In this document: piece after piece, positions 1 through 64,000 of the stretch
Numbering within the stretch: the first letter of the stretch is position 1
Layout of the letters: each line of letters starts with the position of its first letter
Assembly (NCBI GenBank): GCA_001600815.1
Contig: BCKZ01000006.1
Coordinates: forward strand, 1,026,137 to 1,090,136
DNA length: 64,000 nt
Direction of reading: 5' to 3'
Origin: Alloascoidea hylecoeti
Taxonomy: Eukaryota
Made by a program: the position numbers and the translations under genes
Notes under the pieces: generated by a model
Told to the model about the DNA's origin: nothing
Database searches by the model: none
What the model saw: the letters and a program-made list of their open reading frames with translations, nothing else

Positions 1-340
1 TAGTTTTAGTAACATGGTATTTGTACCATTGTAAAATTATGATAACGATCGCAACTAATATACTATACATAATTATAACCTCATACAGGTATACAATTCT
101 GTAATGACTGTTATTATTAATAATATAATATATTATAACTATGTACTTGTATCCCATAATAATGATGAAAAAACGTTTTATTTCTTTTAAATACAATCAA
201 TTTTCAATTATGATATCGCTACTCATATATGATTATAACATTCCATATTTGACATGAGTTGAGTTTAAGCGTAAAAGAGGACTGCTTCCGAGATTTAATA
301 GCTATACTTGGACGGGTTTGGGCAGAATCAGAAAGCAAGT

Positions 341-367
341 CGGATCGGATCGGATCGGATCGGATCG
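341..367. repeat. (CGGAT)5 pentanucleotide microsatellite
   Basis: Five exact CGGAT units at 341-365 followed by CG, in otherwise AT-rich intergenic DNA. Confidence 0.95.
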
Positions 368-961
368 ACTATCGATGCGACCGATTATATTATCAGTTTA
401 GATTGTAAGCCACCGTTAAATCTAATCTTTCCATGTATCTACTCATTAAAATATTTGTAGTTAATTTAAGTCCTGATTGAGAGCATTGTTTCGCATTCGT
501 TTTACCCCGTGATTATAAATTTAAATTTATGCCTAATTTGATGATCCAGCAAGCAAGATATTTTCCGTAACAATATCAGCAAATTAGATAGTTATATATA
601 ATCCTGTAACTGATGTAATATTTTATTGGTAATCGTATCTTCGTATGAGGCTTACTCCTTTTTAAGAATTTTAGTCAGTTACTTCATCATAAATTTAAAG
701 CTTATATAAGACCTTAAAGAGTCACAATATTGCAATACACATATTTATAAATTTATGCATTATTACAAGTAAATAGTTATTATAAACAACAGTTTACCAG
801 CTGTCTTGTTTACAACAGGTCCTAATATGTAATATATATGCATTGAAACTATGAGAGATTATGAAGTTTAAGTTTATAAAATAATAATACAGTAATAAAT
901 GTAAATAAGAGTTATAAATTTAAACTTAACAACTATGATTAATTAATGTTGAATAAATGGC

Positions 962-2998
962 TTATGGATATGATGTAAATGATCCATATTCATTATCTTC
1001 GTATCCATATTGAATGGGTCCCATATAGTCTATATGACTAGTATCATGCAGCCCATTAAAAAAGGTTCCATTAAGATTTGAGTCTTCCAGAGTATTCAAT
1101 TCATAATTGGCGCTTAAACTTGTGGTCTCTATAGGTGTTGAGGGAAACAATCGGGAAGGATCAATATCTGTGATGCTATCTAATGGATTGTGTTGAATAT
1201 CAAAATCATTCTGATAGTTCAAACTTGTACCGAACGTATGATTCTCGGCTGTAGGTGTGGTAGTGAAGTTCTTCATCTCTTTTTTGGGTTGTAAATTAAC
1301 CTCTTGTTGTGTATGAGCGTAAGGTACTTCAGTCTCTGAAAAATAACCATTAAACCCATTAGAGGGAGATCTCATTTGCAATTGAAATTCATTCATATAT
1401 ATATGATTACTAGACGTTGAATCTTCGTCATAGGAGTTATTTCTAGTGCCATGTGAACTATCAACTGCTATATATTTTGGTGGGAATTTTGGTTTCATCC
1501 GGGCTTTGTTGTTGACATCTCGTCTTGAACTACCATAGCTACGGCTAGTACTGGAACCTCTGGATAAAGGAGGCCTTTTAGAAATACAACAATTTGTATG
1601 ATGACCAAGAAAATTAGGTACATCTGATGGTGAGAACGAAATGGAATTGGAATTGGAATGAACATTCATACAACCCTCAAGTACAGCTGGATCTGTTAAA
1701 CTAATACTATCAGATCTTGGGTCATTTGAAAAGGTTGGTGTTATTGGTGATATCAGTAACCCTTTTGAGTAGTTATTAAGATTTGAATCAAAGGATGAAA
1801 TGCGATTAACCGATAATGGCACTATATGATCCAAGTCCTTCCCATTGTGTATGCTAGCTTGTGATTCTTCAAACTCTTGTTTCAAAGATCCTGCAATTGA
1901 ATGACTATCAGGTTTATAATTATGATTGAATTTATTTAGGTTGTTGGAAAAACTTGTTTCTGTTCCATGTCTTGGGGAGATATTTTCGTTCCCAATTATC
2001 GCACGTCCAGATTCTGAAACTGTTATAAATAGTTTTGGTTTTTGTGAATCTCTTACCTGAAGTGAGATATTTTCTAAAAAGGAATGTTTCCTGGAATAAT
2101 GTGTTGGAGAGAGGTTATATTGATTGAACTTACCATTGAATTCTGAAAAATCTTCAACAGGAGGAGATAAAGAAGAATGACGATTCTGATATTCATTAAT
2201 TGGTATATCATCCGAATAATAAGGTGAATCATGGAAAGAAAGAGACGAGACAGACGAAAGAGACTCCGATCTAGCTTTAGATCTTGAAGTTGAGTATAGA
2301 TCTAGTGTATTACAACTATTATGTCTAGTGTGAAAGAATCTTTCTCTCATATTTTTATTATTGTTTTTATTTTGATTCTCTTTGAATTTTAAATTTGATT
2401 TTTCATTTTCTTTGTTTTTGGATCCTTTGAAATTTTTACTTCTATTTTTAGACTCTTCCATAAAGTCTATAAAGATCAATTCTTGTTCTGAAGATGGGAC
2501 TATGGACGTGAGTGATTTCGAATGTCTTTTATGTTTACTAAATAATGATCTTTTTGTTTTAAAGTTTCCAGGTTTATTCTGAGTATCTTTTTTCACCTTG
2601 CTCAACGAAGATGTTGATTGCATTTTCTGAGGTTTAAATTGGACATTTTTGAATTTTGTTACACAGCCAGCAGAATTTGGAGATGGAATTATTTTTGAAT
2701 TTGAATAGTTTCTGGAATCAGAAGAATTTTCGATAGGGGAAACAAAGACAGTGGTTGTAGTTGTTGTTGTAAAAGGAGTTGAATCATCTGAAATTCTTTT
2801 TGACTTAATTCTAGAAGAGTAAGATTCTGTATTTTGTTCAATGATGGTTAAAGGTTTCTCATATTTACGAGAATCTTGATCTATACCAGTTAAATACAGT
2901 GGCGATTCAGAGCCTGGAGAAATTGAAGGGAATTTTAAGGGACTCCTCGATATCAACAGTATGGAAGATTCTTCAGTATTAGCCATACTAGCAATCAT
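962..2998 (-). CDS. Uncharacterised Ser/Asn-rich, probably intrinsically disordered protein (678 aa)
   Basis: 2-kb stop-free ORF in AT-rich DNA. Low-complexity S/T/N tracts, many SP/TP sites and basic patches; no recognisable domain. The start may be Met1 (2998) or Met5 (2986), and a 5' intron is possible (see findings). Confidence 0.8.
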   Translation of the reverse strand: MIASMANTEESSILLISRSPLKFPSISPGSESPLYLTGIDQDSRKYEKPLTIIEQNTESYSSRIKSKRISDDSTPFTTTTTTTVFVSPIENSSDSRNYSNSKIIPSPNSAGCVTKFKNVQFKPQKMQSTSSLSKVKKDTQNKPGNFKTKRSLFSKHKRHSKSLTSIVPSSEQELIFIDFMEESKNRSKNFKGSKNKENEKSNLKFKENQNKNNNKNMRERFFHTRHNSCNTLDLYSTSRSKARSESLSSVSSLSFHDSPYYSDDIPINEYQNRHSSLSPPVEDFSEFNGKFNQYNLSPTHYSRKHSFLENISLQVRDSQKPKLFITVSESGRAIIGNENISPRHGTETSFSNNLNKFNHNYKPDSHSIAGSLKQEFEESQASIHNGKDLDHIVPLSVNRISSFDSNLNNYSKGLLISPITPTFSNDPRSDSISLTDPAVLEGCMNVHSNSNSISFSPSDVPNFLGHHTNCCISKRPPLSRGSSTSRSYGSSRRDVNNKARMKPKFPPKYIAVDSSHGTRNNSYDEDSTSSNHIYMNEFQLQMRSPSNGFNGYFSETEVPYAHTQQEVNLQPKKEMKNFTTTPTAENHTFGTSLNYQNDFDIQHNPLDSITDIDPSRLFPSTPIETTSLSANYELNTLEDSNLNGTFFNGLHDTSHIDYMGPIQYGYEDNEYGSFTSYP

Positions 2999-5900
2999 GA
3001 AATATCTTTTTTTTTTGTTAGTTTACTAATTAATTATTCATTGTATTACAATTCGCAATACTTACATATTCAATTTAGTATTGAAGAAGCCTATAAAATA
3101 AAGTCAAGGAAGCGAAATTCAAAAAAATGCTCAATTCACAAAGGATTAAAAATGAGCAAAGTGATCCTAGATAAATAAATTTCTCCCAATTCGGTATTAA
3201 TAACTCCGGAGAGTTGATAAATTGAGAACTAAGTTTTCTATAGGACCGATGATGCATACAATACAGAAAATAAAAAAGTAAAAAGGAAAAACAATATGTA
3301 ATTATCCAGGGCTAGTAGGGGGGGGGTCTAAGTGTGAGAAGTATAACATTTAAGTTTTATTCACACATGTATGGATGCTGCCAAACTAATAGCACATATA
3401 TATAGAACAATTTAATACGTAGCTTTAAGGTCTTGAAATATATCAAAATTCATTAACTTGCTATTACATATTTACGTCTTATGGTGAGTAGCACTGAGTG
3501 CCACAGATGCGGAGCAATAGTACTAATTTTTAGACTCTTTAATGTAGACGTTTTATACGATTGGGCCTAATTAGAAGTATAGGATGTGGAGGACATGTGT
3601 ACGCTCAACGCTATTGTCAATAGACGTGCCAGATGGTTATTGTTCAAACCCTTTGTATTTTGGCCAAGGCAGAGAATTATTATTTTCTCTTTCTACATGG
3701 TCGGGTAATATAATTAGGCAATAGTTTTTGCTGATATGAGGATGCATACGATACCATACAATTGCATCACTTTAGAAATAATTTTCAATGAAGGTTTGTG
3801 AAATGCATATGGCATGCGTGAAACCATTCATAATATAATTAAGCTTAAGTTGTACATGTACACAAACTTGACAAGCATGGTATTCACTACCCCATTTCTA
3901 TCTTCGAACCAATATCTAATAGATAATTAATTATTATTCAGATTAAGATTTATATACTTAGCCTCTAGTGAACTTCCTGTCATGATGTTCATCAAAATTT
4001 ATTTGGGATCTCGCAATGCTGTAGGTGTTAACCGTAGAACGTTATAATTATTTTTGAAATTAAAAAGCTTATGCATACAATTATATTGCTACAAAAAACT
4101 GTATTTAATCATTTTCCCTTTCATAATAGGTAGATTAATTAAGATCTTGATCTTAGCGAATACAAATATGTGATCATCTTAATTATAAGCTTTGAAATCG
4201 ATCGTGAATTCATCGAAGTACATTATCTCATATTATTTCAATTAGGTAATATTGGTGATCATGGGAATGATCATTCCGCAAAAAACAATACAGTATCTCA
4301 GCCGTATAAGTTTATACGTCAGTTAATAGGATCTATATATATTATAATCATATCTTATATTACGTATAATTCAGATGGTTACTTGTTATGTTTTAAAAAT
4401 ATGCCATTTTCGCGCCTTTTATAAATTTTATTTAAGTTGTCATCGATAGCCAACGTTATCTGATTAACCGTATATGTCTATATTAATCTTTATATTCTTC
4501 TCTGGTTATAGCTCCAATCTTATTCCATTGGGGTACATGGAGATAATCTTTTTATGTCAAAATGTATACAATGATGAGCTTAAGGAATTAGTATATAAAT
4601 GAATATATAGAGCGTTGTATCAGAATATGTATATTAAATCTATTAATATTACAATTGGCTAAAATTTCAATATTAGCTACTGTGCAATTTATAATTAGAT
4701 ATTAAGTTATTCTACACGTGCAAGCCTGCATACGAATTAACGTGTTTGCCTGTTTAGCTACTCACTTATTATTATTGCATTCATTAATTAATTAAAGGCA
4801 CAAGAAAGAAAGACAACCGGTATTATGATGGCGAGCATCTAAATTGTTCATGCGTGCGTAAATAAAAGAATGTATTAGAGTTGTAGAAGCAAGGTGGAAC
4901 AATAGGAATCGTCAATTTACCCATATTAAAGTAAGGCACCTACCATTTTCAACTATGCACATATACCTAATTACTATATATGGATTATAGCTAGCTTTAG
5001 ATGATCTAACGGGAGGTTAAGATTTACAGTCGGGTCAAGATTAAACTTACACTACTTTGGGGAACATCTCAAAAGACCCCTTCTTAATGAGCATGCAAAT
5101 GTATATAGGATATCTCCGGTAAATTAAGAGGCTGCTCTAAATGAGAAGAACTAAGGGAACAGAATGATGGCTTAATGGTGTGGTCTCAGGACGTTTGAGA
5201 TGCTGTTGTATCCATTGACAAATGCTCAGTCCCTACAGGGTCTAGACCCAGGAAAGTATATGCTCCCACGACAGTCAGACCAAGTCTTTGGACTTAAAAG
5301 ATTTATAATATAGGAAAGTCTGGGTATGTAATCCTTATGGTATGGATTGGAATTTGGAAACGTGCATTAAAGCAAATAATTCAACAGTACTTTATTGTAT
5401 ATAATATAGTGAGGTTCCAATACTCCATGTCTCGGTATGATATAGGCCGTTTTTCACCTTAAGAGCGCTAACACCTAATTTTAAGTTTAAAATTTCATTT
5501 CATATAGGCTAGTGGAAAATCTAGAATTCACATAACACATTAAGGCATTATATAGTACTCAGTATCTGTTATAATGTTACCAATTTTATTTGGAGTGGTT
5601 ATATATTTGGAGAAGCGACTCGAAAAAAGAACTAAGTTAAATCTTAATCTTGAGCGCGACTGTAAGGATTGATTAGACACAAGGAAGATAATCGAAAGGA
5701 TTAAACAACGAGGTTAAAGATCTGATCATTATGACGATTATAACAAAAGAATATAATTAATCAAAATAGGTGCTAAACTCTCGTACTATTTAAACGGTGT
5801 GATTACCCAAACAGTTAATAAGAATCTACACTTCATATGCTAACGCATCACCTAAATTGAAAATAATTTCTTGTAGGCTATTATATGGCATAACCCTGAA

Positions 5901-8900
5901 ATTAACATTCAATGATTATCTTCATCATCTGAATTTAATATCAATAATGCTGCGATTCTTGGTAAACTTCATTGTTGCAAAACCCAAAACCTCTCCGCGA
6001 TTGAACCCTTCAATAAATTGTCCTCCCTCCTTTAGTACAGTTTGATGTGATTTAGATTGATGGTTTAACAATTTGGAGTTGGGCTTACATGCCAGCCATA
6101 ATTTGATCACACTAAGCTCTTACAATCTTTTTCACTCCATACTATTTATATCAATAATGTAGCTTTTCTTTTTTAATACCTCTTCTACGGCAGACCGCTG
6201 AGATTTGAAGTCTGATCGAGACTCAAAGATTTGAAATCTGCAGCAATTGTTTTCGGGTTCTGGATTTTTACACATACAGTATGCATGATCTTCTTTTAAT
6301 GTTCTATGCATATGCATAATTACTATCTTATATAATCCCTCACCCTACTAGTATCTTTCATTAGCGGTCGTTTTCCACCCGACTGCCGGTTCATTCGACT
6401 TAAGCTAATATAAGGTATATGGTATATGAGTCTGATTCAATATAATCAACTCCCAAAGTACTGTATAATTAGGTCTTATTCCCATTCAAACGAGATTTTT
6501 ACGTAGTAAACGTTAACACTCAAGGATTTAAACTGTGAGTGATTATTGTGCATGTAGCGCTTAATTAGGTAATTAGAGACGTAGAGTATATGCTGCATAG
6601 TATGGGTACGAATGAAAGAAAAGATTCTTTATATTAAATAGGCTTTACTTGCCTTGACACAAATCAATAAAAATAAAATAAGAAAGAGATAAATTCCATT
6701 TTTCATTAATCTATCCGCTATTGTCTTTTAAATACCACTTAATCTTGTTGGTAGTTGGTTTTTCAAAGGAGGGTATCGGGGAAAGCCCATATTCTCCATA
6801 GTTCATTGCTATCTTATTGCATAGATAGAGTTGCAACAAGAAGCATAAAGCAATTCTCGCAGTAGATAATGGGTGTGACAAAATGGGGAACTAACAAGAA
6901 AGAAAAAAGATGTGTATTAGAGTTGGGTATTAGTCTGATATTAAAATAAAGGAGATCCAACGTTAGAAACTGGCGATTTTATAATTCAATAAGTTTTCAA
7001 GAATAGAAATAATTAGACTACAAGGTCTTACAGCGTGCGCATTCTTTAGCAAATAGAAAATCAAAAGCCTATACACATCTTTCATAAATTTCTAAAAATA
7101 AATCTATCTGTTTTTATAGTTATATCGATCGCTAAGTGGAACTTTTTTCAGACGCTTTATTATAGCAACTCTTCTCGCACTGATTGTCATCAAGAAATTG
7201 ATTTTATTTCTTCAATCTTTTATTTTACTGGCTCTTCTACATTACAAGCAGTTAAGAACCCTGCTGAAAACTTTTTCATATTATCACCTACAACAATGTT
7301 CAGGTTGTGATTTGATATACGAGTAGTTGAATCTTAATTACTTCGTATTTTCCGCTAACAACATAAGCTTTGTGATTAACAACACGCTTTTTTCATGGAT
7401 AGCTTTATCAAGTGGTAATTCACCTTCTGGGCCCCTTATATTATCATCCAGAATTCTTTCCTTATCAAGAGCCGAGGGCTGTAATGGAATCTAAAACCAG
7501 ATGCGATATTCTTTTTAATTTAGTCTAATTTCTTCCTTTTCTTTATATAATATTATACCAAGAAAATCGACCTCTTGACATCTATGTGATTTCGACTCTC
7601 TTAAGTAAAATTCTTGAGTTTCTTCATATAAATATCCTTTTAATATTATTTGGCTACGCAGTTGAGAAGATAAAGATTAATTATATATTAGTTAGTTTAG
7701 CTATAAGGGAGTTCCCTTCTTTATTAGGATCAGGATATTATATATGAAGCTGTCTAGCAGGTTTTCTCTGGAAAGAAACAGAAGCATCAAGAACTTTTAA
7801 TATGGAAGAATGCACAAATAGAATAACATGTGTTTCTTACAGGTATCTAGATATTCATACTGTTATACACTAAAAAAAAAAAAAAAAATAGATACTAATA
7901 TAATCACATTGTGAGCAAATAACGAACCCCTTTCCCCATCTCTAAGGTTTTTAGATCATGAACTCTGAGGGGTAAACTGAAGAATATCCCTAGTGTGCTC
8001 CAATCTCATAGTGAAATTTTTTTTTTGCTCGCACAAGTCATTTAACCTATACTCTAGGAAAGGCACAGGAACACTCCAAAACAGCGACAGTCCCTTCGTA
8101 ATATTTTAGGGTTCAGCTACACTAAATATGTTACTAGTGGCGCTATCTAAATGTCAAACATGGGATGTCCCTTTCCCGCTTTGACTTAAGGTTCTCTGTT
8201 GCCGTGATGGTTAGCGGTGGTTTCTTTTGAAAGGAATTAAGTTTTTTATGTTTCACAAAATTGTTGTTGTATTCTCCTTCAGCGAAAGAACGCACCATTG
8301 CCAAGGAACCTGTCAAAATTTAGATTGATATTCCTTTAAATAAATATCAGCTGATAGCTTGTCAATTATCTTATTATTGTAGTTTGATAATTGGTATTAA
8401 CTATTACAATTCAATTGCTACGACAGACCATCAACGGTTGACAAGATTCTTAATTAAATAAAACTAACTATAAATGAATATTCCTCTTTTTATTTTTATA
8501 TAATAAAATTAGCCTCATAAAATGAGTGTTTAAATAAAGTAAGGCTAACATATTTATATTAAAACATATAATTTTTTAAATTTATATAAAAGTATACAAT
8601 AAATTTTTTTCAGACGTAGTAATGGTATAAATGAAATTTAAAAAATGAAAAGTAAAAATAAAACTATAACGAAAAAATGAAAAGGAAAAAGAAATATGAA
8701 AATAAAAAAAGGAAAAAATGACAAAAGAAAATTGAAAAAGTAAATAGTTATTCAACAAATGAAATCGACAACAAAGACAACTTTTATTTTTTTAAAAAAA
8801 TAATGTAAAATTGAAGGATAATATAATATAATATAGTATAGTATAATAAAAGATAATACTGTATAATATAATCAGTATAAGTATAGTTTAGTTAGTGTAG

Positions 8901-8964
8901 CTATATTTTTAATAATAATGTAAATAAAAAAGATACAATTGCAAATTAAAAAAAAAAAATAAGA

Positions 8965-9030
8965 AAATGTAAATGTAGAATAGAATGTAAATGTAAATGT
9001 AAATGTGAATATGAATATGAATGGAAATGG
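8965..9030. repeat. Degenerate hexamer tandem repeat (AAATGT/GAATAT/AAATGG) within an A-rich low-complexity tract
   Basis: Visible run aaatgt aaatgt ... gaatat gaatat gaatgg aaatgg inside the poly(A)-rich 8450-9500 region. Confidence 0.8.
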
Positions 9031-9529
9031 AAAAATATAAATTCGTAGTAAAACAAAAAAATATAAAAAAGAAAATAAACCAAGCCAACCTTTTTTTTTT
9101 TTTTAATTTGCAATTTCAAAAATACAAATAAATATAAAAAAAAAAAAAAATTAAAAAATATTTTTATAAATATCATATTCTTTAAAAAATTCTTTCTCAA
9201 TTTGTTAAAAATAGTTAAAAACCAAATGAGTAAAATATTGCAAAATAAAATAAAATAAAATAAAAGAAAAACATAAATATTTTTAATGATGATACCAATA
9301 AACAAGCATTTTTATGTCATTGTCCCTTGTCATTATCAATATTTAATGTTATATAATGCATATGAAGAAATGAATCAATTTTTGACTATTAATATATGGT
9401 CATTGTGTATATTTTGTTTTGTTGTGTGATGCTTTTTTTTTTTTATATATATAATAATGCAAATAAAAAAAAAGAATAATACAAAAAAAAATTTATGTTT
9501 TTATAATTAATTGGGAACTTTTTTATTTT

Positions 9530-12500
9530 TTATTTTTTCCATCTTCTTGATAATTTTCTTTTTCCAAATGATTGTTTTTTACTTTTTCTACTACAAGAAC
9601 TTTCATTATCATTATTTTCAATTTGTAAATGATTATTCATTAATTTTTCAGCATTTGTTAAACCAGGTAATTCAGAAGATTCCCAATCAAATTCAGGTCT
9701 TCTTGCATCAATTGAAATTCTTGGTAAATGAGAAATTCTTGAATTAATTGGAGTTAATGGTGATAAACCATTAATAAATTCTGATGATATATCAATTGAT
9801 GGTCTTTGCATATATTGACCATTTTTAATCATTTCAATTCTTCTATTTTCTAAAGATTGTTGAATTGATGATGTTGTTTGAATTGGATTTAAAATATTTG
9901 ATTCTTGTTTTACTATTGATGCTAAAGTTGGACAACTATTATCTTCATTATTGTTGGAGTTATACATAATTTTTGGCATATTAATTGGACTTGTTGGGGT
10001 ATTATTATTAATAATTGATTCTTGTTGAACACCTTCTTTATCATAAATATGCATATCAATTGAAGTATTTATTGAAACATCTAAAGAATTTGTTGATCCA
10101 TGATTTGAAATATTATTTGAATATAATAAATTTGATGATTGTTGTGGTGGTTGTAAAGTTAATGAAGAATCTATTTTTCCATTATTATTATTATTAATTT
10201 CATTTACTGATAATGAAGAATTATTTTTTGATGATGATGGTTGTAAATATAATGATGTTGGATTTTCTAAATCTAAATGATCTTTTTGTTTATTTGTTGT
10301 TGTATTAAATATAAATTCTTCTTCAATTTCATTTTCATTTTCATTTTCATTATGATTATGATTATGATTATCATTTATTTTTTCATCATCACATAATTTT
10401 GATAAATTTGAATGAATTTTTTCAACATTTGGATCAGTTGGATCATAATTTTTTGGATAATTTTTAAAATCACCCATAACAACTCTTTCTCTAATAATAT
10501 CAATATCTTTTGGATTATAAATTTTTTCAACACAATCATAAATAAATCTTGGCATTAAACAAGTTATAACACCAACAATAGTACATGTCCAAAACATTAG
10601 AGTTGAATAAGTTGAAGCAGCAGAATGATAAAATGGACCAGAAATTGTTGTTGATGTCCAAATACCAGTCCATAAAAAAACAAATAAAGTTGAACCAATA
10701 ACTGTTATAATTGATAAAATATCCCATCTATATTGTCTCATTAAAACATAAAAATTACAACTTATAACTGATATAGTTGCAACTAACATACCAATTTCAT
10801 ATCTATGATCAACAGGTAAACCATTAAATGAAACAAAATCAGTAAATTGATAAATTATAAAAGGATAAAAGAATGATATAACAGATTGATAAATTCCATC
10901 AAACATATAATACCAAAATTTTGTATTATTCCATTCACTTCTTAAAATTCCAGTTCTATATAATTGTGGAACAGCTAAAGAAACTGAATGATCAACATCT
11001 TGATCAAAAACTCCTAATAGAATAACGGGAGCAGAAGTGAAAACCAAATTATAAAAAGTTAAATAGGTATATTCAAATAAATAAGAACCATCAAAATCAT
11101 TATAAATTCCATACCAAAATAATGCTAAAGTAAAAACAACATTTTTATAAAAAAAACATGGAATCATTTCTGATAATCGCTTATATGACCATCTACCATG
11201 AATTAAAATTAATCTTGTTAAAAATCTAAATTGAGCAATTGCATAATCAGAAGACATTGCAGCTTGTCTACCTTCTTCACCAGCAATTCCAATACCAACA
11301 TCAGCTTCTTGAATCATTGCAACATCATTTGATCCATCACCAATTGCTAAAGTCATAACATCAAGGGAATTTTTAACAAGTCTAACAACAGCAGCTTTTT
11401 GAGCAGGACTTACACGACAACAAAGAACAGATCTACATTGTTTACATAACAATAAGAATTTTCTTTGTAAATCAATTCCAATAATTTGTTTTAAAGCATC
11501 ACCATCGATAATAACTGCAAAATTTCCAATTGGAGGAGAATGATTTAATTTTGCTTTTTCTAATTCATCATTTGATCCAAACATATTAAAATTATCTAAT
11601 AATAATTTTGAAATAATTTTATCAGCTTCTTCAATTGTTTGTTCATTTTCTAATCTTATAACTAATAAATTCATACCATTTTGTAATAAATTACAAGAAA
11701 AGCCAATATTTATTGCAGTTTCTACTTTATCACCAGTTAATACCCATAATTTAATACCAGCTTTTGATAATATTTCAATTGAATCTGGTACACCATCTTG
11801 TAATTTATCTTCAATTGCTGTACCACCAATTAATATTAAATCTGTTTCTAAAGATTCAGAAACTTTATCAATTTTTAAATCTCTATCAATTATTGATGAT
11901 GATGCTTCAATATAATTTTTATTAAAAATTTGATATTCTTGAAGAGTTAAAATTTTATATGATATACATAATGTTCTTAAACCTTCAGTTGCAAATTGTT
12001 CTAAATGTAAAGCAGTTTTTTCAAGAATTTCTTGATTATTTTTTAATTTATCTAATCTTGAATAAATAATTGAATCAGCACCTTTACAAATTAAAACAAT
12101 ATCATAATTTTTATTATCATTTTCATTTTCATTTTCATTTTCATTTTCATTTTCTTCTTCAATTGGAGGAGGTTTAAAATCTGATTTAAATAAATTTTTT
12201 GGAATTTTAACAATAACACTCATTCTTTTCCTTGTTGAATCAAAAGGTATAACATTTAATATTTTAAATTTTAAATTTTTTAAATTAAAAATATTTAAAT
12301 TTAAAAAACCTGAAGAATTTCGATTAATTAAACTAAAACCAACATCACGAGCTGTACCAACCAATGCTTGTTCATCAGGACTTTCAGCTCTTAAATGAAT
12401 TTTTGATGTAAATTTATCAACTTCTGTTAAAACTGAATTACAAAGTGCTAAATATAACATAAAATTTTGATTTGATAATTTTTGATCATTTTCTTCAAAA

Positions 12501-14342
12501 GTTGTTAAATCTAAAGCAAAATCAGATGATATAAATGTTAAATTATCATCAATTAATTGATCATTATTAAAAGAATCATGTAAAATTTTTAACATTTTTG
12601 ATTTATCTTTTGATATTTGAAATTTTTGTTTTTTAATTTCTTCATCAACATTAATTAAACCATTTTGTTTTTGTAATCCTGCCATTGCTTCAGTATAAGC
12701 TAAACCATAAGATTTCCCATTAATTGTACATTTTTTAAATTCCATTATATTTTGAGTTAATGTACCAGTTTTATCAGAAAAAATATATTCAATTTGTCCT
12801 AAATCATCAGAAATATTCCAAGATTTTGGAGTACATGGATAATCCAATGGTTTATAATATAATAAAACATCCCAATGAATAAATAAAGCTTGTAAAGATT
12901 TAATTAATTCAATTGATATATATAGAGATATTGGGACTAATGATTGATATAATATAAGACCAACGAAAAAAGCTAATATACCATTTAAAGCAGGAGTTGA
13001 AGCATATGAACCATATTCAAAATATAAAGCAGATGAAGTATTTTTTGTATAAAAAACACCATTTATAATACCAGTTAATAAACATAATATAAAAAGTAAT
13101 ATAAAATTCATAATTACAGAAAAATTTAAATCTTTTGAAATTCTAGATTTTTTTGAAGGAGTTTCACCAGCATTAAGCATAATTTTTGAATCAATACCAG
13201 TAAATAAAACAATACCAATAACCCATTTTGTATTTCTTAGAGTACAACCACGAAGTAAAACATTATTTATAGAAATTGGTTCAATTAAATCTTCATCATT
13301 TTGTCTTTGATGGAAAGTACCATTATAAGAGTATAAATTTAAATGAGGTAATTCAGAATCAATGTAAAAACCAATATTTAAGAAATCTTTTGAATGAATT
13401 AAAGAAGAAGTTAACTTTAAACCTTGTTTTTGTTTTAAATTTGTTTCGCCATCTAAATTTTTTGTTTCTATATAACAAGAATTTGAATCTAAATTTGAAG
13501 TTGATAATATAGCTAAATCAGCAGGAATTTCTTCATTATTATGAATACGAATGATATCACCAACTTTTACATTTTTCCAATATTCTTTTTTAAAGTTAAT
13601 TTCATTTGAAGGAGAAATTTCGGAATTTGTATGGTGGGGGGGGGCCCGTCTGATAGTTTCAAAACTTGAAATTGAAGACCTTGGGCCAGCAAGATCATTC
13701 AATTGAATATTATTTTTTAGTTTTCTATTTTTAAGATAGTTTGAGAAGTGGGCCAAAGAGTGGGAGGTTTTCTTTTTTATGGATCGCCATAGGGAGATAT
13801 GCTCGGTTGATACGTTGACGTTAGGGACACCTCTTAGGACGTGAGTTGGGGTGTTGTTTAGCAGCAGGTCCTGCGAGGCTCTGCGGGTGTCCTCCAACGC
13901 GTCTTTTGCGGCAGTGACGGCAACGATGGCAATAAGAGGCACAGCAGCCAGAACGGGATTATCCACGCCAAAAATAGTAAAGCACTGGATCGTTAGGATC
14001 GTTAGTAAGCGAGGGTTCACGGACAGGCAGTATAGGCAGGAAAGTACTCACTCCTAGCACGACCATGAACAGGAAGTAGGCATTTGCGACGTTGCTGAAC
14101 TGGAAAAGCAGGTTTTTGGGGATGAACGAGAGAGGGGTGTAGCGGGTGGTTCGGATCTTGTTTCGCGCGAAGGTCTGCGTGGGCAGGCCGTCCGGGTCCA
14201 CCAAGTTGGGGGGCAGCGGCAGGTTGTAGAGCACGTGGCGGCCCTCGCCCTCGCCCGGAGCCTCGCACGCCGCCTGGAGATCGGAGGAGCTCGCGGAAGT
14301 GGCCGCGGAGGTGCCCGCGGACAGCTCGGAAGACATGGACAT
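9530..14342 (-). CDS. DNF1: P4-type ATPase phospholipid flippase, Dnf1/Dnf2 type; exons 14342-14052 and 13984-9530 (1581 aa)
   Basis: Motifs RNKIRTTRYTPLSFIPKNL, ETKNLDGETNLK, DKTGTLT (phosphorylated Asp), ESPDE, KGAD, TGDKVETAINIG, CCRVSPAQKA and GDGSNDV. Splicing joins ...FMVVLG to CFTIFGVDNP, matching the Dnf1/2 TM1-TM2 segment. DNF1 and DNF2 cannot be distinguished. Confidence 0.93.
13985..14051 (-). other. Spliceosomal intron (67 nt, phase 0) in the P4-ATPase gene
   Basis: GTGAGT donor at 14051, TACTAAC branch point at 14007-14001, CAG acceptor ending at 13985. Removal restores one reading frame. Confidence 0.92.
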
Positions 14343-14749
14343 TTTGTTTGTTCTGATTCAAAGAGTGTGTGGAAGTTAGGAAGTTAGGAAGTTGGCAAGT
14401 TAACGAGATTATTATCCGGAATGTGGCACGTGATGACTGTTACCCAGGTGTTACCCGGGTGGTATGGGTCACGTGTGCCCAGCCGGCTCACTGCAGCCAT
14501 GTGCCGTCCACGTGCCTTCCTACACACGTGCTTCCACACACGTGCCGCGTTCACATGAAAACGGACGGCCGGACTCAGAAACACCCGCCGCCCGCACGCA
14601 CCGGGGCACATTCACGCTGCCCATACAACGCCCATACAACACACACACACACACCCGGGTCGCGTTCTTTTTGTGGAGATCCTCCCCACGTCCGCACGGC
14701 CACGTCTGTATATAAATCCTCACTTTCCCTCTTCTCCTCTTCAGTCTTA
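14343..14749. promoter_or_regulatory. Divergent DNF1/CAT2 promoter with clustered E-boxes, a Reb1-like site and a TATA box
   Basis: CACGTG at 14427, 14470 (GTCACGTG), 14509, 14525 and 14539. TTACCCG at 14451-14457. TATATAAA at 14709-14716. GGAAGTTA tandem at 14371-14402. Confidence 0.7.
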
Positions 14750-16735
14750 ATGTCTGCTCTTTTTCGTCGTCTCCCTCTCGCGAAACACCTCCCAAACAAC
14801 CTGAGAACTTTCGAAATGCATTTTTCTTCCTCTGCCCTGCTAAAATCCTCAACGGCTGCCTCTGCTGCTGCTTCGGCTGCTGCTTCGGCTGCTGTCTCGG
14901 CTAATCCCACCGCTGGCATCGTCGAAGATAAATCAAAAGGTGCTACTTTGCGTTTCCAAGACTCTCTGCCTCGTCTGCCCGTTCCGACTTTGGAAGAGAC
15001 CGCCGCCAAATATCTCAAATCGCTACAGCCGTTGGTCAAATCCGAGGATGAATTTAATAAAACTAAGCAAATCGTTTTGGATTTTATAAAACCAAATGGT
15101 ATAGGTTCTACTCTGCAACAACGTCTTTTGAAAAAAGCTGCTGATCCAAATGTTAAGAATTGGATCTATGACTGGTGGAATGAAGCTGCTTATATGGCTT
15201 ATCGTGATCCCGTTGTTCCTTATGTCTCTTATTTTTATGTCCATAAACAAGATAAACTATCTTTATTAAAAGGAATTTCTTATAGAGCTGCAACTATTAC
15301 AAAAGCTGCTCTACAATTTAAAAATCTTGTTGACTCAAAAGAATTAGAACCTGAATATATGAGAAAATCTCCAATTTGTATGGATTCTTACCAATATATG
15401 TTTAATACTACAAGATTACCTGCTGAAAAAGCTGATACTACAAAACAATATCCTGCTGAAGATAATAAATTTATTATTGTTATTAGAAAAAATAAATTTT
15501 TTAAAGTTCAACATGAAATTAATGGTAAAGAATTATCCGTTGATGAATTAAATGAACAATTTAAATCAATTTATAATGAAACTTCTAAACTTGATTCAAC
15601 AACTATTCCATCAATTGGTTCATTAACTTCAGAAAATCGTGATAAATGGGTTGAATTTCGTAAAAATTTAATTTCTTCTTCTTCATCAAATTTAAAATCT
15701 TTAGAAACAATTGAAGCTTCTTCTTTTATTGTTTGTTTAGATGAAGAAAAACCTGTTACTTTGGTTGAAAGAGCAAGACAAATGTGGCATGGTAATGGAA
15801 CAAATAGATTTTATGATAAACCTTTACAATTTATTATAACTGATAATGGTGTTGCTGGTTTTATTGGTGAACATTCAATGATGGATGGTACTCCAACTTT
15901 AAGATTAAATGATTATGTTAATGATGTTATTTTTAATAAAAAATTAAATTATGGTACATCATCATCATCATCAAATTTATCAAAACCTGAAGAAATTAAA
16001 TTTAATTTAAATGATTTAAATTTAAATAATATTAATGAATCAAAAAATGATTTTAATCAAGTTATTAATAATCATGAATTATCTGTTTTAAATTATAATA
16101 AATTTGGTAAAAATTTAATTAAAAAATTTAAATGTTCACCTGATGCATTTGTTCAATTAATTATTCAATTAGGTTATTTTAAAATGTTTGGAATTTTAAG
16201 ACCAACTTATGAATCTGCAACTACAAGACAATATCAATTAGGTAGAACAGAAACAACAAGATCTGTATCATCAGAAATGAAATCATTTGTTGAAAAAATG
16301 GAAAATCCTTTATTAACAAATGATGAAAAATTAAAATCTGCAAGATTAGCAATTCAATCACATTTAAAATATATTTCTGATGCCTCAATTGGAAAAGGTG
16401 TTGATCGTCATTTCTTTGGTTTAAAAAAATCTTTATTACCAAATGAAAATTTACCTGAAATTTTTAAAGATCCAATTTTTTCTTATTCTTCTTCTTGGTA
16501 TTTATCAACTTCTCAATTATCAAGTGAATATTTAACTGGTTATGGTTGGTCTCAAGTAATTGATGAAGGTTTTGGTTGTGCTTATATGATTAATAATGAT
16601 TGGTTAAATATTAATATTGTTTCTAAAAAATTAGGTACTGAGAAATTAAAATATTATTTAGAAGAAGCTGCTGATGATTTAAAACAAGTTTTTGAATCTG
16701 AATTGTTAAAGGAAGCTCCAAAGGCTAAATTGTAA
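14750..16735 (+). CDS. CAT2: Carnitine O-acetyltransferase, mitochondrial/peroxisomal (661 aa)
   Basis: QDSLPRLPVPTLEET, NRFYDKP, catalytic GEHSMMDG, TYESATTR..GRTET and LSTSQ motifs. Arg/Leu/Ser-rich presequence from ATG 14750 just after a TATA box. C-terminal PTS1 AKL. Confidence 0.95.
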   Translation: MSALFRRLPLAKHLPNNLRTFEMHFSSSALLKSSTAASAAASAAASAAVSANPTAGIVEDKSKGATLRFQDSLPRLPVPTLEETAAKYLKSLQPLVKSEDEFNKTKQIVLDFIKPNGIGSTLQQRLLKKAADPNVKNWIYDWWNEAAYMAYRDPVVPYVSYFYVHKQDKLSLLKGISYRAATITKAALQFKNLVDSKELEPEYMRKSPICMDSYQYMFNTTRLPAEKADTTKQYPAEDNKFIIVIRKNKFFKVQHEINGKELSVDELNEQFKSIYNETSKLDSTTIPSIGSLTSENRDKWVEFRKNLISSSSSNLKSLETIEASSFIVCLDEEKPVTLVERARQMWHGNGTNRFYDKPLQFIITDNGVAGFIGEHSMMDGTPTLRLNDYVNDVIFNKKLNYGTSSSSSNLSKPEEIKFNLNDLNLNNINESKNDFNQVINNHELSVLNYNKFGKNLIKKFKCSPDAFVQLIIQLGYFKMFGILRPTYESATTRQYQLGRTETTRSVSSEMKSFVEKMENPLLTNDEKLKSARLAIQSHLKYISDASIGKGVDRHFFGLKKSLLPNENLPEIFKDPIFSYSSSWYLSTSQLSSEYLTGYGWSQVIDEGFGCAYMINNDWLNINIVSKKLGTEKLKYYLEEAADDLKQVFESELLKEAPKAKL

Positions 16736-18550
16736 GAAAATTGAAAGAGAGTTTTTGTGATATATATATATAATTACAAAAGATGTTTAGTTTATATAAA
16801 CTATTTGTGTGAATGAATGAAATTGTTCATAATTAGCGTGATTGCTAATCTTACCCTTAGATTCACTGTAACTCAAAATCAAAATCAAAACTGAAGAAAA
16901 AAAAAAAAAGAATTATACTGTAGTTTTTCTCATATTATTATAATGAATACTCTTATGATAATGCAAATATATTTTAATTATAAACTATAAGATATCTATT
17001 GTAACCTAGCTATATAACCTACAGTATAATTTTGATAATAGTAGTGACTGTTGATAATTAAATATTTATATAAACCACCTTACCAAATGATAAATATTTT
17101 TTGGCTATTATTATTATAGCTTTTATGATTATACCTTTCTGAAATTATTAATTGAGTCACTTTTAATTTTTTTTATTTTTATTTTCAATCCATCACATAT
17201 ATCATGTAATGATGAAATATCAATGACTTATTAAAAATTCAGGTTATATATTTAATATTTGAAAGGATTATTTGTTATTTGAAATGGTTAGGGTTGTAAT
17301 TGGAAAGAATAAAAGTATGAATTATTGAATTTTTTTTTTTTTTTTCATATTGATCAAATGTGATTTATATTGGGATACTCCAGATCTTCAATCTTTAAGA
17401 TTTTAAAATTAAATTATTTCCTATTTATACCAAACTCCTCCAAAAATAAAAAATACCCATATGTAAATTTTTTTATACCCCTCCGTTAATTATTAAGTGG
17501 TTCGGGGTCAAATGATAATTTCTATTTTTGTGTATTATATTAATAAGTTCAATATTCCAATGTAAATTTAAATTTTTTTCGCTATTGTTTGAAATAATGA
17601 AATCAAATTCGAATGCCACTAAAAAAAATTTATCTAGATATAGCCTATTATGAATAAACAATGTAGATATTAGTTTATTACCCCTTTAATATTGATAAAT
17701 AATTTGAAATAGAAATATTCCTAATAATAAGGAACTTGTTGATGACATTTTAAAAGCTAAATAGCTCGTCTTTTAAAGTCCATACAGGCATTTATCCATA
17801 CCAAAATTATTGATAGTAGCTATATGGGGTGGGGTAGGATACTTGAAGTGACCTAGACGACCCGACCGGGCACAATATACCATTCTTTTCATTCTTTTCA
17901 GGAACTACAGTAGTTTACAAAAATACATTATTATCTATATCACTTATTTAAAAAGTTATTAAAAATTGTATACGTACTACGTAGTAACATTTTTGTTATC
18001 CTGAAAGATCTATTGATCATATTTAAAACCAATTTGAATTTTGAACAATCACAATAATACTAGTACTGGTTTACTGTTAACCACCCACCACAAACAGAAT
18101 ACAAATACAAACAGAACACATACATAAAATATGCAGGGTCCTGCAAACGAGAAGGAATTCAGCTAAACTAAAGCTAAACAAAAGATGGTCCCTTCAAGTT
18201 TTCAAGGGAATTTAATATTTAGTGCTTTCTATGAATCTGGCTCACTTAAGTACCGATCACGATAGTGCTGAAACATGTGGTATTGAACAGAGAAACCCGG
18301 GAAGAATCTTCAAACTTACCGAATAGTTGTTAGTAGTTAGTAGTTAGTCACTCTTGGCGAAAAAAAAATCAAAAGCATTATTAAGTTTTTGGTCTAAAAA
18401 AGTGAAGTTACCATTCGAACTGGGAACTAGACAAGTCGTGAAAAAAGTCACGTTTGGAGAAAGTTCATTTTTGGGAGAGTTTTCGACTACCATAGAGAAA
18501 CATTCTTGTTAGAGTTTGTGTTTTCTTTTCGATATCGTTTGTATCTCATT

Positions 18551-19249
18551 TTATTTGTTAACTTTCATGTCAAACATATGCAGTAAATGAGTAGCATCCT
18601 CTTCAGTCATCGAATATTTTACCACCAAATCTCCTAACCACTTTACGTTCTTCTGAATATGAGCTTCTTTAGATTTTTCCCCCGGATCTGATTCAGTAGA
18701 TTCATTTGCATCTGGTTTATCTGTGTTTTCTTTATTTGAAGCACAAAATTTATACACTTCTTTTGTGTTTTCTTTATTTGAAGCACAAAATTTGTACACT
18801 TCTTTTGTGTTTTCTCGGTTATATTTTAACTCTGGATGTCGTTCCCGGAACTTATGCATCCAATCATCACACATATAGTGATCGTTCTTGGCTTTAGAAA
18901 ACGTTCTGAGATTGCCCGGATTGCTTAAAATATGAGTATCGATAAACTCATCAACTATGTCAAAAAAATGTCGTTTATCTGGGGCACATCCAACTTCCGC
19001 AAGTTCTAGAATACTCTTTGAGATTTCGGCTTCCTCTGAAACTGTAAGTTTTTGTCTCAATTGATCGCATATAGCTTTGGAAACAGATCCATTAAGTCGC
19101 CGTCTAAGTGTGTTTGGACTCACTTCATAATCCTTTGCGATGCGTCCGATTTTCTTGTTAGGGAATTCCCGAGCATTTAAAATAGCTGCTTCTATATTGT
19201 GAGCACTTATTATTTTCTTAGCTTCTTTTTTGGAATTTCTATAGACCAT
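18551..19249 (-). mobile_element. Pogo/Fot1-family transposase-derived ORF: Psq-type HTH plus CENP-B/Tc5-type HTH, no catalytic domain (232 aa)
   Basis: IEAAI..IGRIAKDYEVSPNTLRRRLNG (HTH_psq-like); RQKLTVSEEAEI..I and DDWMHKFRERHPELK (HTH_Tnp_Tc5-like). The ORF ends before any DDD/DDE motif, and no TIRs were found. Confidence 0.75.
18722..18815 (-). repeat. 42-bp coding tandem repeat, about 2.2 copies (ENTKEVYKFCASNK)
   Basis: Units begin at 18722, 18764 and 18806 on the + strand, with one synonymous mismatch between the two full copies. Confidence 0.95.
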
Positions 19250-21023
19250 TCTGGGTCAATATTGAGGGTTTTAAAAAGTTAAGTTTCGCGGAAGAAGAAA
19301 ATTTCATGTGATGTAGGACTTGAACCCCTTATTTTACTTAATTTAGACCACATTTTGAGCTAATACCTTTAATTTTGATGAATAATTATCAAAAAACTCC
19401 TTTACTAATTAAACATTATTATACTTTAAGCTTAAGTAGTATATAATTATATAATTTAACCGAAGAGAAAAAGTAATTAGTGAAAAAGGTGGACAAATAT
19501 TAGTTTCAAAAAAGTAGCCGAAATTAAGTGGAAACAGTAAGGTGAATTGAAAGTTTGGTGTCAGCGATACATAGTACTCTCGTTACTTTGCTTAGATTTT
19601 AAAGCGATATAGAATGCCTGATGGACTTACCAACTCTTTAATTACTTGTCTGAGTTACAATTCATTAGAAAATCTGGCTAATGCCTGTGGAGCACTGTGG
19701 ATGTTTTCGCTACAACGTGGTATTAATATTTAGGTACCTGGTGATAAATTGATTCGCAAATTTGTAAAGGTATTTTTCGTCATTTGAAAATCAATTGGGA
19801 TGCGATTAATTACATAACAAAGGTTGACAGATAAATACTTAAAATCAATAATTGTAAGTTTCAATTAAAATATACTCTCTCTCCAGAAAGATATAACTGT
19901 CTATATGACTGATGTCAGTTGCATTGCTATAGGTAAATCATCATAGTAGAATTAATAGTGAAAAAATATAATGACAATATCGAATTCGAAATCCTCTTTA
20001 AAGATCAATAGTTCCAATCAATTAGGTCTACATGTTCGTTAATAAATCACTTTACGGATATAAAACTGAATCACAGCCATTAAGATCAATTAATTTAAAA
20101 TTAAGTACGCATATAACAAGTTTATATCGGAGAGCTCTTATTTCCTTAAGATACATTATGGTTAGAATTAATTTTCATTATATAAAGCAAATTTATTATA
20201 TTATTGCATTGAGTGAATCAATAATTTATAATTGGTCATGATTTCTTTCCATTTCCAGGTTCGTAAGCTAGTGTATTCTATTTTTTATCTTGATTATAAA
20301 CCATAAGATTCTTATATGTTAACGTTGGTCTCTATCTAGATCGTGAAGCAATGAAACCGAAAGAAAAAAGAAAACAAAAAAAAAAGAAAGCATTTATAAG
20401 ACGTAGAGGTGGAAATAAAGAAAAGCATACATACATAGGTACATAGGTACCGTAATAATATAAGAGGTATATTATAGATTTTAGTATAGTCTTTTAATAT
20501 AACGTTAACATATCATAGCTAATATAATTATAAAAAATAGTATTTAAAAAAATTTAAAATTTAAAATTTAAAATTGGTGTTTTGAGTAAAAAAAGAAAGT
20601 AAAAAAAAAAGGCCATCCAGTAAATATAAACTGTTATGAATTATTAATAAATTTTAGCACAAGTCAATCTTTTTAAAATAATGACATTTTTGTTTTATTT
20701 TATTTTGATTCAAAAAAAAAAAAAAGTAAAAAAATAGAAAAAGAAAAAAAGTAAGTGATAAATAAAGACAAACAAATAACAACAAGCAAATTGAACCGTT
20801 ACACAACATAATATACTTTGACTATGAGACAATAAAACAAAAATATTAATTAGGGAAAAGTAGAATAAAACCAAGGTTGATGTAGGAAATTCAAAAGAGT
20901 ATATGATACAAATTAGCAATAATAGTTTTATTTCATTGAATTATCATAGTACACACATTTGAAAGGAAAAAAAATCTCTTTTTCTTTTTTTTTATTCTTA
21001 CTCTTATTTTTTATAATTTATAA

Positions 21024-22874
21024 TTATAATTCCATTTCATCACCAAAATCCATTGGATGATCGTCTCTATCATCTGACTTCTCACCTGAATTTATTCCTG
21101 TATAAAGATATTGATCATCTTCATCTTCAAAATTAACATTAAAAAAATCATCATCAGATCCGACTAATTTTTCATAAATATATTTTGCTTCAGTAACTAT
21201 TCCATCATATGAAATTTCTGTAGTTGGATTTGAAACAAAAATAACTTTTGGATCATCTTCATCGTCATCACCATCATCATTTGTTGTTGTGGTTGTTGCT
21301 GTTGTACCATTTGTCGTTTTATTTGGATAAACCTCCGAATTAATAGATTCAAATGTTTTAGTATTTATAATTGTCATTGGAGGAATAGATGTGAATTGTG
21401 TAAAACATAATTTAAGCATATATTGTAATCTTTCCTTTGGAACAAAATCTTTTAAGCTTTGGCCTAATTTTACAGATGCAATAATTGGTAATCCATCAGG
21501 TCTAAAACTTATATCATTTTGATCAATTAATCCACCATCAAATTCAAAATCTTCTGTTGATTCACGTAATATAGAAACTTCCATGTTTTTCAAAGCAGCT
21601 TCTAAATCATAACGAGCTTTTTCACCCTGTTCTGTTGTTGATAGATACCAAACGGATTGACCTTGAGGACAAACAGCAGTAGCACCATTCATAATAATTG
21701 CATGAACTGCATGTACATTATTTGTATTCAAAGAACCAGGTGGGAAAACAACAACTGCAGAGTTTTCATTTTCAGCCATCCATTCTTTACAATCTTTTGA
21801 AACAACTGCAATTAATCTTGTTATCTCGTATTTTGCCTTTGGAGGTTTCAAATTTCCAAAAGGTTTTGATAAGCTATATTGAGAAGATGCACAAACAACA
21901 TGTTCATTTACTTTCATAGTTGAGCCATCATTGAAATGAGCAATTCCTGTCTTATCATCATATTTGGTTAATTTGGTGTTTAATTTGTAAGTGGCACCAG
22001 CAACAGCGGCAGAACGACAAAAACCTTGTGATAATTCACCAGGACCACCAAATTTCGAAACAAGAGTTGGAAAGTTACCATAAGCATCGAATGAAACCAA
22101 ATACCTTTTAATACGAGCAAGTGCTACTGTAGTTGGAGTATCAATTGTTGAACAAAGGCCAATCGAATGTACCAATTCAGCAATCTGAGGTTTTTCTAAT
22201 TTAAATTTCTCAGTTAAAAATTTTGTAATTGAATCATTTGTATATTGACTCCAAATCTCGGGGGATTTTTCCCATTCTAAAACGAATTTCATAAATTTCA
22301 TTAAATTTCTCTTTATTGAAACAGATAAAGTATTATTAATGAAAATATCTTCTTTCGTACTTGCCATTTTTTCAAAGGAATCATTTTCAAAAGTATGAAA
22401 GTTGCCAAGGGCCTGGAATTCCAAATACCTGAAAACTCTGCTCTGAATAAGCAGCAGGAGGAGATCTGAACGAGCAAACAAGATACGCGGTGTTAAGTCG
22501 ATAGCATAGTCACGAGAGTTGAGACTGGTGGGTCTGGGGATGTATAAATTTGCCTTTGCGAAGCCGCGATTTACGTACTGACCGTTGTTGACGTTCTGGA
22601 CCCAGGTTTTTAGCTGCTCAATATTTAAAGTCGCGTTCATATCACCATAATGAGGGTTTGCATCAACATGGAAGACAGAAGTTCCCTGCCAGGCCAGTGC
22701 GGCCGCGAGGATCGACTCGACCAGACCCGATCCCGCAATCAACACATCGCATTCGCGGGGAGTCGGGTCCATAGTGGGACGGTCTAGTCCAGCCAGTTGT
22801 GGGAGGGCGACAGAGGGACGTCTCTGCTGGGACGACGAAGAGGGCCGGCGGTCACGATCTGAAAAAGAGGTCAT
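21024..22874 (-). CDS. MRS6: Rab escort protein (Rab geranylgeranyltransferase component A), 616 aa
   Basis: RRPS..LAG..DVLIAGSGLVESILAAALAWQG, YLEFQ, GGPGELSQGFCRSAAVAGATYKLN, TEISYDG and C-terminal EMEL match yeast Mrs6. The first ATG is at 22874; the ORF-track start at 22892 is TTG. Confidence 0.93.
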   Translation of the reverse strand: MTSFSDRDRRPSSSSQQRRPSVALPQLAGLDRPTMDPTPRECDVLIAGSGLVESILAAALAWQGTSVFHVDANPHYGDMNATLNIEQLKTWVQNVNNGQYVNRGFAKANLYIPRPTSLNSRDYAIDLTPRILFARSDLLLLLIQSRVFRYLEFQALGNFHTFENDSFEKMASTKEDIFINNTLSVSIKRNLMKFMKFVLEWEKSPEIWSQYTNDSITKFLTEKFKLEKPQIAELVHSIGLCSTIDTPTTVALARIKRYLVSFDAYGNFPTLVSKFGGPGELSQGFCRSAAVAGATYKLNTKLTKYDDKTGIAHFNDGSTMKVNEHVVCASSQYSLSKPFGNLKPPKAKYEITRLIAVVSKDCKEWMAENENSAVVVFPPGSLNTNNVHAVHAIIMNGATAVCPQGQSVWYLSTTEQGEKARYDLEAALKNMEVSILRESTEDFEFDGGLIDQNDISFRPDGLPIIASVKLGQSLKDFVPKERLQYMLKLCFTQFTSIPPMTIINTKTFESINSEVYPNKTTNGTTATTTTTNDDGDDDEDDPKVIFVSNPTTEISYDGIVTEAKYIYEKLVGSDDDFFNVNFEDEDDQYLYTGINSGEKSDDRDDHPMDFGDEMEL

Positions 22875-22973
22875 TAATACTGCAATTGCCAAGTTGTTGA
22901 TTACACTACTAATAATAAATAGGTGAGTGAGAAATTTTTAGATTCAATGCTATGTTAACACCCGTACACCCAT

Positions 22974-24221
22974 TTACTCCAGATCTTCCCATTGAACTCC
23001 AATCCACTCCTCCACATATCCAACTTGTGTCTTTTCGTCAAGAACGACATTAGTATCGTCTGCTGCGGTAGTGACAATTAGTGTGCCCCATTCCATACCT
23101 TGCTCCAGAATCTCTTTCTCCGTCTTGGAGTCTTCAAAAATTGAAATCAAATAGGGCATAAGCTGTAACTCAAATATCCGTCCCTGGGGCAATTCTTTAT
23201 GTCCATTAAACATATGGTAAATTTCTCCTTTAGAAGAGTAAAGTAGTGGCCGACCTCCACGATTATAGCGTAGCACCTGTTCGGGATCGGATGACACAAT
23301 TTCAAGGAAATGCTGAAATGAGCTATCAATATTTGTACCTTCATATAATGATCCAATGTTATCTTTCTTATTTGATGATGATGTAGTTTCTTCTTCTTCA
23401 ATTTCGGTATCAATAGTATATTTGAAGTTATCAGGTATTTTTGGTTTCTTTAAAACCTCTTTACTAACACCGATGAAGTAGCCTGGAAGCGTTGGTAAGT
23501 CTAAATCGACAATTGTTTCTACATCTAACTTGGATTCTAACTTAGATTCTGTAGCTTCAGATTCTGTAACTTTGGACTCCTTTGAACTTGCAATGGCAGC
23601 ATAGGATGGGCCTTTAGTTTTAACTTTTTCACTGTTATTATTTGAATTTGAACTTGAGCCTGGTAATGCTGGAAATGTAATTGAAGCAAATGGATTTGTT
23701 GTATTCCCATCACCATCAAATGGATTACTATTATCAGTTGAATTAAATATATCATTTCCTAAACTAGCATTTCTCAATTCTTGCTCTTTTTGTTTTTTTA
23801 TCTTTTGTTTTTGTTCATTTTCATATTCAATTTCTGCTTTTAAATCCTTATAAATCCCTTTAATTACTCTAAAACAACTCTTACCATTTTTGGATTTTCG
23901 AAAACATGAATGTTTTAAACATCCAAATATATAAAGTACTCTTGATATAAATTCATCATATTTTATATCGTCTAATGGCGAATAAGCTTGTAAAAATAAT
24001 CCCATTTTGTCATTACATATCGGACATTTTAATAAATTTGAATCTTTTGGTGGAGTATTGTTTAACCAAATCGGTTTATTACCAATGAATGTATCATTTA
24101 TTGTTGGTTCTTCATTTCCTGGAATTGAGACATCTAAATCAGCAAATCCTAAATAAACTGTTGATTCAGTTCTGGAATTGGAGGGATAATCATCTTCTCC
24201 ATCTGATGAATAATCTGACAT
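22974..24221 (-). CDS. TSR4: PDCD2-family ribosome biogenesis factor / Rps2 chaperone (415 aa)
   Basis: VYLGFAD, FIGNKPIWL, CPIC...LFLQAYSPL, RVLYIFGC, PEQVLRY..GGRPLLYS, FELQLMP, GMEWGT and GYVEEWIGVQWE (PDCD2_C). Confidence 0.9.
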   Translation of the reverse strand: MSDYSSDGEDDYPSNSRTESTVYLGFADLDVSIPGNEEPTINDTFIGNKPIWLNNTPPKDSNLLKCPICNDKMGLFLQAYSPLDDIKYDEFISRVLYIFGCLKHSCFRKSKNGKSCFRVIKGIYKDLKAEIEYENEQKQKIKKQKEQELRNASLGNDIFNSTDNSNPFDGDGNTTNPFASITFPALPGSSSNSNNNSEKVKTKGPSYAAIASSKESKVTESEATESKLESKLDVETIVDLDLPTLPGYFIGVSKEVLKKPKIPDNFKYTIDTEIEEEETTSSSNKKDNIGSLYEGTNIDSSFQHFLEIVSSDPEQVLRYNRGGRPLLYSSKGEIYHMFNGHKELPQGRIFELQLMPYLISIFEDSKTEKEILEQGMEWGTLIVTTAADDTNVVLDEKTQVGYVEEWIGVQWEDLE

Positions 24222-24289
24222 CTTTTAAGTTATGTATAAATTATCAAGATAAAATAATAATTCTAAAAAATAACTGAATAAAGTAAATA

Positions 24290-24355
24290 GAAAAATTTCT
24301 AAGAAAAGTTATTTACTTGGTTGAAATATTTAATTTTGAGTTTCATACACGTGAT
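24290..24355 (-). promoter_or_regulatory. TSR4 promoter: RRPE-like element and Cbf1-type ATCACGTG
   Basis: GAAAAATTTC at 24290-24299 and CACGTGAT at 24348-24355, 70-135 bp upstream of a ribosome-biogenesis gene. Confidence 0.5.
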
Positions 24356-25123
24356 GTATAAGAAAGAAATTTTTTTTATTACACTTAATTTCGGCCAATT
24401 CCGTCCACTAGTTCTGTCGTTTCTACGTATATGGTTACTACATATTATCAATGAAAACAAAACACCAAATAATGCATTACTTATTTCACCAACTAACTTT
24501 GGATTTTGGTAACAACCAAAACAATGTACTGAAACTGCCATGTCACCGTAAAAGTGCCGTGACGGGTGGGTACATTTGACTATTACCTGAAGCTTTTCCA
24601 AGTTGAGACGCTCCGAAATGTGCCTTTTCATGGTAGCTTTTTGGGGTAATGGCTGGATACAGGCATTTGGCAGTAATGTCATGATTTTTGAATATTTTGT
24701 ATGAAATCAAATAAAATGGCCATGGAATGCTCATTTATGCCCACTGATTACTCCATCGACACCACTGTATGCCATGAAAATTACTAATAATTATTTCACA
24801 TATGCTGTTAATATTATTCAAGTATTACATTAAAATATTTTAACAAATCCTACGATTTATAAAGAGCAGTAATTCGTTAATTAAGTTCACGCAAATTATT
24901 ATCTATTTCCCGGACAGCTGGTTATTTGATCTTCATTCAAAAATTCACAGCAATCATGCATATCATTTTTTATTATATTATGTATTTGAATCAGAGAAAA
25001 ATAGTATAGGAACAGAGGAAAGTTCATATTCGTCACGAGTACCCTTTCTTTTCTTCACATCTGTTATTGCAAAAAGTCATAGTATTAGTGAACGTAAACA
25101 ACAACCATTTGAACAATTGCAAC

Positions 25124-25291
25124 ATGCTCTTACTCAATATCCAGCCAACAACCGATTGTGTTTCTTATCTCCCTTATGAATTATCTGAAATTATTTTCTT
25201 GGATTTGGCACTAACAACTTTACTTAATTGTAGAAGAGTCTCTAAAGCATGGAAACAAATAAAAAATGATGATACAAAGGCAATCGTCTAG
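25124..25291 (+). pseudogene. Truncated F-box gene copy (F-box only)
   Basis: DCVSYLPYELSEIIFLDLALTTLLNCRRVSKAWKQI is an F-box consensus. It is paralogous, including its 5' leader, to the copy at 26528, and stops shortly after the F-box. Confidence 0.8.
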
Positions 25292-26527
25292 AAAACCTAG
25301 GAAATATCATATTTCCTGAAAATTCAATACTACATATATATTGCATATATGACTAGTCAACTATCCAACATTATATCTTGCAAAATATAATGTAAATTTA
25401 AAGAAATCGATTTTCTGTAAAATGAAACTTAATTGTGTTTGTGGTCATATTTGTAATTTATTTTGCTATGAAACCTCTTTCAATGAAGCTTGAATAGGGA
25501 CATTTATTATATTTAGGGTTCGAATATACTATTTACCAAAAAGATAGATCTTGTTTATCATATTTTAGTTTAGATACCGTTAACCATCTAGGCATTTCTA
25601 GAATTGTTAATTATTAGAACATCACTCTTATTTTCATCTGTATTTGTTGTGTCTAAATCTAACTATTTAAACGACTGAAATATTGTGGTGATGGAATCCA
25701 ATATTTGTTGATAATAATAGCTCATTTTATAGGTACAGTTAGTTAGTAATAAAAATGCAAAAGCTATTAAAATAATTCAGATTGATATAATTCAAGGTTT
25801 CTTTACTTATATTTAATTAGTAAAATTCATTAAGAAGATGAAACTCAACGTAAAAGTCTGTCATACTATTCTCAGAATTTGGACTTCATTAAATATTTAA
25901 CTAAAAGTTAGAGAACAAAAACTTGAGAATTTTTTTTTTTAGATATCACTCATCATAATTATACTCCAAGCTCTGAAACAAGCCTGGATTAATGGCCAGC
26001 TTTAAAATATTTTCAGGAATCTGAGAAATTTTACAGACCAAGATGTATTTATGTACTTCTTAATGTTTATTAAAAAATCAATTGCACATTTTGAAAAAGA
26101 AAAAAGAGATGAAGTGAAGGAAAAACTTAAAAAAATATCAAAGAAGAAAATTAAAAAAACTTATAATTATAATTATTTGAAGCAACCATATTAAAACAAT
26201 CAAATACTATTGGAAAATTGAATTTGTGTAATGGACCTAAAACTTCAATTGACTATATTTTAGAATTAACTCACACAGAACTGTCTGCTATAAGAGCTTA
26301 TTCTCAAAAATAACTGGGCAAGTAGAAAATAAGTTGAGTAATTATTCATAATATTGCACTTTACCTTTTTGGCTATCTGGAATCGTCCAAGTAGACTAGA
26401 TTTTGCAGAAATAGGGAGTGAAGTTGGCTACTCCTTAATATAGGCCTACGTAAACTGTTGTTTTTGGGAAATGCTATATTAGTGACAACCACCAAGTACA
26501 TAGAAAACAACCGTTAACAATCGCAAT

Positions 26528-27752
26528 ATGACCTTACACAAAAATCTTAAGACGACAATCGATTTTGTTTCTGATTTCCCTTATGAAATTTCTTAAATAA
26601 TCTTCTTGAATTTGGCGCTAAAAACTTTACTTGATTGTAGAAGAGTATTTAAATCGTGGAAACAAATAGTTGATAATGATGACATATGGAAATCAAAGTT
26701 TCAAGATCAAAAATCCTGGAAATACTATAATGATGATTCTGAAACTAACTCATGGTCTGAACTATATAAAAAACGTCATCCTTTAGAGTCAAATTGGAAA
26801 AATCATAAATTCACTGTATAAATTTAGTGATCCTTCTTACCAAGCATTTTGTGTTAAATTTTTTAAAAACTGGATTTTAAATGGTTCAAGAGAAACAAGT
26901 AAAATTTGGGATAGTGAGGCTTTTGAATGTTTAAGAGTTTTAGGTGAACCAAATCTTGAGATTTTATCACCGATGGAATTATTGGAATTAAAAAAAGATA
27001 TTGATATCAAATTTCATGTGGGTGAAGTCAGTTGTATGAATATTAATGACAAATATTTGGTTTCTGGTTCATTTGATGGGTCTTGTATAATTTGGAAATT
27101 ACCAAATTTTAAACCCATATATCGTTTGATAATACCAGGTGAAATAGGTCCTCGTATATCTATAAATGATGCCGCTATATAAAACGATTATATTGTATGT
27201 TGTAGGGGAGATGCTTATATTGAGGTTTGAAAATCAAGTCTTGATAATTTGGAACATCAACCACAGTTTAATTTACAACACCGTCTAAATGGAGAAGGGA
27301 TCGTTAACAATATTTGCATTCATGATGGTATGATATATAGTGAAGGATATAATGCTGTAACAATTTGGAATATTGAGACTGGTCAAAAAATCCAAGAATG
27401 TCAATATAATGAAGTACTCTGCATGACAGTAAAGGATCAGTGCTTATTTGTGTGAATACGACAAAATAACAGTTTGGGATCTACAATCAAATAAATTAAT
27501 GAATATTTTATCAGATGAAAAGGTCTATGTATAAATAATAATAGAATCATGTCTGTTGATGATGCTGGCACTATTAGGATTCGGAATTTAAATGATCAAA
27601 AATTATTAAAAGAATATTCAAAGTTATATTTATATCCTGTTTCATCAATTCGTGTTGATTCGAAAAGAATGGCTGCTTTTACTACAGAATGTGATGTTGC
27701 TATTTATGATTTTACTGAAAATTTAAGGGAAGAATATTTAAAATATTTTTAA
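26528..27752 (+). pseudogene. F-box/WD40 protein pseudogene (beta-TrCP/Fwd1/Cdc4-like architecture)
   Basis: ATG 26528. F-box DFVSDFPYEIS*IIFLNL..DCRRVFKSWKQI with a stop at 26594, then LESNW. WD repeats CVKF..WILNGSRE.SKIWD, HVGEVSCMNINDKYLVSGSFDGSCIIWK, VTIWN, KITVWD and AIYDF. Further in-frame stops at 27180, about 27228 and 27453; frameshifts near 26818 and 27460-27530. Confidence 0.88.
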
Positions 27753-30424
27753 TCTAATTTTAGGCCTATATATAGACCTATATTGAAATTTTAAAATAAA
27801 CACTAGAACAAATAAATTTGTCCGATTGATATGTATTCGATTCAATAGGACTTCTTTCCATGGCTCTTAGGTACTAGGTAATCTAACTTCCTAGCCCCTT
27901 GATGCAAGTTCTCTGGGGAATCTTACGCGTTTTGGTGGTGGGGTGGAAAAAAATGCAGGGCAGACGTTTTAAAGGCCAACTATACCATTGTCGTGACCAA
28001 GAACATTATCACAGGATTCACAGCCCTTGTATTTCCATTCTCATTTTATCATGGGTATTTTAATTTTTAATTTTAAACGGAGCCTAATATGAATTATATG
28101 ATGGAGTCTATTGTATTTTATATTAACAATTTCTTTATGATGACTTTAAGAATCATTAACTGCAGTATTAAATATGGGGGATGCAGCTCTACGTACTTTT
28201 TAATAATAATTTATTTCAAAAGATAACTCGAGCTCACTATTGTGAGTAAATTTGTGACCAGCTAATACCTATGTATGGATATAATGCAAAAGCAGAGGAA
28301 AAACTCAATTGATATTGCAATTGAGGATTACTGCCTGCTATTTTTTCTATTTGCATTTGTGGAATAAATGATCCTTAGTTTGTAGAGGTTGAGATATTCA
28401 AAAACGACCCACATCAAATATGCCTTGAAATTTAAGTTAATGTGGCCTTGAGGCATGGATATATATAAGTAATATTATATTATATGACTATATTTATCTA
28501 TTATACGGATGATTTGACATGGAATAATTATAAATTGTTATGGGTTAAATTTATAACCATTTGACACAATAAAAATTAATAAAAGGCCTACTTGAGTTTG
28601 TGTACGATCGGAGGTATATAATAGTTCATAGACGTTCACATAACTGCTACTAATTGCTTGTATACATAGCTATCATTATAAGCTATTTCAATCACATAAT
28701 CTTCACGAGGTTTTGATATAATAATATCATAAGAATGCAGATGGAGAGTTACATATGGGGATACTTTGACTCCCTTTTAGAAATTAAGTAACAATTTGGC
28801 TTGGCATAGGGATCTTTATGTTTATGGAAAAATCTGTTTAAAAGATTTATATTTATCAGATTATGAAAACTTTTAATGGTAAGGCTTAAATGCATATATA
28901 CATAAAGTATTATGCATTCATTCTCTTAAAATTAGACACTGGAAAATAACAATATTCTACAGTTCATGTAACGAGCGAAATTTAGAGATTTCAATTATTG
29001 CAATGCAGTATCGTCAGTTTATCTTTAGTCCTGCAAAATTTATTAAAATTAAAGATTCAGGTACTTAAAGTGTTTATGACTTACAGTTTGACATTTATAC
29101 CATGCATGGTTGTTATATAATGTTGTGAATAGAAATTAGAATATCTAATGTGTCAAATTTAATATTAATATCATGATTTATGATCATAATAAAATGACAA
29201 GGGTGATATCTATATTGGATTTCTGAGATTATACGTATACGTTTAGGTTATAGGAATTAATTAGATAATCCGACCTGAGCATTCTCATTGTTAATAGTCT
29301 TAATATTGCAATAAATATATCAGGATCAATTTCAGGAGCAAACATTACAAAGTACAAACATTTTGGAAATGCAAGTCTACATTGCTTTAATTTTGGCGAG
29401 ACTAATTATAAAGCATTTATATCGGTATATGTTTGATATCAATTAAAAATACTATAGCTAATATCAATTCCAGTTGAAATGTAATGTATAGGGGAAGTTA
29501 ATGTATGCGCATTTAAAAGGCGCATATTTAAAGATTGATGATTTGTATATTATATAACTTATATATATCGACATTATTAGATGCTTAAACTTGCTTTGGG
29601 TCTCCGGAGATGAGAATGAAAACAACGGCCTTAGCTTTTTGATGCAGCTGCTGGTTATAATTTTCCTCAGGTCCAAGGGAACGGGATTATAATTACACTT
29701 AAGTAAGGTACACTACAACAACCCCAACGCTATGATTAACATTTCATGGGCCGATCTGATATACTCAAGGTACCAACTTGTACCACCAAGTTAGAGCTAT
29801 ATGGGCATTTTTTCTCTCTCATTTTTTAATTAAATTTAAAACCCCTTCTGTTTGTTTACGCTTAAAACGGTTTAGTTAAATATTAATTAAAGAAATATTG
29901 AAAACCCATCATATCCATCAAAATTTTAAATATTGCATTAATTATAAAGTGTCTAATTTAAATTATGTTAGTTGATGAAGTTTTATTGCCCGTGGCCTCG
30001 CACTAATGTGACCTTGTATTGAAAGCTTGAGTGTTAAGAATCTTAAGATTAAGTTTGAGTGTATTGGCTGCTTCAGGCGTACCATTCATTACCATGGTCG
30101 TGCTTATAGTCAAGGAATCACAGGGATGCATGATTGCATGATTACATATATCATATTGTTATGATAAGCAAAGGTAAGGTAAATAATATTCCAATGCAAT
30201 CTAATTATAAATTTAAAGTGGAGGAAAATCTCCTTTAAATAATTATAATGCTTTATAAATTTTATTTAGAAAATGTGACTGTTTCTTTCTCCGTATTTCC
30301 ACCAATTAATAATTTAATAGTTTATTTATATAAATATATTCCCCATCTTCTCTATTTCTGGTACAATAATCAATCATATAAGTTATAACAATATTTCATT
30401 TACTTTAATTGCAGTTCAACACAT

Positions 30425-32504
30425 ATGGTTTCTACATTGCGCCAATCACAATTAAATCTCAACTGCAAATATGTTCTAGTTGCAGAGTTCAACATCGAAT
30501 CAGGACCTATCTTAAAACATCAATACCCCGATCCTAAAGTTGACCACGAATTACCAGCTTTAGCAGAATTATCTATTCCAGATGGCTCACATGAACGGGA
30601 GGAAGATTGTACTGTGCTGATATTACACGAAAGCAAGAATAAATATGGAGAGACAATCTTGAAATACACTATTGAGAACGGTGAAGAAAGCACAGGTACT
30701 TATTATATGCTAAATTTAGTACACACAAAATTTAGCGACGACTTAGCACGTGGAGCTTCTGTTAAATCCATTGCGATAATTACTAAACTAAAGTTTTTCA
30801 GTATTTTTACACCTTTATTAAGATTAGCGTTGAATGAATATTTTAAAGAAGCTGAAACAAATAAAACAAGTGACCCTTTGCAGGATCTATATGAGTGTCT
30901 TAATGCAATTGATTTCAGTAGTGTTGGTAAATATTCAACCGTCGGGAATGTTCTATTAACAAGAATTAATGCTCTAAATCCAACTATTAGTAGTTCTCGT
31001 TTCATGGATATTTATAGTGGGAAAGACATTGATGATGAAATTAAGAAAACCAAAAAAGGTAATTCTGACCATTGTAACTCAATTAAAGATATGAAACCAT
31101 CTAGCGGGTTTCAAACTGTTTATAGAGGTCAAGAGGTTGAGCTTAAACTACCACATACTTTTATAACCGATGATATCGGAGAGGTAATTATAAAACAATT
31201 TTTAAAGTATATCATCTTTCTTTACCCTAACTTTTTATTTATTTATTTTTCTGTTTTAGTTTTCAGTAACTTCTGTTGTTCGAAGTTTACTTTCTAATCA
31301 TTCAGCGATTGGTGTTACACATCCGGAACTTACACCTTATGGTCCCAAAACTCCAGCTTTATTAGTCTTACTGAATGGGCTTATCACTGGAAAAAGAATA
31401 GTTTTCCTCGGATATAAGCAATCAGCATTTAACATCGTTAATTTCGTTCTTGCCGCCTTTTCCATTTCCTCAGCAGGGATTTTGACAACATATAAAAATT
31501 GTTGTTTCCCATACACCGATTTAAGTAAAATCGATGAAATTGCAGTGCTGTAAGTCTTCAAAACTTCTAGTAGAATGAATATATTCATTATGCATAGGTT
31601 TGTATGGAAAAGATTGTTTACTAACATATTTTTCTTCTATGGCAGTAACCGCTACCTCCTCGGCGTTTCAAATCCATTTTTTAAACATCATCCCGAATGG
31701 TGGGATATTTTATACGATATAGATGATGGATCTATAACAATATCAAGTTTAATATGTAGTATTCCTTCAACACCAAATATAACATCATCAAAATTTATTC
31801 CAATTGATGATAAAGATGCTACTTTATTACCCTTAGATAAAAAGTTGATAAAAGATATTAATAATTTATTGAATTCCAAAAAGAACAAAGAATCAGCTGC
31901 AGAGGCTCAAATTAGGAATCTTGTTCAAATTTATTATACTGATTTTTTCCAAATGTTACATTCTTTTGTGTTAGAAGGGAGCTTACACGATTCCGAAAAA
32001 AGGAATTCAAAACTTATTAAATATGTGAATTGTTCTTACGGATATTTTTGGAAAGATTTGAAAGAAAAACAAACGACTTTAACCAAAAAGAAATCTTTAA
32101 TGCTTGCAACAGAAAATATTTTAAAGGAGGATAAACATCTACAAACTCTCATACCTTCAGTAGCTTTAATGGCTAATGGTAAGATATTTAATATGGATCA
32201 TATTCTTGATGAATATGCATTTAAAGCATTAGATGAAGAAGAGATTGAGGACTTGTACAGAATGGTAACTCAATTCATACACAATGAGAACGATTTAGAA
32301 AAGTTATCATGTTCTATACTAAAGTCAAAACAGAGATTAGAAGCTTTAGCATATGGGCTATTTAGTAGCAATAATTTTATTAGAAGCAAGGCAATAGAGC
32401 TGTTTCAAGCTATTCAAAAATTTAGTTTGGGAGAGTATATTTTAAATCAATTGAATAGGACGTTTATATATGGGCTTAAAAGAGCACAGAATACTATCAT
32501 ATAA
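30425..32504 (+). CDS. AFI1: Afi1/MesA-family (DENN-related) polarity protein; exons 30425-31183, 31260-31549, 31646-32504 (635 aa)
   Basis: YVLVAEFNIESGPILKHQYP, LAELSIPDGSHEREEDCTV and RGASVKSIAI. Exon 2, missed by the ORF track, encodes HPELTPYGPKTPALLVLLNGLITGKRIVFLG...FPYTDLSKIDE. Exon 3 has GVSNPFFKHHPEWWDILYD. Introns 31184-31259 (GTAATT/CCTAAC/TAG) and 31550-31645 (GTAAGT/TACTAAC/CAG) keep frame. Confidence 0.85.
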
Positions 32505-34085
32505 GTTATATTATATAATATGTTTAAATGTAGTTATAGAATAATTAAGCTTTTAATACATAGAAGGGATCAAGGGTAGTCTGTCAAAATCTTGTCGTAT
32601 GACTTGGCTTTCTTGTTTAGTTCTAGTTTGGAGTCTACAACATCTAGATCTATAAAAATATTGGGGCAAAAAGTATATTTTTCAATTTATAGTTGGGTTC
32701 CCTTAGTTCGGCCCTCAAGAAGGGTTTCTCATCAGAGATATTGATAACCCTCTATTTAAATATTATTTAATCCTGACATGCATATGGGCGGTTTAATAAA
32801 TAATCTTATGATTATCAATTAAATCTATATTCTGATTAGTGATAAGCTTAAACCATTCTTGGAGTGATGCCTACGCTTTGTAGACATAACAATGATAGCA
32901 TCCATTAGGAACACATTAAGTTATTAAAAATATTATACGCACAACTCTTATTTTAGATTTTTCATGTGCATTTACTCATGCAGCTGTGCTGTTCAAGGAT
33001 TAAAAATATATTCGTAAGTCTAAAAAGAGAGAAATCATCATTGTAAAAGATTTGATTTAACAACTATTAAAATCACTCATACATTATGCTTAAACAACGT
33101 GCTAAGCACAAAACGGGAATGTGCGAAAAAATACAAAACAACGAAAAGTGATGGTAGATTATTATCACAAATCAAAAATCTTTCAACACCCCTCGCGCAA
33201 AATCTCTTTAATTAAAAAGTAGATAAATGGCAAATATAAATCCTTTCTTTTCAAATTAACTTTTACAGTTAACGTTCTTTGACAAAATTTTGTCCTTACT
33301 TCGTAACTATGTTGGCCTTCAGATTTCGCGGCCACATTTCATATGCACATATGCATAATTAAGAAATTGAGACTCGTTTGCATATAATCATGAATCGGCT
33401 GAATAAATGCAAAAAAATTTACTATAGTAAGATTTGCGCATGAAGCTGCATACCTACATATATCCATATAGAGTATTACTGTAAGATTCATGCAGACTAA
33501 AATTTTGCGAGAAAAAAAAGTTGTTCATTTTCAGTGATGCGCAACTAGAACATTTCTTAATGAAGAATTCAGTATATCAAGTTTTTGGTATATAAGGCTT
33601 AGAAGTAAAATCTTCAATATTCAACAGGTGCCCATCGAAGCTTAGAACAAAGGAAAGTCGTGATTGTAGACATTCGAGAGACTTCTTTATTTTTGGTTAG
33701 GCTAGTGATTATTGTGTTTTCGATTCTCCAGACACTAATTCCTGATATTGATTGTATTTTGATTTTGATTGTCCTTTTTCTTATTAAAGTTCATGACAAA
33801 GATAGTGCAAGTTTACGAGTTTCTAGAAAATGTATTTCACTATTTTCCAGAAACAATTTCGTCGATCTGTCGGCGAATTATGTGCATATTATATACTGGA
33901 ATAATGGCATGAAAATCGATGCACACGTGATATATCCAGACACCCTTACACACTCATTAGAGTAGAATTCCGACGTTATTTCTTATCTTTTCTCTTTAAC
34001 GTTCCATCTTTTATTTTCACATATAAATATATTTATATCTTTGTTACAGGGATTGTTATTTGAAGAGAGTTTGCTTTTTTTTAGA

Positions 34086-37200
<3,115 letters not shown>

Positions 37201-38014
37201 AATACCCAAATATAATTCATGCTGTATATAAAACCTTTTATCTTTCTCTTTGTTCTTGTATTTTAGATTATGAGCTAGAAAACTTACGATTTTTTAATGT
37301 ATACCACTATATTCTTCGAACAAACACTGAATATGAATTATTTTATTGCGATGGTATAGTTATATATAATGATGTATTTTTAAGTATATTCTATACTGAA
37401 AATTTTACTCCATGACTAATTAATGACCATTTTATATTTACTTGTTGGAATTGAGTTTGTAAAATTGAGTTTTATCCTAAATATTCTAATTAGAAAATAT
37501 TTAAATATAATACTATTGCTACATTATGATTACATCTATTCATCTGATGAACACAATTGATATTAATACATAATTAAAATGGTCATGAATTAAAGATAAA
37601 ACGGATTAATGTATTACCATAAAACTGGGGAAATTATTATATAGTCAATGAAATTGGAACAGTTTGGCGCTCAGATCAAACATCTTACAAATATGAGTGG
37701 TACTACAGTATATGTTCTATTTATTCTGTAAATTTCGTCCAAGTTTAATGTAAATTAGTACTAATTTAATTGTCAATTAATTGAGATCAAGATGACTTTA
37801 CTATTTAATTCATTTTTAAGTTCAACCCTGTCCATAACTATTGATTATATTTAAGTCTATTTAGAGGATTTGATCAACTTCCAATTGTTCAAGTCCAACA
37901 TTTTCATTTAATCTCATAAATTATATTAAAAATTCTCGTACATGTGTACAATTATCATCCTATATTTTATATCTATGTCTATATACATGCATCTATATGA
38001 AAAGAAAACTCGGT

Positions 38015-41000
38015 TTAACTAGAAGCCAATTCTGAAAAGTATTGACGAAGAACTGATGATAAAACATCAGGTAATTCTCTGATATCTTTAACAATGACAT
38101 AAAGTTCAAATGGAAAGGAATCAAGATATTTGGTGATTTTCAAAGCTGGAAGGCCAGTAGATGGGTTGATATCGTATGATGCTTCTTTCATGTCCAAAAT
38201 AGATTCATTTGTTGTAATTCCATCAATGATAACAAAAACAAGCATAATTCTTTCTTCCCGAGCTTGGCGTACAAGACGAGTGAGAGTCTCATGATCTTCA
38301 CACATACCATCAGATAGAATGATTTCTAATTGCCAAAGATCTGAAGGCCCGTCTGATCTAGCCTCTCTAAACAAATCAATTGATTTTGTAAGAAGAGTTT
38401 TAACATCAGTTTTAACATCACTAAACTCTAACATCCTGAATGCATTAAAACCTGCTTCAAAATTAAATGGTTTCATAAATGGATGAATAACTTTAGTTGT
38501 CTCTCCAAATTTAACAAGTGATAATTGACCGGCTTCAAGTTGAGTAAGAGCTTTAGATACTAACCAAATACTCTTAAATGCTAAATCGACACATCTGGAT
38601 TCTGCCATAGATTTAGAATTATCAATGGCAATCATAATTTGATACTGTCTTTTACTGGGTTTTGTTCTTCTGAGCCAAATATTATCTTTTCTAAAACCAC
38701 TTGCAATATAAGAAATAATACGTCTCATATTTAAACGTTTACCAGTCTTATAATCACCTCTCAATTTAGTGGCTAGCGTAGGTTCGAGAATCAATCTTAG
38801 TTGTTCACAAAGTCCAGCACATAATTCTTGGGTTGATTGATCACATTTTCTCGCAATTTCACGATCCTCTTCTATAGTTCTTGGATTCTTATTCGATTCA
38901 AATACTTCATCTGCAGAGTCTTCATACATTTCTTCATCTAGTTCTTCAATTTCCTTCTTAATTCCTTGTCCATCTTCATGCTCTAATGCATCTTTCTTTT
39001 CACCGATGATGCCACCTTGAGCTTGTCCTCCAAACTCTCCGGCTTCGTTAACTTCTTCATCCTCTGATTGATTTATATCATTTTCAATAGATTCATTTTT
39101 TAATTCTGTAGATTCTTCAACAGTTTCAGGTTCTTCTTCGTCTTCGATGGCCATAGATTCATCTATATTTTGAATTTGATCTTGATCTGCAGCCCCAAGG
39201 GCTTGAGTATCATGGTTAGTATCAGTATGTTGATATTCATCCGCAACATCGACGTTATTTTCGTTATTTTCCTCATTTTCAATAGATTCTTTAATTTCTT
39301 GGTGTCGTTTATGGAATTCTTCAAGTGCATCTCCTAATTGTTTAAGATACTCTTTAGCTTTCTCACGGGCAGGATCTTGAATTTCATCTTCATTATTATC
39401 TGTTTTGTTAATGTTTTCACTAGTTTGAGCTGAACCACCATTTGTGTCTCCATTTTCTTGTTCTTCGTTAACCTCGACATCTGCTCCTTCTCCTTGCTTT
39501 CCTGTTTGTTGTCTAACATCTTGATTTTCATCATTTGTATCATCGTTGTCTACATCATCGGTACCCTGTAGTCCTTCCATCTCCGCTTGCAATTGTTCAT
39601 TATCCTTCATACTCTCTTGTTTTTGCTCGGGCTCTAGGTCTGGGTTATCCATCGGCTCGTCCAAATCTTCTTGCTCAGTTCTATTTTGTTCATTCTCATT
39701 TTCTTCACCATCTAGAGTATCATCCTCTTTAGATTCTTCATTTTGTTCCTGATTTTCATCAATATTGTTTTCTTCAATTACTTCATCTTCATCTCCTTCA
39801 GGTTCACCAATATTATTATCCTCTTCTATATCCATGGCATCAGTTTCTGGTTCAATATCCATAGGATCATCATTATCGTCATCTGGATTATCATTTTCAT
39901 TATCTGAGCCATCATTTTCTAAATCCATATCATCTGGAAGATCTAAAGTATCAACTTCAGGTACATAAGGGTCCATCATATCTTCTTTATTCTGAACTGC
40001 ATCATCTTGCTCATCTAAACCTTCTTCCTCATCTTGAGATCCATCTTCATCTTCTTCGTTTTCCTGTTCTTCTTGTTCATTTGTTCCTTCTTGATTATCT
40101 TTTTGTTTAGAATTATCGCCTTCATCATTTCCTTCCATATTGTCTTGTTCAAGACCATTATCAGGAATGTTATTCGAGTCTTTTTCTTTACTATCATCTT
40201 GGGCTTCTTCATCCCACATCTTCTCATCGACAGCGTTAGGATCCAAATCATCAAGATTATCTATCTCTTCATCTAAATCTTCATCTTCATTTTCATCTTC
40301 ATTATCATCTCCGTCTTCTTCGTCTTCTTTGACAGATTCATCTTCTAGATCACCGGCCATATCACCTTCTATTTCTACCGCATTGTCGTCCTGATCTTCA
40401 TCTTTATCATCTTTATTTTTTTCATCATTCGGTTTTTGAGCTTCCTCTGTTAAATCATCATCTTGTTCGATATCATCGGTCGAGTTTTTTTCTCCTTCAC
40501 CATCTCCCAAGCCGGTTCCATCCTTTGTAGCACTACTATCCTTTTCATGTGAGGGTGGTTCTGGAGTACAGAAACCATTATTGGCAATATTTAACAAAGC
40601 TTTAGACATTAGATAAGCCGACTTCGAATTGTTATAATAGCTCAATTTCATTTTGTTTAGGACGATCAATACTAGTGATTGATATTTTTGTAAAAGTGGT
40701 AAAGTGTATCTTATCATGTCTTTTACTGTTGATGATTCCTCAGAATTGAGTTGCAATAAACTAATGATTTTCAGTGATTCTTTGATTTTAGCGGTTATCT
40801 TCATATTAGTAAGATTCGTATATTTTCCATACATGGCGAACCTTTTTTGTGATTCTGTGAACCAAGGGTCCGCATCATCAGTCAACTCATTCTTTTCTTC
40901 TGATTGAATTTTCTCTAAAATCTTTTGTATAGAAACAAGAATGTAATTCGAAATGTCTCTTAGCGAGAAATCCAATTGCTCTAATGATATTTTTTCTGTC

Positions 41001-44000
41001 GAGTTAGCATGAATTGTTGAATCATTTTGTAGAATATTAGTTTCATCTAACGTCGTCAGCCAATCAAGGATAATATTACCAATAAAAGATAATTCAGAAT
41101 TCTTTTCCATCCATTTTTTCATTGATGACTTAAATTTCAACAGACATAGTTCGGCTTGATCATAGAGCGCAATAAGTTCTGAATTATAAATGCCATTTTT
41201 GATATTTTCCGAAACTTGAAAATAGGTCTGTGATAAATCTAAAAACTCTGATCTCACGCCTTGAACAATATCGTCAAACTCGTTTGATTTAAGGTTAACA
41301 AGTTCGGTGATATTGTTATATGATGAGGTCGCATAATCTAGAACATAAGGAATCCAAGAAATAATAAGTTTTAATTTTGAATCTTTCCTTGAAATCATAT
41401 CAATATTCTCATGAGACACAGCATTAATCAACTCACCTGGATTATTTTGTAATACTGTAAATGATGATAAAGAACTCTCGAAATTAGATAAATTTTCAGA
41501 AACCGACGTCATAATATATCTATTAGAAATTAATGTGAACAGTAAATCCTCAGCGTTAGCAGCACCCCTTTGAATATCTGAGACAGGAACATCAGAGTTT
41601 GTAGAAGCTACCGATGCTCGAAGTTTAGGAAGTAGATCCAAAACACGGTTGAAATAAATATCCGTATCCTCTAAGTTGGTTCTCATGGTTGATGCCATAT
41701 TTGCTAAGATTTTGCTAACACTAGATTGTGAATCATACATCTTAGCAGTAAGACCCGATTTAAGTCCTGCCCTCTTAAGTTCCTTCAAAGTGTCAGTAAG
41801 TAACCTTTGCTTCTGAGTTCTTAATGAGCTAATCATTTTTTTATTTTCCTTAGTTAATGTTGTTGGGGTGTCCTTCTTTAGTTGATCCATATCATCAATG
41901 AGAGCTGATGTAAAATCAAGTAAATCTAAAAAGTTATCTGAGTCAATATTTGAAATATAAATTGTCATATTAGACATGATGCGATTCATATTTCGTAATA
42001 TTTTCGGGCGATTTACCCAGCTAGGAACTTTAGATACAATATCTGCATCATTCAAGTATTCTAGTACAATTGAAGAGGTATATGAAATAGTTTTCAAGGC
42101 TGGAGGTGTTAACTGAAAGTCAGATATTCCACCCTCAATAAGAGAGGTTATACTTTCTGATAACATAGAACGGTATTTCCTAACAATCTTGTAGAGATTA
42201 TGGTGCGATCTTCTTGCACTAGCCTTTAAAGCATCAATATTAATATCTTTCCAACTAGCCATAAGAATTATTTCATTAATTTGTTTTGAATATGTTTTAG
42301 TTTCGCTTTCAATTTTGTTTGTAATAATAGGTGCGAACTGTTCATAAAAAGAAATAACATTTTTGAGAACTCTTCTATATGAATTTAAGAGTTTTTCCGA
42401 GTCTAAGATGTTATCTAAATATAAGAGTTTTTCCAAATGAACAATAAAAGATTTTAACAATTTTAACTTAGGTTTGAAATCTCCATATGTTGATTTGCTC
42501 AAAAAGATATTTAGTGTTTGCACCAGTTTTTCATTGGAGAGTTTCTCCACAATTGTTTCACCACTTACAATTGGTAGAATGATAACTTCATATAAATGAA
42601 ACCACCATTTTCCAACGCCTTTCTGGACCGTTTGATCTTCGAATCTAAAAAGTGATTTCCAAGTTGATAGTTCAAGTTTTCTCCAAGAAACTATCAAGCC
42701 GGTTATTTCATCAAAGTAAGCGGATAAGGAAACACCTTTATGGGCGTACTTTTCCCATTGTGAAATAAACGTGTAAATTTGTTCAACCTTCTGAAGCAAT
42801 CTGGGTAATGGCACATTTGAAGGGTAGTCCAAAAATTCCCTGCAAGATTCGACTATATTAGATAAAATCGCATTTTCATGCCATTCATTATCTGAGATTA
42901 GTTTCATAACAAACTGCCGTATCTTTTGAACTAACGAAATTGATTTTTTGGTTTCTGATGGGTGACTATCTTGATAAAAGTTATAGTTATCCATATTTAT
43001 TTGATTATTTTCATATTTCTGGATCGATGATAGTAAAGAAGACAACAGGCTGGCAAAAACTGTTGGAGTATTGACTCCAGCAAGACATTCATCGGTGAAA
43101 GTCTCTTGTAATTCCATACCATCTCTAAGAACATCTTCGAGGACAATTCCATTTGAGTCTGATAGAATATCCGTGTAGAGAGAATACAACTGTGAATAAA
43201 CATCTTCCTCATTGAATTTTGAATCCGAAGAATCGGAAAGTTGTGTAACTTCTGAGAAATCAGGGAATAATAGTTTAAAATCTTCATCCCAATCCTCTCT
43301 ATCATAAGTTTTGTTTTTATAAATACTATCTTTAGTAACTTCGTTTTCACTTCGTTCTTTTCTTCCATACCAGCGGGTGTGTAACGACTTGAATGCAAAA
43401 GCACAAATCATCTTTTCATAGTCACCAAACGTACCCTCCTTCTGCCAATGTAGTAGACAGACTTTAATGGAGAATATCATCACTTTATCGGCAATCAATG
43501 AGTCAATATTCATAGTTTTACAATATTCGCATACTCCATTAAATTCTAACTGAAACTTTTGAATTATGGTCACAACTTGTAAATCTGTAGACCATAGCGA
43601 ATGAAATTTGTACTTGGAAGTCATTTGTTTATTTCCTAAGACTATAAGATCAAATCCAAGTTTTAAAGAATTGATATATCCCTCCAATATTTTAGTTAAA
43701 TCAGATTGTCTAGAAAATCGAAAGGATGTTCGCTTAATGAATTGACTAGTATTCAATTGGAAATTTTTGATCCTTTGAAGTGAAATGCCATCAAAATCTT
43801 CTGCTGCTTCCAATAATGACTGTATTGCTGGCAATCCAATAGAAGCCTTCATTATTGCATCCCATTCATCAAATAATGCTCCTGTCTCTGTAGTATTAGC
43901 ACGATATATCTGTGGTTTAATACATACAATATCAGTGGACCACGGAGATGATAACTTCGGTGAAAGCCTATGGGTTGCAGCATAATAGGCACTCCAAGAG

Positions 44001-47000
44001 TTCATAATATCTTGAGCTAGGTCCTTTTGATGGAGTAATCTTTCATAAATAACATGTTCTCTAATAGCCGGATCAAATGGAATATTCGGAACATACAATT
44101 GAATTAAACCAAGAGAAAATGAGACAAAAGCTCTTCCTAATGCTAGAATATAATTAGGAGAATTTTGATGATTCAATAGTCCTCCAAGAGCTGGAAGAAT
44201 AAATGTTACTAAAACACTTAAAAATTTTTCATCAACACTATTTGTAAGAAGTTGGGGAATGGACATAATTATTGAAGGATCATTCGACACCAATCTTGAA
44301 TATATTTCTAATTTCAGTGTATCATCAACCTTAGGGTCTTCGATGTGTACCTCAATTATCGATGATATCCAGTCAATCAGCATTGTTTTAAATAAACCAG
44401 TTTGGTCTTGTAAAATTGATTCCGAGAATCGTATTAGCGCAATTGAAAATGATTTCAAATCAGATGATGATTGTACAAGCGAGTTCGCTGCAGTTTTTTC
44501 AAACAACAAAGCCTTTTGAAAAGAATCCTTTAAGAACTTCGTAGAAAATATATCACTGACAAATGAATAATAACCGTCATTCGTGTTTTCCCATAAATAC
44601 TCCAACACCAATGGAAATGGCTTCAAGAACTCATTATTGTTAAAAGGTTCCATAGAAAGGGTACTTTTCCCCGAAAAGTATCCGAGATTTAAAATTTCAT
44701 CCAATTTAAAAGAAAATGAATCTTTATTTGAGGCCTTAGCTAACAAGAAATTGAAAATAATTAAGAATAGATTCTTGAATGTATTTTCTCTCACATGTTT
44801 AAAGCTCTTTGATTCCTTTTCTAGATTCTCAATAACTTCACTGAGGGTGTTTATCGAAACTTGAACAAAATTTTCCTTTGTCATATCACGATTAATTTGA
44901 AAAATGGATTTTCTCATCGAAGATATCAAATCCAAAGAATCAGGGAACTGCCTCTCTACCAATTTATCAAATTTGTTAATTAATTGAACAAAATGCTCAT
45001 GCTGGCTCCAAGCTTCTTCTGAAGATGGATATGTTACTCTAAAGTTATTCCAGATTATCGTCATAGAAGTTCCGGTAGTAAGGTTTAGTTCATCCCCTAA
45101 TTCTGAAACAGCTTTAATCAAAATGTTTATATTGTTTGTGGAATATGTTTCAACTGACTCGTCAATCCATGTTTGTAATAATTGTTGATATACATGTAAA
45201 ACTCCATTTTTAATTGTATCTACTTTAACAATGTCATTCCATATAAGTTGAAGAGCATGAAGATTTCTAAATTTTGAAGAAAGATCAAAGACTGATCCTG
45301 AATTTAAAGAAGTTTCTAATTCATTTTTGATGTAGTCATTTATCCCAAGAATGACAGAATAAATATTGATTTTGGGTGAATTTTTTAACTGCCTGCCATG
45401 ATAAACGGCTGCACATTTCTGAACAAAATTTAGATCCTGGGCCTTCTTGGTTGTACTTTTATTATATACCACTTCAAGGAATTTATCAGCTTCTCTAATA
45501 TTTAAGATCAGATCTAAGAAATAGTGAATTTCAAAGTGTTCATCGGGAGATGATCGCATGAATCTTGAAAAATAGTCATTTATTGTATGGTTAAGACCTT
45601 GATTATAACAATAATCATTTACAAAGGATTCGCCAATAGCGTCTGCAACAGGTTTAGAGGCTGACATAAAACGATTGTAAAAGTAGTCTAATATCGATTT
45701 TTCTTGGAAGAATTTTATAGTTTCTGTAACTTCTTTGATCATCGCCTTAGTATCAGCATCAAAAAGACGGGATCCTAATGAAGAGCTAGCCCATCGGTGA
45801 ACATCTTTAGAGGTAAACAATGGTAAAGTTGTCGAGATTGTTTGCAATATTTTCGAGTTGGACTTATCATTGACGTTTTCATAAATGTCATTAACCAGAG
45901 AAAAATTGTGAGAGAAAGAATCACAGGGGTCAAGAAATGTCACTAAAGGCTTGGCCATTTTTGTTTCTTCTTCGCCCAAACTCAATTCTTCAATCTTTAT
46001 CACCAAATCTGATGCAGGATCATTAGACTTTGGAGCCAAGTCTAAGACACATTTGTCAAAATTCGTTTGTCTACTCTCAAGGGAATCCAGAAATATTTCA
46101 ATCCCACGATTTCTCATAGCTCTTGATAGCTCACCATACTTTGGATCAACCGTTAAAAATAATCTGAAATTTGGATGAGGTATTACCACTCGTGGAGAAC
46201 CATCATGCAAACTGTACTCGTTGATAGTTAGCACGCCATTTGGTTCTAGTAAAGAGTTGAGCCTGTCTAACACAGATGAATTACAAAGATTTGCATTATC
46301 AAGAATAAGCCAATGACCCTGAATCAATGCGCGTACTAATATACCATCAAACCACTTGAACTTAACGTCCCTAACTTTAATAACCTCTTCCTGTAGTCTC
46401 AATAATTCGTCTTTAAAGGGTTGTGAATCAGTAACAAATATATCATTAGTTAAAAGTTCCATTGTCGTTTCAAATATTATTTCAAAGTTTTCAACTGATG
46501 GATCCAATGTCTCATACTGTCTTAAGACGGATATTATTTTATAGGTAATTTCAATTATAGAAGGAGAAGTTGATTTGAATAATGTCACTAATATTCTTTT
46601 GATATACGGAGAAAAAGTCGCATAAAACTGTGAAATTTCTCTTATTAAGTCAACTTGTTCATATCCACCAATAATATCCATACTATCGATATCGCTATTC
46701 ATTGGAAATTCATCTAATTTTACTCCTAGAATACTTGCTAGGTATCTAACAATACTGGTTTTACCTGAACATGTTGGTCCAACCAAAATCAAAGGCCAGT
46801 TATTGTTTATTGATGTTAACGCTGTTTCAATGATTGGCGTATTACACTGGAGAGCCATGAGTTCTGGATGTAAAGCATAATTAATATCTTCAAATTCATT
46901 TCGAGCTATTAGTTCTCTTCCGACTTGAACAACTTCAGGGGTGAGTTGAAAAAAATCATCTTTATGTTGAATTTCTTCGCCAACACAATTACTGAATAAT

Positions 47001-50000
47001 TGTAGAGACATTTGTCTATCAATTTTACTTCTAAATCTTTGAGAAATAATTGGACCTAAAAATTCACTAATTCCTCGTCCTTCAGATAGTCCACGTTTGT
47101 TTAAGAGTTCAAGCCAACGAAGAGTATCTCTCAAATTGAATTCCCATGGCCCACCATGAGACCCCCATTTTTTGTTAACAATAGTCTCATCTTCAAGTTT
47201 TAAGATATATCTAATAAGCTTGGTGATAATTTCATCATCCATTTTTGGAAATAATTGATGACAAATTAGCTCTAAATCCTTGGACAAGTATTTATAAGCA
47301 TAAACTGTAGTAAACCGATTAACAAACGACTTGGGCAAACCTTTTCTTCCACCTCCTTGAATCTGTGGATTTTGCGCGGCAAATACCAAAAAATTTGGGT
47401 GACATGAGAAAGATCTGTCAAGTTCAGGAATATAAACTTCACCTCTATGATCTAAACATGCATTTAATCCTTCAAGAACAGATTGGGAAGCTAGATTCAT
47501 CTCATCAAGTAGAACCCACTCACCTTGTTGCATAGCTCTTAAAAACGGTGCATCACGCCATACAAATTCTCCAGCTTTTCCGCCTTCAGCAGGAGAATCA
47601 GATCCGAATAAGTCGATAAGATCCGTCTGGTCAGAAAGATTTATTCTAGTAAGTGGCTGTCCGGTAGCATCAGCAATAGCAGAGATCAAACTAGTTTTAC
47701 CGACACCGGGACTACCTTCAAGAAGAATAGGCTTATTAACTTGCATTGCCCTTATTACTCGCATAGCATTGGCGGCCGTAGTTGGGGCATTAAGATTGAA
47801 AGATACCAAATCCTTGCTATTGTTTTTTCTTGCGATTGAAAATGGTCCTATTTTCAAGTAATTTTGATCGGCCGACACTTTATAAGACTCATTATAAAAA
47901 TCTTCCAAAGAAATATTATGTTCTACTACTAACTTATTGATAGATTCGTTTTTAAGTTCCTCTAGCCGCGATTGAGACTCAGCAAAGTGTGCAGTGTTAT
48001 TAGTGCCAAGAGCGTCAATAAAAACCATAGAACAACCGTGCAATAAAGCTAGCTTTGGTGACATTTTTTTATATGAAGCATTTATAAAGTTTACCCAGGC
48101 TAAGATATCACGGAGAGAGATGATACCACTGGTAGCATTTCCACCACCGAATTTCTTACCAAACCATTCTGAAAAGGATATAATTGATCCATCAAAATGT
48201 TTAACATCATCAGAAAGTTTTGAATGTACAATTTCTTTCACATCAGCAAAATCATCCATTGATGGGACCCATATTTCCGTGAAACGGTTTCTTAGAGCCG
48301 GGGAAAGTTCCTTTTTACCATAGTCTCCTCCAGGGTTCATAGTAGCAAAAAATTGAAAGCCTTCTTTTGCTGTAACAATTGTATTATCTCCCTTCTCAGC
48401 TAAAAACAATGTTCGTTCCGTTTCCAATACACTGTTTAATCTTTCTAATACGCTGTCTTCACCTAATGAAATTTCATCCATAAGGAAAAAATCACCCTGC
48501 TTAAGAGCATGTATAAGTGGACCATCATTCCATTCAAAAAGCACTTCTGAAGCTGCTTTGTTCACTTTAATTTTTTCCAGTAAATCAGGTGTAATGTGAT
48601 CCAAATTTGGTATATTCTTAAACATTTCCAGCAACATTTCCAAAGTAACATCATCACTTATCTCATTTACTCCAGATTGCTCAAGGGCTAAAATTAAATC
48701 TTGTTCAAGAACTTTCTGTAATTCCAGACGAGCTCTAACAGGTCTTTGTGCACCTAATATATCTCCCGTTTCAGTATTTTGATGAACATTGAGCGAAATT
48801 AAATTCTTGTTTTTGAGTCCAGCTAGAATTTGACATATAGTTGTTTTTCCACAGCCTGTTTCGCCAACCAATAAAACAGGTTCATTGTTGGCAATAGCAG
48901 CTAATACTAGAGTCGAAAGTCTTCTCATACCTTTTGTCCATATAACAGGGCAATTTTCAAGTTTAAATAATTCCTTGTTTTCAAGCCTCTCGTAAATTTT
49001 ATCAATGTCAAGTTTAACTTTCATTACCTTTTCAATGACAGTTTTAACAACCATTTTTTCTTCTGGTTTTCTTACACGTTCGGCAAGTAACATATAGCCG
49101 TTGGCAGCTATTTGTTCCTTATCATCAGCATCTCTTTGAGCCCATCTGAACAGATCTCTTAAAGTTGCGAAACTATTTTTCTGTTCCATATATCGAGTTT
49201 CTTGTCTTTGAACAGATAATTCTTTATAAACTTGTACAATTTTTGTAGCATATGATGGTGCAAGGTTTTGACAACGTTTTGCAAGAATTGTTTCCAATTC
49301 ATCAACAGGAATATCGTCAAAATGCAATTCAAGAAAACGATTTCTAAATGCTCTTGATAATACTTTTCGACCACCATAAAGTTCGGGAGGGTTTTGTGTT
49401 GCAAATAATAAGAAATCTGGATGAGGTGAAATATTCTCCCCGGTTTCGGGAATAAATAATTGACGATTATCATCTAAAAGCCTATTTAAAGATTCCAAGA
49501 CATCCGTTGGAGCCAAATTTAACTCATCCAGTACAACCCAATAACCATTTCTTAAAGCTTCTACCAATGCACCTTCCTTAAATACTAGACTTCCAGTGGA
49601 ATCAGCGATATATGAACCAAGATACTCTTGCAGATCTGTATGTTCATGATTATTAATTCTGATGAATTTATGACCAGTAATATCAGCTAAATGTTTAATC
49701 ATACTTGTTTTACCACTTGAAGTTGGACCTTGAATAAGGATTGGGTATTTTTGTGAAGTGCTTGAAGCTCTTATTAAGTTTCTTAGATTTTTTCTAACAA
49801 AAGGTGTGTCTGTAACATAATTTGATTCTTTTAAAGAATAAGATCCCTTTTTAATCAAATAATTTTCAACTACAGTGTAGTCATCATTCGGCTTTCGTGG
49901 TTTTCTAGATAGATCCGATTTTGGGTTTGAACTTCTGTTAATTGTATATTCTTCAATTAATGGCAATAATATACTTTCAGATTTACCATCGAGTAATGTT

Positions 50001-53000
50001 AAAAAAGTCATACAAAAACCTTCATATAAACTTCTTCTTAGGCCATAATGTGCAGAGATTGATCTTGCATATGATAGAGTTCTACTTAATGTTCTTATGC
50101 TAAAATGTGGTTTATTTTTAGCACCATCAACAATATATTTGCCTTCTGCCTTTTTTTTTGATTCAATATATAAATTTGCAATGTCATTAACAACAAGAAA
50201 ACTATCACGGGAATCTTTTGGAAGGTATTGGGATATAATTTTATTCAAATCAGAGAGATCAGTATCTGGTGATACAACATAATATTCCGTAAATCTTGAT
50301 CTAATACCAATTGGTAAATCTCTTTTTCCAACATCAGTTGCAGGATTCATACAACCAAATATTCTGAAATCGGGATGTGCTTTAACTGATTCAATTTCAC
50401 CCTTTTCAGATAATAAAATACTTCTTTGATTTAATTCAGATGATAATAAATCAGATATACTTTCAAGTGTATCCTGAGATGCAAGATTAATTTCATCTAA
50501 CAATAACCAATCACCATTTCTAACAGCTTTAACCAATGTACCTTCAACAAATTTAAAAACAAAAGAATTTTCAATTTGTGAAAATTGAATTTCAAATATT
50601 TTAACTTTTTCTTCAAATTTGGTCCATGCATCTAAAAGTGTTGATACTTCATCTAAATCAAGTCTTCTTTTCTTGCTGGGAGTTTCTTCATTGATATTTT
50701 TTTTCTTGTTGGTGTTATCGTTATTATTCTTTTTCAGTGTTTTATTATAAAGTCGCTTTACAATTTCTGTAAATCTAAGCCAGCATTTGATAACAATTTT
50801 CCAATCATTTCTATTGAAATATTTTGATAATTCGGCAGAAAATATTTCATTTTTTTTATTATAAGGAAATGTATCAAATAATGACTGAAATTCTTCTTGT
50901 AAAGGAATAGCTATTAATTTCACACTAACTGGTTTGTAACCACCAAGCAAATCGCTTGATTCGGTCTGTTGAGAAACATTTATAACAGTCAACTTTTTAC
51001 CCATTAACTCAGCCATTTGTTGAACGATTGTTGTTTTGCCGGTACCTGTTTCACCCACCAATAAAGTTGGTTCAATCATAGTAAGAGAAACACCAATTTG
51101 TTCCATTAATCGCTTTGCATGATTTGTTGTTGCAAATGAATTTGATGCTGATATTTTTTTAAATGAAGATGAAAATTTTGTAATAGAATTTGTAGGTTTT
51201 GGTAATAAAGCACGGCCAATCCTAAGAAATTCTTTGTCATCTTCAAATTGTGGGACATGATTTTCAAGATACAAATTTATTCGTGAAGTTGGAATTTTAA
51301 GAGATTCTCCTATTTCTTTGGTAAGAAAGGCAATTGCTTCATGATCATCAACAGCACCTACAAAACAATCAACAGCTTCAGCAAAAATATTATCAAAAAT
51401 TGATTGTGGTAACGGTTCTTGTAGAAGAGTATAATTAGCGTTAAGTAGTAATTTGTCGATTCTACTAGCCCATTTAATTAAATCTCTCGTCGATATTGAT
51501 CTTAAATGTGAGCCTTTACACAATGAATGAAACCTTGAGCTTTCATATGTTTCTCTAATTAACGAATAAGTTGTAATCAAATCATTTGAAAATAGCTTAA
51601 GTCTAGGCCATTTTGTAGAAATTATTAATTTTAATTCATCAATTGATTGTTCATTTAAAAATATTTTATTCCATAATCTTAAACCAATTAAATCTGGAAT
51701 TATTTTCTTTTCAGATTCATTTGAATTTAAAGAAATTGTTGAAAATAATTGAAATCCATCTTTCGCTTTTATGATCTCACCACGTGATGGAATTCTAATT
51801 TCTCTTTTTTCAAGTAATGTTAATAAAATTGATAAAACTTCAGTCGGAGCTTTATCAATATCTTCAATTAAAACCCATTTACCTTCTCTTAAGGCAGTGG
51901 TTAAAACACCGGATTTCCATTCAAATGTACCAGGGGTTGCGCCAGATGAATAGGTTCCTAGTAATAGTTTTGCATCCGTTTCATCACCAAGATGAATGCG
52001 CACAATATCGTTTGAGTAAGACATAAATTTTGCTATTTCATTAATGAAAAAAGTTTTACCTGAACCTGGTGGACCAGCAAGTAACGTTGGCTTTGACTTT
52101 TGAATATTAATTGATAGTTTCGAAATTGTATCTAAAGAATTTGTAGTTTGTACAAGATCTGCTTGAAAATTAACTGGTTGATGAAATTTTATAATCAAGA
52201 TTCCCCCAATTATCGCAATAGAGGGACTTAAATCATTGTTAGATATTAGAATACATGATGATGATGATAATGGTGTATATCTAAGCTTAATTTCTGAATC
52301 TTTTAATATCTTAGAAGCATTTGATTGTCTCTTAGCTTCCAAATAAGCAAGAAATAAATAATCAATATTTTCATCTCCATTAAGTTCCCCTAAGATTTGT
52401 GTATCTCTTCCAATATGATTTTCAATCATTGTAGATGTAGCACGTTCAGATATTTTCAAATATATTGATAATAATTGAATTGAAAGATAACGAATGACAG
52501 TACTTTGATGATTTAATAACAATGAATATAAAAAATCAGGTTTTATGAAATTAACATCATTATTATGATTAGTATTTGATTTAAGAATTCTATAAAATGA
52601 TAAAAGTATATCTTTCAATTCCTCATTTGAAATAATTTTAATATTCTTTTCAATTAGATTAAAGAAATCAACATCTTTTATAAATTGTTTTAATAATGGG
52701 AAAATTTCATTTGAAAATTTAATTACTTGAGAAATTGAAGTTAAAATGAAAGAACCAGGAATAACTTGATTATATTTTAATCCATTTCCAAAAATTCGAA
52801 TAAATTCTTTTTCAATATTTGGATTTGATATCCATCTTGAAACCAAATCAAGATAAAGGGGTTTAAAAGAAGCTAAAATTGGGATAGATAAGGATTCTTG
52901 TAAAGAATAAATTGCGAGATGATCTAAATTTTCACTTGTGGAAATTTTTGAATCAAATGTAAATGGTGTGATAGTTCCAGATAAAAAATTATCATTATCC

Positions 53001-53059
53001 ATTAAGGATTTAAGGTAATCCTGATGCCGTTGTATATCAAGATAAATAGTATTTTCCAT
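38015..53059 (-). CDS. MDN1: Midasin / Rea1 dynein-related AAA+ ATPase (5014 aa)
   Basis: Six AAA Walker A motifs (GPPGSGKT, GETGTGKT, GPTSSGKT, GETGCGKT, GSPGVGKT, GPTCSGKT), a long linker, a D/E-rich region, and a C-terminal MIDAS domain (GDYKTGKRLNMRRII, IAIDNSKSM, ILSDG). Confidence 0.99.
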   Translation of the reverse strand: MENTIYLDIQRHQDYLKSLMDNDNFLSGTITPFTFDSKISTSENLDHLAIYSLQESLSIPILASFKPLYLDLVSRWISNPNIEKEFIRIFGNGLKYNQVIPGSFILTSISQVIKFSNEIFPLLKQFIKDVDFFNLIEKNIKIISNEELKDILLSFYRILKSNTNHNNDVNFIKPDFLYSLLLNHQSTVIRYLSIQLLSIYLKISERATSTMIENHIGRDTQILGELNGDENIDYLFLAYLEAKRQSNASKILKDSEIKLRYTPLSSSSCILISNNDLSPSIAIIGGILIIKFHQPVNFQADLVQTTNSLDTISKLSINIQKSKPTLLAGPPGSGKTFFINEIAKFMSYSNDIVRIHLGDETDAKLLLGTYSSGATPGTFEWKSGVLTTALREGKWVLIEDIDKAPTEVLSILLTLLEKREIRIPSRGEIIKAKDGFQLFSTISLNSNESEKKIIPDLIGLRLWNKIFLNEQSIDELKLIISTKWPRLKLFSNDLITTYSLIRETYESSRFHSLCKGSHLRSISTRDLIKWASRIDKLLLNANYTLLQEPLPQSIFDNIFAEAVDCFVGAVDDHEAIAFLTKEIGESLKIPTSRINLYLENHVPQFEDDKEFLRIGRALLPKPTNSITKFSSSFKKISASNSFATTNHAKRLMEQIGVSLTMIEPTLLVGETGTGKTTIVQQMAELMGKKLTVINVSQQTESSDLLGGYKPVSVKLIAIPLQEEFQSLFDTFPYNKKNEIFSAELSKYFNRNDWKIVIKCWLRFTEIVKRLYNKTLKKNNNDNTNKKKNINEETPSKKRRLDLDEVSTLLDAWTKFEEKVKIFEIQFSQIENSFVFKFVEGTLVKAVRNGDWLLLDEINLASQDTLESISDLLSSELNQRSILLSEKGEIESVKAHPDFRIFGCMNPATDVGKRDLPIGIRSRFTEYYVVSPDTDLSDLNKIISQYLPKDSRDSFLVVNDIANLYIESKKKAEGKYIVDGAKNKPHFSIRTLSRTLSYARSISAHYGLRRSLYEGFCMTFLTLLDGKSESILLPLIEEYTINRSSNPKSDLSRKPRKPNDDYTVVENYLIKKGSYSLKESNYVTDTPFVRKNLRNLIRASSTSQKYPILIQGPTSSGKTSMIKHLADITGHKFIRINNHEHTDLQEYLGSYIADSTGSLVFKEGALVEALRNGYWVVLDELNLAPTDVLESLNRLLDDNRQLFIPETGENISPHPDFLLFATQNPPELYGGRKVLSRAFRNRFLELHFDDIPVDELETILAKRCQNLAPSYATKIVQVYKELSVQRQETRYMEQKNSFATLRDLFRWAQRDADDKEQIAANGYMLLAERVRKPEEKMVVKTVIEKVMKVKLDIDKIYERLENKELFKLENCPVIWTKGMRRLSTLVLAAIANNEPVLLVGETGCGKTTICQILAGLKNKNLISLNVHQNTETGDILGAQRPVRARLELQKVLEQDLILALEQSGVNEISDDVTLEMLLEMFKNIPNLDHITPDLLEKIKVNKAASEVLFEWNDGPLIHALKQGDFFLMDEISLGEDSVLERLNSVLETERTLFLAEKGDNTIVTAKEGFQFFATMNPGGDYGKKELSPALRNRFTEIWVPSMDDFADVKEIVHSKLSDDVKHFDGSIISFSEWFGKKFGGGNATSGIISLRDILAWVNFINASYKKMSPKLALLHGCSMVFIDALGTNNTAHFAESQSRLEELKNESINKLVVEHNISLEDFYNESYKVSADQNYLKIGPFSIARKNNSKDLVSFNLNAPTTAANAMRVIRAMQVNKPILLEGSPGVGKTSLISAIADATGQPLTRINLSDQTDLIDLFGSDSPAEGGKAGEFVWRDAPFLRAMQQGEWVLLDEMNLASQSVLEGLNACLDHRGEVYIPELDRSFSCHPNFLVFAAQNPQIQGGGRKGLPKSFVNRFTTVYAYKYLSKDLELICHQLFPKMDDEIITKLIRYILKLEDETIVNKKWGSHGGPWEFNLRDTLRWLELLNKRGLSEGRGISEFLGPIISQRFRSKIDRQMSLQLFSNCVGEEIQHKDDFFQLTPEVVQVGRELIARNEFEDINYALHPELMALQCNTPIIETALTSINNNWPLILVGPTCSGKTSIVRYLASILGVKLDEFPMNSDIDSMDIIGGYEQVDLIREISQFYATFSPYIKRILVTLFKSTSPSIIEITYKIISVLRQYETLDPSVENFEIIFETTMELLTNDIFVTDSQPFKDELLRLQEEVIKVRDVKFKWFDGILVRALIQGHWLILDNANLCNSSVLDRLNSLLEPNGVLTINEYSLHDGSPRVVIPHPNFRLFLTVDPKYGELSRAMRNRGIEIFLDSLESRQTNFDKCVLDLAPKSNDPASDLVIKIEELSLGEEETKMAKPLVTFLDPCDSFSHNFSLVNDIYENVNDKSNSKILQTISTTLPLFTSKDVHRWASSSLGSRLFDADTKAMIKEVTETIKFFQEKSILDYFYNRFMSASKPVADAIGESFVNDYCYNQGLNHTINDYFSRFMRSSPDEHFEIHYFLDLILNIREADKFLEVVYNKSTTKKAQDLNFVQKCAAVYHGRQLKNSPKINIYSVILGINDYIKNELETSLNSGSVFDLSSKFRNLHALQLIWNDIVKVDTIKNGVLHVYQQLLQTWIDESVETYSTNNINILIKAVSELGDELNLTTGTSMTIIWNNFRVTYPSSEEAWSQHEHFVQLINKFDKLVERQFPDSLDLISSMRKSIFQINRDMTKENFVQVSINTLSEVIENLEKESKSFKHVRENTFKNLFLIIFNFLLAKASNKDSFSFKLDEILNLGYFSGKSTLSMEPFNNNEFLKPFPLVLEYLWENTNDGYYSFVSDIFSTKFLKDSFQKALLFEKTAANSLVQSSSDLKSFSIALIRFSESILQDQTGLFKTMLIDWISSIIEVHIEDPKVDDTLKLEIYSRLVSNDPSIIMSIPQLLTNSVDEKFLSVLVTFILPALGGLLNHQNSPNYILALGRAFVSFSLGLIQLYVPNIPFDPAIREHVIYERLLHQKDLAQDIMNSWSAYYAATHRLSPKLSSPWSTDIVCIKPQIYRANTTETGALFDEWDAIMKASIGLPAIQSLLEAAEDFDGISLQRIKNFQLNTSQFIKRTSFRFSRQSDLTKILEGYINSLKLGFDLIVLGNKQMTSKYKFHSLWSTDLQVVTIIQKFQLEFNGVCEYCKTMNIDSLIADKVMIFSIKVCLLHWQKEGTFGDYEKMICAFAFKSLHTRWYGRKERSENEVTKDSIYKNKTYDREDWDEDFKLLFPDFSEVTQLSDSSDSKFNEEDVYSQLYSLYTDILSDSNGIVLEDVLRDGMELQETFTDECLAGVNTPTVFASLLSSLLSSIQKYENNQINMDNYNFYQDSHPSETKKSISLVQKIRQFVMKLISDNEWHENAILSNIVESCREFLDYPSNVPLPRLLQKVEQIYTFISQWEKYAHKGVSLSAYFDEITGLIVSWRKLELSTWKSLFRFEDQTVQKGVGKWWFHLYEVIILPIVSGETIVEKLSNEKLVQTLNIFLSKSTYGDFKPKLKLLKSFIVHLEKLLYLDNILDSEKLLNSYRRVLKNVISFYEQFAPIITNKIESETKTYSKQINEIILMASWKDINIDALKASARRSHHNLYKIVRKYRSMLSESITSLIEGGISDFQLTPPALKTISYTSSIVLEYLNDADIVSKVPSWVNRPKILRNMNRIMSNMTIYISNIDSDNFLDLLDFTSALIDDMDQLKKDTPTTLTKENKKMISSLRTQKQRLLTDTLKELKRAGLKSGLTAKMYDSQSSVSKILANMASTMRTNLEDTDIYFNRVLDLLPKLRASVASTNSDVPVSDIQRGAANAEDLLFTLISNRYIMTSVSENLSNFESSLSSFTVLQNNPGELINAVSHENIDMISRKDSKLKLIISWIPYVLDYATSSYNNITELVNLKSNEFDDIVQGVRSEFLDLSQTYFQVSENIKNGIYNSELIALYDQAELCLLKFKSSMKKWMEKNSELSFIGNIILDWLTTLDETNILQNDSTIHANSTEKISLEQLDFSLRDISNYILVSIQKILEKIQSEEKNELTDDADPWFTESQKRFAMYGKYTNLTNMKITAKIKESLKIISLLQLNSEESSTVKDMIRYTLPLLQKYQSLVLIVLNKMKLSYYNNSKSAYLMSKALLNIANNGFCTPEPPSHEKDSSATKDGTGLGDGEGEKNSTDDIEQDDDLTEEAQKPNDEKNKDDKDEDQDDNAVEIEGDMAGDLEDESVKEDEEDGDDNEDENEDEDLDEEIDNLDDLDPNAVDEKMWDEEAQDDSKEKDSNNIPDNGLEQDNMEGNDEGDNSKQKDNQEGTNEQEEQENEEDEDGSQDEEEGLDEQDDAVQNKEDMMDPYVPEVDTLDLPDDMDLENDGSDNENDNPDDDNDDPMDIEPETDAMDIEEDNNIGEPEGDEDEVIEENNIDENQEQNEESKEDDTLDGEENENEQNRTEQEDLDEPMDNPDLEPEQKQESMKDNEQLQAEMEGLQGTDDVDNDDTNDENQDVRQQTGKQGEGADVEVNEEQENGDTNGGSAQTSENINKTDNNEDEIQDPAREKAKEYLKQLGDALEEFHKRHQEIKESIENEENNENNVDVADEYQHTDTNHDTQALGAADQDQIQNIDESMAIEDEEEPETVEESTELKNESIENDINQSEDEEVNEAGEFGGQAQGGIIGEKKDALEHEDGQGIKKEIEELDEEMYEDSADEVFESNKNPRTIEEDREIARKCDQSTQELCAGLCEQLRLILEPTLATKLRGDYKTGKRLNMRRIISYIASGFRKDNIWLRRTKPSKRQYQIMIAIDNSKSMAESRCVDLAFKSIWLVSKALTQLEAGQLSLVKFGETTKVIHPFMKPFNFEAGFNAFRMLEFSDVKTDVKTLLTKSIDLFREARSDGPSDLWQLEIILSDGMCEDHETLTRLVRQAREERIMLVFVIIDGITTNESILDMKEASYDINPSTGLPALKITKYLDSFPFELYVIVKDIRELPDVLSSVLRQYFSELASS

Positions 53060-53270
53060 TGTAATTAAAGCCTGAAAGTTCTTTATATTAGAATTAGAAT
53101 TAATTTTGAGAGGGATAATATAAGAGTGAATTTGTCAATAGACCTTTTATAGATTTCAGGTGTATAATTAGCTGTATAAATGTATTATAGTATATGCTTA
53201 TTGAATGAACCCGAAATCTAATATTAATGTTAGAAATAAAAGATTTTTGAATTTTATAAATTGAAACTAA

Positions 53271-53520
53271 TGAAAAATTTCACATACTCTTAAATTTTTT
53301 TGTTTTCTCTATTATATCTTGAAGTCTTATAGTTGATAAAAATTCCTCCAAATATATGATAATCCTGTTTGATTAATATAATAGATACTTTTAAAATGGA
53401 ATAATAAAGATATAAGATATATCAATGTTATTCTGTCACAAAAAACGTCTTAAAATTTAATTTGAGTAAAAAAATATTAATTTTAAAGAAGTTTTTGCAT
53501 AAGATGAGTAGAGTCACGTG
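53271..53520. promoter_or_regulatory. MDN1 promoter: RRPE, PAC core and Cbf1-type site
   Basis: TGAAAAATTT at 53271-53280, GATGAG at 53503-53508 and GTCACGTG at 53513-53520, upstream of a Ribi gene. Confidence 0.6.
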
Positions 53521-56500
53521 GTTACATGCGGCTTTAAATCGCATAACAGTGGATCAGATTCGCACTATAATTCGAATTTATTAGCCAAAACAACGAATCC
53601 AATTTACTATATAAAAGCCTATATATTCAATTTTCTGTACTTCATCCCGGATAATCTTAACAATATTTACATATAAATAATCCTCTAATTTTTATCGTTC
53701 TTAATTCCAATTTAAAAAGGTTATGGAAGGACCTTTTAACATTATACTTTTATGGAAGTTATGATATGTTTTTGCACAACCGGGTTGGGAACATCCGGGA
53801 GATATTATTTAATTTGTTTGAAATTTGAATTGTAAAAAAACACCAAGTTGCCATTGCAACCGAGAATCTGAAGAGTCGCAATATTAGACATTCGAGAGAG
53901 TTCTTCATTTTTGGTCAAGATATTGATTAGTAGTTTGTGCTTGACACCCCAAACATTCTTGATAGAGATTGTTTTTCCATTTGATTTATTCGTGGATTCA
54001 TATCACCTTGTAGGCTCCCAATTACATGTATGTTGGAATTATGTATGTATATAAAATTATAATCCTCGGCCATTAATACTGTATTGATGGTTTCCATATA
54101 AAATTATATTGTTAGCCACCACCTTTGACAAAAAGATTACAAAGGAATTCGAGAGGATATACGTAAATTTAAACACAATTGTGTCGACAGCAAAGCATAT
54201 ACATAGAAAAACACCAGTTATCAGCTAATAAAAAAAATGGTGATCTATATCGAAATATAGCATTGAAATTCTACTACATCATTTGTGTCTTATTATACTG
54301 CCATATGCATAATTAAACTTGATACATGATATTATCAAAACCAAAATACATCTAGATAGAGGAAGAATACAAGGATTTATCGGTATTAACCCATTGAGTT
54401 TGAAACAAAGAAGCTTACGAAGCGTAGTTGAAAAAATCGATGTCATGTGAGATATCTGATGATTTGCGCATTAAGACAAACCCCAAGAGGTTATACAAGA
54501 AACTTTATTATTTATCATCGCTCAAATTTCCACCACAGTGGTCAATTGCAAAGATCCTCTAAAAAATATTCGAAGTGGAATTTAGACTTATGAAGGCACT
54601 AATTACACACAATTATTGTGAGAGAACAAAGAGAACTAGGTATCAGAAGCTTGGAACTACCAGTAGTGAGCTAAATCCTAGAGTACCACTACAAGATTTA
54701 CAGAAAATATTTAGAACTATGAAATTAATTAGATTTTAGAGATGCTATTTTTAATAATTTATATTTGATGCTGGGCTTTGCAATTTGTGGTTAGAATGTA
54801 ACAATCTCGAATGGTCCGGTAGTTTTTTTTTGTCCTATTAGTCCTTCTTGGTTATAATTAAGAACTTTTGGTTTTGTTGACTTTGTTGTTTTGACGCCGC
54901 CACATTGTGACCGATTATTGAAAAGTGGCTGATAATTTGTCATCATGCAAACATTAGTACATCGATTCGCATGTCATAATATGTAGTTTAAAAAGTTGCC
55001 GGAATCAAATGTAATGGTAGTTCAAAACCGCACTTAAGATATTTGAGTATTAATTATTGGAAGGTGATTTCTCATCTCTCTCCGAAGATATATCCTTCGT
55101 AGCCCTGAATAGGTTTGTTATATTTGTCGAAAATAAGCCGAATCCAACTGTTTATATTGCAATCAATGGAACTCCCTCAAAATAATTTTAATTCATCTAG
55201 AATTCCTTGAAAGTGACTAACTGTAGACATAGCTTTCTTATTTGATCCCTTAAAATATTAGTGGGATAATGATGACAAATGGTTCAAACTTCAAATGTAA
55301 CTCAATGTGAATATTATAATATTCCCAAACCAAAAGAGTTTTATACATACTGCATATATGCTACCTCTCATAATAATATAAAGTTATGTGAAATGAAAGG
55401 CATTAGATCAGACTTAGTGGTTTTAGTGATTAATCGCCTTTTTAGCAGATGCACTAGCTATTCAACATGTTTGAACTATAAGATAATGATGGAGGAGTGT
55501 GTGTCTCCTCTTTGAAGCGACTGTTATAACGTTTACCTCCTTACACCGAGACCACGGCCGGTATTTATTTTTCAAGGATTTTGACATATTGATCTTATGC
55601 TGTCAATCTTGAAACACGGACCAAACTTCCTGACGGCAAAGGACTTCGCGGCCGTAGCAACGAGTGTTTAGAGTCTAATCAATTTCAAATACTACATGCA
55701 TATGCCATCGTTTTAAGAGTCTTGACGATATTCATTTTCAAATCCTAGGGATCATGTATTAGCGACGAATTTAGCGTATAGAAGAGAAGTAATCTTCCAC
55801 GTACGTTAGAGCCACAATCATTCAATGATATTCTAGACGTTCATGCCGTCAAGTCAAGACCTTATTTCTGAATTCATTGTTTTTAATATCAATATTTAAG
55901 CTTATACCCCATCTCTCGGGTCTATCGATAAAACTTGTGTGGTTGATCTGTGGCTTATCTAACACAACAGAAGGGTTCAAATCACAACACCGTTTAGATA
56001 TTGAGAATCTATTATCACTTTTCAATATTAAAGTATGCTAACTTATATATCACATGTTTTTAGATACAATTTAATGAAATCTTGTCTTTAATTTGATGAC
56101 GGTGGATGTCAGAATATACCACACAATTATACCTATTGCATTTTCAACACTTCTATTTAACAACAGTATTTAGATTGCAAGATCTAAACACATTATAACC
56201 AGTGCTTTGAAATTACTACCCAATGATCTTTTATAAGCCTGGATACAAAAGATTCGAACTTGCAATATATTTAATTGAGTAATTAATTGTCAGAGATACC
56301 ACAAAATCAATTTTTAAAAGAGCATATATTTACATAAAGGTTACGTATGATGTAGTTTATAGCTGTTCGGATCTTAAAGAATCCGAGGTTAGTGTTAATA
56401 TTATCATCATGTAATGATATGTATTCATGTATTCATGTATACCAGTTGCAATTGTGTTTTTCCGACTTGATAAAATGCCTTAACCTAGTTGCAGCATAAA

Positions 56501-57071
56501 TTATCAAAGCTCAAGCGATTATTGGATATATTCCCAAGCCGAGAATATGGTAAAAGCGGGCGGGCGTGGTTATTAATATTTGATTATACAATTCAATATT
56601 AATATAGAACAGATTCAGCAGACAGATAACTTTCTATGCTTTATAAATTTACGATCAAAATAATGATATCTTGATCTATTAATAAAGCGTCGGGTCCTAG
56701 ATCTAGAGTTTCGGTTGTAAGCATGTGTAAAGTGACTAGTCATACCATATATATGAGACTATAGCAATATTCTTGTTAGTTAAATATAATTATAGCTAGC
56801 GCGCTATAGATGAATTGTGGTTGCAGAATAGTGTTCAGTATAATTAATATTTTTCAATTTTTCAGTTGATATTACGCATAATTATAATTACTCTATGTGT
56901 AGTCCCTAAATTATCGCACCGCATACTTATATTATGATAATGCGCGTTGGGACGAATAACGGACTAAATAGATATTAAATATTGGGTATTTCGCTCTAAA
57001 ATTGAATTGAAGATTCTCCTTTTTTATATAACCAATTTCTCTAACTCAAATCTATTTGAATCAACTTCATT

Positions 57072-58721
57072 ATGGGAAATTCAACTTCAGCAAAAATTTA
57101 TACCTCACGTTGGCCCGATTTTGAGCTTTTCGATGGAAATATTGTTGAGTTCGTTAAAACTGGTGCATATTCTTCGAATCAGACATTTCGATCCAAAAAA
57201 ATTCTAATAGATCCTTTTGACAAGACATCTTTGACTTTGGAACAAGTGTTCAACATCACTGAAAGATTGGCATGGATTCTACATAACAAGTATGGTGTGA
57301 AATATGATCAGGTAGTATTGTTATTTTCAACTACACATTTATACACAATTCCAATCCATTATTCATTATTATCAGCTGGTGCCATTATTAGTCCAGCAAA
57401 TGTCATGTATACACCAAAGGAACTAGCTCTTCAAATAAGTGAAAGTAAAAGCGAATTTATCATCACAAGAAAGTCCCTTTTAGAAACCGTTAAAGAAGCT
57501 AATGCATTGGAAAATAATAGAATAAGCTTTGATAAAATCATCACAATTGAACAATTATTAGACGATCTAACAACCACCCCAATAAAACATACATTAAGTC
57601 CAGTGAAATTGGATAAAGCACAATCAGCAGAAAAATTAGCATATTTATGTTTCTCCTCTGGAACTAGTGGTAAACCAAAAGGAGTTATGACTACACATTT
57701 GAATATCACCAGTAATACCATGCAACATATGCTCTCTGGACCTGATCTTTGGCTAGAAGATGCAGTTTTACCTTGTATTTTACCATTAACACATATTTAT
57801 GGATTAAATGCATTTTGTTTTGGTAGTGTATTTTGTGGTTGCCAAGTTATCTTATTTGAAAAATTCCATTTTGAAAATTTCTTGAAATACTCAGCTGAAT
57901 ATAAGGCAACTACTGCTTTATTAGTTCCACCAATTATTATTGGATTAGCTAAGCATCCAATAGTTGATAAATATCCAGAATTCCAGAAACATTTGAAAGT
58001 GATTATTGGATCTGCTGCTCCTTTATCCGAAGAGGTCGCTATTCAAGTTAAAGCAAGACTTGGCGGAAAGGTTAAAATTATTCAGGGTTATGGAATGACA
58101 GAAGCATCCCCAATGGTCTGTAATAATGGACTTTTAAAGGATGATATGAAAACTGTTGGTCAATTAGCCCCCATGATGAAAGCGAGACTTGTTAATGAAG
58201 ATGGGAAAGATGTTGCCGAAGGTGATGCTGGTGTTTTATTAATAAAAGGGCCTAATATCATGAAAGGGTACTTGAATAATCAGAAAGAAACCGATGCAAC
58301 TATGATTGATGGATGGTATAATACAGGTGATGTTGCAATAGTGAAGGGCGATGATTGGTATATTGTCGACCGTGTTAAAGAATTAATCAAATCTAAAGGT
58401 CATCAAGTAGCACCTGCTGAATTAGAAGGAATCTTATTAACAAATCCTGCGGTCATTGATTGTGCAGTTATAGGAATTCATAAAATTCACCTTGGAACTG
58501 AATTACCAAGAGCGTTTGTTGTTCTTAAAAAGGGTACAGATCCTTTAAGTATTAAGATATGGTTTGATGAAAAAGTTGCTAAATATAAGAGGTTATGGGG
58601 TGGTATTGTTGTTCTTGAAGCTATTCCAAAGAGTGCAAGTGGGAAAATATTGAGAAGAGAGCTTAAGGCACTAAAAGGTTATGAAGTCTTTGGTCAATTG
58701 ACTCCCGAATCTAAATTATAA
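57072..58721 (+). CDS. Peroxisomal 4-coumarate-CoA-ligase-like acyl/aryl-CoA synthetase (549 aa)
   Basis: AMP-binding motif YLCFSSGTSGKPKGV, LPLTHIYG, QGYGMTE, YNTGDVA, IVDRVKELIKSKGHQVAPAELE, PKSASGKILRR and C-terminal PTS1 SKL. Confidence 0.93.
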   Translation: MGNSTSAKIYTSRWPDFELFDGNIVEFVKTGAYSSNQTFRSKKILIDPFDKTSLTLEQVFNITERLAWILHNKYGVKYDQVVLLFSTTHLYTIPIHYSLLSAGAIISPANVMYTPKELALQISESKSEFIITRKSLLETVKEANALENNRISFDKIITIEQLLDDLTTTPIKHTLSPVKLDKAQSAEKLAYLCFSSGTSGKPKGVMTTHLNITSNTMQHMLSGPDLWLEDAVLPCILPLTHIYGLNAFCFGSVFCGCQVILFEKFHFENFLKYSAEYKATTALLVPPIIIGLAKHPIVDKYPEFQKHLKVIIGSAAPLSEEVAIQVKARLGGKVKIIQGYGMTEASPMVCNNGLLKDDMKTVGQLAPMMKARLVNEDGKDVAEGDAGVLLIKGPNIMKGYLNNQKETDATMIDGWYNTGDVAIVKGDDWYIVDRVKELIKSKGHQVAPAELEGILLTNPAVIDCAVIGIHKIHLGTELPRAFVVLKKGTDPLSIKIWFDEKVAKYKRLWGGIVVLEAIPKSASGKILRRELKALKGYEVFGQLTPESKL

Positions 58722-59431
58722 TCATATAATTATAACAAGTTAAGACTAATAAATACATAGACGCTCATTATCTTGCTATTGATTTAATAGTCTACAATGT
58801 ATGATAGTGATATACCATAAGACCTTATACATGTAAACTTACACCAGCACACCTAAATTTAGCAATTTAGATTAATTGACTTATAATACATATTTCAGTT
58901 TTCAATATTTGTAGTATAAGCTTATACATCATGAGTTATAATATGGCCACAAGCTCATGATCATGGTAATTATCCCACATTTTGCTTCCCACGAGTTTTG
59001 TTCAAAGTTTCTCAAGCAATAACTCTAATAGGATTCAGTATAAAACTAAGATCTTACAGGTACCTGTTCTCTTTTTATACATTGAACCAGATACTAAAAT
59101 TGTAATCGTCTTTGGATTTTTAAAAAATTTAAATTGTTTGTCTGGTATGTATTAAATTGTAATAAATTAACTAACTAACGTAAATTGATCTTTCATCATT
59201 TCGATTGAACTTGTTATATAATATTGTGAAGTTCCGAAATCAGCTCATCCAGTTGTGGGAAAACATTGATACAGACACCTAAGGCTTAAGCGATTATTTT
59301 ACAATACATTTACTCTCTTTGTGATTTGTTTATTGTACTATGTCTCTCCGTCTTAAGCATTTGAGAATATTTGTACGAATGCCACTACATTGGACTTCCT
59401 ATATTTTATTTGTAGTATTCATGTTACCCGN

Positions 59432-59711
59432 TGTCAAAGTTACACAATCCTTAGCATATTTTTCGTCTGGTGATCCATTCTATTTTTTGGGACCTGATAA
59501 GGTTTCTAATCCAGAAGTTGCTGAATTTGTTAAAAATGCTCAACCAATTGTTACTGAGGCCGTTAATAAAGGATTAATTAAACATATTCCGGTTAAGGTT
59601 CTTCCAAAAGGATTGAATTCAATCAATGAAGGGTATTTATTATTGAAAGATAATAAAGTGTCAAATAAAAAATTGGTTATTAAACCTTTTGACTCAATTG
59701 CAAAATTATAA
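59432..59711 (+). CDS. 3' fragment of an MDR-family enoyl-reductase-like oxidoreductase (YNL134C/ToxD type), cut at an N
   Basis: After the N at 59431 the frame reads ...GLIKHIPVKVLPKGLNSINEGYLLLKDNKVSNKKLVIKP, resembling the C-terminus of that family. Sequence before the N shows no such similarity. Whether this is a gene or a pseudogene cannot be decided. Confidence 0.7.
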
Positions 59712-61280
59712 GTCTAATTAACATTTATAATTATACTAAGACTTATAGCTACTTATGATAGTATAGGTACATTTTAGCTTAATAAACTGATATATGCCCT
59801 ATATGAGTATGATCTATTGATACTAGATCCATAACATACTATTTACAAATCAATCACAATGACAAAGATTCTCCATTCCACTGTATATGGGAATCGCTAA
59901 GTCGAGTCATCTCCCACTGTGAATTAGCCACACTACACTAACTTTCCAAATGATGAAAGAGACTGTAGATCACTTGTTTGTACCAACATTCAATAACCCG
60001 TAACTGGAATAAGCAATAGTCTTTTTAGTGCAGATACTCAATGTTTATCCTTTATCCCTCACTCAAGTTAGGTGTAATATCATAGCCAATCAAAGGTTTC
60101 TTCTTGATCTTTTCTAGTAGTAGTTGGTTTATTAAAATAATGACACGATCCGACTATATCAAATGCTATTATTCCGGAACTTACTACACATTGGTGTTTG
60201 AGGCAGCACGACATCTATATTGATGTATCATATATCAATAACATATACGGTGTATGCATACTATATTCTGATAACTAACCTGCATAGAAAAATCAGGCAT
60301 AAATGCATCTTATGGATGACAACGTTTCTATATTGCATATGACGTTATCAGTGGTGTTCTCACGGAAAAAATGCGGAAGATGTGCTAATGTTTCATTCCA
60401 CATTCGGACATAATATTGAAATTGACATTAGATATATAATGATTCTGTAGCTTAATATGCACATTGCTATAACTAATATCAGTATTGATATAAATATATA
60501 AGATAAATGGACAGGGCCGAGATTAGATCATTGGAATTTTGATCTATATAATTAATAATTATAAAGGGTTCAAGAAAAAATATATATAGAGTGAATACTA
60601 CTGCAATTATAGCATTTCACGAAGTTAAGTAATAGATATTCATTTATGAACTTGCATATACTTTTATTTAGCTGACTTCAGATTTTCTATATTAAATTTG
60701 AGCAGACACCGACCCGAAAATCTTGCCCAAATGAAAAATCACAGCATTTAACCGGTATACAATATGGTGAAAACAATTAGAGATATTCTGCATTATACAA
60801 TTATATTATGAAATCATATGGCATATGGTCAAATTTAAAGAGTATAGCGCAATTGAAATATGATTAACTATCCATGCATCATTATAATAATCCTCCTCTT
60901 GATTTAAACATTACCAAAGAGGATATACAAACCTAATAATCGTGATTAAAAACATACTTCCCAAACTGCGGTGATATCTTGGTAGAGGCCTATGGGTAGT
61001 TTTGTTTTAACTGCGACTTTAAATATATTTTACTAATAAAAATGAAACGAATTTCATTACACAATTGCAAACTTTAACAGAAAAAAAACAAGAATATTTA
61101 AGCACATATCTATGGAAAAAAGTAAAGAATTAACAGCTAAAAATTATGAAAATTTCTTGCATTTCGATTATAAATATTTTTTGCCATTCATCATAATGGT
61201 ATATAAATTGAATTTCTTATTCATATATAATCCCTTTATAACAGTTCTTTTATACTTTCTTAATTGCAGTTTCAATTTAA

Positions 61281-62957
61281 ATGACGGATAAACCAAACAA
61301 TACAAGCCATAATTATGGTGGAACGAAGGGATCGATATCAGATCATGACATTTCTGAAGTAGAAAAGAATATAGGCATCGAAATTCGAAGGACGATTTCT
61401 GATGACACTGCTGAAACGAGTGTTTTCAATGAAGATAAGGTAAGGTTATCAAAAGGACTACATCAGCGACATATTCAGATGATTGCATTGGTCGGTGTGT
61501 TTGGTACTGGTTTATTTGTATCTTCCGGTGGTACGTTGGCAAAAACTGGGCCAGTTGGTATGCTTTTATCATTTGTTGTAATTGCCATTATTGTTTCTCT
61601 CAACCAAATCAGTATTGCAGAAACAGCAGCACTGATGCCCGTGACTGGTGCTACTGTTAGACATTCTGAATTTTTCTTGGATCCTGCTCTAGGATTTGCT
61701 TATGGATATCTAAGTGTTTATGGTGCTATTATTCCGACAGAAATTACAGTGGTTCCCGTTCTTATTTCATATTGGTCTGATATTAGTCCTGCAGTTTGGA
61801 TCACAGTTGCCGCTATACCAATTGTTGCTAGCAATTGTATTAGTGTTAGATTTTATGGAGAGATCGAATTTGTATTTGCATTACTTAAAATATCTCTGAT
61901 TGTTGGGCTCATTATTGGTGGTCTTTGCATCGATTTAGGTGGTGTCAAGGGACAAGAGAGATTAGGATTCCATTATTGGAGAGACCCCGGTCCTTTCGCA
62001 GAGTATATAAAAACTGGATCGTTGGGAAAATTCTTAGGCTTCTGGTCTGTATTGACTTCAACTGTGTATTCTTTTGGTGGTGTTCAATCAATTGCTCTAT
62101 TAGCAGGAGAAACTTCTAACCCAAGATATAACATTCCCCTTGCAGCTAAAAGAATTATATTCAGGGTTGTCGCACTTTATCTCTTGACTGTTTTTATTTT
62201 GACTCTCATTGTCCCATATAACGATAAAAATATTGCAACCGGAACAGGAAATGCCTCATCTTCTCCTTTTGTTATCGCTTTCCAGAGAGCAGGAGTTAAT
62301 GCGATCCCCAGTATTATTAATGCGGTTGTGTTGACTTCAGCCTGGTCTGCTGCCAATCTTTCATTACTTATGGGTTCTCGAAATTTGTTCTCCTTAGCCG
62401 CAAAAGGAATGGCTCCTAAGATTTTTCTAAGAACAAATAAATTTGGGTTACCTTACGTTGGTGTTATATTCTCAGCAATTTTTATTCCATTAGCATATAT
62501 GTCAGTCTCTTCAAAGTCGGCTAATGTATTTAATTGGTTTCAAAATATGACATCCTCACTACTATTGGTAGGGTGGATGTTGATTTCAGCAAACCATGTT
62601 GCGTTACACAGAGCTTTAAGAGCCCAGGGCTACACTAAGGAGGATCTACCTTTCAATTTTAGACTGGGTTCTTTGCCTGGATGGATTTCAGGTATCGCTT
62701 CTTTCCTTATTTTTATTACGGCTGGATTTAAAGTGTTTATTCACGGATTTTGGAATTTTGAAACATTCTTTTCATCCTACTTCACTCTTGTACTATTGGT
62801 GGTTTTATATATAGGCTGGAAGCTTTTTAAGAAGACTAAATTTGTGCGTTCATCTGATGTTGATTTGAAAACATTATTCGAGGATGTTGAAAAGAATCCG
62901 CCTGTCTTTCCTCCTCCGATGAAGAAATGGCAGTATTTTAGTTTATTATGGTCATAA
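61281..62957 (+). CDS. Amino-acid permease, APC/YAT family (Put4/Dip5/Agp2-like subgroup), 558 aa
   Basis: LHQRHIQMIALVGVFGTGLF, DPALGFA, VRFYGEIEF, LGFHYWRDPGPF, AGETSNPR, SSPFVIA and INAVVLTSAWSA, with about 12 hydrophobic segments. Confidence 0.95.
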   Translation: MTDKPNNTSHNYGGTKGSISDHDISEVEKNIGIEIRRTISDDTAETSVFNEDKVRLSKGLHQRHIQMIALVGVFGTGLFVSSGGTLAKTGPVGMLLSFVVIAIIVSLNQISIAETAALMPVTGATVRHSEFFLDPALGFAYGYLSVYGAIIPTEITVVPVLISYWSDISPAVWITVAAIPIVASNCISVRFYGEIEFVFALLKISLIVGLIIGGLCIDLGGVKGQERLGFHYWRDPGPFAEYIKTGSLGKFLGFWSVLTSTVYSFGGVQSIALLAGETSNPRYNIPLAAKRIIFRVVALYLLTVFILTLIVPYNDKNIATGTGNASSSPFVIAFQRAGVNAIPSIINAVVLTSAWSAANLSLLMGSRNLFSLAAKGMAPKIFLRTNKFGLPYVGVIFSAIFIPLAYMSVSSKSANVFNWFQNMTSSLLLVGWMLISANHVALHRALRAQGYTKEDLPFNFRLGSLPGWISGIASFLIFITAGFKVFIHGFWNFETFFSSYFTLVLLVVLYIGWKLFKKTKFVRSSDVDLKTLFEDVEKNPPVFPPPMKKWQYFSLLWS

Positions 62958-64000
62958 ACCTGTTTTAATAATAAAATGATATAATGCTGAATATTTAGTA
63001 CTAATGTACCTTTACCATATATCCCTATACCTGCACTTCAGTTACTAAATATTGCGATCGATTAATGTTGAAGTCAAGCCTGTAGTATATGAAAATAGTG
63101 GTTCTGGAATATTACAGGATACATAGTTAATAAATACCGGTAAATGAATAAATAATGAAATACTATATAATATTATTGACCAGCTATTTACCTAAAGAAA
63201 CTATAGCATCCTTACTCGAAAGGTAAAATTTTTAATAAAAATAATGTATTAGTTAAGTATTCATAGTATAAAAAGATAGATAGAATAATAAATAAAACCT
63301 GTATATGTAATAAGACTAATACTAATAATGAATAAAGAAAAAACGAAGAAAAAAGAAGTGGAGATTTTGTCAACTAATAAAATTGATTGCGTGATTTAGG
63401 CTATCTATTGTAAAAATATTATTTAATTTTTACGGGAGAACTATAACTGAATGACTGAGAAGTTAGAATTATGTTGCAATTGCTATACTCCACTCTTATA
63501 TGTATACTTTAAAAGAAGCTATTTAATTAATAGTCTACCTAACTATAAAATATAGACCCTGTATCTATACCCATATAAATGATCTTAGTAGATCTAAAAA
63601 TATATTAATATTTATTCTTCTTAGAATTCTAATTATAATGGTTTCTTTTTATCCCTGATGATCAGTATCCCAGATAAAATAATAGGAATTTTTATTAATA
63701 TTAGAGACAGGAGATATTCAGGTGTGATTTTGTACTCACAATGTCTCCCATCGATAATATAGCTAGAACAGAGACTAATTAGTAAGTAGTAAGTAGCCAC
63801 TAGTCAGTGATCAGTAGTCACCCATGTCAATGATTCCGTTGTTGGTGTTTTTTTCAATTTCGATGGTACGGCTGGAAAAATTAAGGGTACGATTCCCTTA
63901 TGCATAATTTCAAAACTATGAAAAGTTTAAACCCTGCATTTAGTATACACGTAAAAAAGTAATATGATCATAATATAATTATATTTTAATCACCAGATTC

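Follow-up and report, generated by a model that had tools for sequence, protein, structure and literature searches.

A kilobase-scale GC island at a divergent promoter of the yeast Alloascoidea hylecoeti, a probable footprint of a recombination hotspot

In Saccharomyces and in yeasts of the Candida clade, GC3 rises towards DSB-bearing promoters, a pattern that the sections of Marsolier-Kergoat 2011 considered here attribute to GC-biased gene conversion (gBGC) (PMC3020949), and regional GC3 peaks in yeasts have been attributed to the same process (Lynch et al. 2010, PMC2997560). Whether recombination really shapes the GC content of yeasts remains disputed, since Saccharomyces shows only a small effect; in S. 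cerevisiae, according to the same sections of the former study, gBGC is weak, with an average GC3 amplitude of about 0.09-0.12, and conversion tracts have a lambda of about 1.0-1.4 per kb (PMC3020949). In Cryptococcus neoformans, the GC-rich intergenic stretch that separates RPO41 from BSP2 is a measured gene-conversion hotspot (Sun et al. 2012, PMC3390403), and GC-rich hotspots flank MAT, as part of an earlier report describes (Hsueh et al. 2006, PMC1630710). Excerpts of two vertebrate studies report recombination hotspots with GC peaks at promoters or CpG islands in dogs, which lack PRDM9 (PMC3861134), and describe gerbil gBGC islands as extreme (PMC7574485).

The locus described here, in a window of 64,000 nucleotides from Alloascoidea hylecoeti, resembles the yeast pattern in that GC3 peaks beside an intergenic promoter and falls off into the coding sequence on a scale of about 0.5-1 kb; AT-rich yeasts are likewise known to have deep troughs of GC3, of 6-11% (PMC3020949, in the sections considered, and PMC2997560). 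Unlike the published values in the parts of those reports compared, which are averages over thousands of genes or 15-gene sliding windows, this single locus swings by ~0.9 GC3 within 600 bp, an amplitude to be set against the S. cerevisiae average given above. Furthermore, GC3 here saturates near 1, the deepest troughs of the window adjoin the peak, and nothing of the kind is seen at most of the window's promoters. The island is most likely a known effect in unusually extreme form. Our literature search, made in the texts of articles, returned no description of kb-scale islands with a GC3 of ~0.9 in an AT-rich budding yeast.

While the window as a whole has a GC content of 31.3%, its maximal-scoring GC-rich segment, GC island 1 (13781..15047; unstranded, like the promoter and all other compositional segments below), extends over ~1.3 kb at 55.9% GC and peaks at 72% at 14201-14300 in a 100-bp profile. 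A preceding sequence-only reading had placed the island at 13780..15050, nearly the computed segment, and its G+C counts proved exact (44/60 at 14221-14280, 4/60 at 12241-12300, and 7/60 at 16021-16080). A GC content of at least 0.45 was reached in 32 of 1277 sliding windows of 200 bp (step 50), 23 of them in 13751-15050 and 9 in 22401-23000. The best 1300-bp window has a GC content of 0.555, and the maximum in 200 shuffles was 0.374 for single bases and 0.400 for 50-bp blocks. No tRNA gene was found in the window and no Rfam match at E<=0.1 in 8000-25000, so that an RNA gene is not supported as the cause of the spike.

Island 1 covers a shared promoter and the first exons of two genes. The first, a DNF1/DNF2-like P4-ATPase flippase gene (9530..14342, minus strand, 1581 aa), was defined by frame analysis, splice signals, and Pfam (PhoLip_ATPase_C, E 6.6e-87), with exon 1 at 14052-14342, an intron at 13985-14051, and exon 2 at 9530-13984; its closest homologues are the Dnf1/Dnf2 proteins of budding yeasts, at 51-62% identity. 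The second is CAT2, a carnitine O-acetyltransferase gene (14750..16735, plus strand, 661 aa) identified by its translation and by homologues carrying PF00755, the best of which is 62% identical; it has a second in-frame ATG at 14816, and its protein ends in AKL. The divergent intergenic promoter between them (14343..14749, 407 bp, 54.5% GC) contains a TATA box, TATATAAA at 14709-14716, short tandem repeats, an (AC)8 run, and five CACGTG boxes within 118 bp at 14427-14544, accounting for 5 of the 12 occurrences of this motif in the window (2.9 expected).

The compositional shift touches every site class: synonymous sites, the intron, intergenic sequence, and the choice of amino acids. That GC3 should track the GC peak had been set beforehand as a test, and GC3 indeed falls inside the flippase gene, from 0.87-0.97 in codons 1-75 through 0.50-0.67 up to about codon 180 to 0.00-0.10 thereafter, and inside CAT2, from 0.40-0.53 in codons 1-105 to 0.00-0.13. 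The sequence-only reading had described G/C-ending codons near both starts, which is fully borne out for the flippase gene, while in CAT2 only about half of the codons end in this way. GC1 and GC2 of the flippase gene are raised within the island too, and 34 of the 67 nt of its intron (GTGAGT...TACTAAC...CAG) are G+C. Judged against 60 homologues, flippase residues 1-180 depart from the consensus 22 times towards G/A/R/P and 6 times towards F/Y/M/I/N/K, and residues 181-1350 do so 57 and 119 times, respectively (Fisher p 5e-6). In CAT2, the corresponding counts are 5 and 8 for residues 56-143 and 24 and 79 for residues 144-661. A single gene thus passes from about 95% to about 3% synonymous GC, and its protein is dragged in opposite directions.

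Selection could in principle favor a GC-rich promoter together with the first few hundred bases of its genes, acting through nucleosome exclusion or positioning, through clustered transcription factor sites (the CACGTG boxes, for example), through the stability of transcripts, or through a CpG-island state free of methylation. The island does coincide with a genuine promoter, which has a TATA box and clustered CACGTG boxes, but the push of conserved proteins towards G/A/R/P residues speaks against selection of this kind, as does the behavior of CAT2 in other organisms. A search of metagenome contigs yielded 13 CAT2 loci, each 52-63% identical, and a 5' GC3 peak is absent in 11 distant ones (first 90 matched codons minus the rest, -0.15 to +0.06); therefore, the peak is not a property of the gene.

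A CpG island is formally defined by a length of >200 bp, a GC content of >50%, and a CpG o/e of >0.6. Over 1300 bp, with a GC content of 0.555 and a CpG o/e of 0.97, island 1 falls within this definition, which favors selection for a CpG-island state. The earlier description of the landscape as CpG-island-like thus holds in form; the noncoding background, with a CpG o/e of 0.78 (a mild depletion; GpC, 1.11), gives no sign of methylation and counts against such selection. Noncoding trough sequence has 11 CpGs, with 18.9 expected, and coding trough sequence has a CpG o/e of 0.18-0.29, a value confounded by codon structure. Methylation-type CpG decay as the main cause was set aside, the noncoding depletion being mild and the coding values being confounded, and CpG decay could not account for the non-CpG G+C shift in any case. 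Moreover, the 97 CpGs of island 1 contribute just 194 of its ~720 G+C, and therefore CpG protection cannot explain the shift. Considering these data and the second island described below, we regard selection as quite improbable.

The second island, 8 kb away and smaller than the first, is centred on another intergenic spacer. Its core (22404..22856, 53.6% GC) is the second-best GC-rich segment of the window, and the raised GC content extends to ~23300, across a 99-bp spacer (22875-22973) that itself has just ~35% GC. To one side lies a Rab-escort/GDI-family, MRS6-like gene (21024..22874, minus strand; Pfam GDI, E 1.1e-41), the GC3 of which drops from 0.58 in codons 1-100 to 0.08-0.20; to the other lies a TSR4-like gene with a PDCD2_C domain (22974..24221, minus strand; Pfam PDCD2_C, E 3.4e-27), the GC3 of which climbs from 0.10-0.14 at the 5' end to 0.38-0.44 at the 3' end, inside the island. 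As GC3 in island 2 is raised not only at the 5' end of the downstream gene but also at the upstream gene's 3' end, the effect is positional and not bound to 5' coding ends. The extent of island 2 over a 3' coding end, together with the mere ~35% GC of its own spacer, likewise fits selection on promoters poorly. Only these two islands were seen in a window with about a dozen long ORFs, and the GC3 of the midasin gene is lower at both ends than in the interior, the opposite of the general yeast pattern; promoters as such are therefore not GC-raising here. No repeats common to the two islands were found, nor were inverted or dispersed repeats.

The midpoint of island 1 (14414) lies inside the intergenic spacer, and the island is symmetric about it, with a half-width of ~750 bp and a decay length of ~540 bp. 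The best single GC3 step is 764 bp away from 14500 in the flippase gene and 744 bp away in CAT2, and a saturating gBGC model gives L = 537 and 540 bp, with the same GC3 floor of 0.039-0.045 in three genes. This decay is on the scale of S. cerevisiae conversion tracts as given in the sections of the source considered (PMC3020949). Which shape fits best differs among genes, and the comparison of exponential, step, and saturating gBGC models is not decisive: in the flippase gene the saturating gBGC model is best (-lnL 401.7; step, 407.0; exponential, 413.2), while a single sharp step beats the decay models in CAT2 (210.3 versus 216.3) and in the MRS6-like gene (299.0 versus 301.8).

Such steps, together with edges that are fairly sharp over a few hundred bases, would suit a foreign or ectopic tract. 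In that case, gene conversion would have put ~1.3-1.5 kb of a GC-rich relative (by introgression or in an old hybrid) or of a GC-rich paralogous copy in place of the original sequence, and both genes would carry a step-like edge inside them. Against this, flippase GC3 forms two plateaus best fitted by a graded model, and the island-coded residues 55-180 have diverged like the rest of the protein (identity relative to that among homologues, 0.81 versus 0.83). None of the 60 flippase homologues stands out for the island part, where identities range from 0.52 to 0.635 (0.57-0.655 in the rest). In agreement with the sequence-only reading, which had argued from continuous homology that an insertion is unlikely, protein homology is unbroken over both edges and supports neither an insertion nor a foreign tract. 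Furthermore, an independent second island lies 8 kb off and shares no repeat with the first, and a donor that differs so strongly in composition would itself be unlikely to take part in homologous exchange. We therefore consider replacement by a foreign tract very improbable.

A chimeric assembly, with sequence of a GC-rich contaminant or homeologue joined in, is extremely improbable. Both reading frames, the splice signals, and homology pass through both island edges, and the change in composition is graded over hundreds of bases. In addition, of the 31-mers sampled from 12500-16500, fractions of 0.87 and 0.77 occur in two sequencing runs that belong to other samples and studies; since the island makes up ~32% of this interval, at least ~59% and ~28% of its 31-mers, respectively, must be present there.

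The two strands of the island differ in a manner that bears on its origin. Plus-strand GC skew in 100-bp windows is positive in 9/9 over 13601-14500 and negative in 6/6 over 14501-15100, and within the promoter the plus-strand counts change from G49/C28 in the left half to G46/C99 in the right half, with the flip near 14500. At third positions, all four island flanks deviate from background in the direction predicted by 5'->3' resection polarity (p = 1.5e-5, 0.01, 0.12, and 0.12; combined, 3e-6), two of the four not being significant alone. This evidence is confounded by codon usage: C exceeds G at sense-strand 4-fold sites throughout the window (381 C versus 276 G in the background). The skew polarity matches that of human hotspots in the part of the human study considered (PMC7615360), where the A>G and C>G errors made in break repair are strand-asymmetric and reach their peak at 700-800 bp from the hotspot centre.

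An alternative is local GC-biased mutation without fixation bias, in which AT->GC changes would enter directly, for example by error-prone, strand-asymmetric re-synthesis or by translesion bypass, where the promoter has a fragile site or breaks recurrently in mitosis or meiosis. The shift of every site class, the skew flip with resection polarity at the island centre, and the location of 11 of the 13 tandem-repeat (TRF) rows of 13000-16000 inside the island all agree with such mutagenesis. Nevertheless, a GC3 of 0.97 over a floor of about 0.04 demands that the mutation bias be reversed locally, very strongly and in a sustained way, for which no case is known in yeast, and the support from skew is confounded as described. 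Mutation alone appears unlikely on this balance, although one sequence cannot separate it from gBGC.

Flanking the island are the two most AT-rich segments of the window, the left trough (8446..13607, top-scoring, 22.0% GC; GC3 0.02-0.09, noncoding GC 17%) and the right trough (15462..17730, second-best, 22.3% GC; GC3 0.00-0.13, noncoding GC 21%). These bear out the earlier impression that the flanks are more AT-rich than the rest: flank GC3 is 0.02-0.09 versus 0.22-0.29 in other ORFs of the window, and flank noncoding GC is 0.17-0.21 versus 0.24-0.33 elsewhere. Centromeric GC-poor troughs occur once per chromosome, are tens to hundreds of kb wide, and surround a large intergenic region or a retrotransposon cluster (Lynch et al. 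2010, PMC2997560). The present troughs do not match this type, being just 5.2 and 2.3 kb and mostly coding; further AT-rich segments occur elsewhere in the window, and inverted repeats, as at some centromeres, and dispersed repeats were not found.

Taken from sequence alone, the data are best explained, with a probability of roughly 55%, by island 1 being the footprint of a stable recombination or DSB hotspot at the promoter made by gBGC, possibly with strand-asymmetric break-repair mutagenesis. Of what the sequence-only reading had proposed, a position-centred, non-adaptive, GC-driving process at the promoter fits the involvement of all site classes, the symmetry, and the second island, and gBGC is the form of this process that we infer. 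As expected of a hotspot gBGC footprint, GC is gained at all site classes, and the gain is centred on a likely DSB site with a decay of conversion-tract length, a sharp step also being possible for CAT2 and the MRS6-like gene. In the mechanism that we propose, a long-lived, strong DSB hotspot would sit in a nucleosome-poor stretch, the divergent promoter shared by the flippase gene and CAT2, with recurrent breaks in the intergenic region. Their repair would extend heteroduplex or conversion tracts some hundreds of bases into both genes, and gBGC would fix AT->GC changes at sites of every kind within about +/-750 bp, possibly helped by strand-asymmetric W->S errors in the re-synthesis of resected DNA. 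Past the reach of the tracts, the sequence would lie at the very AT-biased floor of the genome (GC3 about 0.04). Pure gBGC does not predict the strand skew, and simple gBGC does not predict the flanking troughs; the latter may represent a neighborhood kept recombination-cold by the strong hotspot or may result from AT-mutagenic resection. The small average amplitude in S. cerevisiae, the presence of only two islands among about a dozen long ORFs, the GC3 pattern of the midasin gene, and the better fit of a sharp step in CAT2 and the MRS6-like gene also weigh against the hotspot explanation.

Such a hotspot would resemble those of C. neoformans in its narrow GC peak, which covers intergenic DNA and the 5' ends of the genes next to it (PMC3390403 and the part of PMC1630710 considered), but conversion was measured in that basidiomycete, where the GC contrast is moderate (PMC3390403), whereas island 1 is known from its sequence; no link to a mating-type locus was seen in this window. 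With dogs and gerbils it would share stable promoter hotspots, putative here, along with kb-scale GC and CpG peaks and amino acids driven towards GC-rich codons; those excerpts concern vertebrates with DNA methylation, whereas the host here, a budding yeast, is only mildly depleted of CpG, and its genes and spacers are much smaller. Grass genes, too, have a GC3 that is high at the 5' end and falls along the gene (PMC2895627 and PMC4316631, in the sections considered), but the grass pattern is genome-wide and marks a whole gene class, whereas the island here is rare and local, and island 2 also covers a 3' gene end. If the hotspot is real, the locus would offer a very clean natural test bed for gBGC versus break-repair mutagenesis, and hotspots would be findable from sequence alone in non-model yeasts. 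Analyses of codon usage and selection in the A. hylecoeti genome must allow for kb-scale, non-adaptive shifts in composition.

More tentatively, this early-diverging budding yeast might possess few but extremely strong and stable promoter hotspots, the anatomy of which would be readable from one genome: a core (+/-750 bp) in which GC-biased repair has driven GC to saturation, a skew that flips where the breaks occur owing to resection polarity, and AT troughs of kb scale on both sides, due either to coldness imposed by the hotspot or to AT mutagenesis linked to resection. We consider this possible but doubtful; if true, the recombination map of an unstudied yeast would be predictable from composition alone, and the disputed strength of yeast gBGC would be testable where the effect is ~10x that in Saccharomyces. 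At island 2, the third-best AT-rich segment of the window (20453..21031, 18.3% GC) lies ~1.4 kb to the left.

The window contains a GC island (13781-15047) that is real, sharply bounded and centred on a promoter. The window as a whole has a GC content of 31.3%, and at least 45% GC is reached in 32 of 1277 overlapping 200-bp windows, with 23 of these lying within 13751-15050, 9 within 22401-23000 and none elsewhere. A maximal-segment scan ranked 13781-15047 (55.9% GC) first among the GC-rich segments and 22404-22856 (53.6% GC) second, and the highest-GC 1300-bp window (0.555) lay above all 200 single-base shuffles (maximum, 0.374) and all 200 block shuffles (maximum, 0.400). The sequence-only reading had counted 44/60 G+C inside this first island and 4/60 and 7/60 in the genes on its two sides, and our recount gave identical values.

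The first island covers a 407-bp divergent spacer (14343-14749), which carries several short tandem repeats and a TATA box. To its left, a DNF1/DNF2-like P4-ATPase flippase gene of 1581 aa is encoded on the minus strand (start, 14342; stop, 9530), with a 291-nt exon 1, a 67-nt intron (14051-13985) bearing GTGAGT, TACTAAC and CAG signals, and an exon 2 running to the stop; it has a PhoLip_ATPase_C match in Pfam and homologues that are 51% to 62% identical. To its right lies CAT2 (14750-16735, plus strand), whose second in-frame ATG (14816) and C-terminal AKL are compatible with the dual mitochondrial/peroxisomal targeting known for yeast CAT2. For both proteins, the top homologues belong to diverse budding yeasts, most of them early branching, and are at most 62% identical; hence, the host is a budding yeast for which no close relative has been annotated. 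A 12-bp tandem repeat rich in GC (14855-14902) encodes the Ala/Ser-rich presequence of CAT2, and a run of ten Gs on the plus strand (13633-13642) lies in flippase coding sequence at the outer island edge, with the frame open across it. The divergent promoter contains five CACGTG boxes inside 118 bp (14427-14544), partly by way of a 14-bp tandem repeat, and the window holds 12 such boxes against 2.9 expected, a number reached in 0 of 100 shuffles. From their sequence, these E-boxes look like bHLH sites, and we take them to be candidate Cbf1/Pho4-type sites. We detected no tRNA genes in the window, no Rfam matches in 8000-25000 and no repeat common to the two islands.

A chimeric assembly is disfavoured, as reading frames, splice signals and homology run unbroken across the island edges, bearing out the earlier statement that protein homology is continuous, and sequencing runs from other samples contain the words sampled from 12500-16500 at fractions of 0.87 and 0.77. 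A foreign tract is disfavoured, as flippase residues 55 to 180, which lie in the island, have diverged from homologues to the same degree as the rest of the protein (ratio of 0.81 versus 0.83) and show no outlier homologue.

The shift extends to every class of site. In the flippase gene, the G+C share at third codon positions (GC3) is 0.87 to 0.97 over codons 1 to 75, 0.50 to 0.67 to about codon 180 and 0.00 to 0.10 over the remaining 1400 codons, and in CAT2 it is 0.40 to 0.53 over codons 1 to 105 and then drops to 0.00 to 0.13. GC3 follows the GC peak in both genes, high near the flippase start, only about half G/C near that of CAT2 and then at a floor, a relationship that the sequence-only reading had proposed to check. 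Noncoding DNA behaves likewise, with 54.5% GC in the spacer and 34/67 G+C in the flippase intron, compared with 17% to 21% in trough noncoding sequence and 24% to 33% in other noncoding sequence. Relative to the consensus of 60 homologues, flippase residues 1 to 180 deviate 22 times towards G/A/R/P and 6 times towards F/Y/M/I/N/K, versus 57 and 119 times for residues 181 to 1350 (Fisher p = 5e-6 between parts); the corresponding counts are 5 and 8 for the island part of CAT2 (residues 56 to 143) and 24 and 79 for its remainder. Because every site class is shifted, a regional, non-adaptive bias is favoured over codon-level selection. A feature specific to the CAT2 gene is also disfavoured, as 11 distant CAT2 loci are without a 5' GC3 excess. 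A CpG-island or methylation reading seems improbable as the main cause. By formal criteria the island qualifies as a CpG island (CpG observed/expected ratio of 0.97), the noncoding background has a ratio of 0.78, codon structure confounds the low ratios in the troughs, and CpGs make up only about one-quarter of the island's G+C.

The best single GC3 steps fall 764 bp (flippase) and 744 bp (CAT2) from position 14500, giving the island a symmetric shape around the spacer. We fitted a saturating model of GC-biased gene conversion (gBGC), GC3 = 1/(1+k*exp(-B0*exp(-x/L))), which gave similar floors in three genes (GC3 of 0.039 to 0.045) and L values of 537 and 540 bp in the two genes of the first island, a decay length on the scale of yeast conversion tracts. 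Among three models, it fits the flippase gene best, whereas CAT2 and an MRS6-like gene at the second island are better described by a plain step. According to PMC3020949, Saccharomyces cerevisiae GC3 has a baseline of ~0.32 to 0.33, an amplitude of ~0.09 to 0.12 and a lambda of ~1.0 to 1.4 per kb; the amplitude at the first island is ~10 times that average. The best explanation, which we consider somewhat probable (roughly 0.55), is that the first island marks a stable hotspot of recombination or breakage and was produced by gBGC, either alone or together with break-repair mutagenesis.

Strand asymmetry bears on a break-centred process. Plus-strand GC skew is positive in 9/9 100-bp windows of 13601-14500 and negative in 6/6 windows of 14501-15100, with the reversal inside the spacer, whose left half has G49/C28 and whose right half has G46/C99; the flippase intron has G22/C12. 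The four island flanks all depart from background at third codon positions, and they do so in the direction that would follow if the 3'-ended strands produced by resection on either side of a central break were treated differently (p = 1.5e-5, 0.01, 0.12 and 0.12); the polarity matches that described for human hotspots (PMC7615360). We regard this evidence as no more than suggestive, as sense strands across the whole window have more C than G at four-fold sites, two of the four tests are weak, and pyrimidine tracts of the promoter may add to the skew. A version of the break-centred idea that is purely mutational appears unlikely to us.

On each side, the first island adjoins an AT-rich segment (8446-13607 and 15462-17730, each 22% GC), and these two are the strongest in the window, in agreement with the earlier impression that its flanks are more AT rich than the remaining window. 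With GC3 at 0.22 to 0.29 in other open reading frames (ORFs), the island is set in a trough rather than on background. Simple gBGC gives no prediction of such deep flanking troughs; possibly, weaker break sites are suppressed near a strong hotspot, or resected DNA suffers AT-biased damage. A centromere-type trough (PMC2997560) is disfavoured, as several troughs are present and their size and coding content fit poorly. The trough part of the flippase gene also contains AT-only codon repeats (10300-10400 and 12080-12200; Asn/Glu/His runs with 6- to 12-bp periods), a mirror image of the island's Ala/Ser repeats, which are GC rich.

The second, smaller island (22404-23300; peak, 62% GC) has the third-strongest AT-rich segment (20453-21031) ~1.4 kb to its left. 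It is centred on a 99-bp spacer (22875-22973), yet this spacer is itself AT rich, and it separates a PDCD2_C gene (TSR4-like) from a GDI-family gene (MRS6-like), both assigned by Pfam and on the minus strand. GC3 is raised at the 5' end of the downstream MRS6-like gene (0.58) and at the 3' end of the upstream TSR4-like gene (0.38 to 0.44, versus 0.10 to 0.14 at its 5' end), which ties the effect to position and not to 5' coding ends.

Two further observations do not sit neatly with this picture: only two islands are seen across about a dozen long ORFs, and GC3 in the midasin gene (MDN1; Pfam; 5014 aa; 38015-53059, minus strand) is lower at both ends (~0.09 to 0.19) than in the interior (0.22 to 0.35), the opposite of the usual yeast rise towards gene ends. 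The kind has known examples in the GC3 gradients and peaks of yeasts, a GC-rich conversion site in Cryptococcus (PMC3390403), promoter hotspots of dogs and birds, and GC islands of gerbils. In the main texts searched, we came across no account of islands like these from an AT-rich budding yeast. Its amplitude, flanking troughs and possible skew flip make the first island an extreme and potentially useful member of this known kind.

Gene density in the window is low for a budding yeast, with no ORF of at least 150 aa (standard code) in 3000-9500, 24700-30400 or 53100-57000. A 232-aa ORF without a Pfam match (18551-19249) carries a tandem duplication of 42 bp that is nearly perfect (98% identity; 18722-18805), and the sole N of the window is at 59431.
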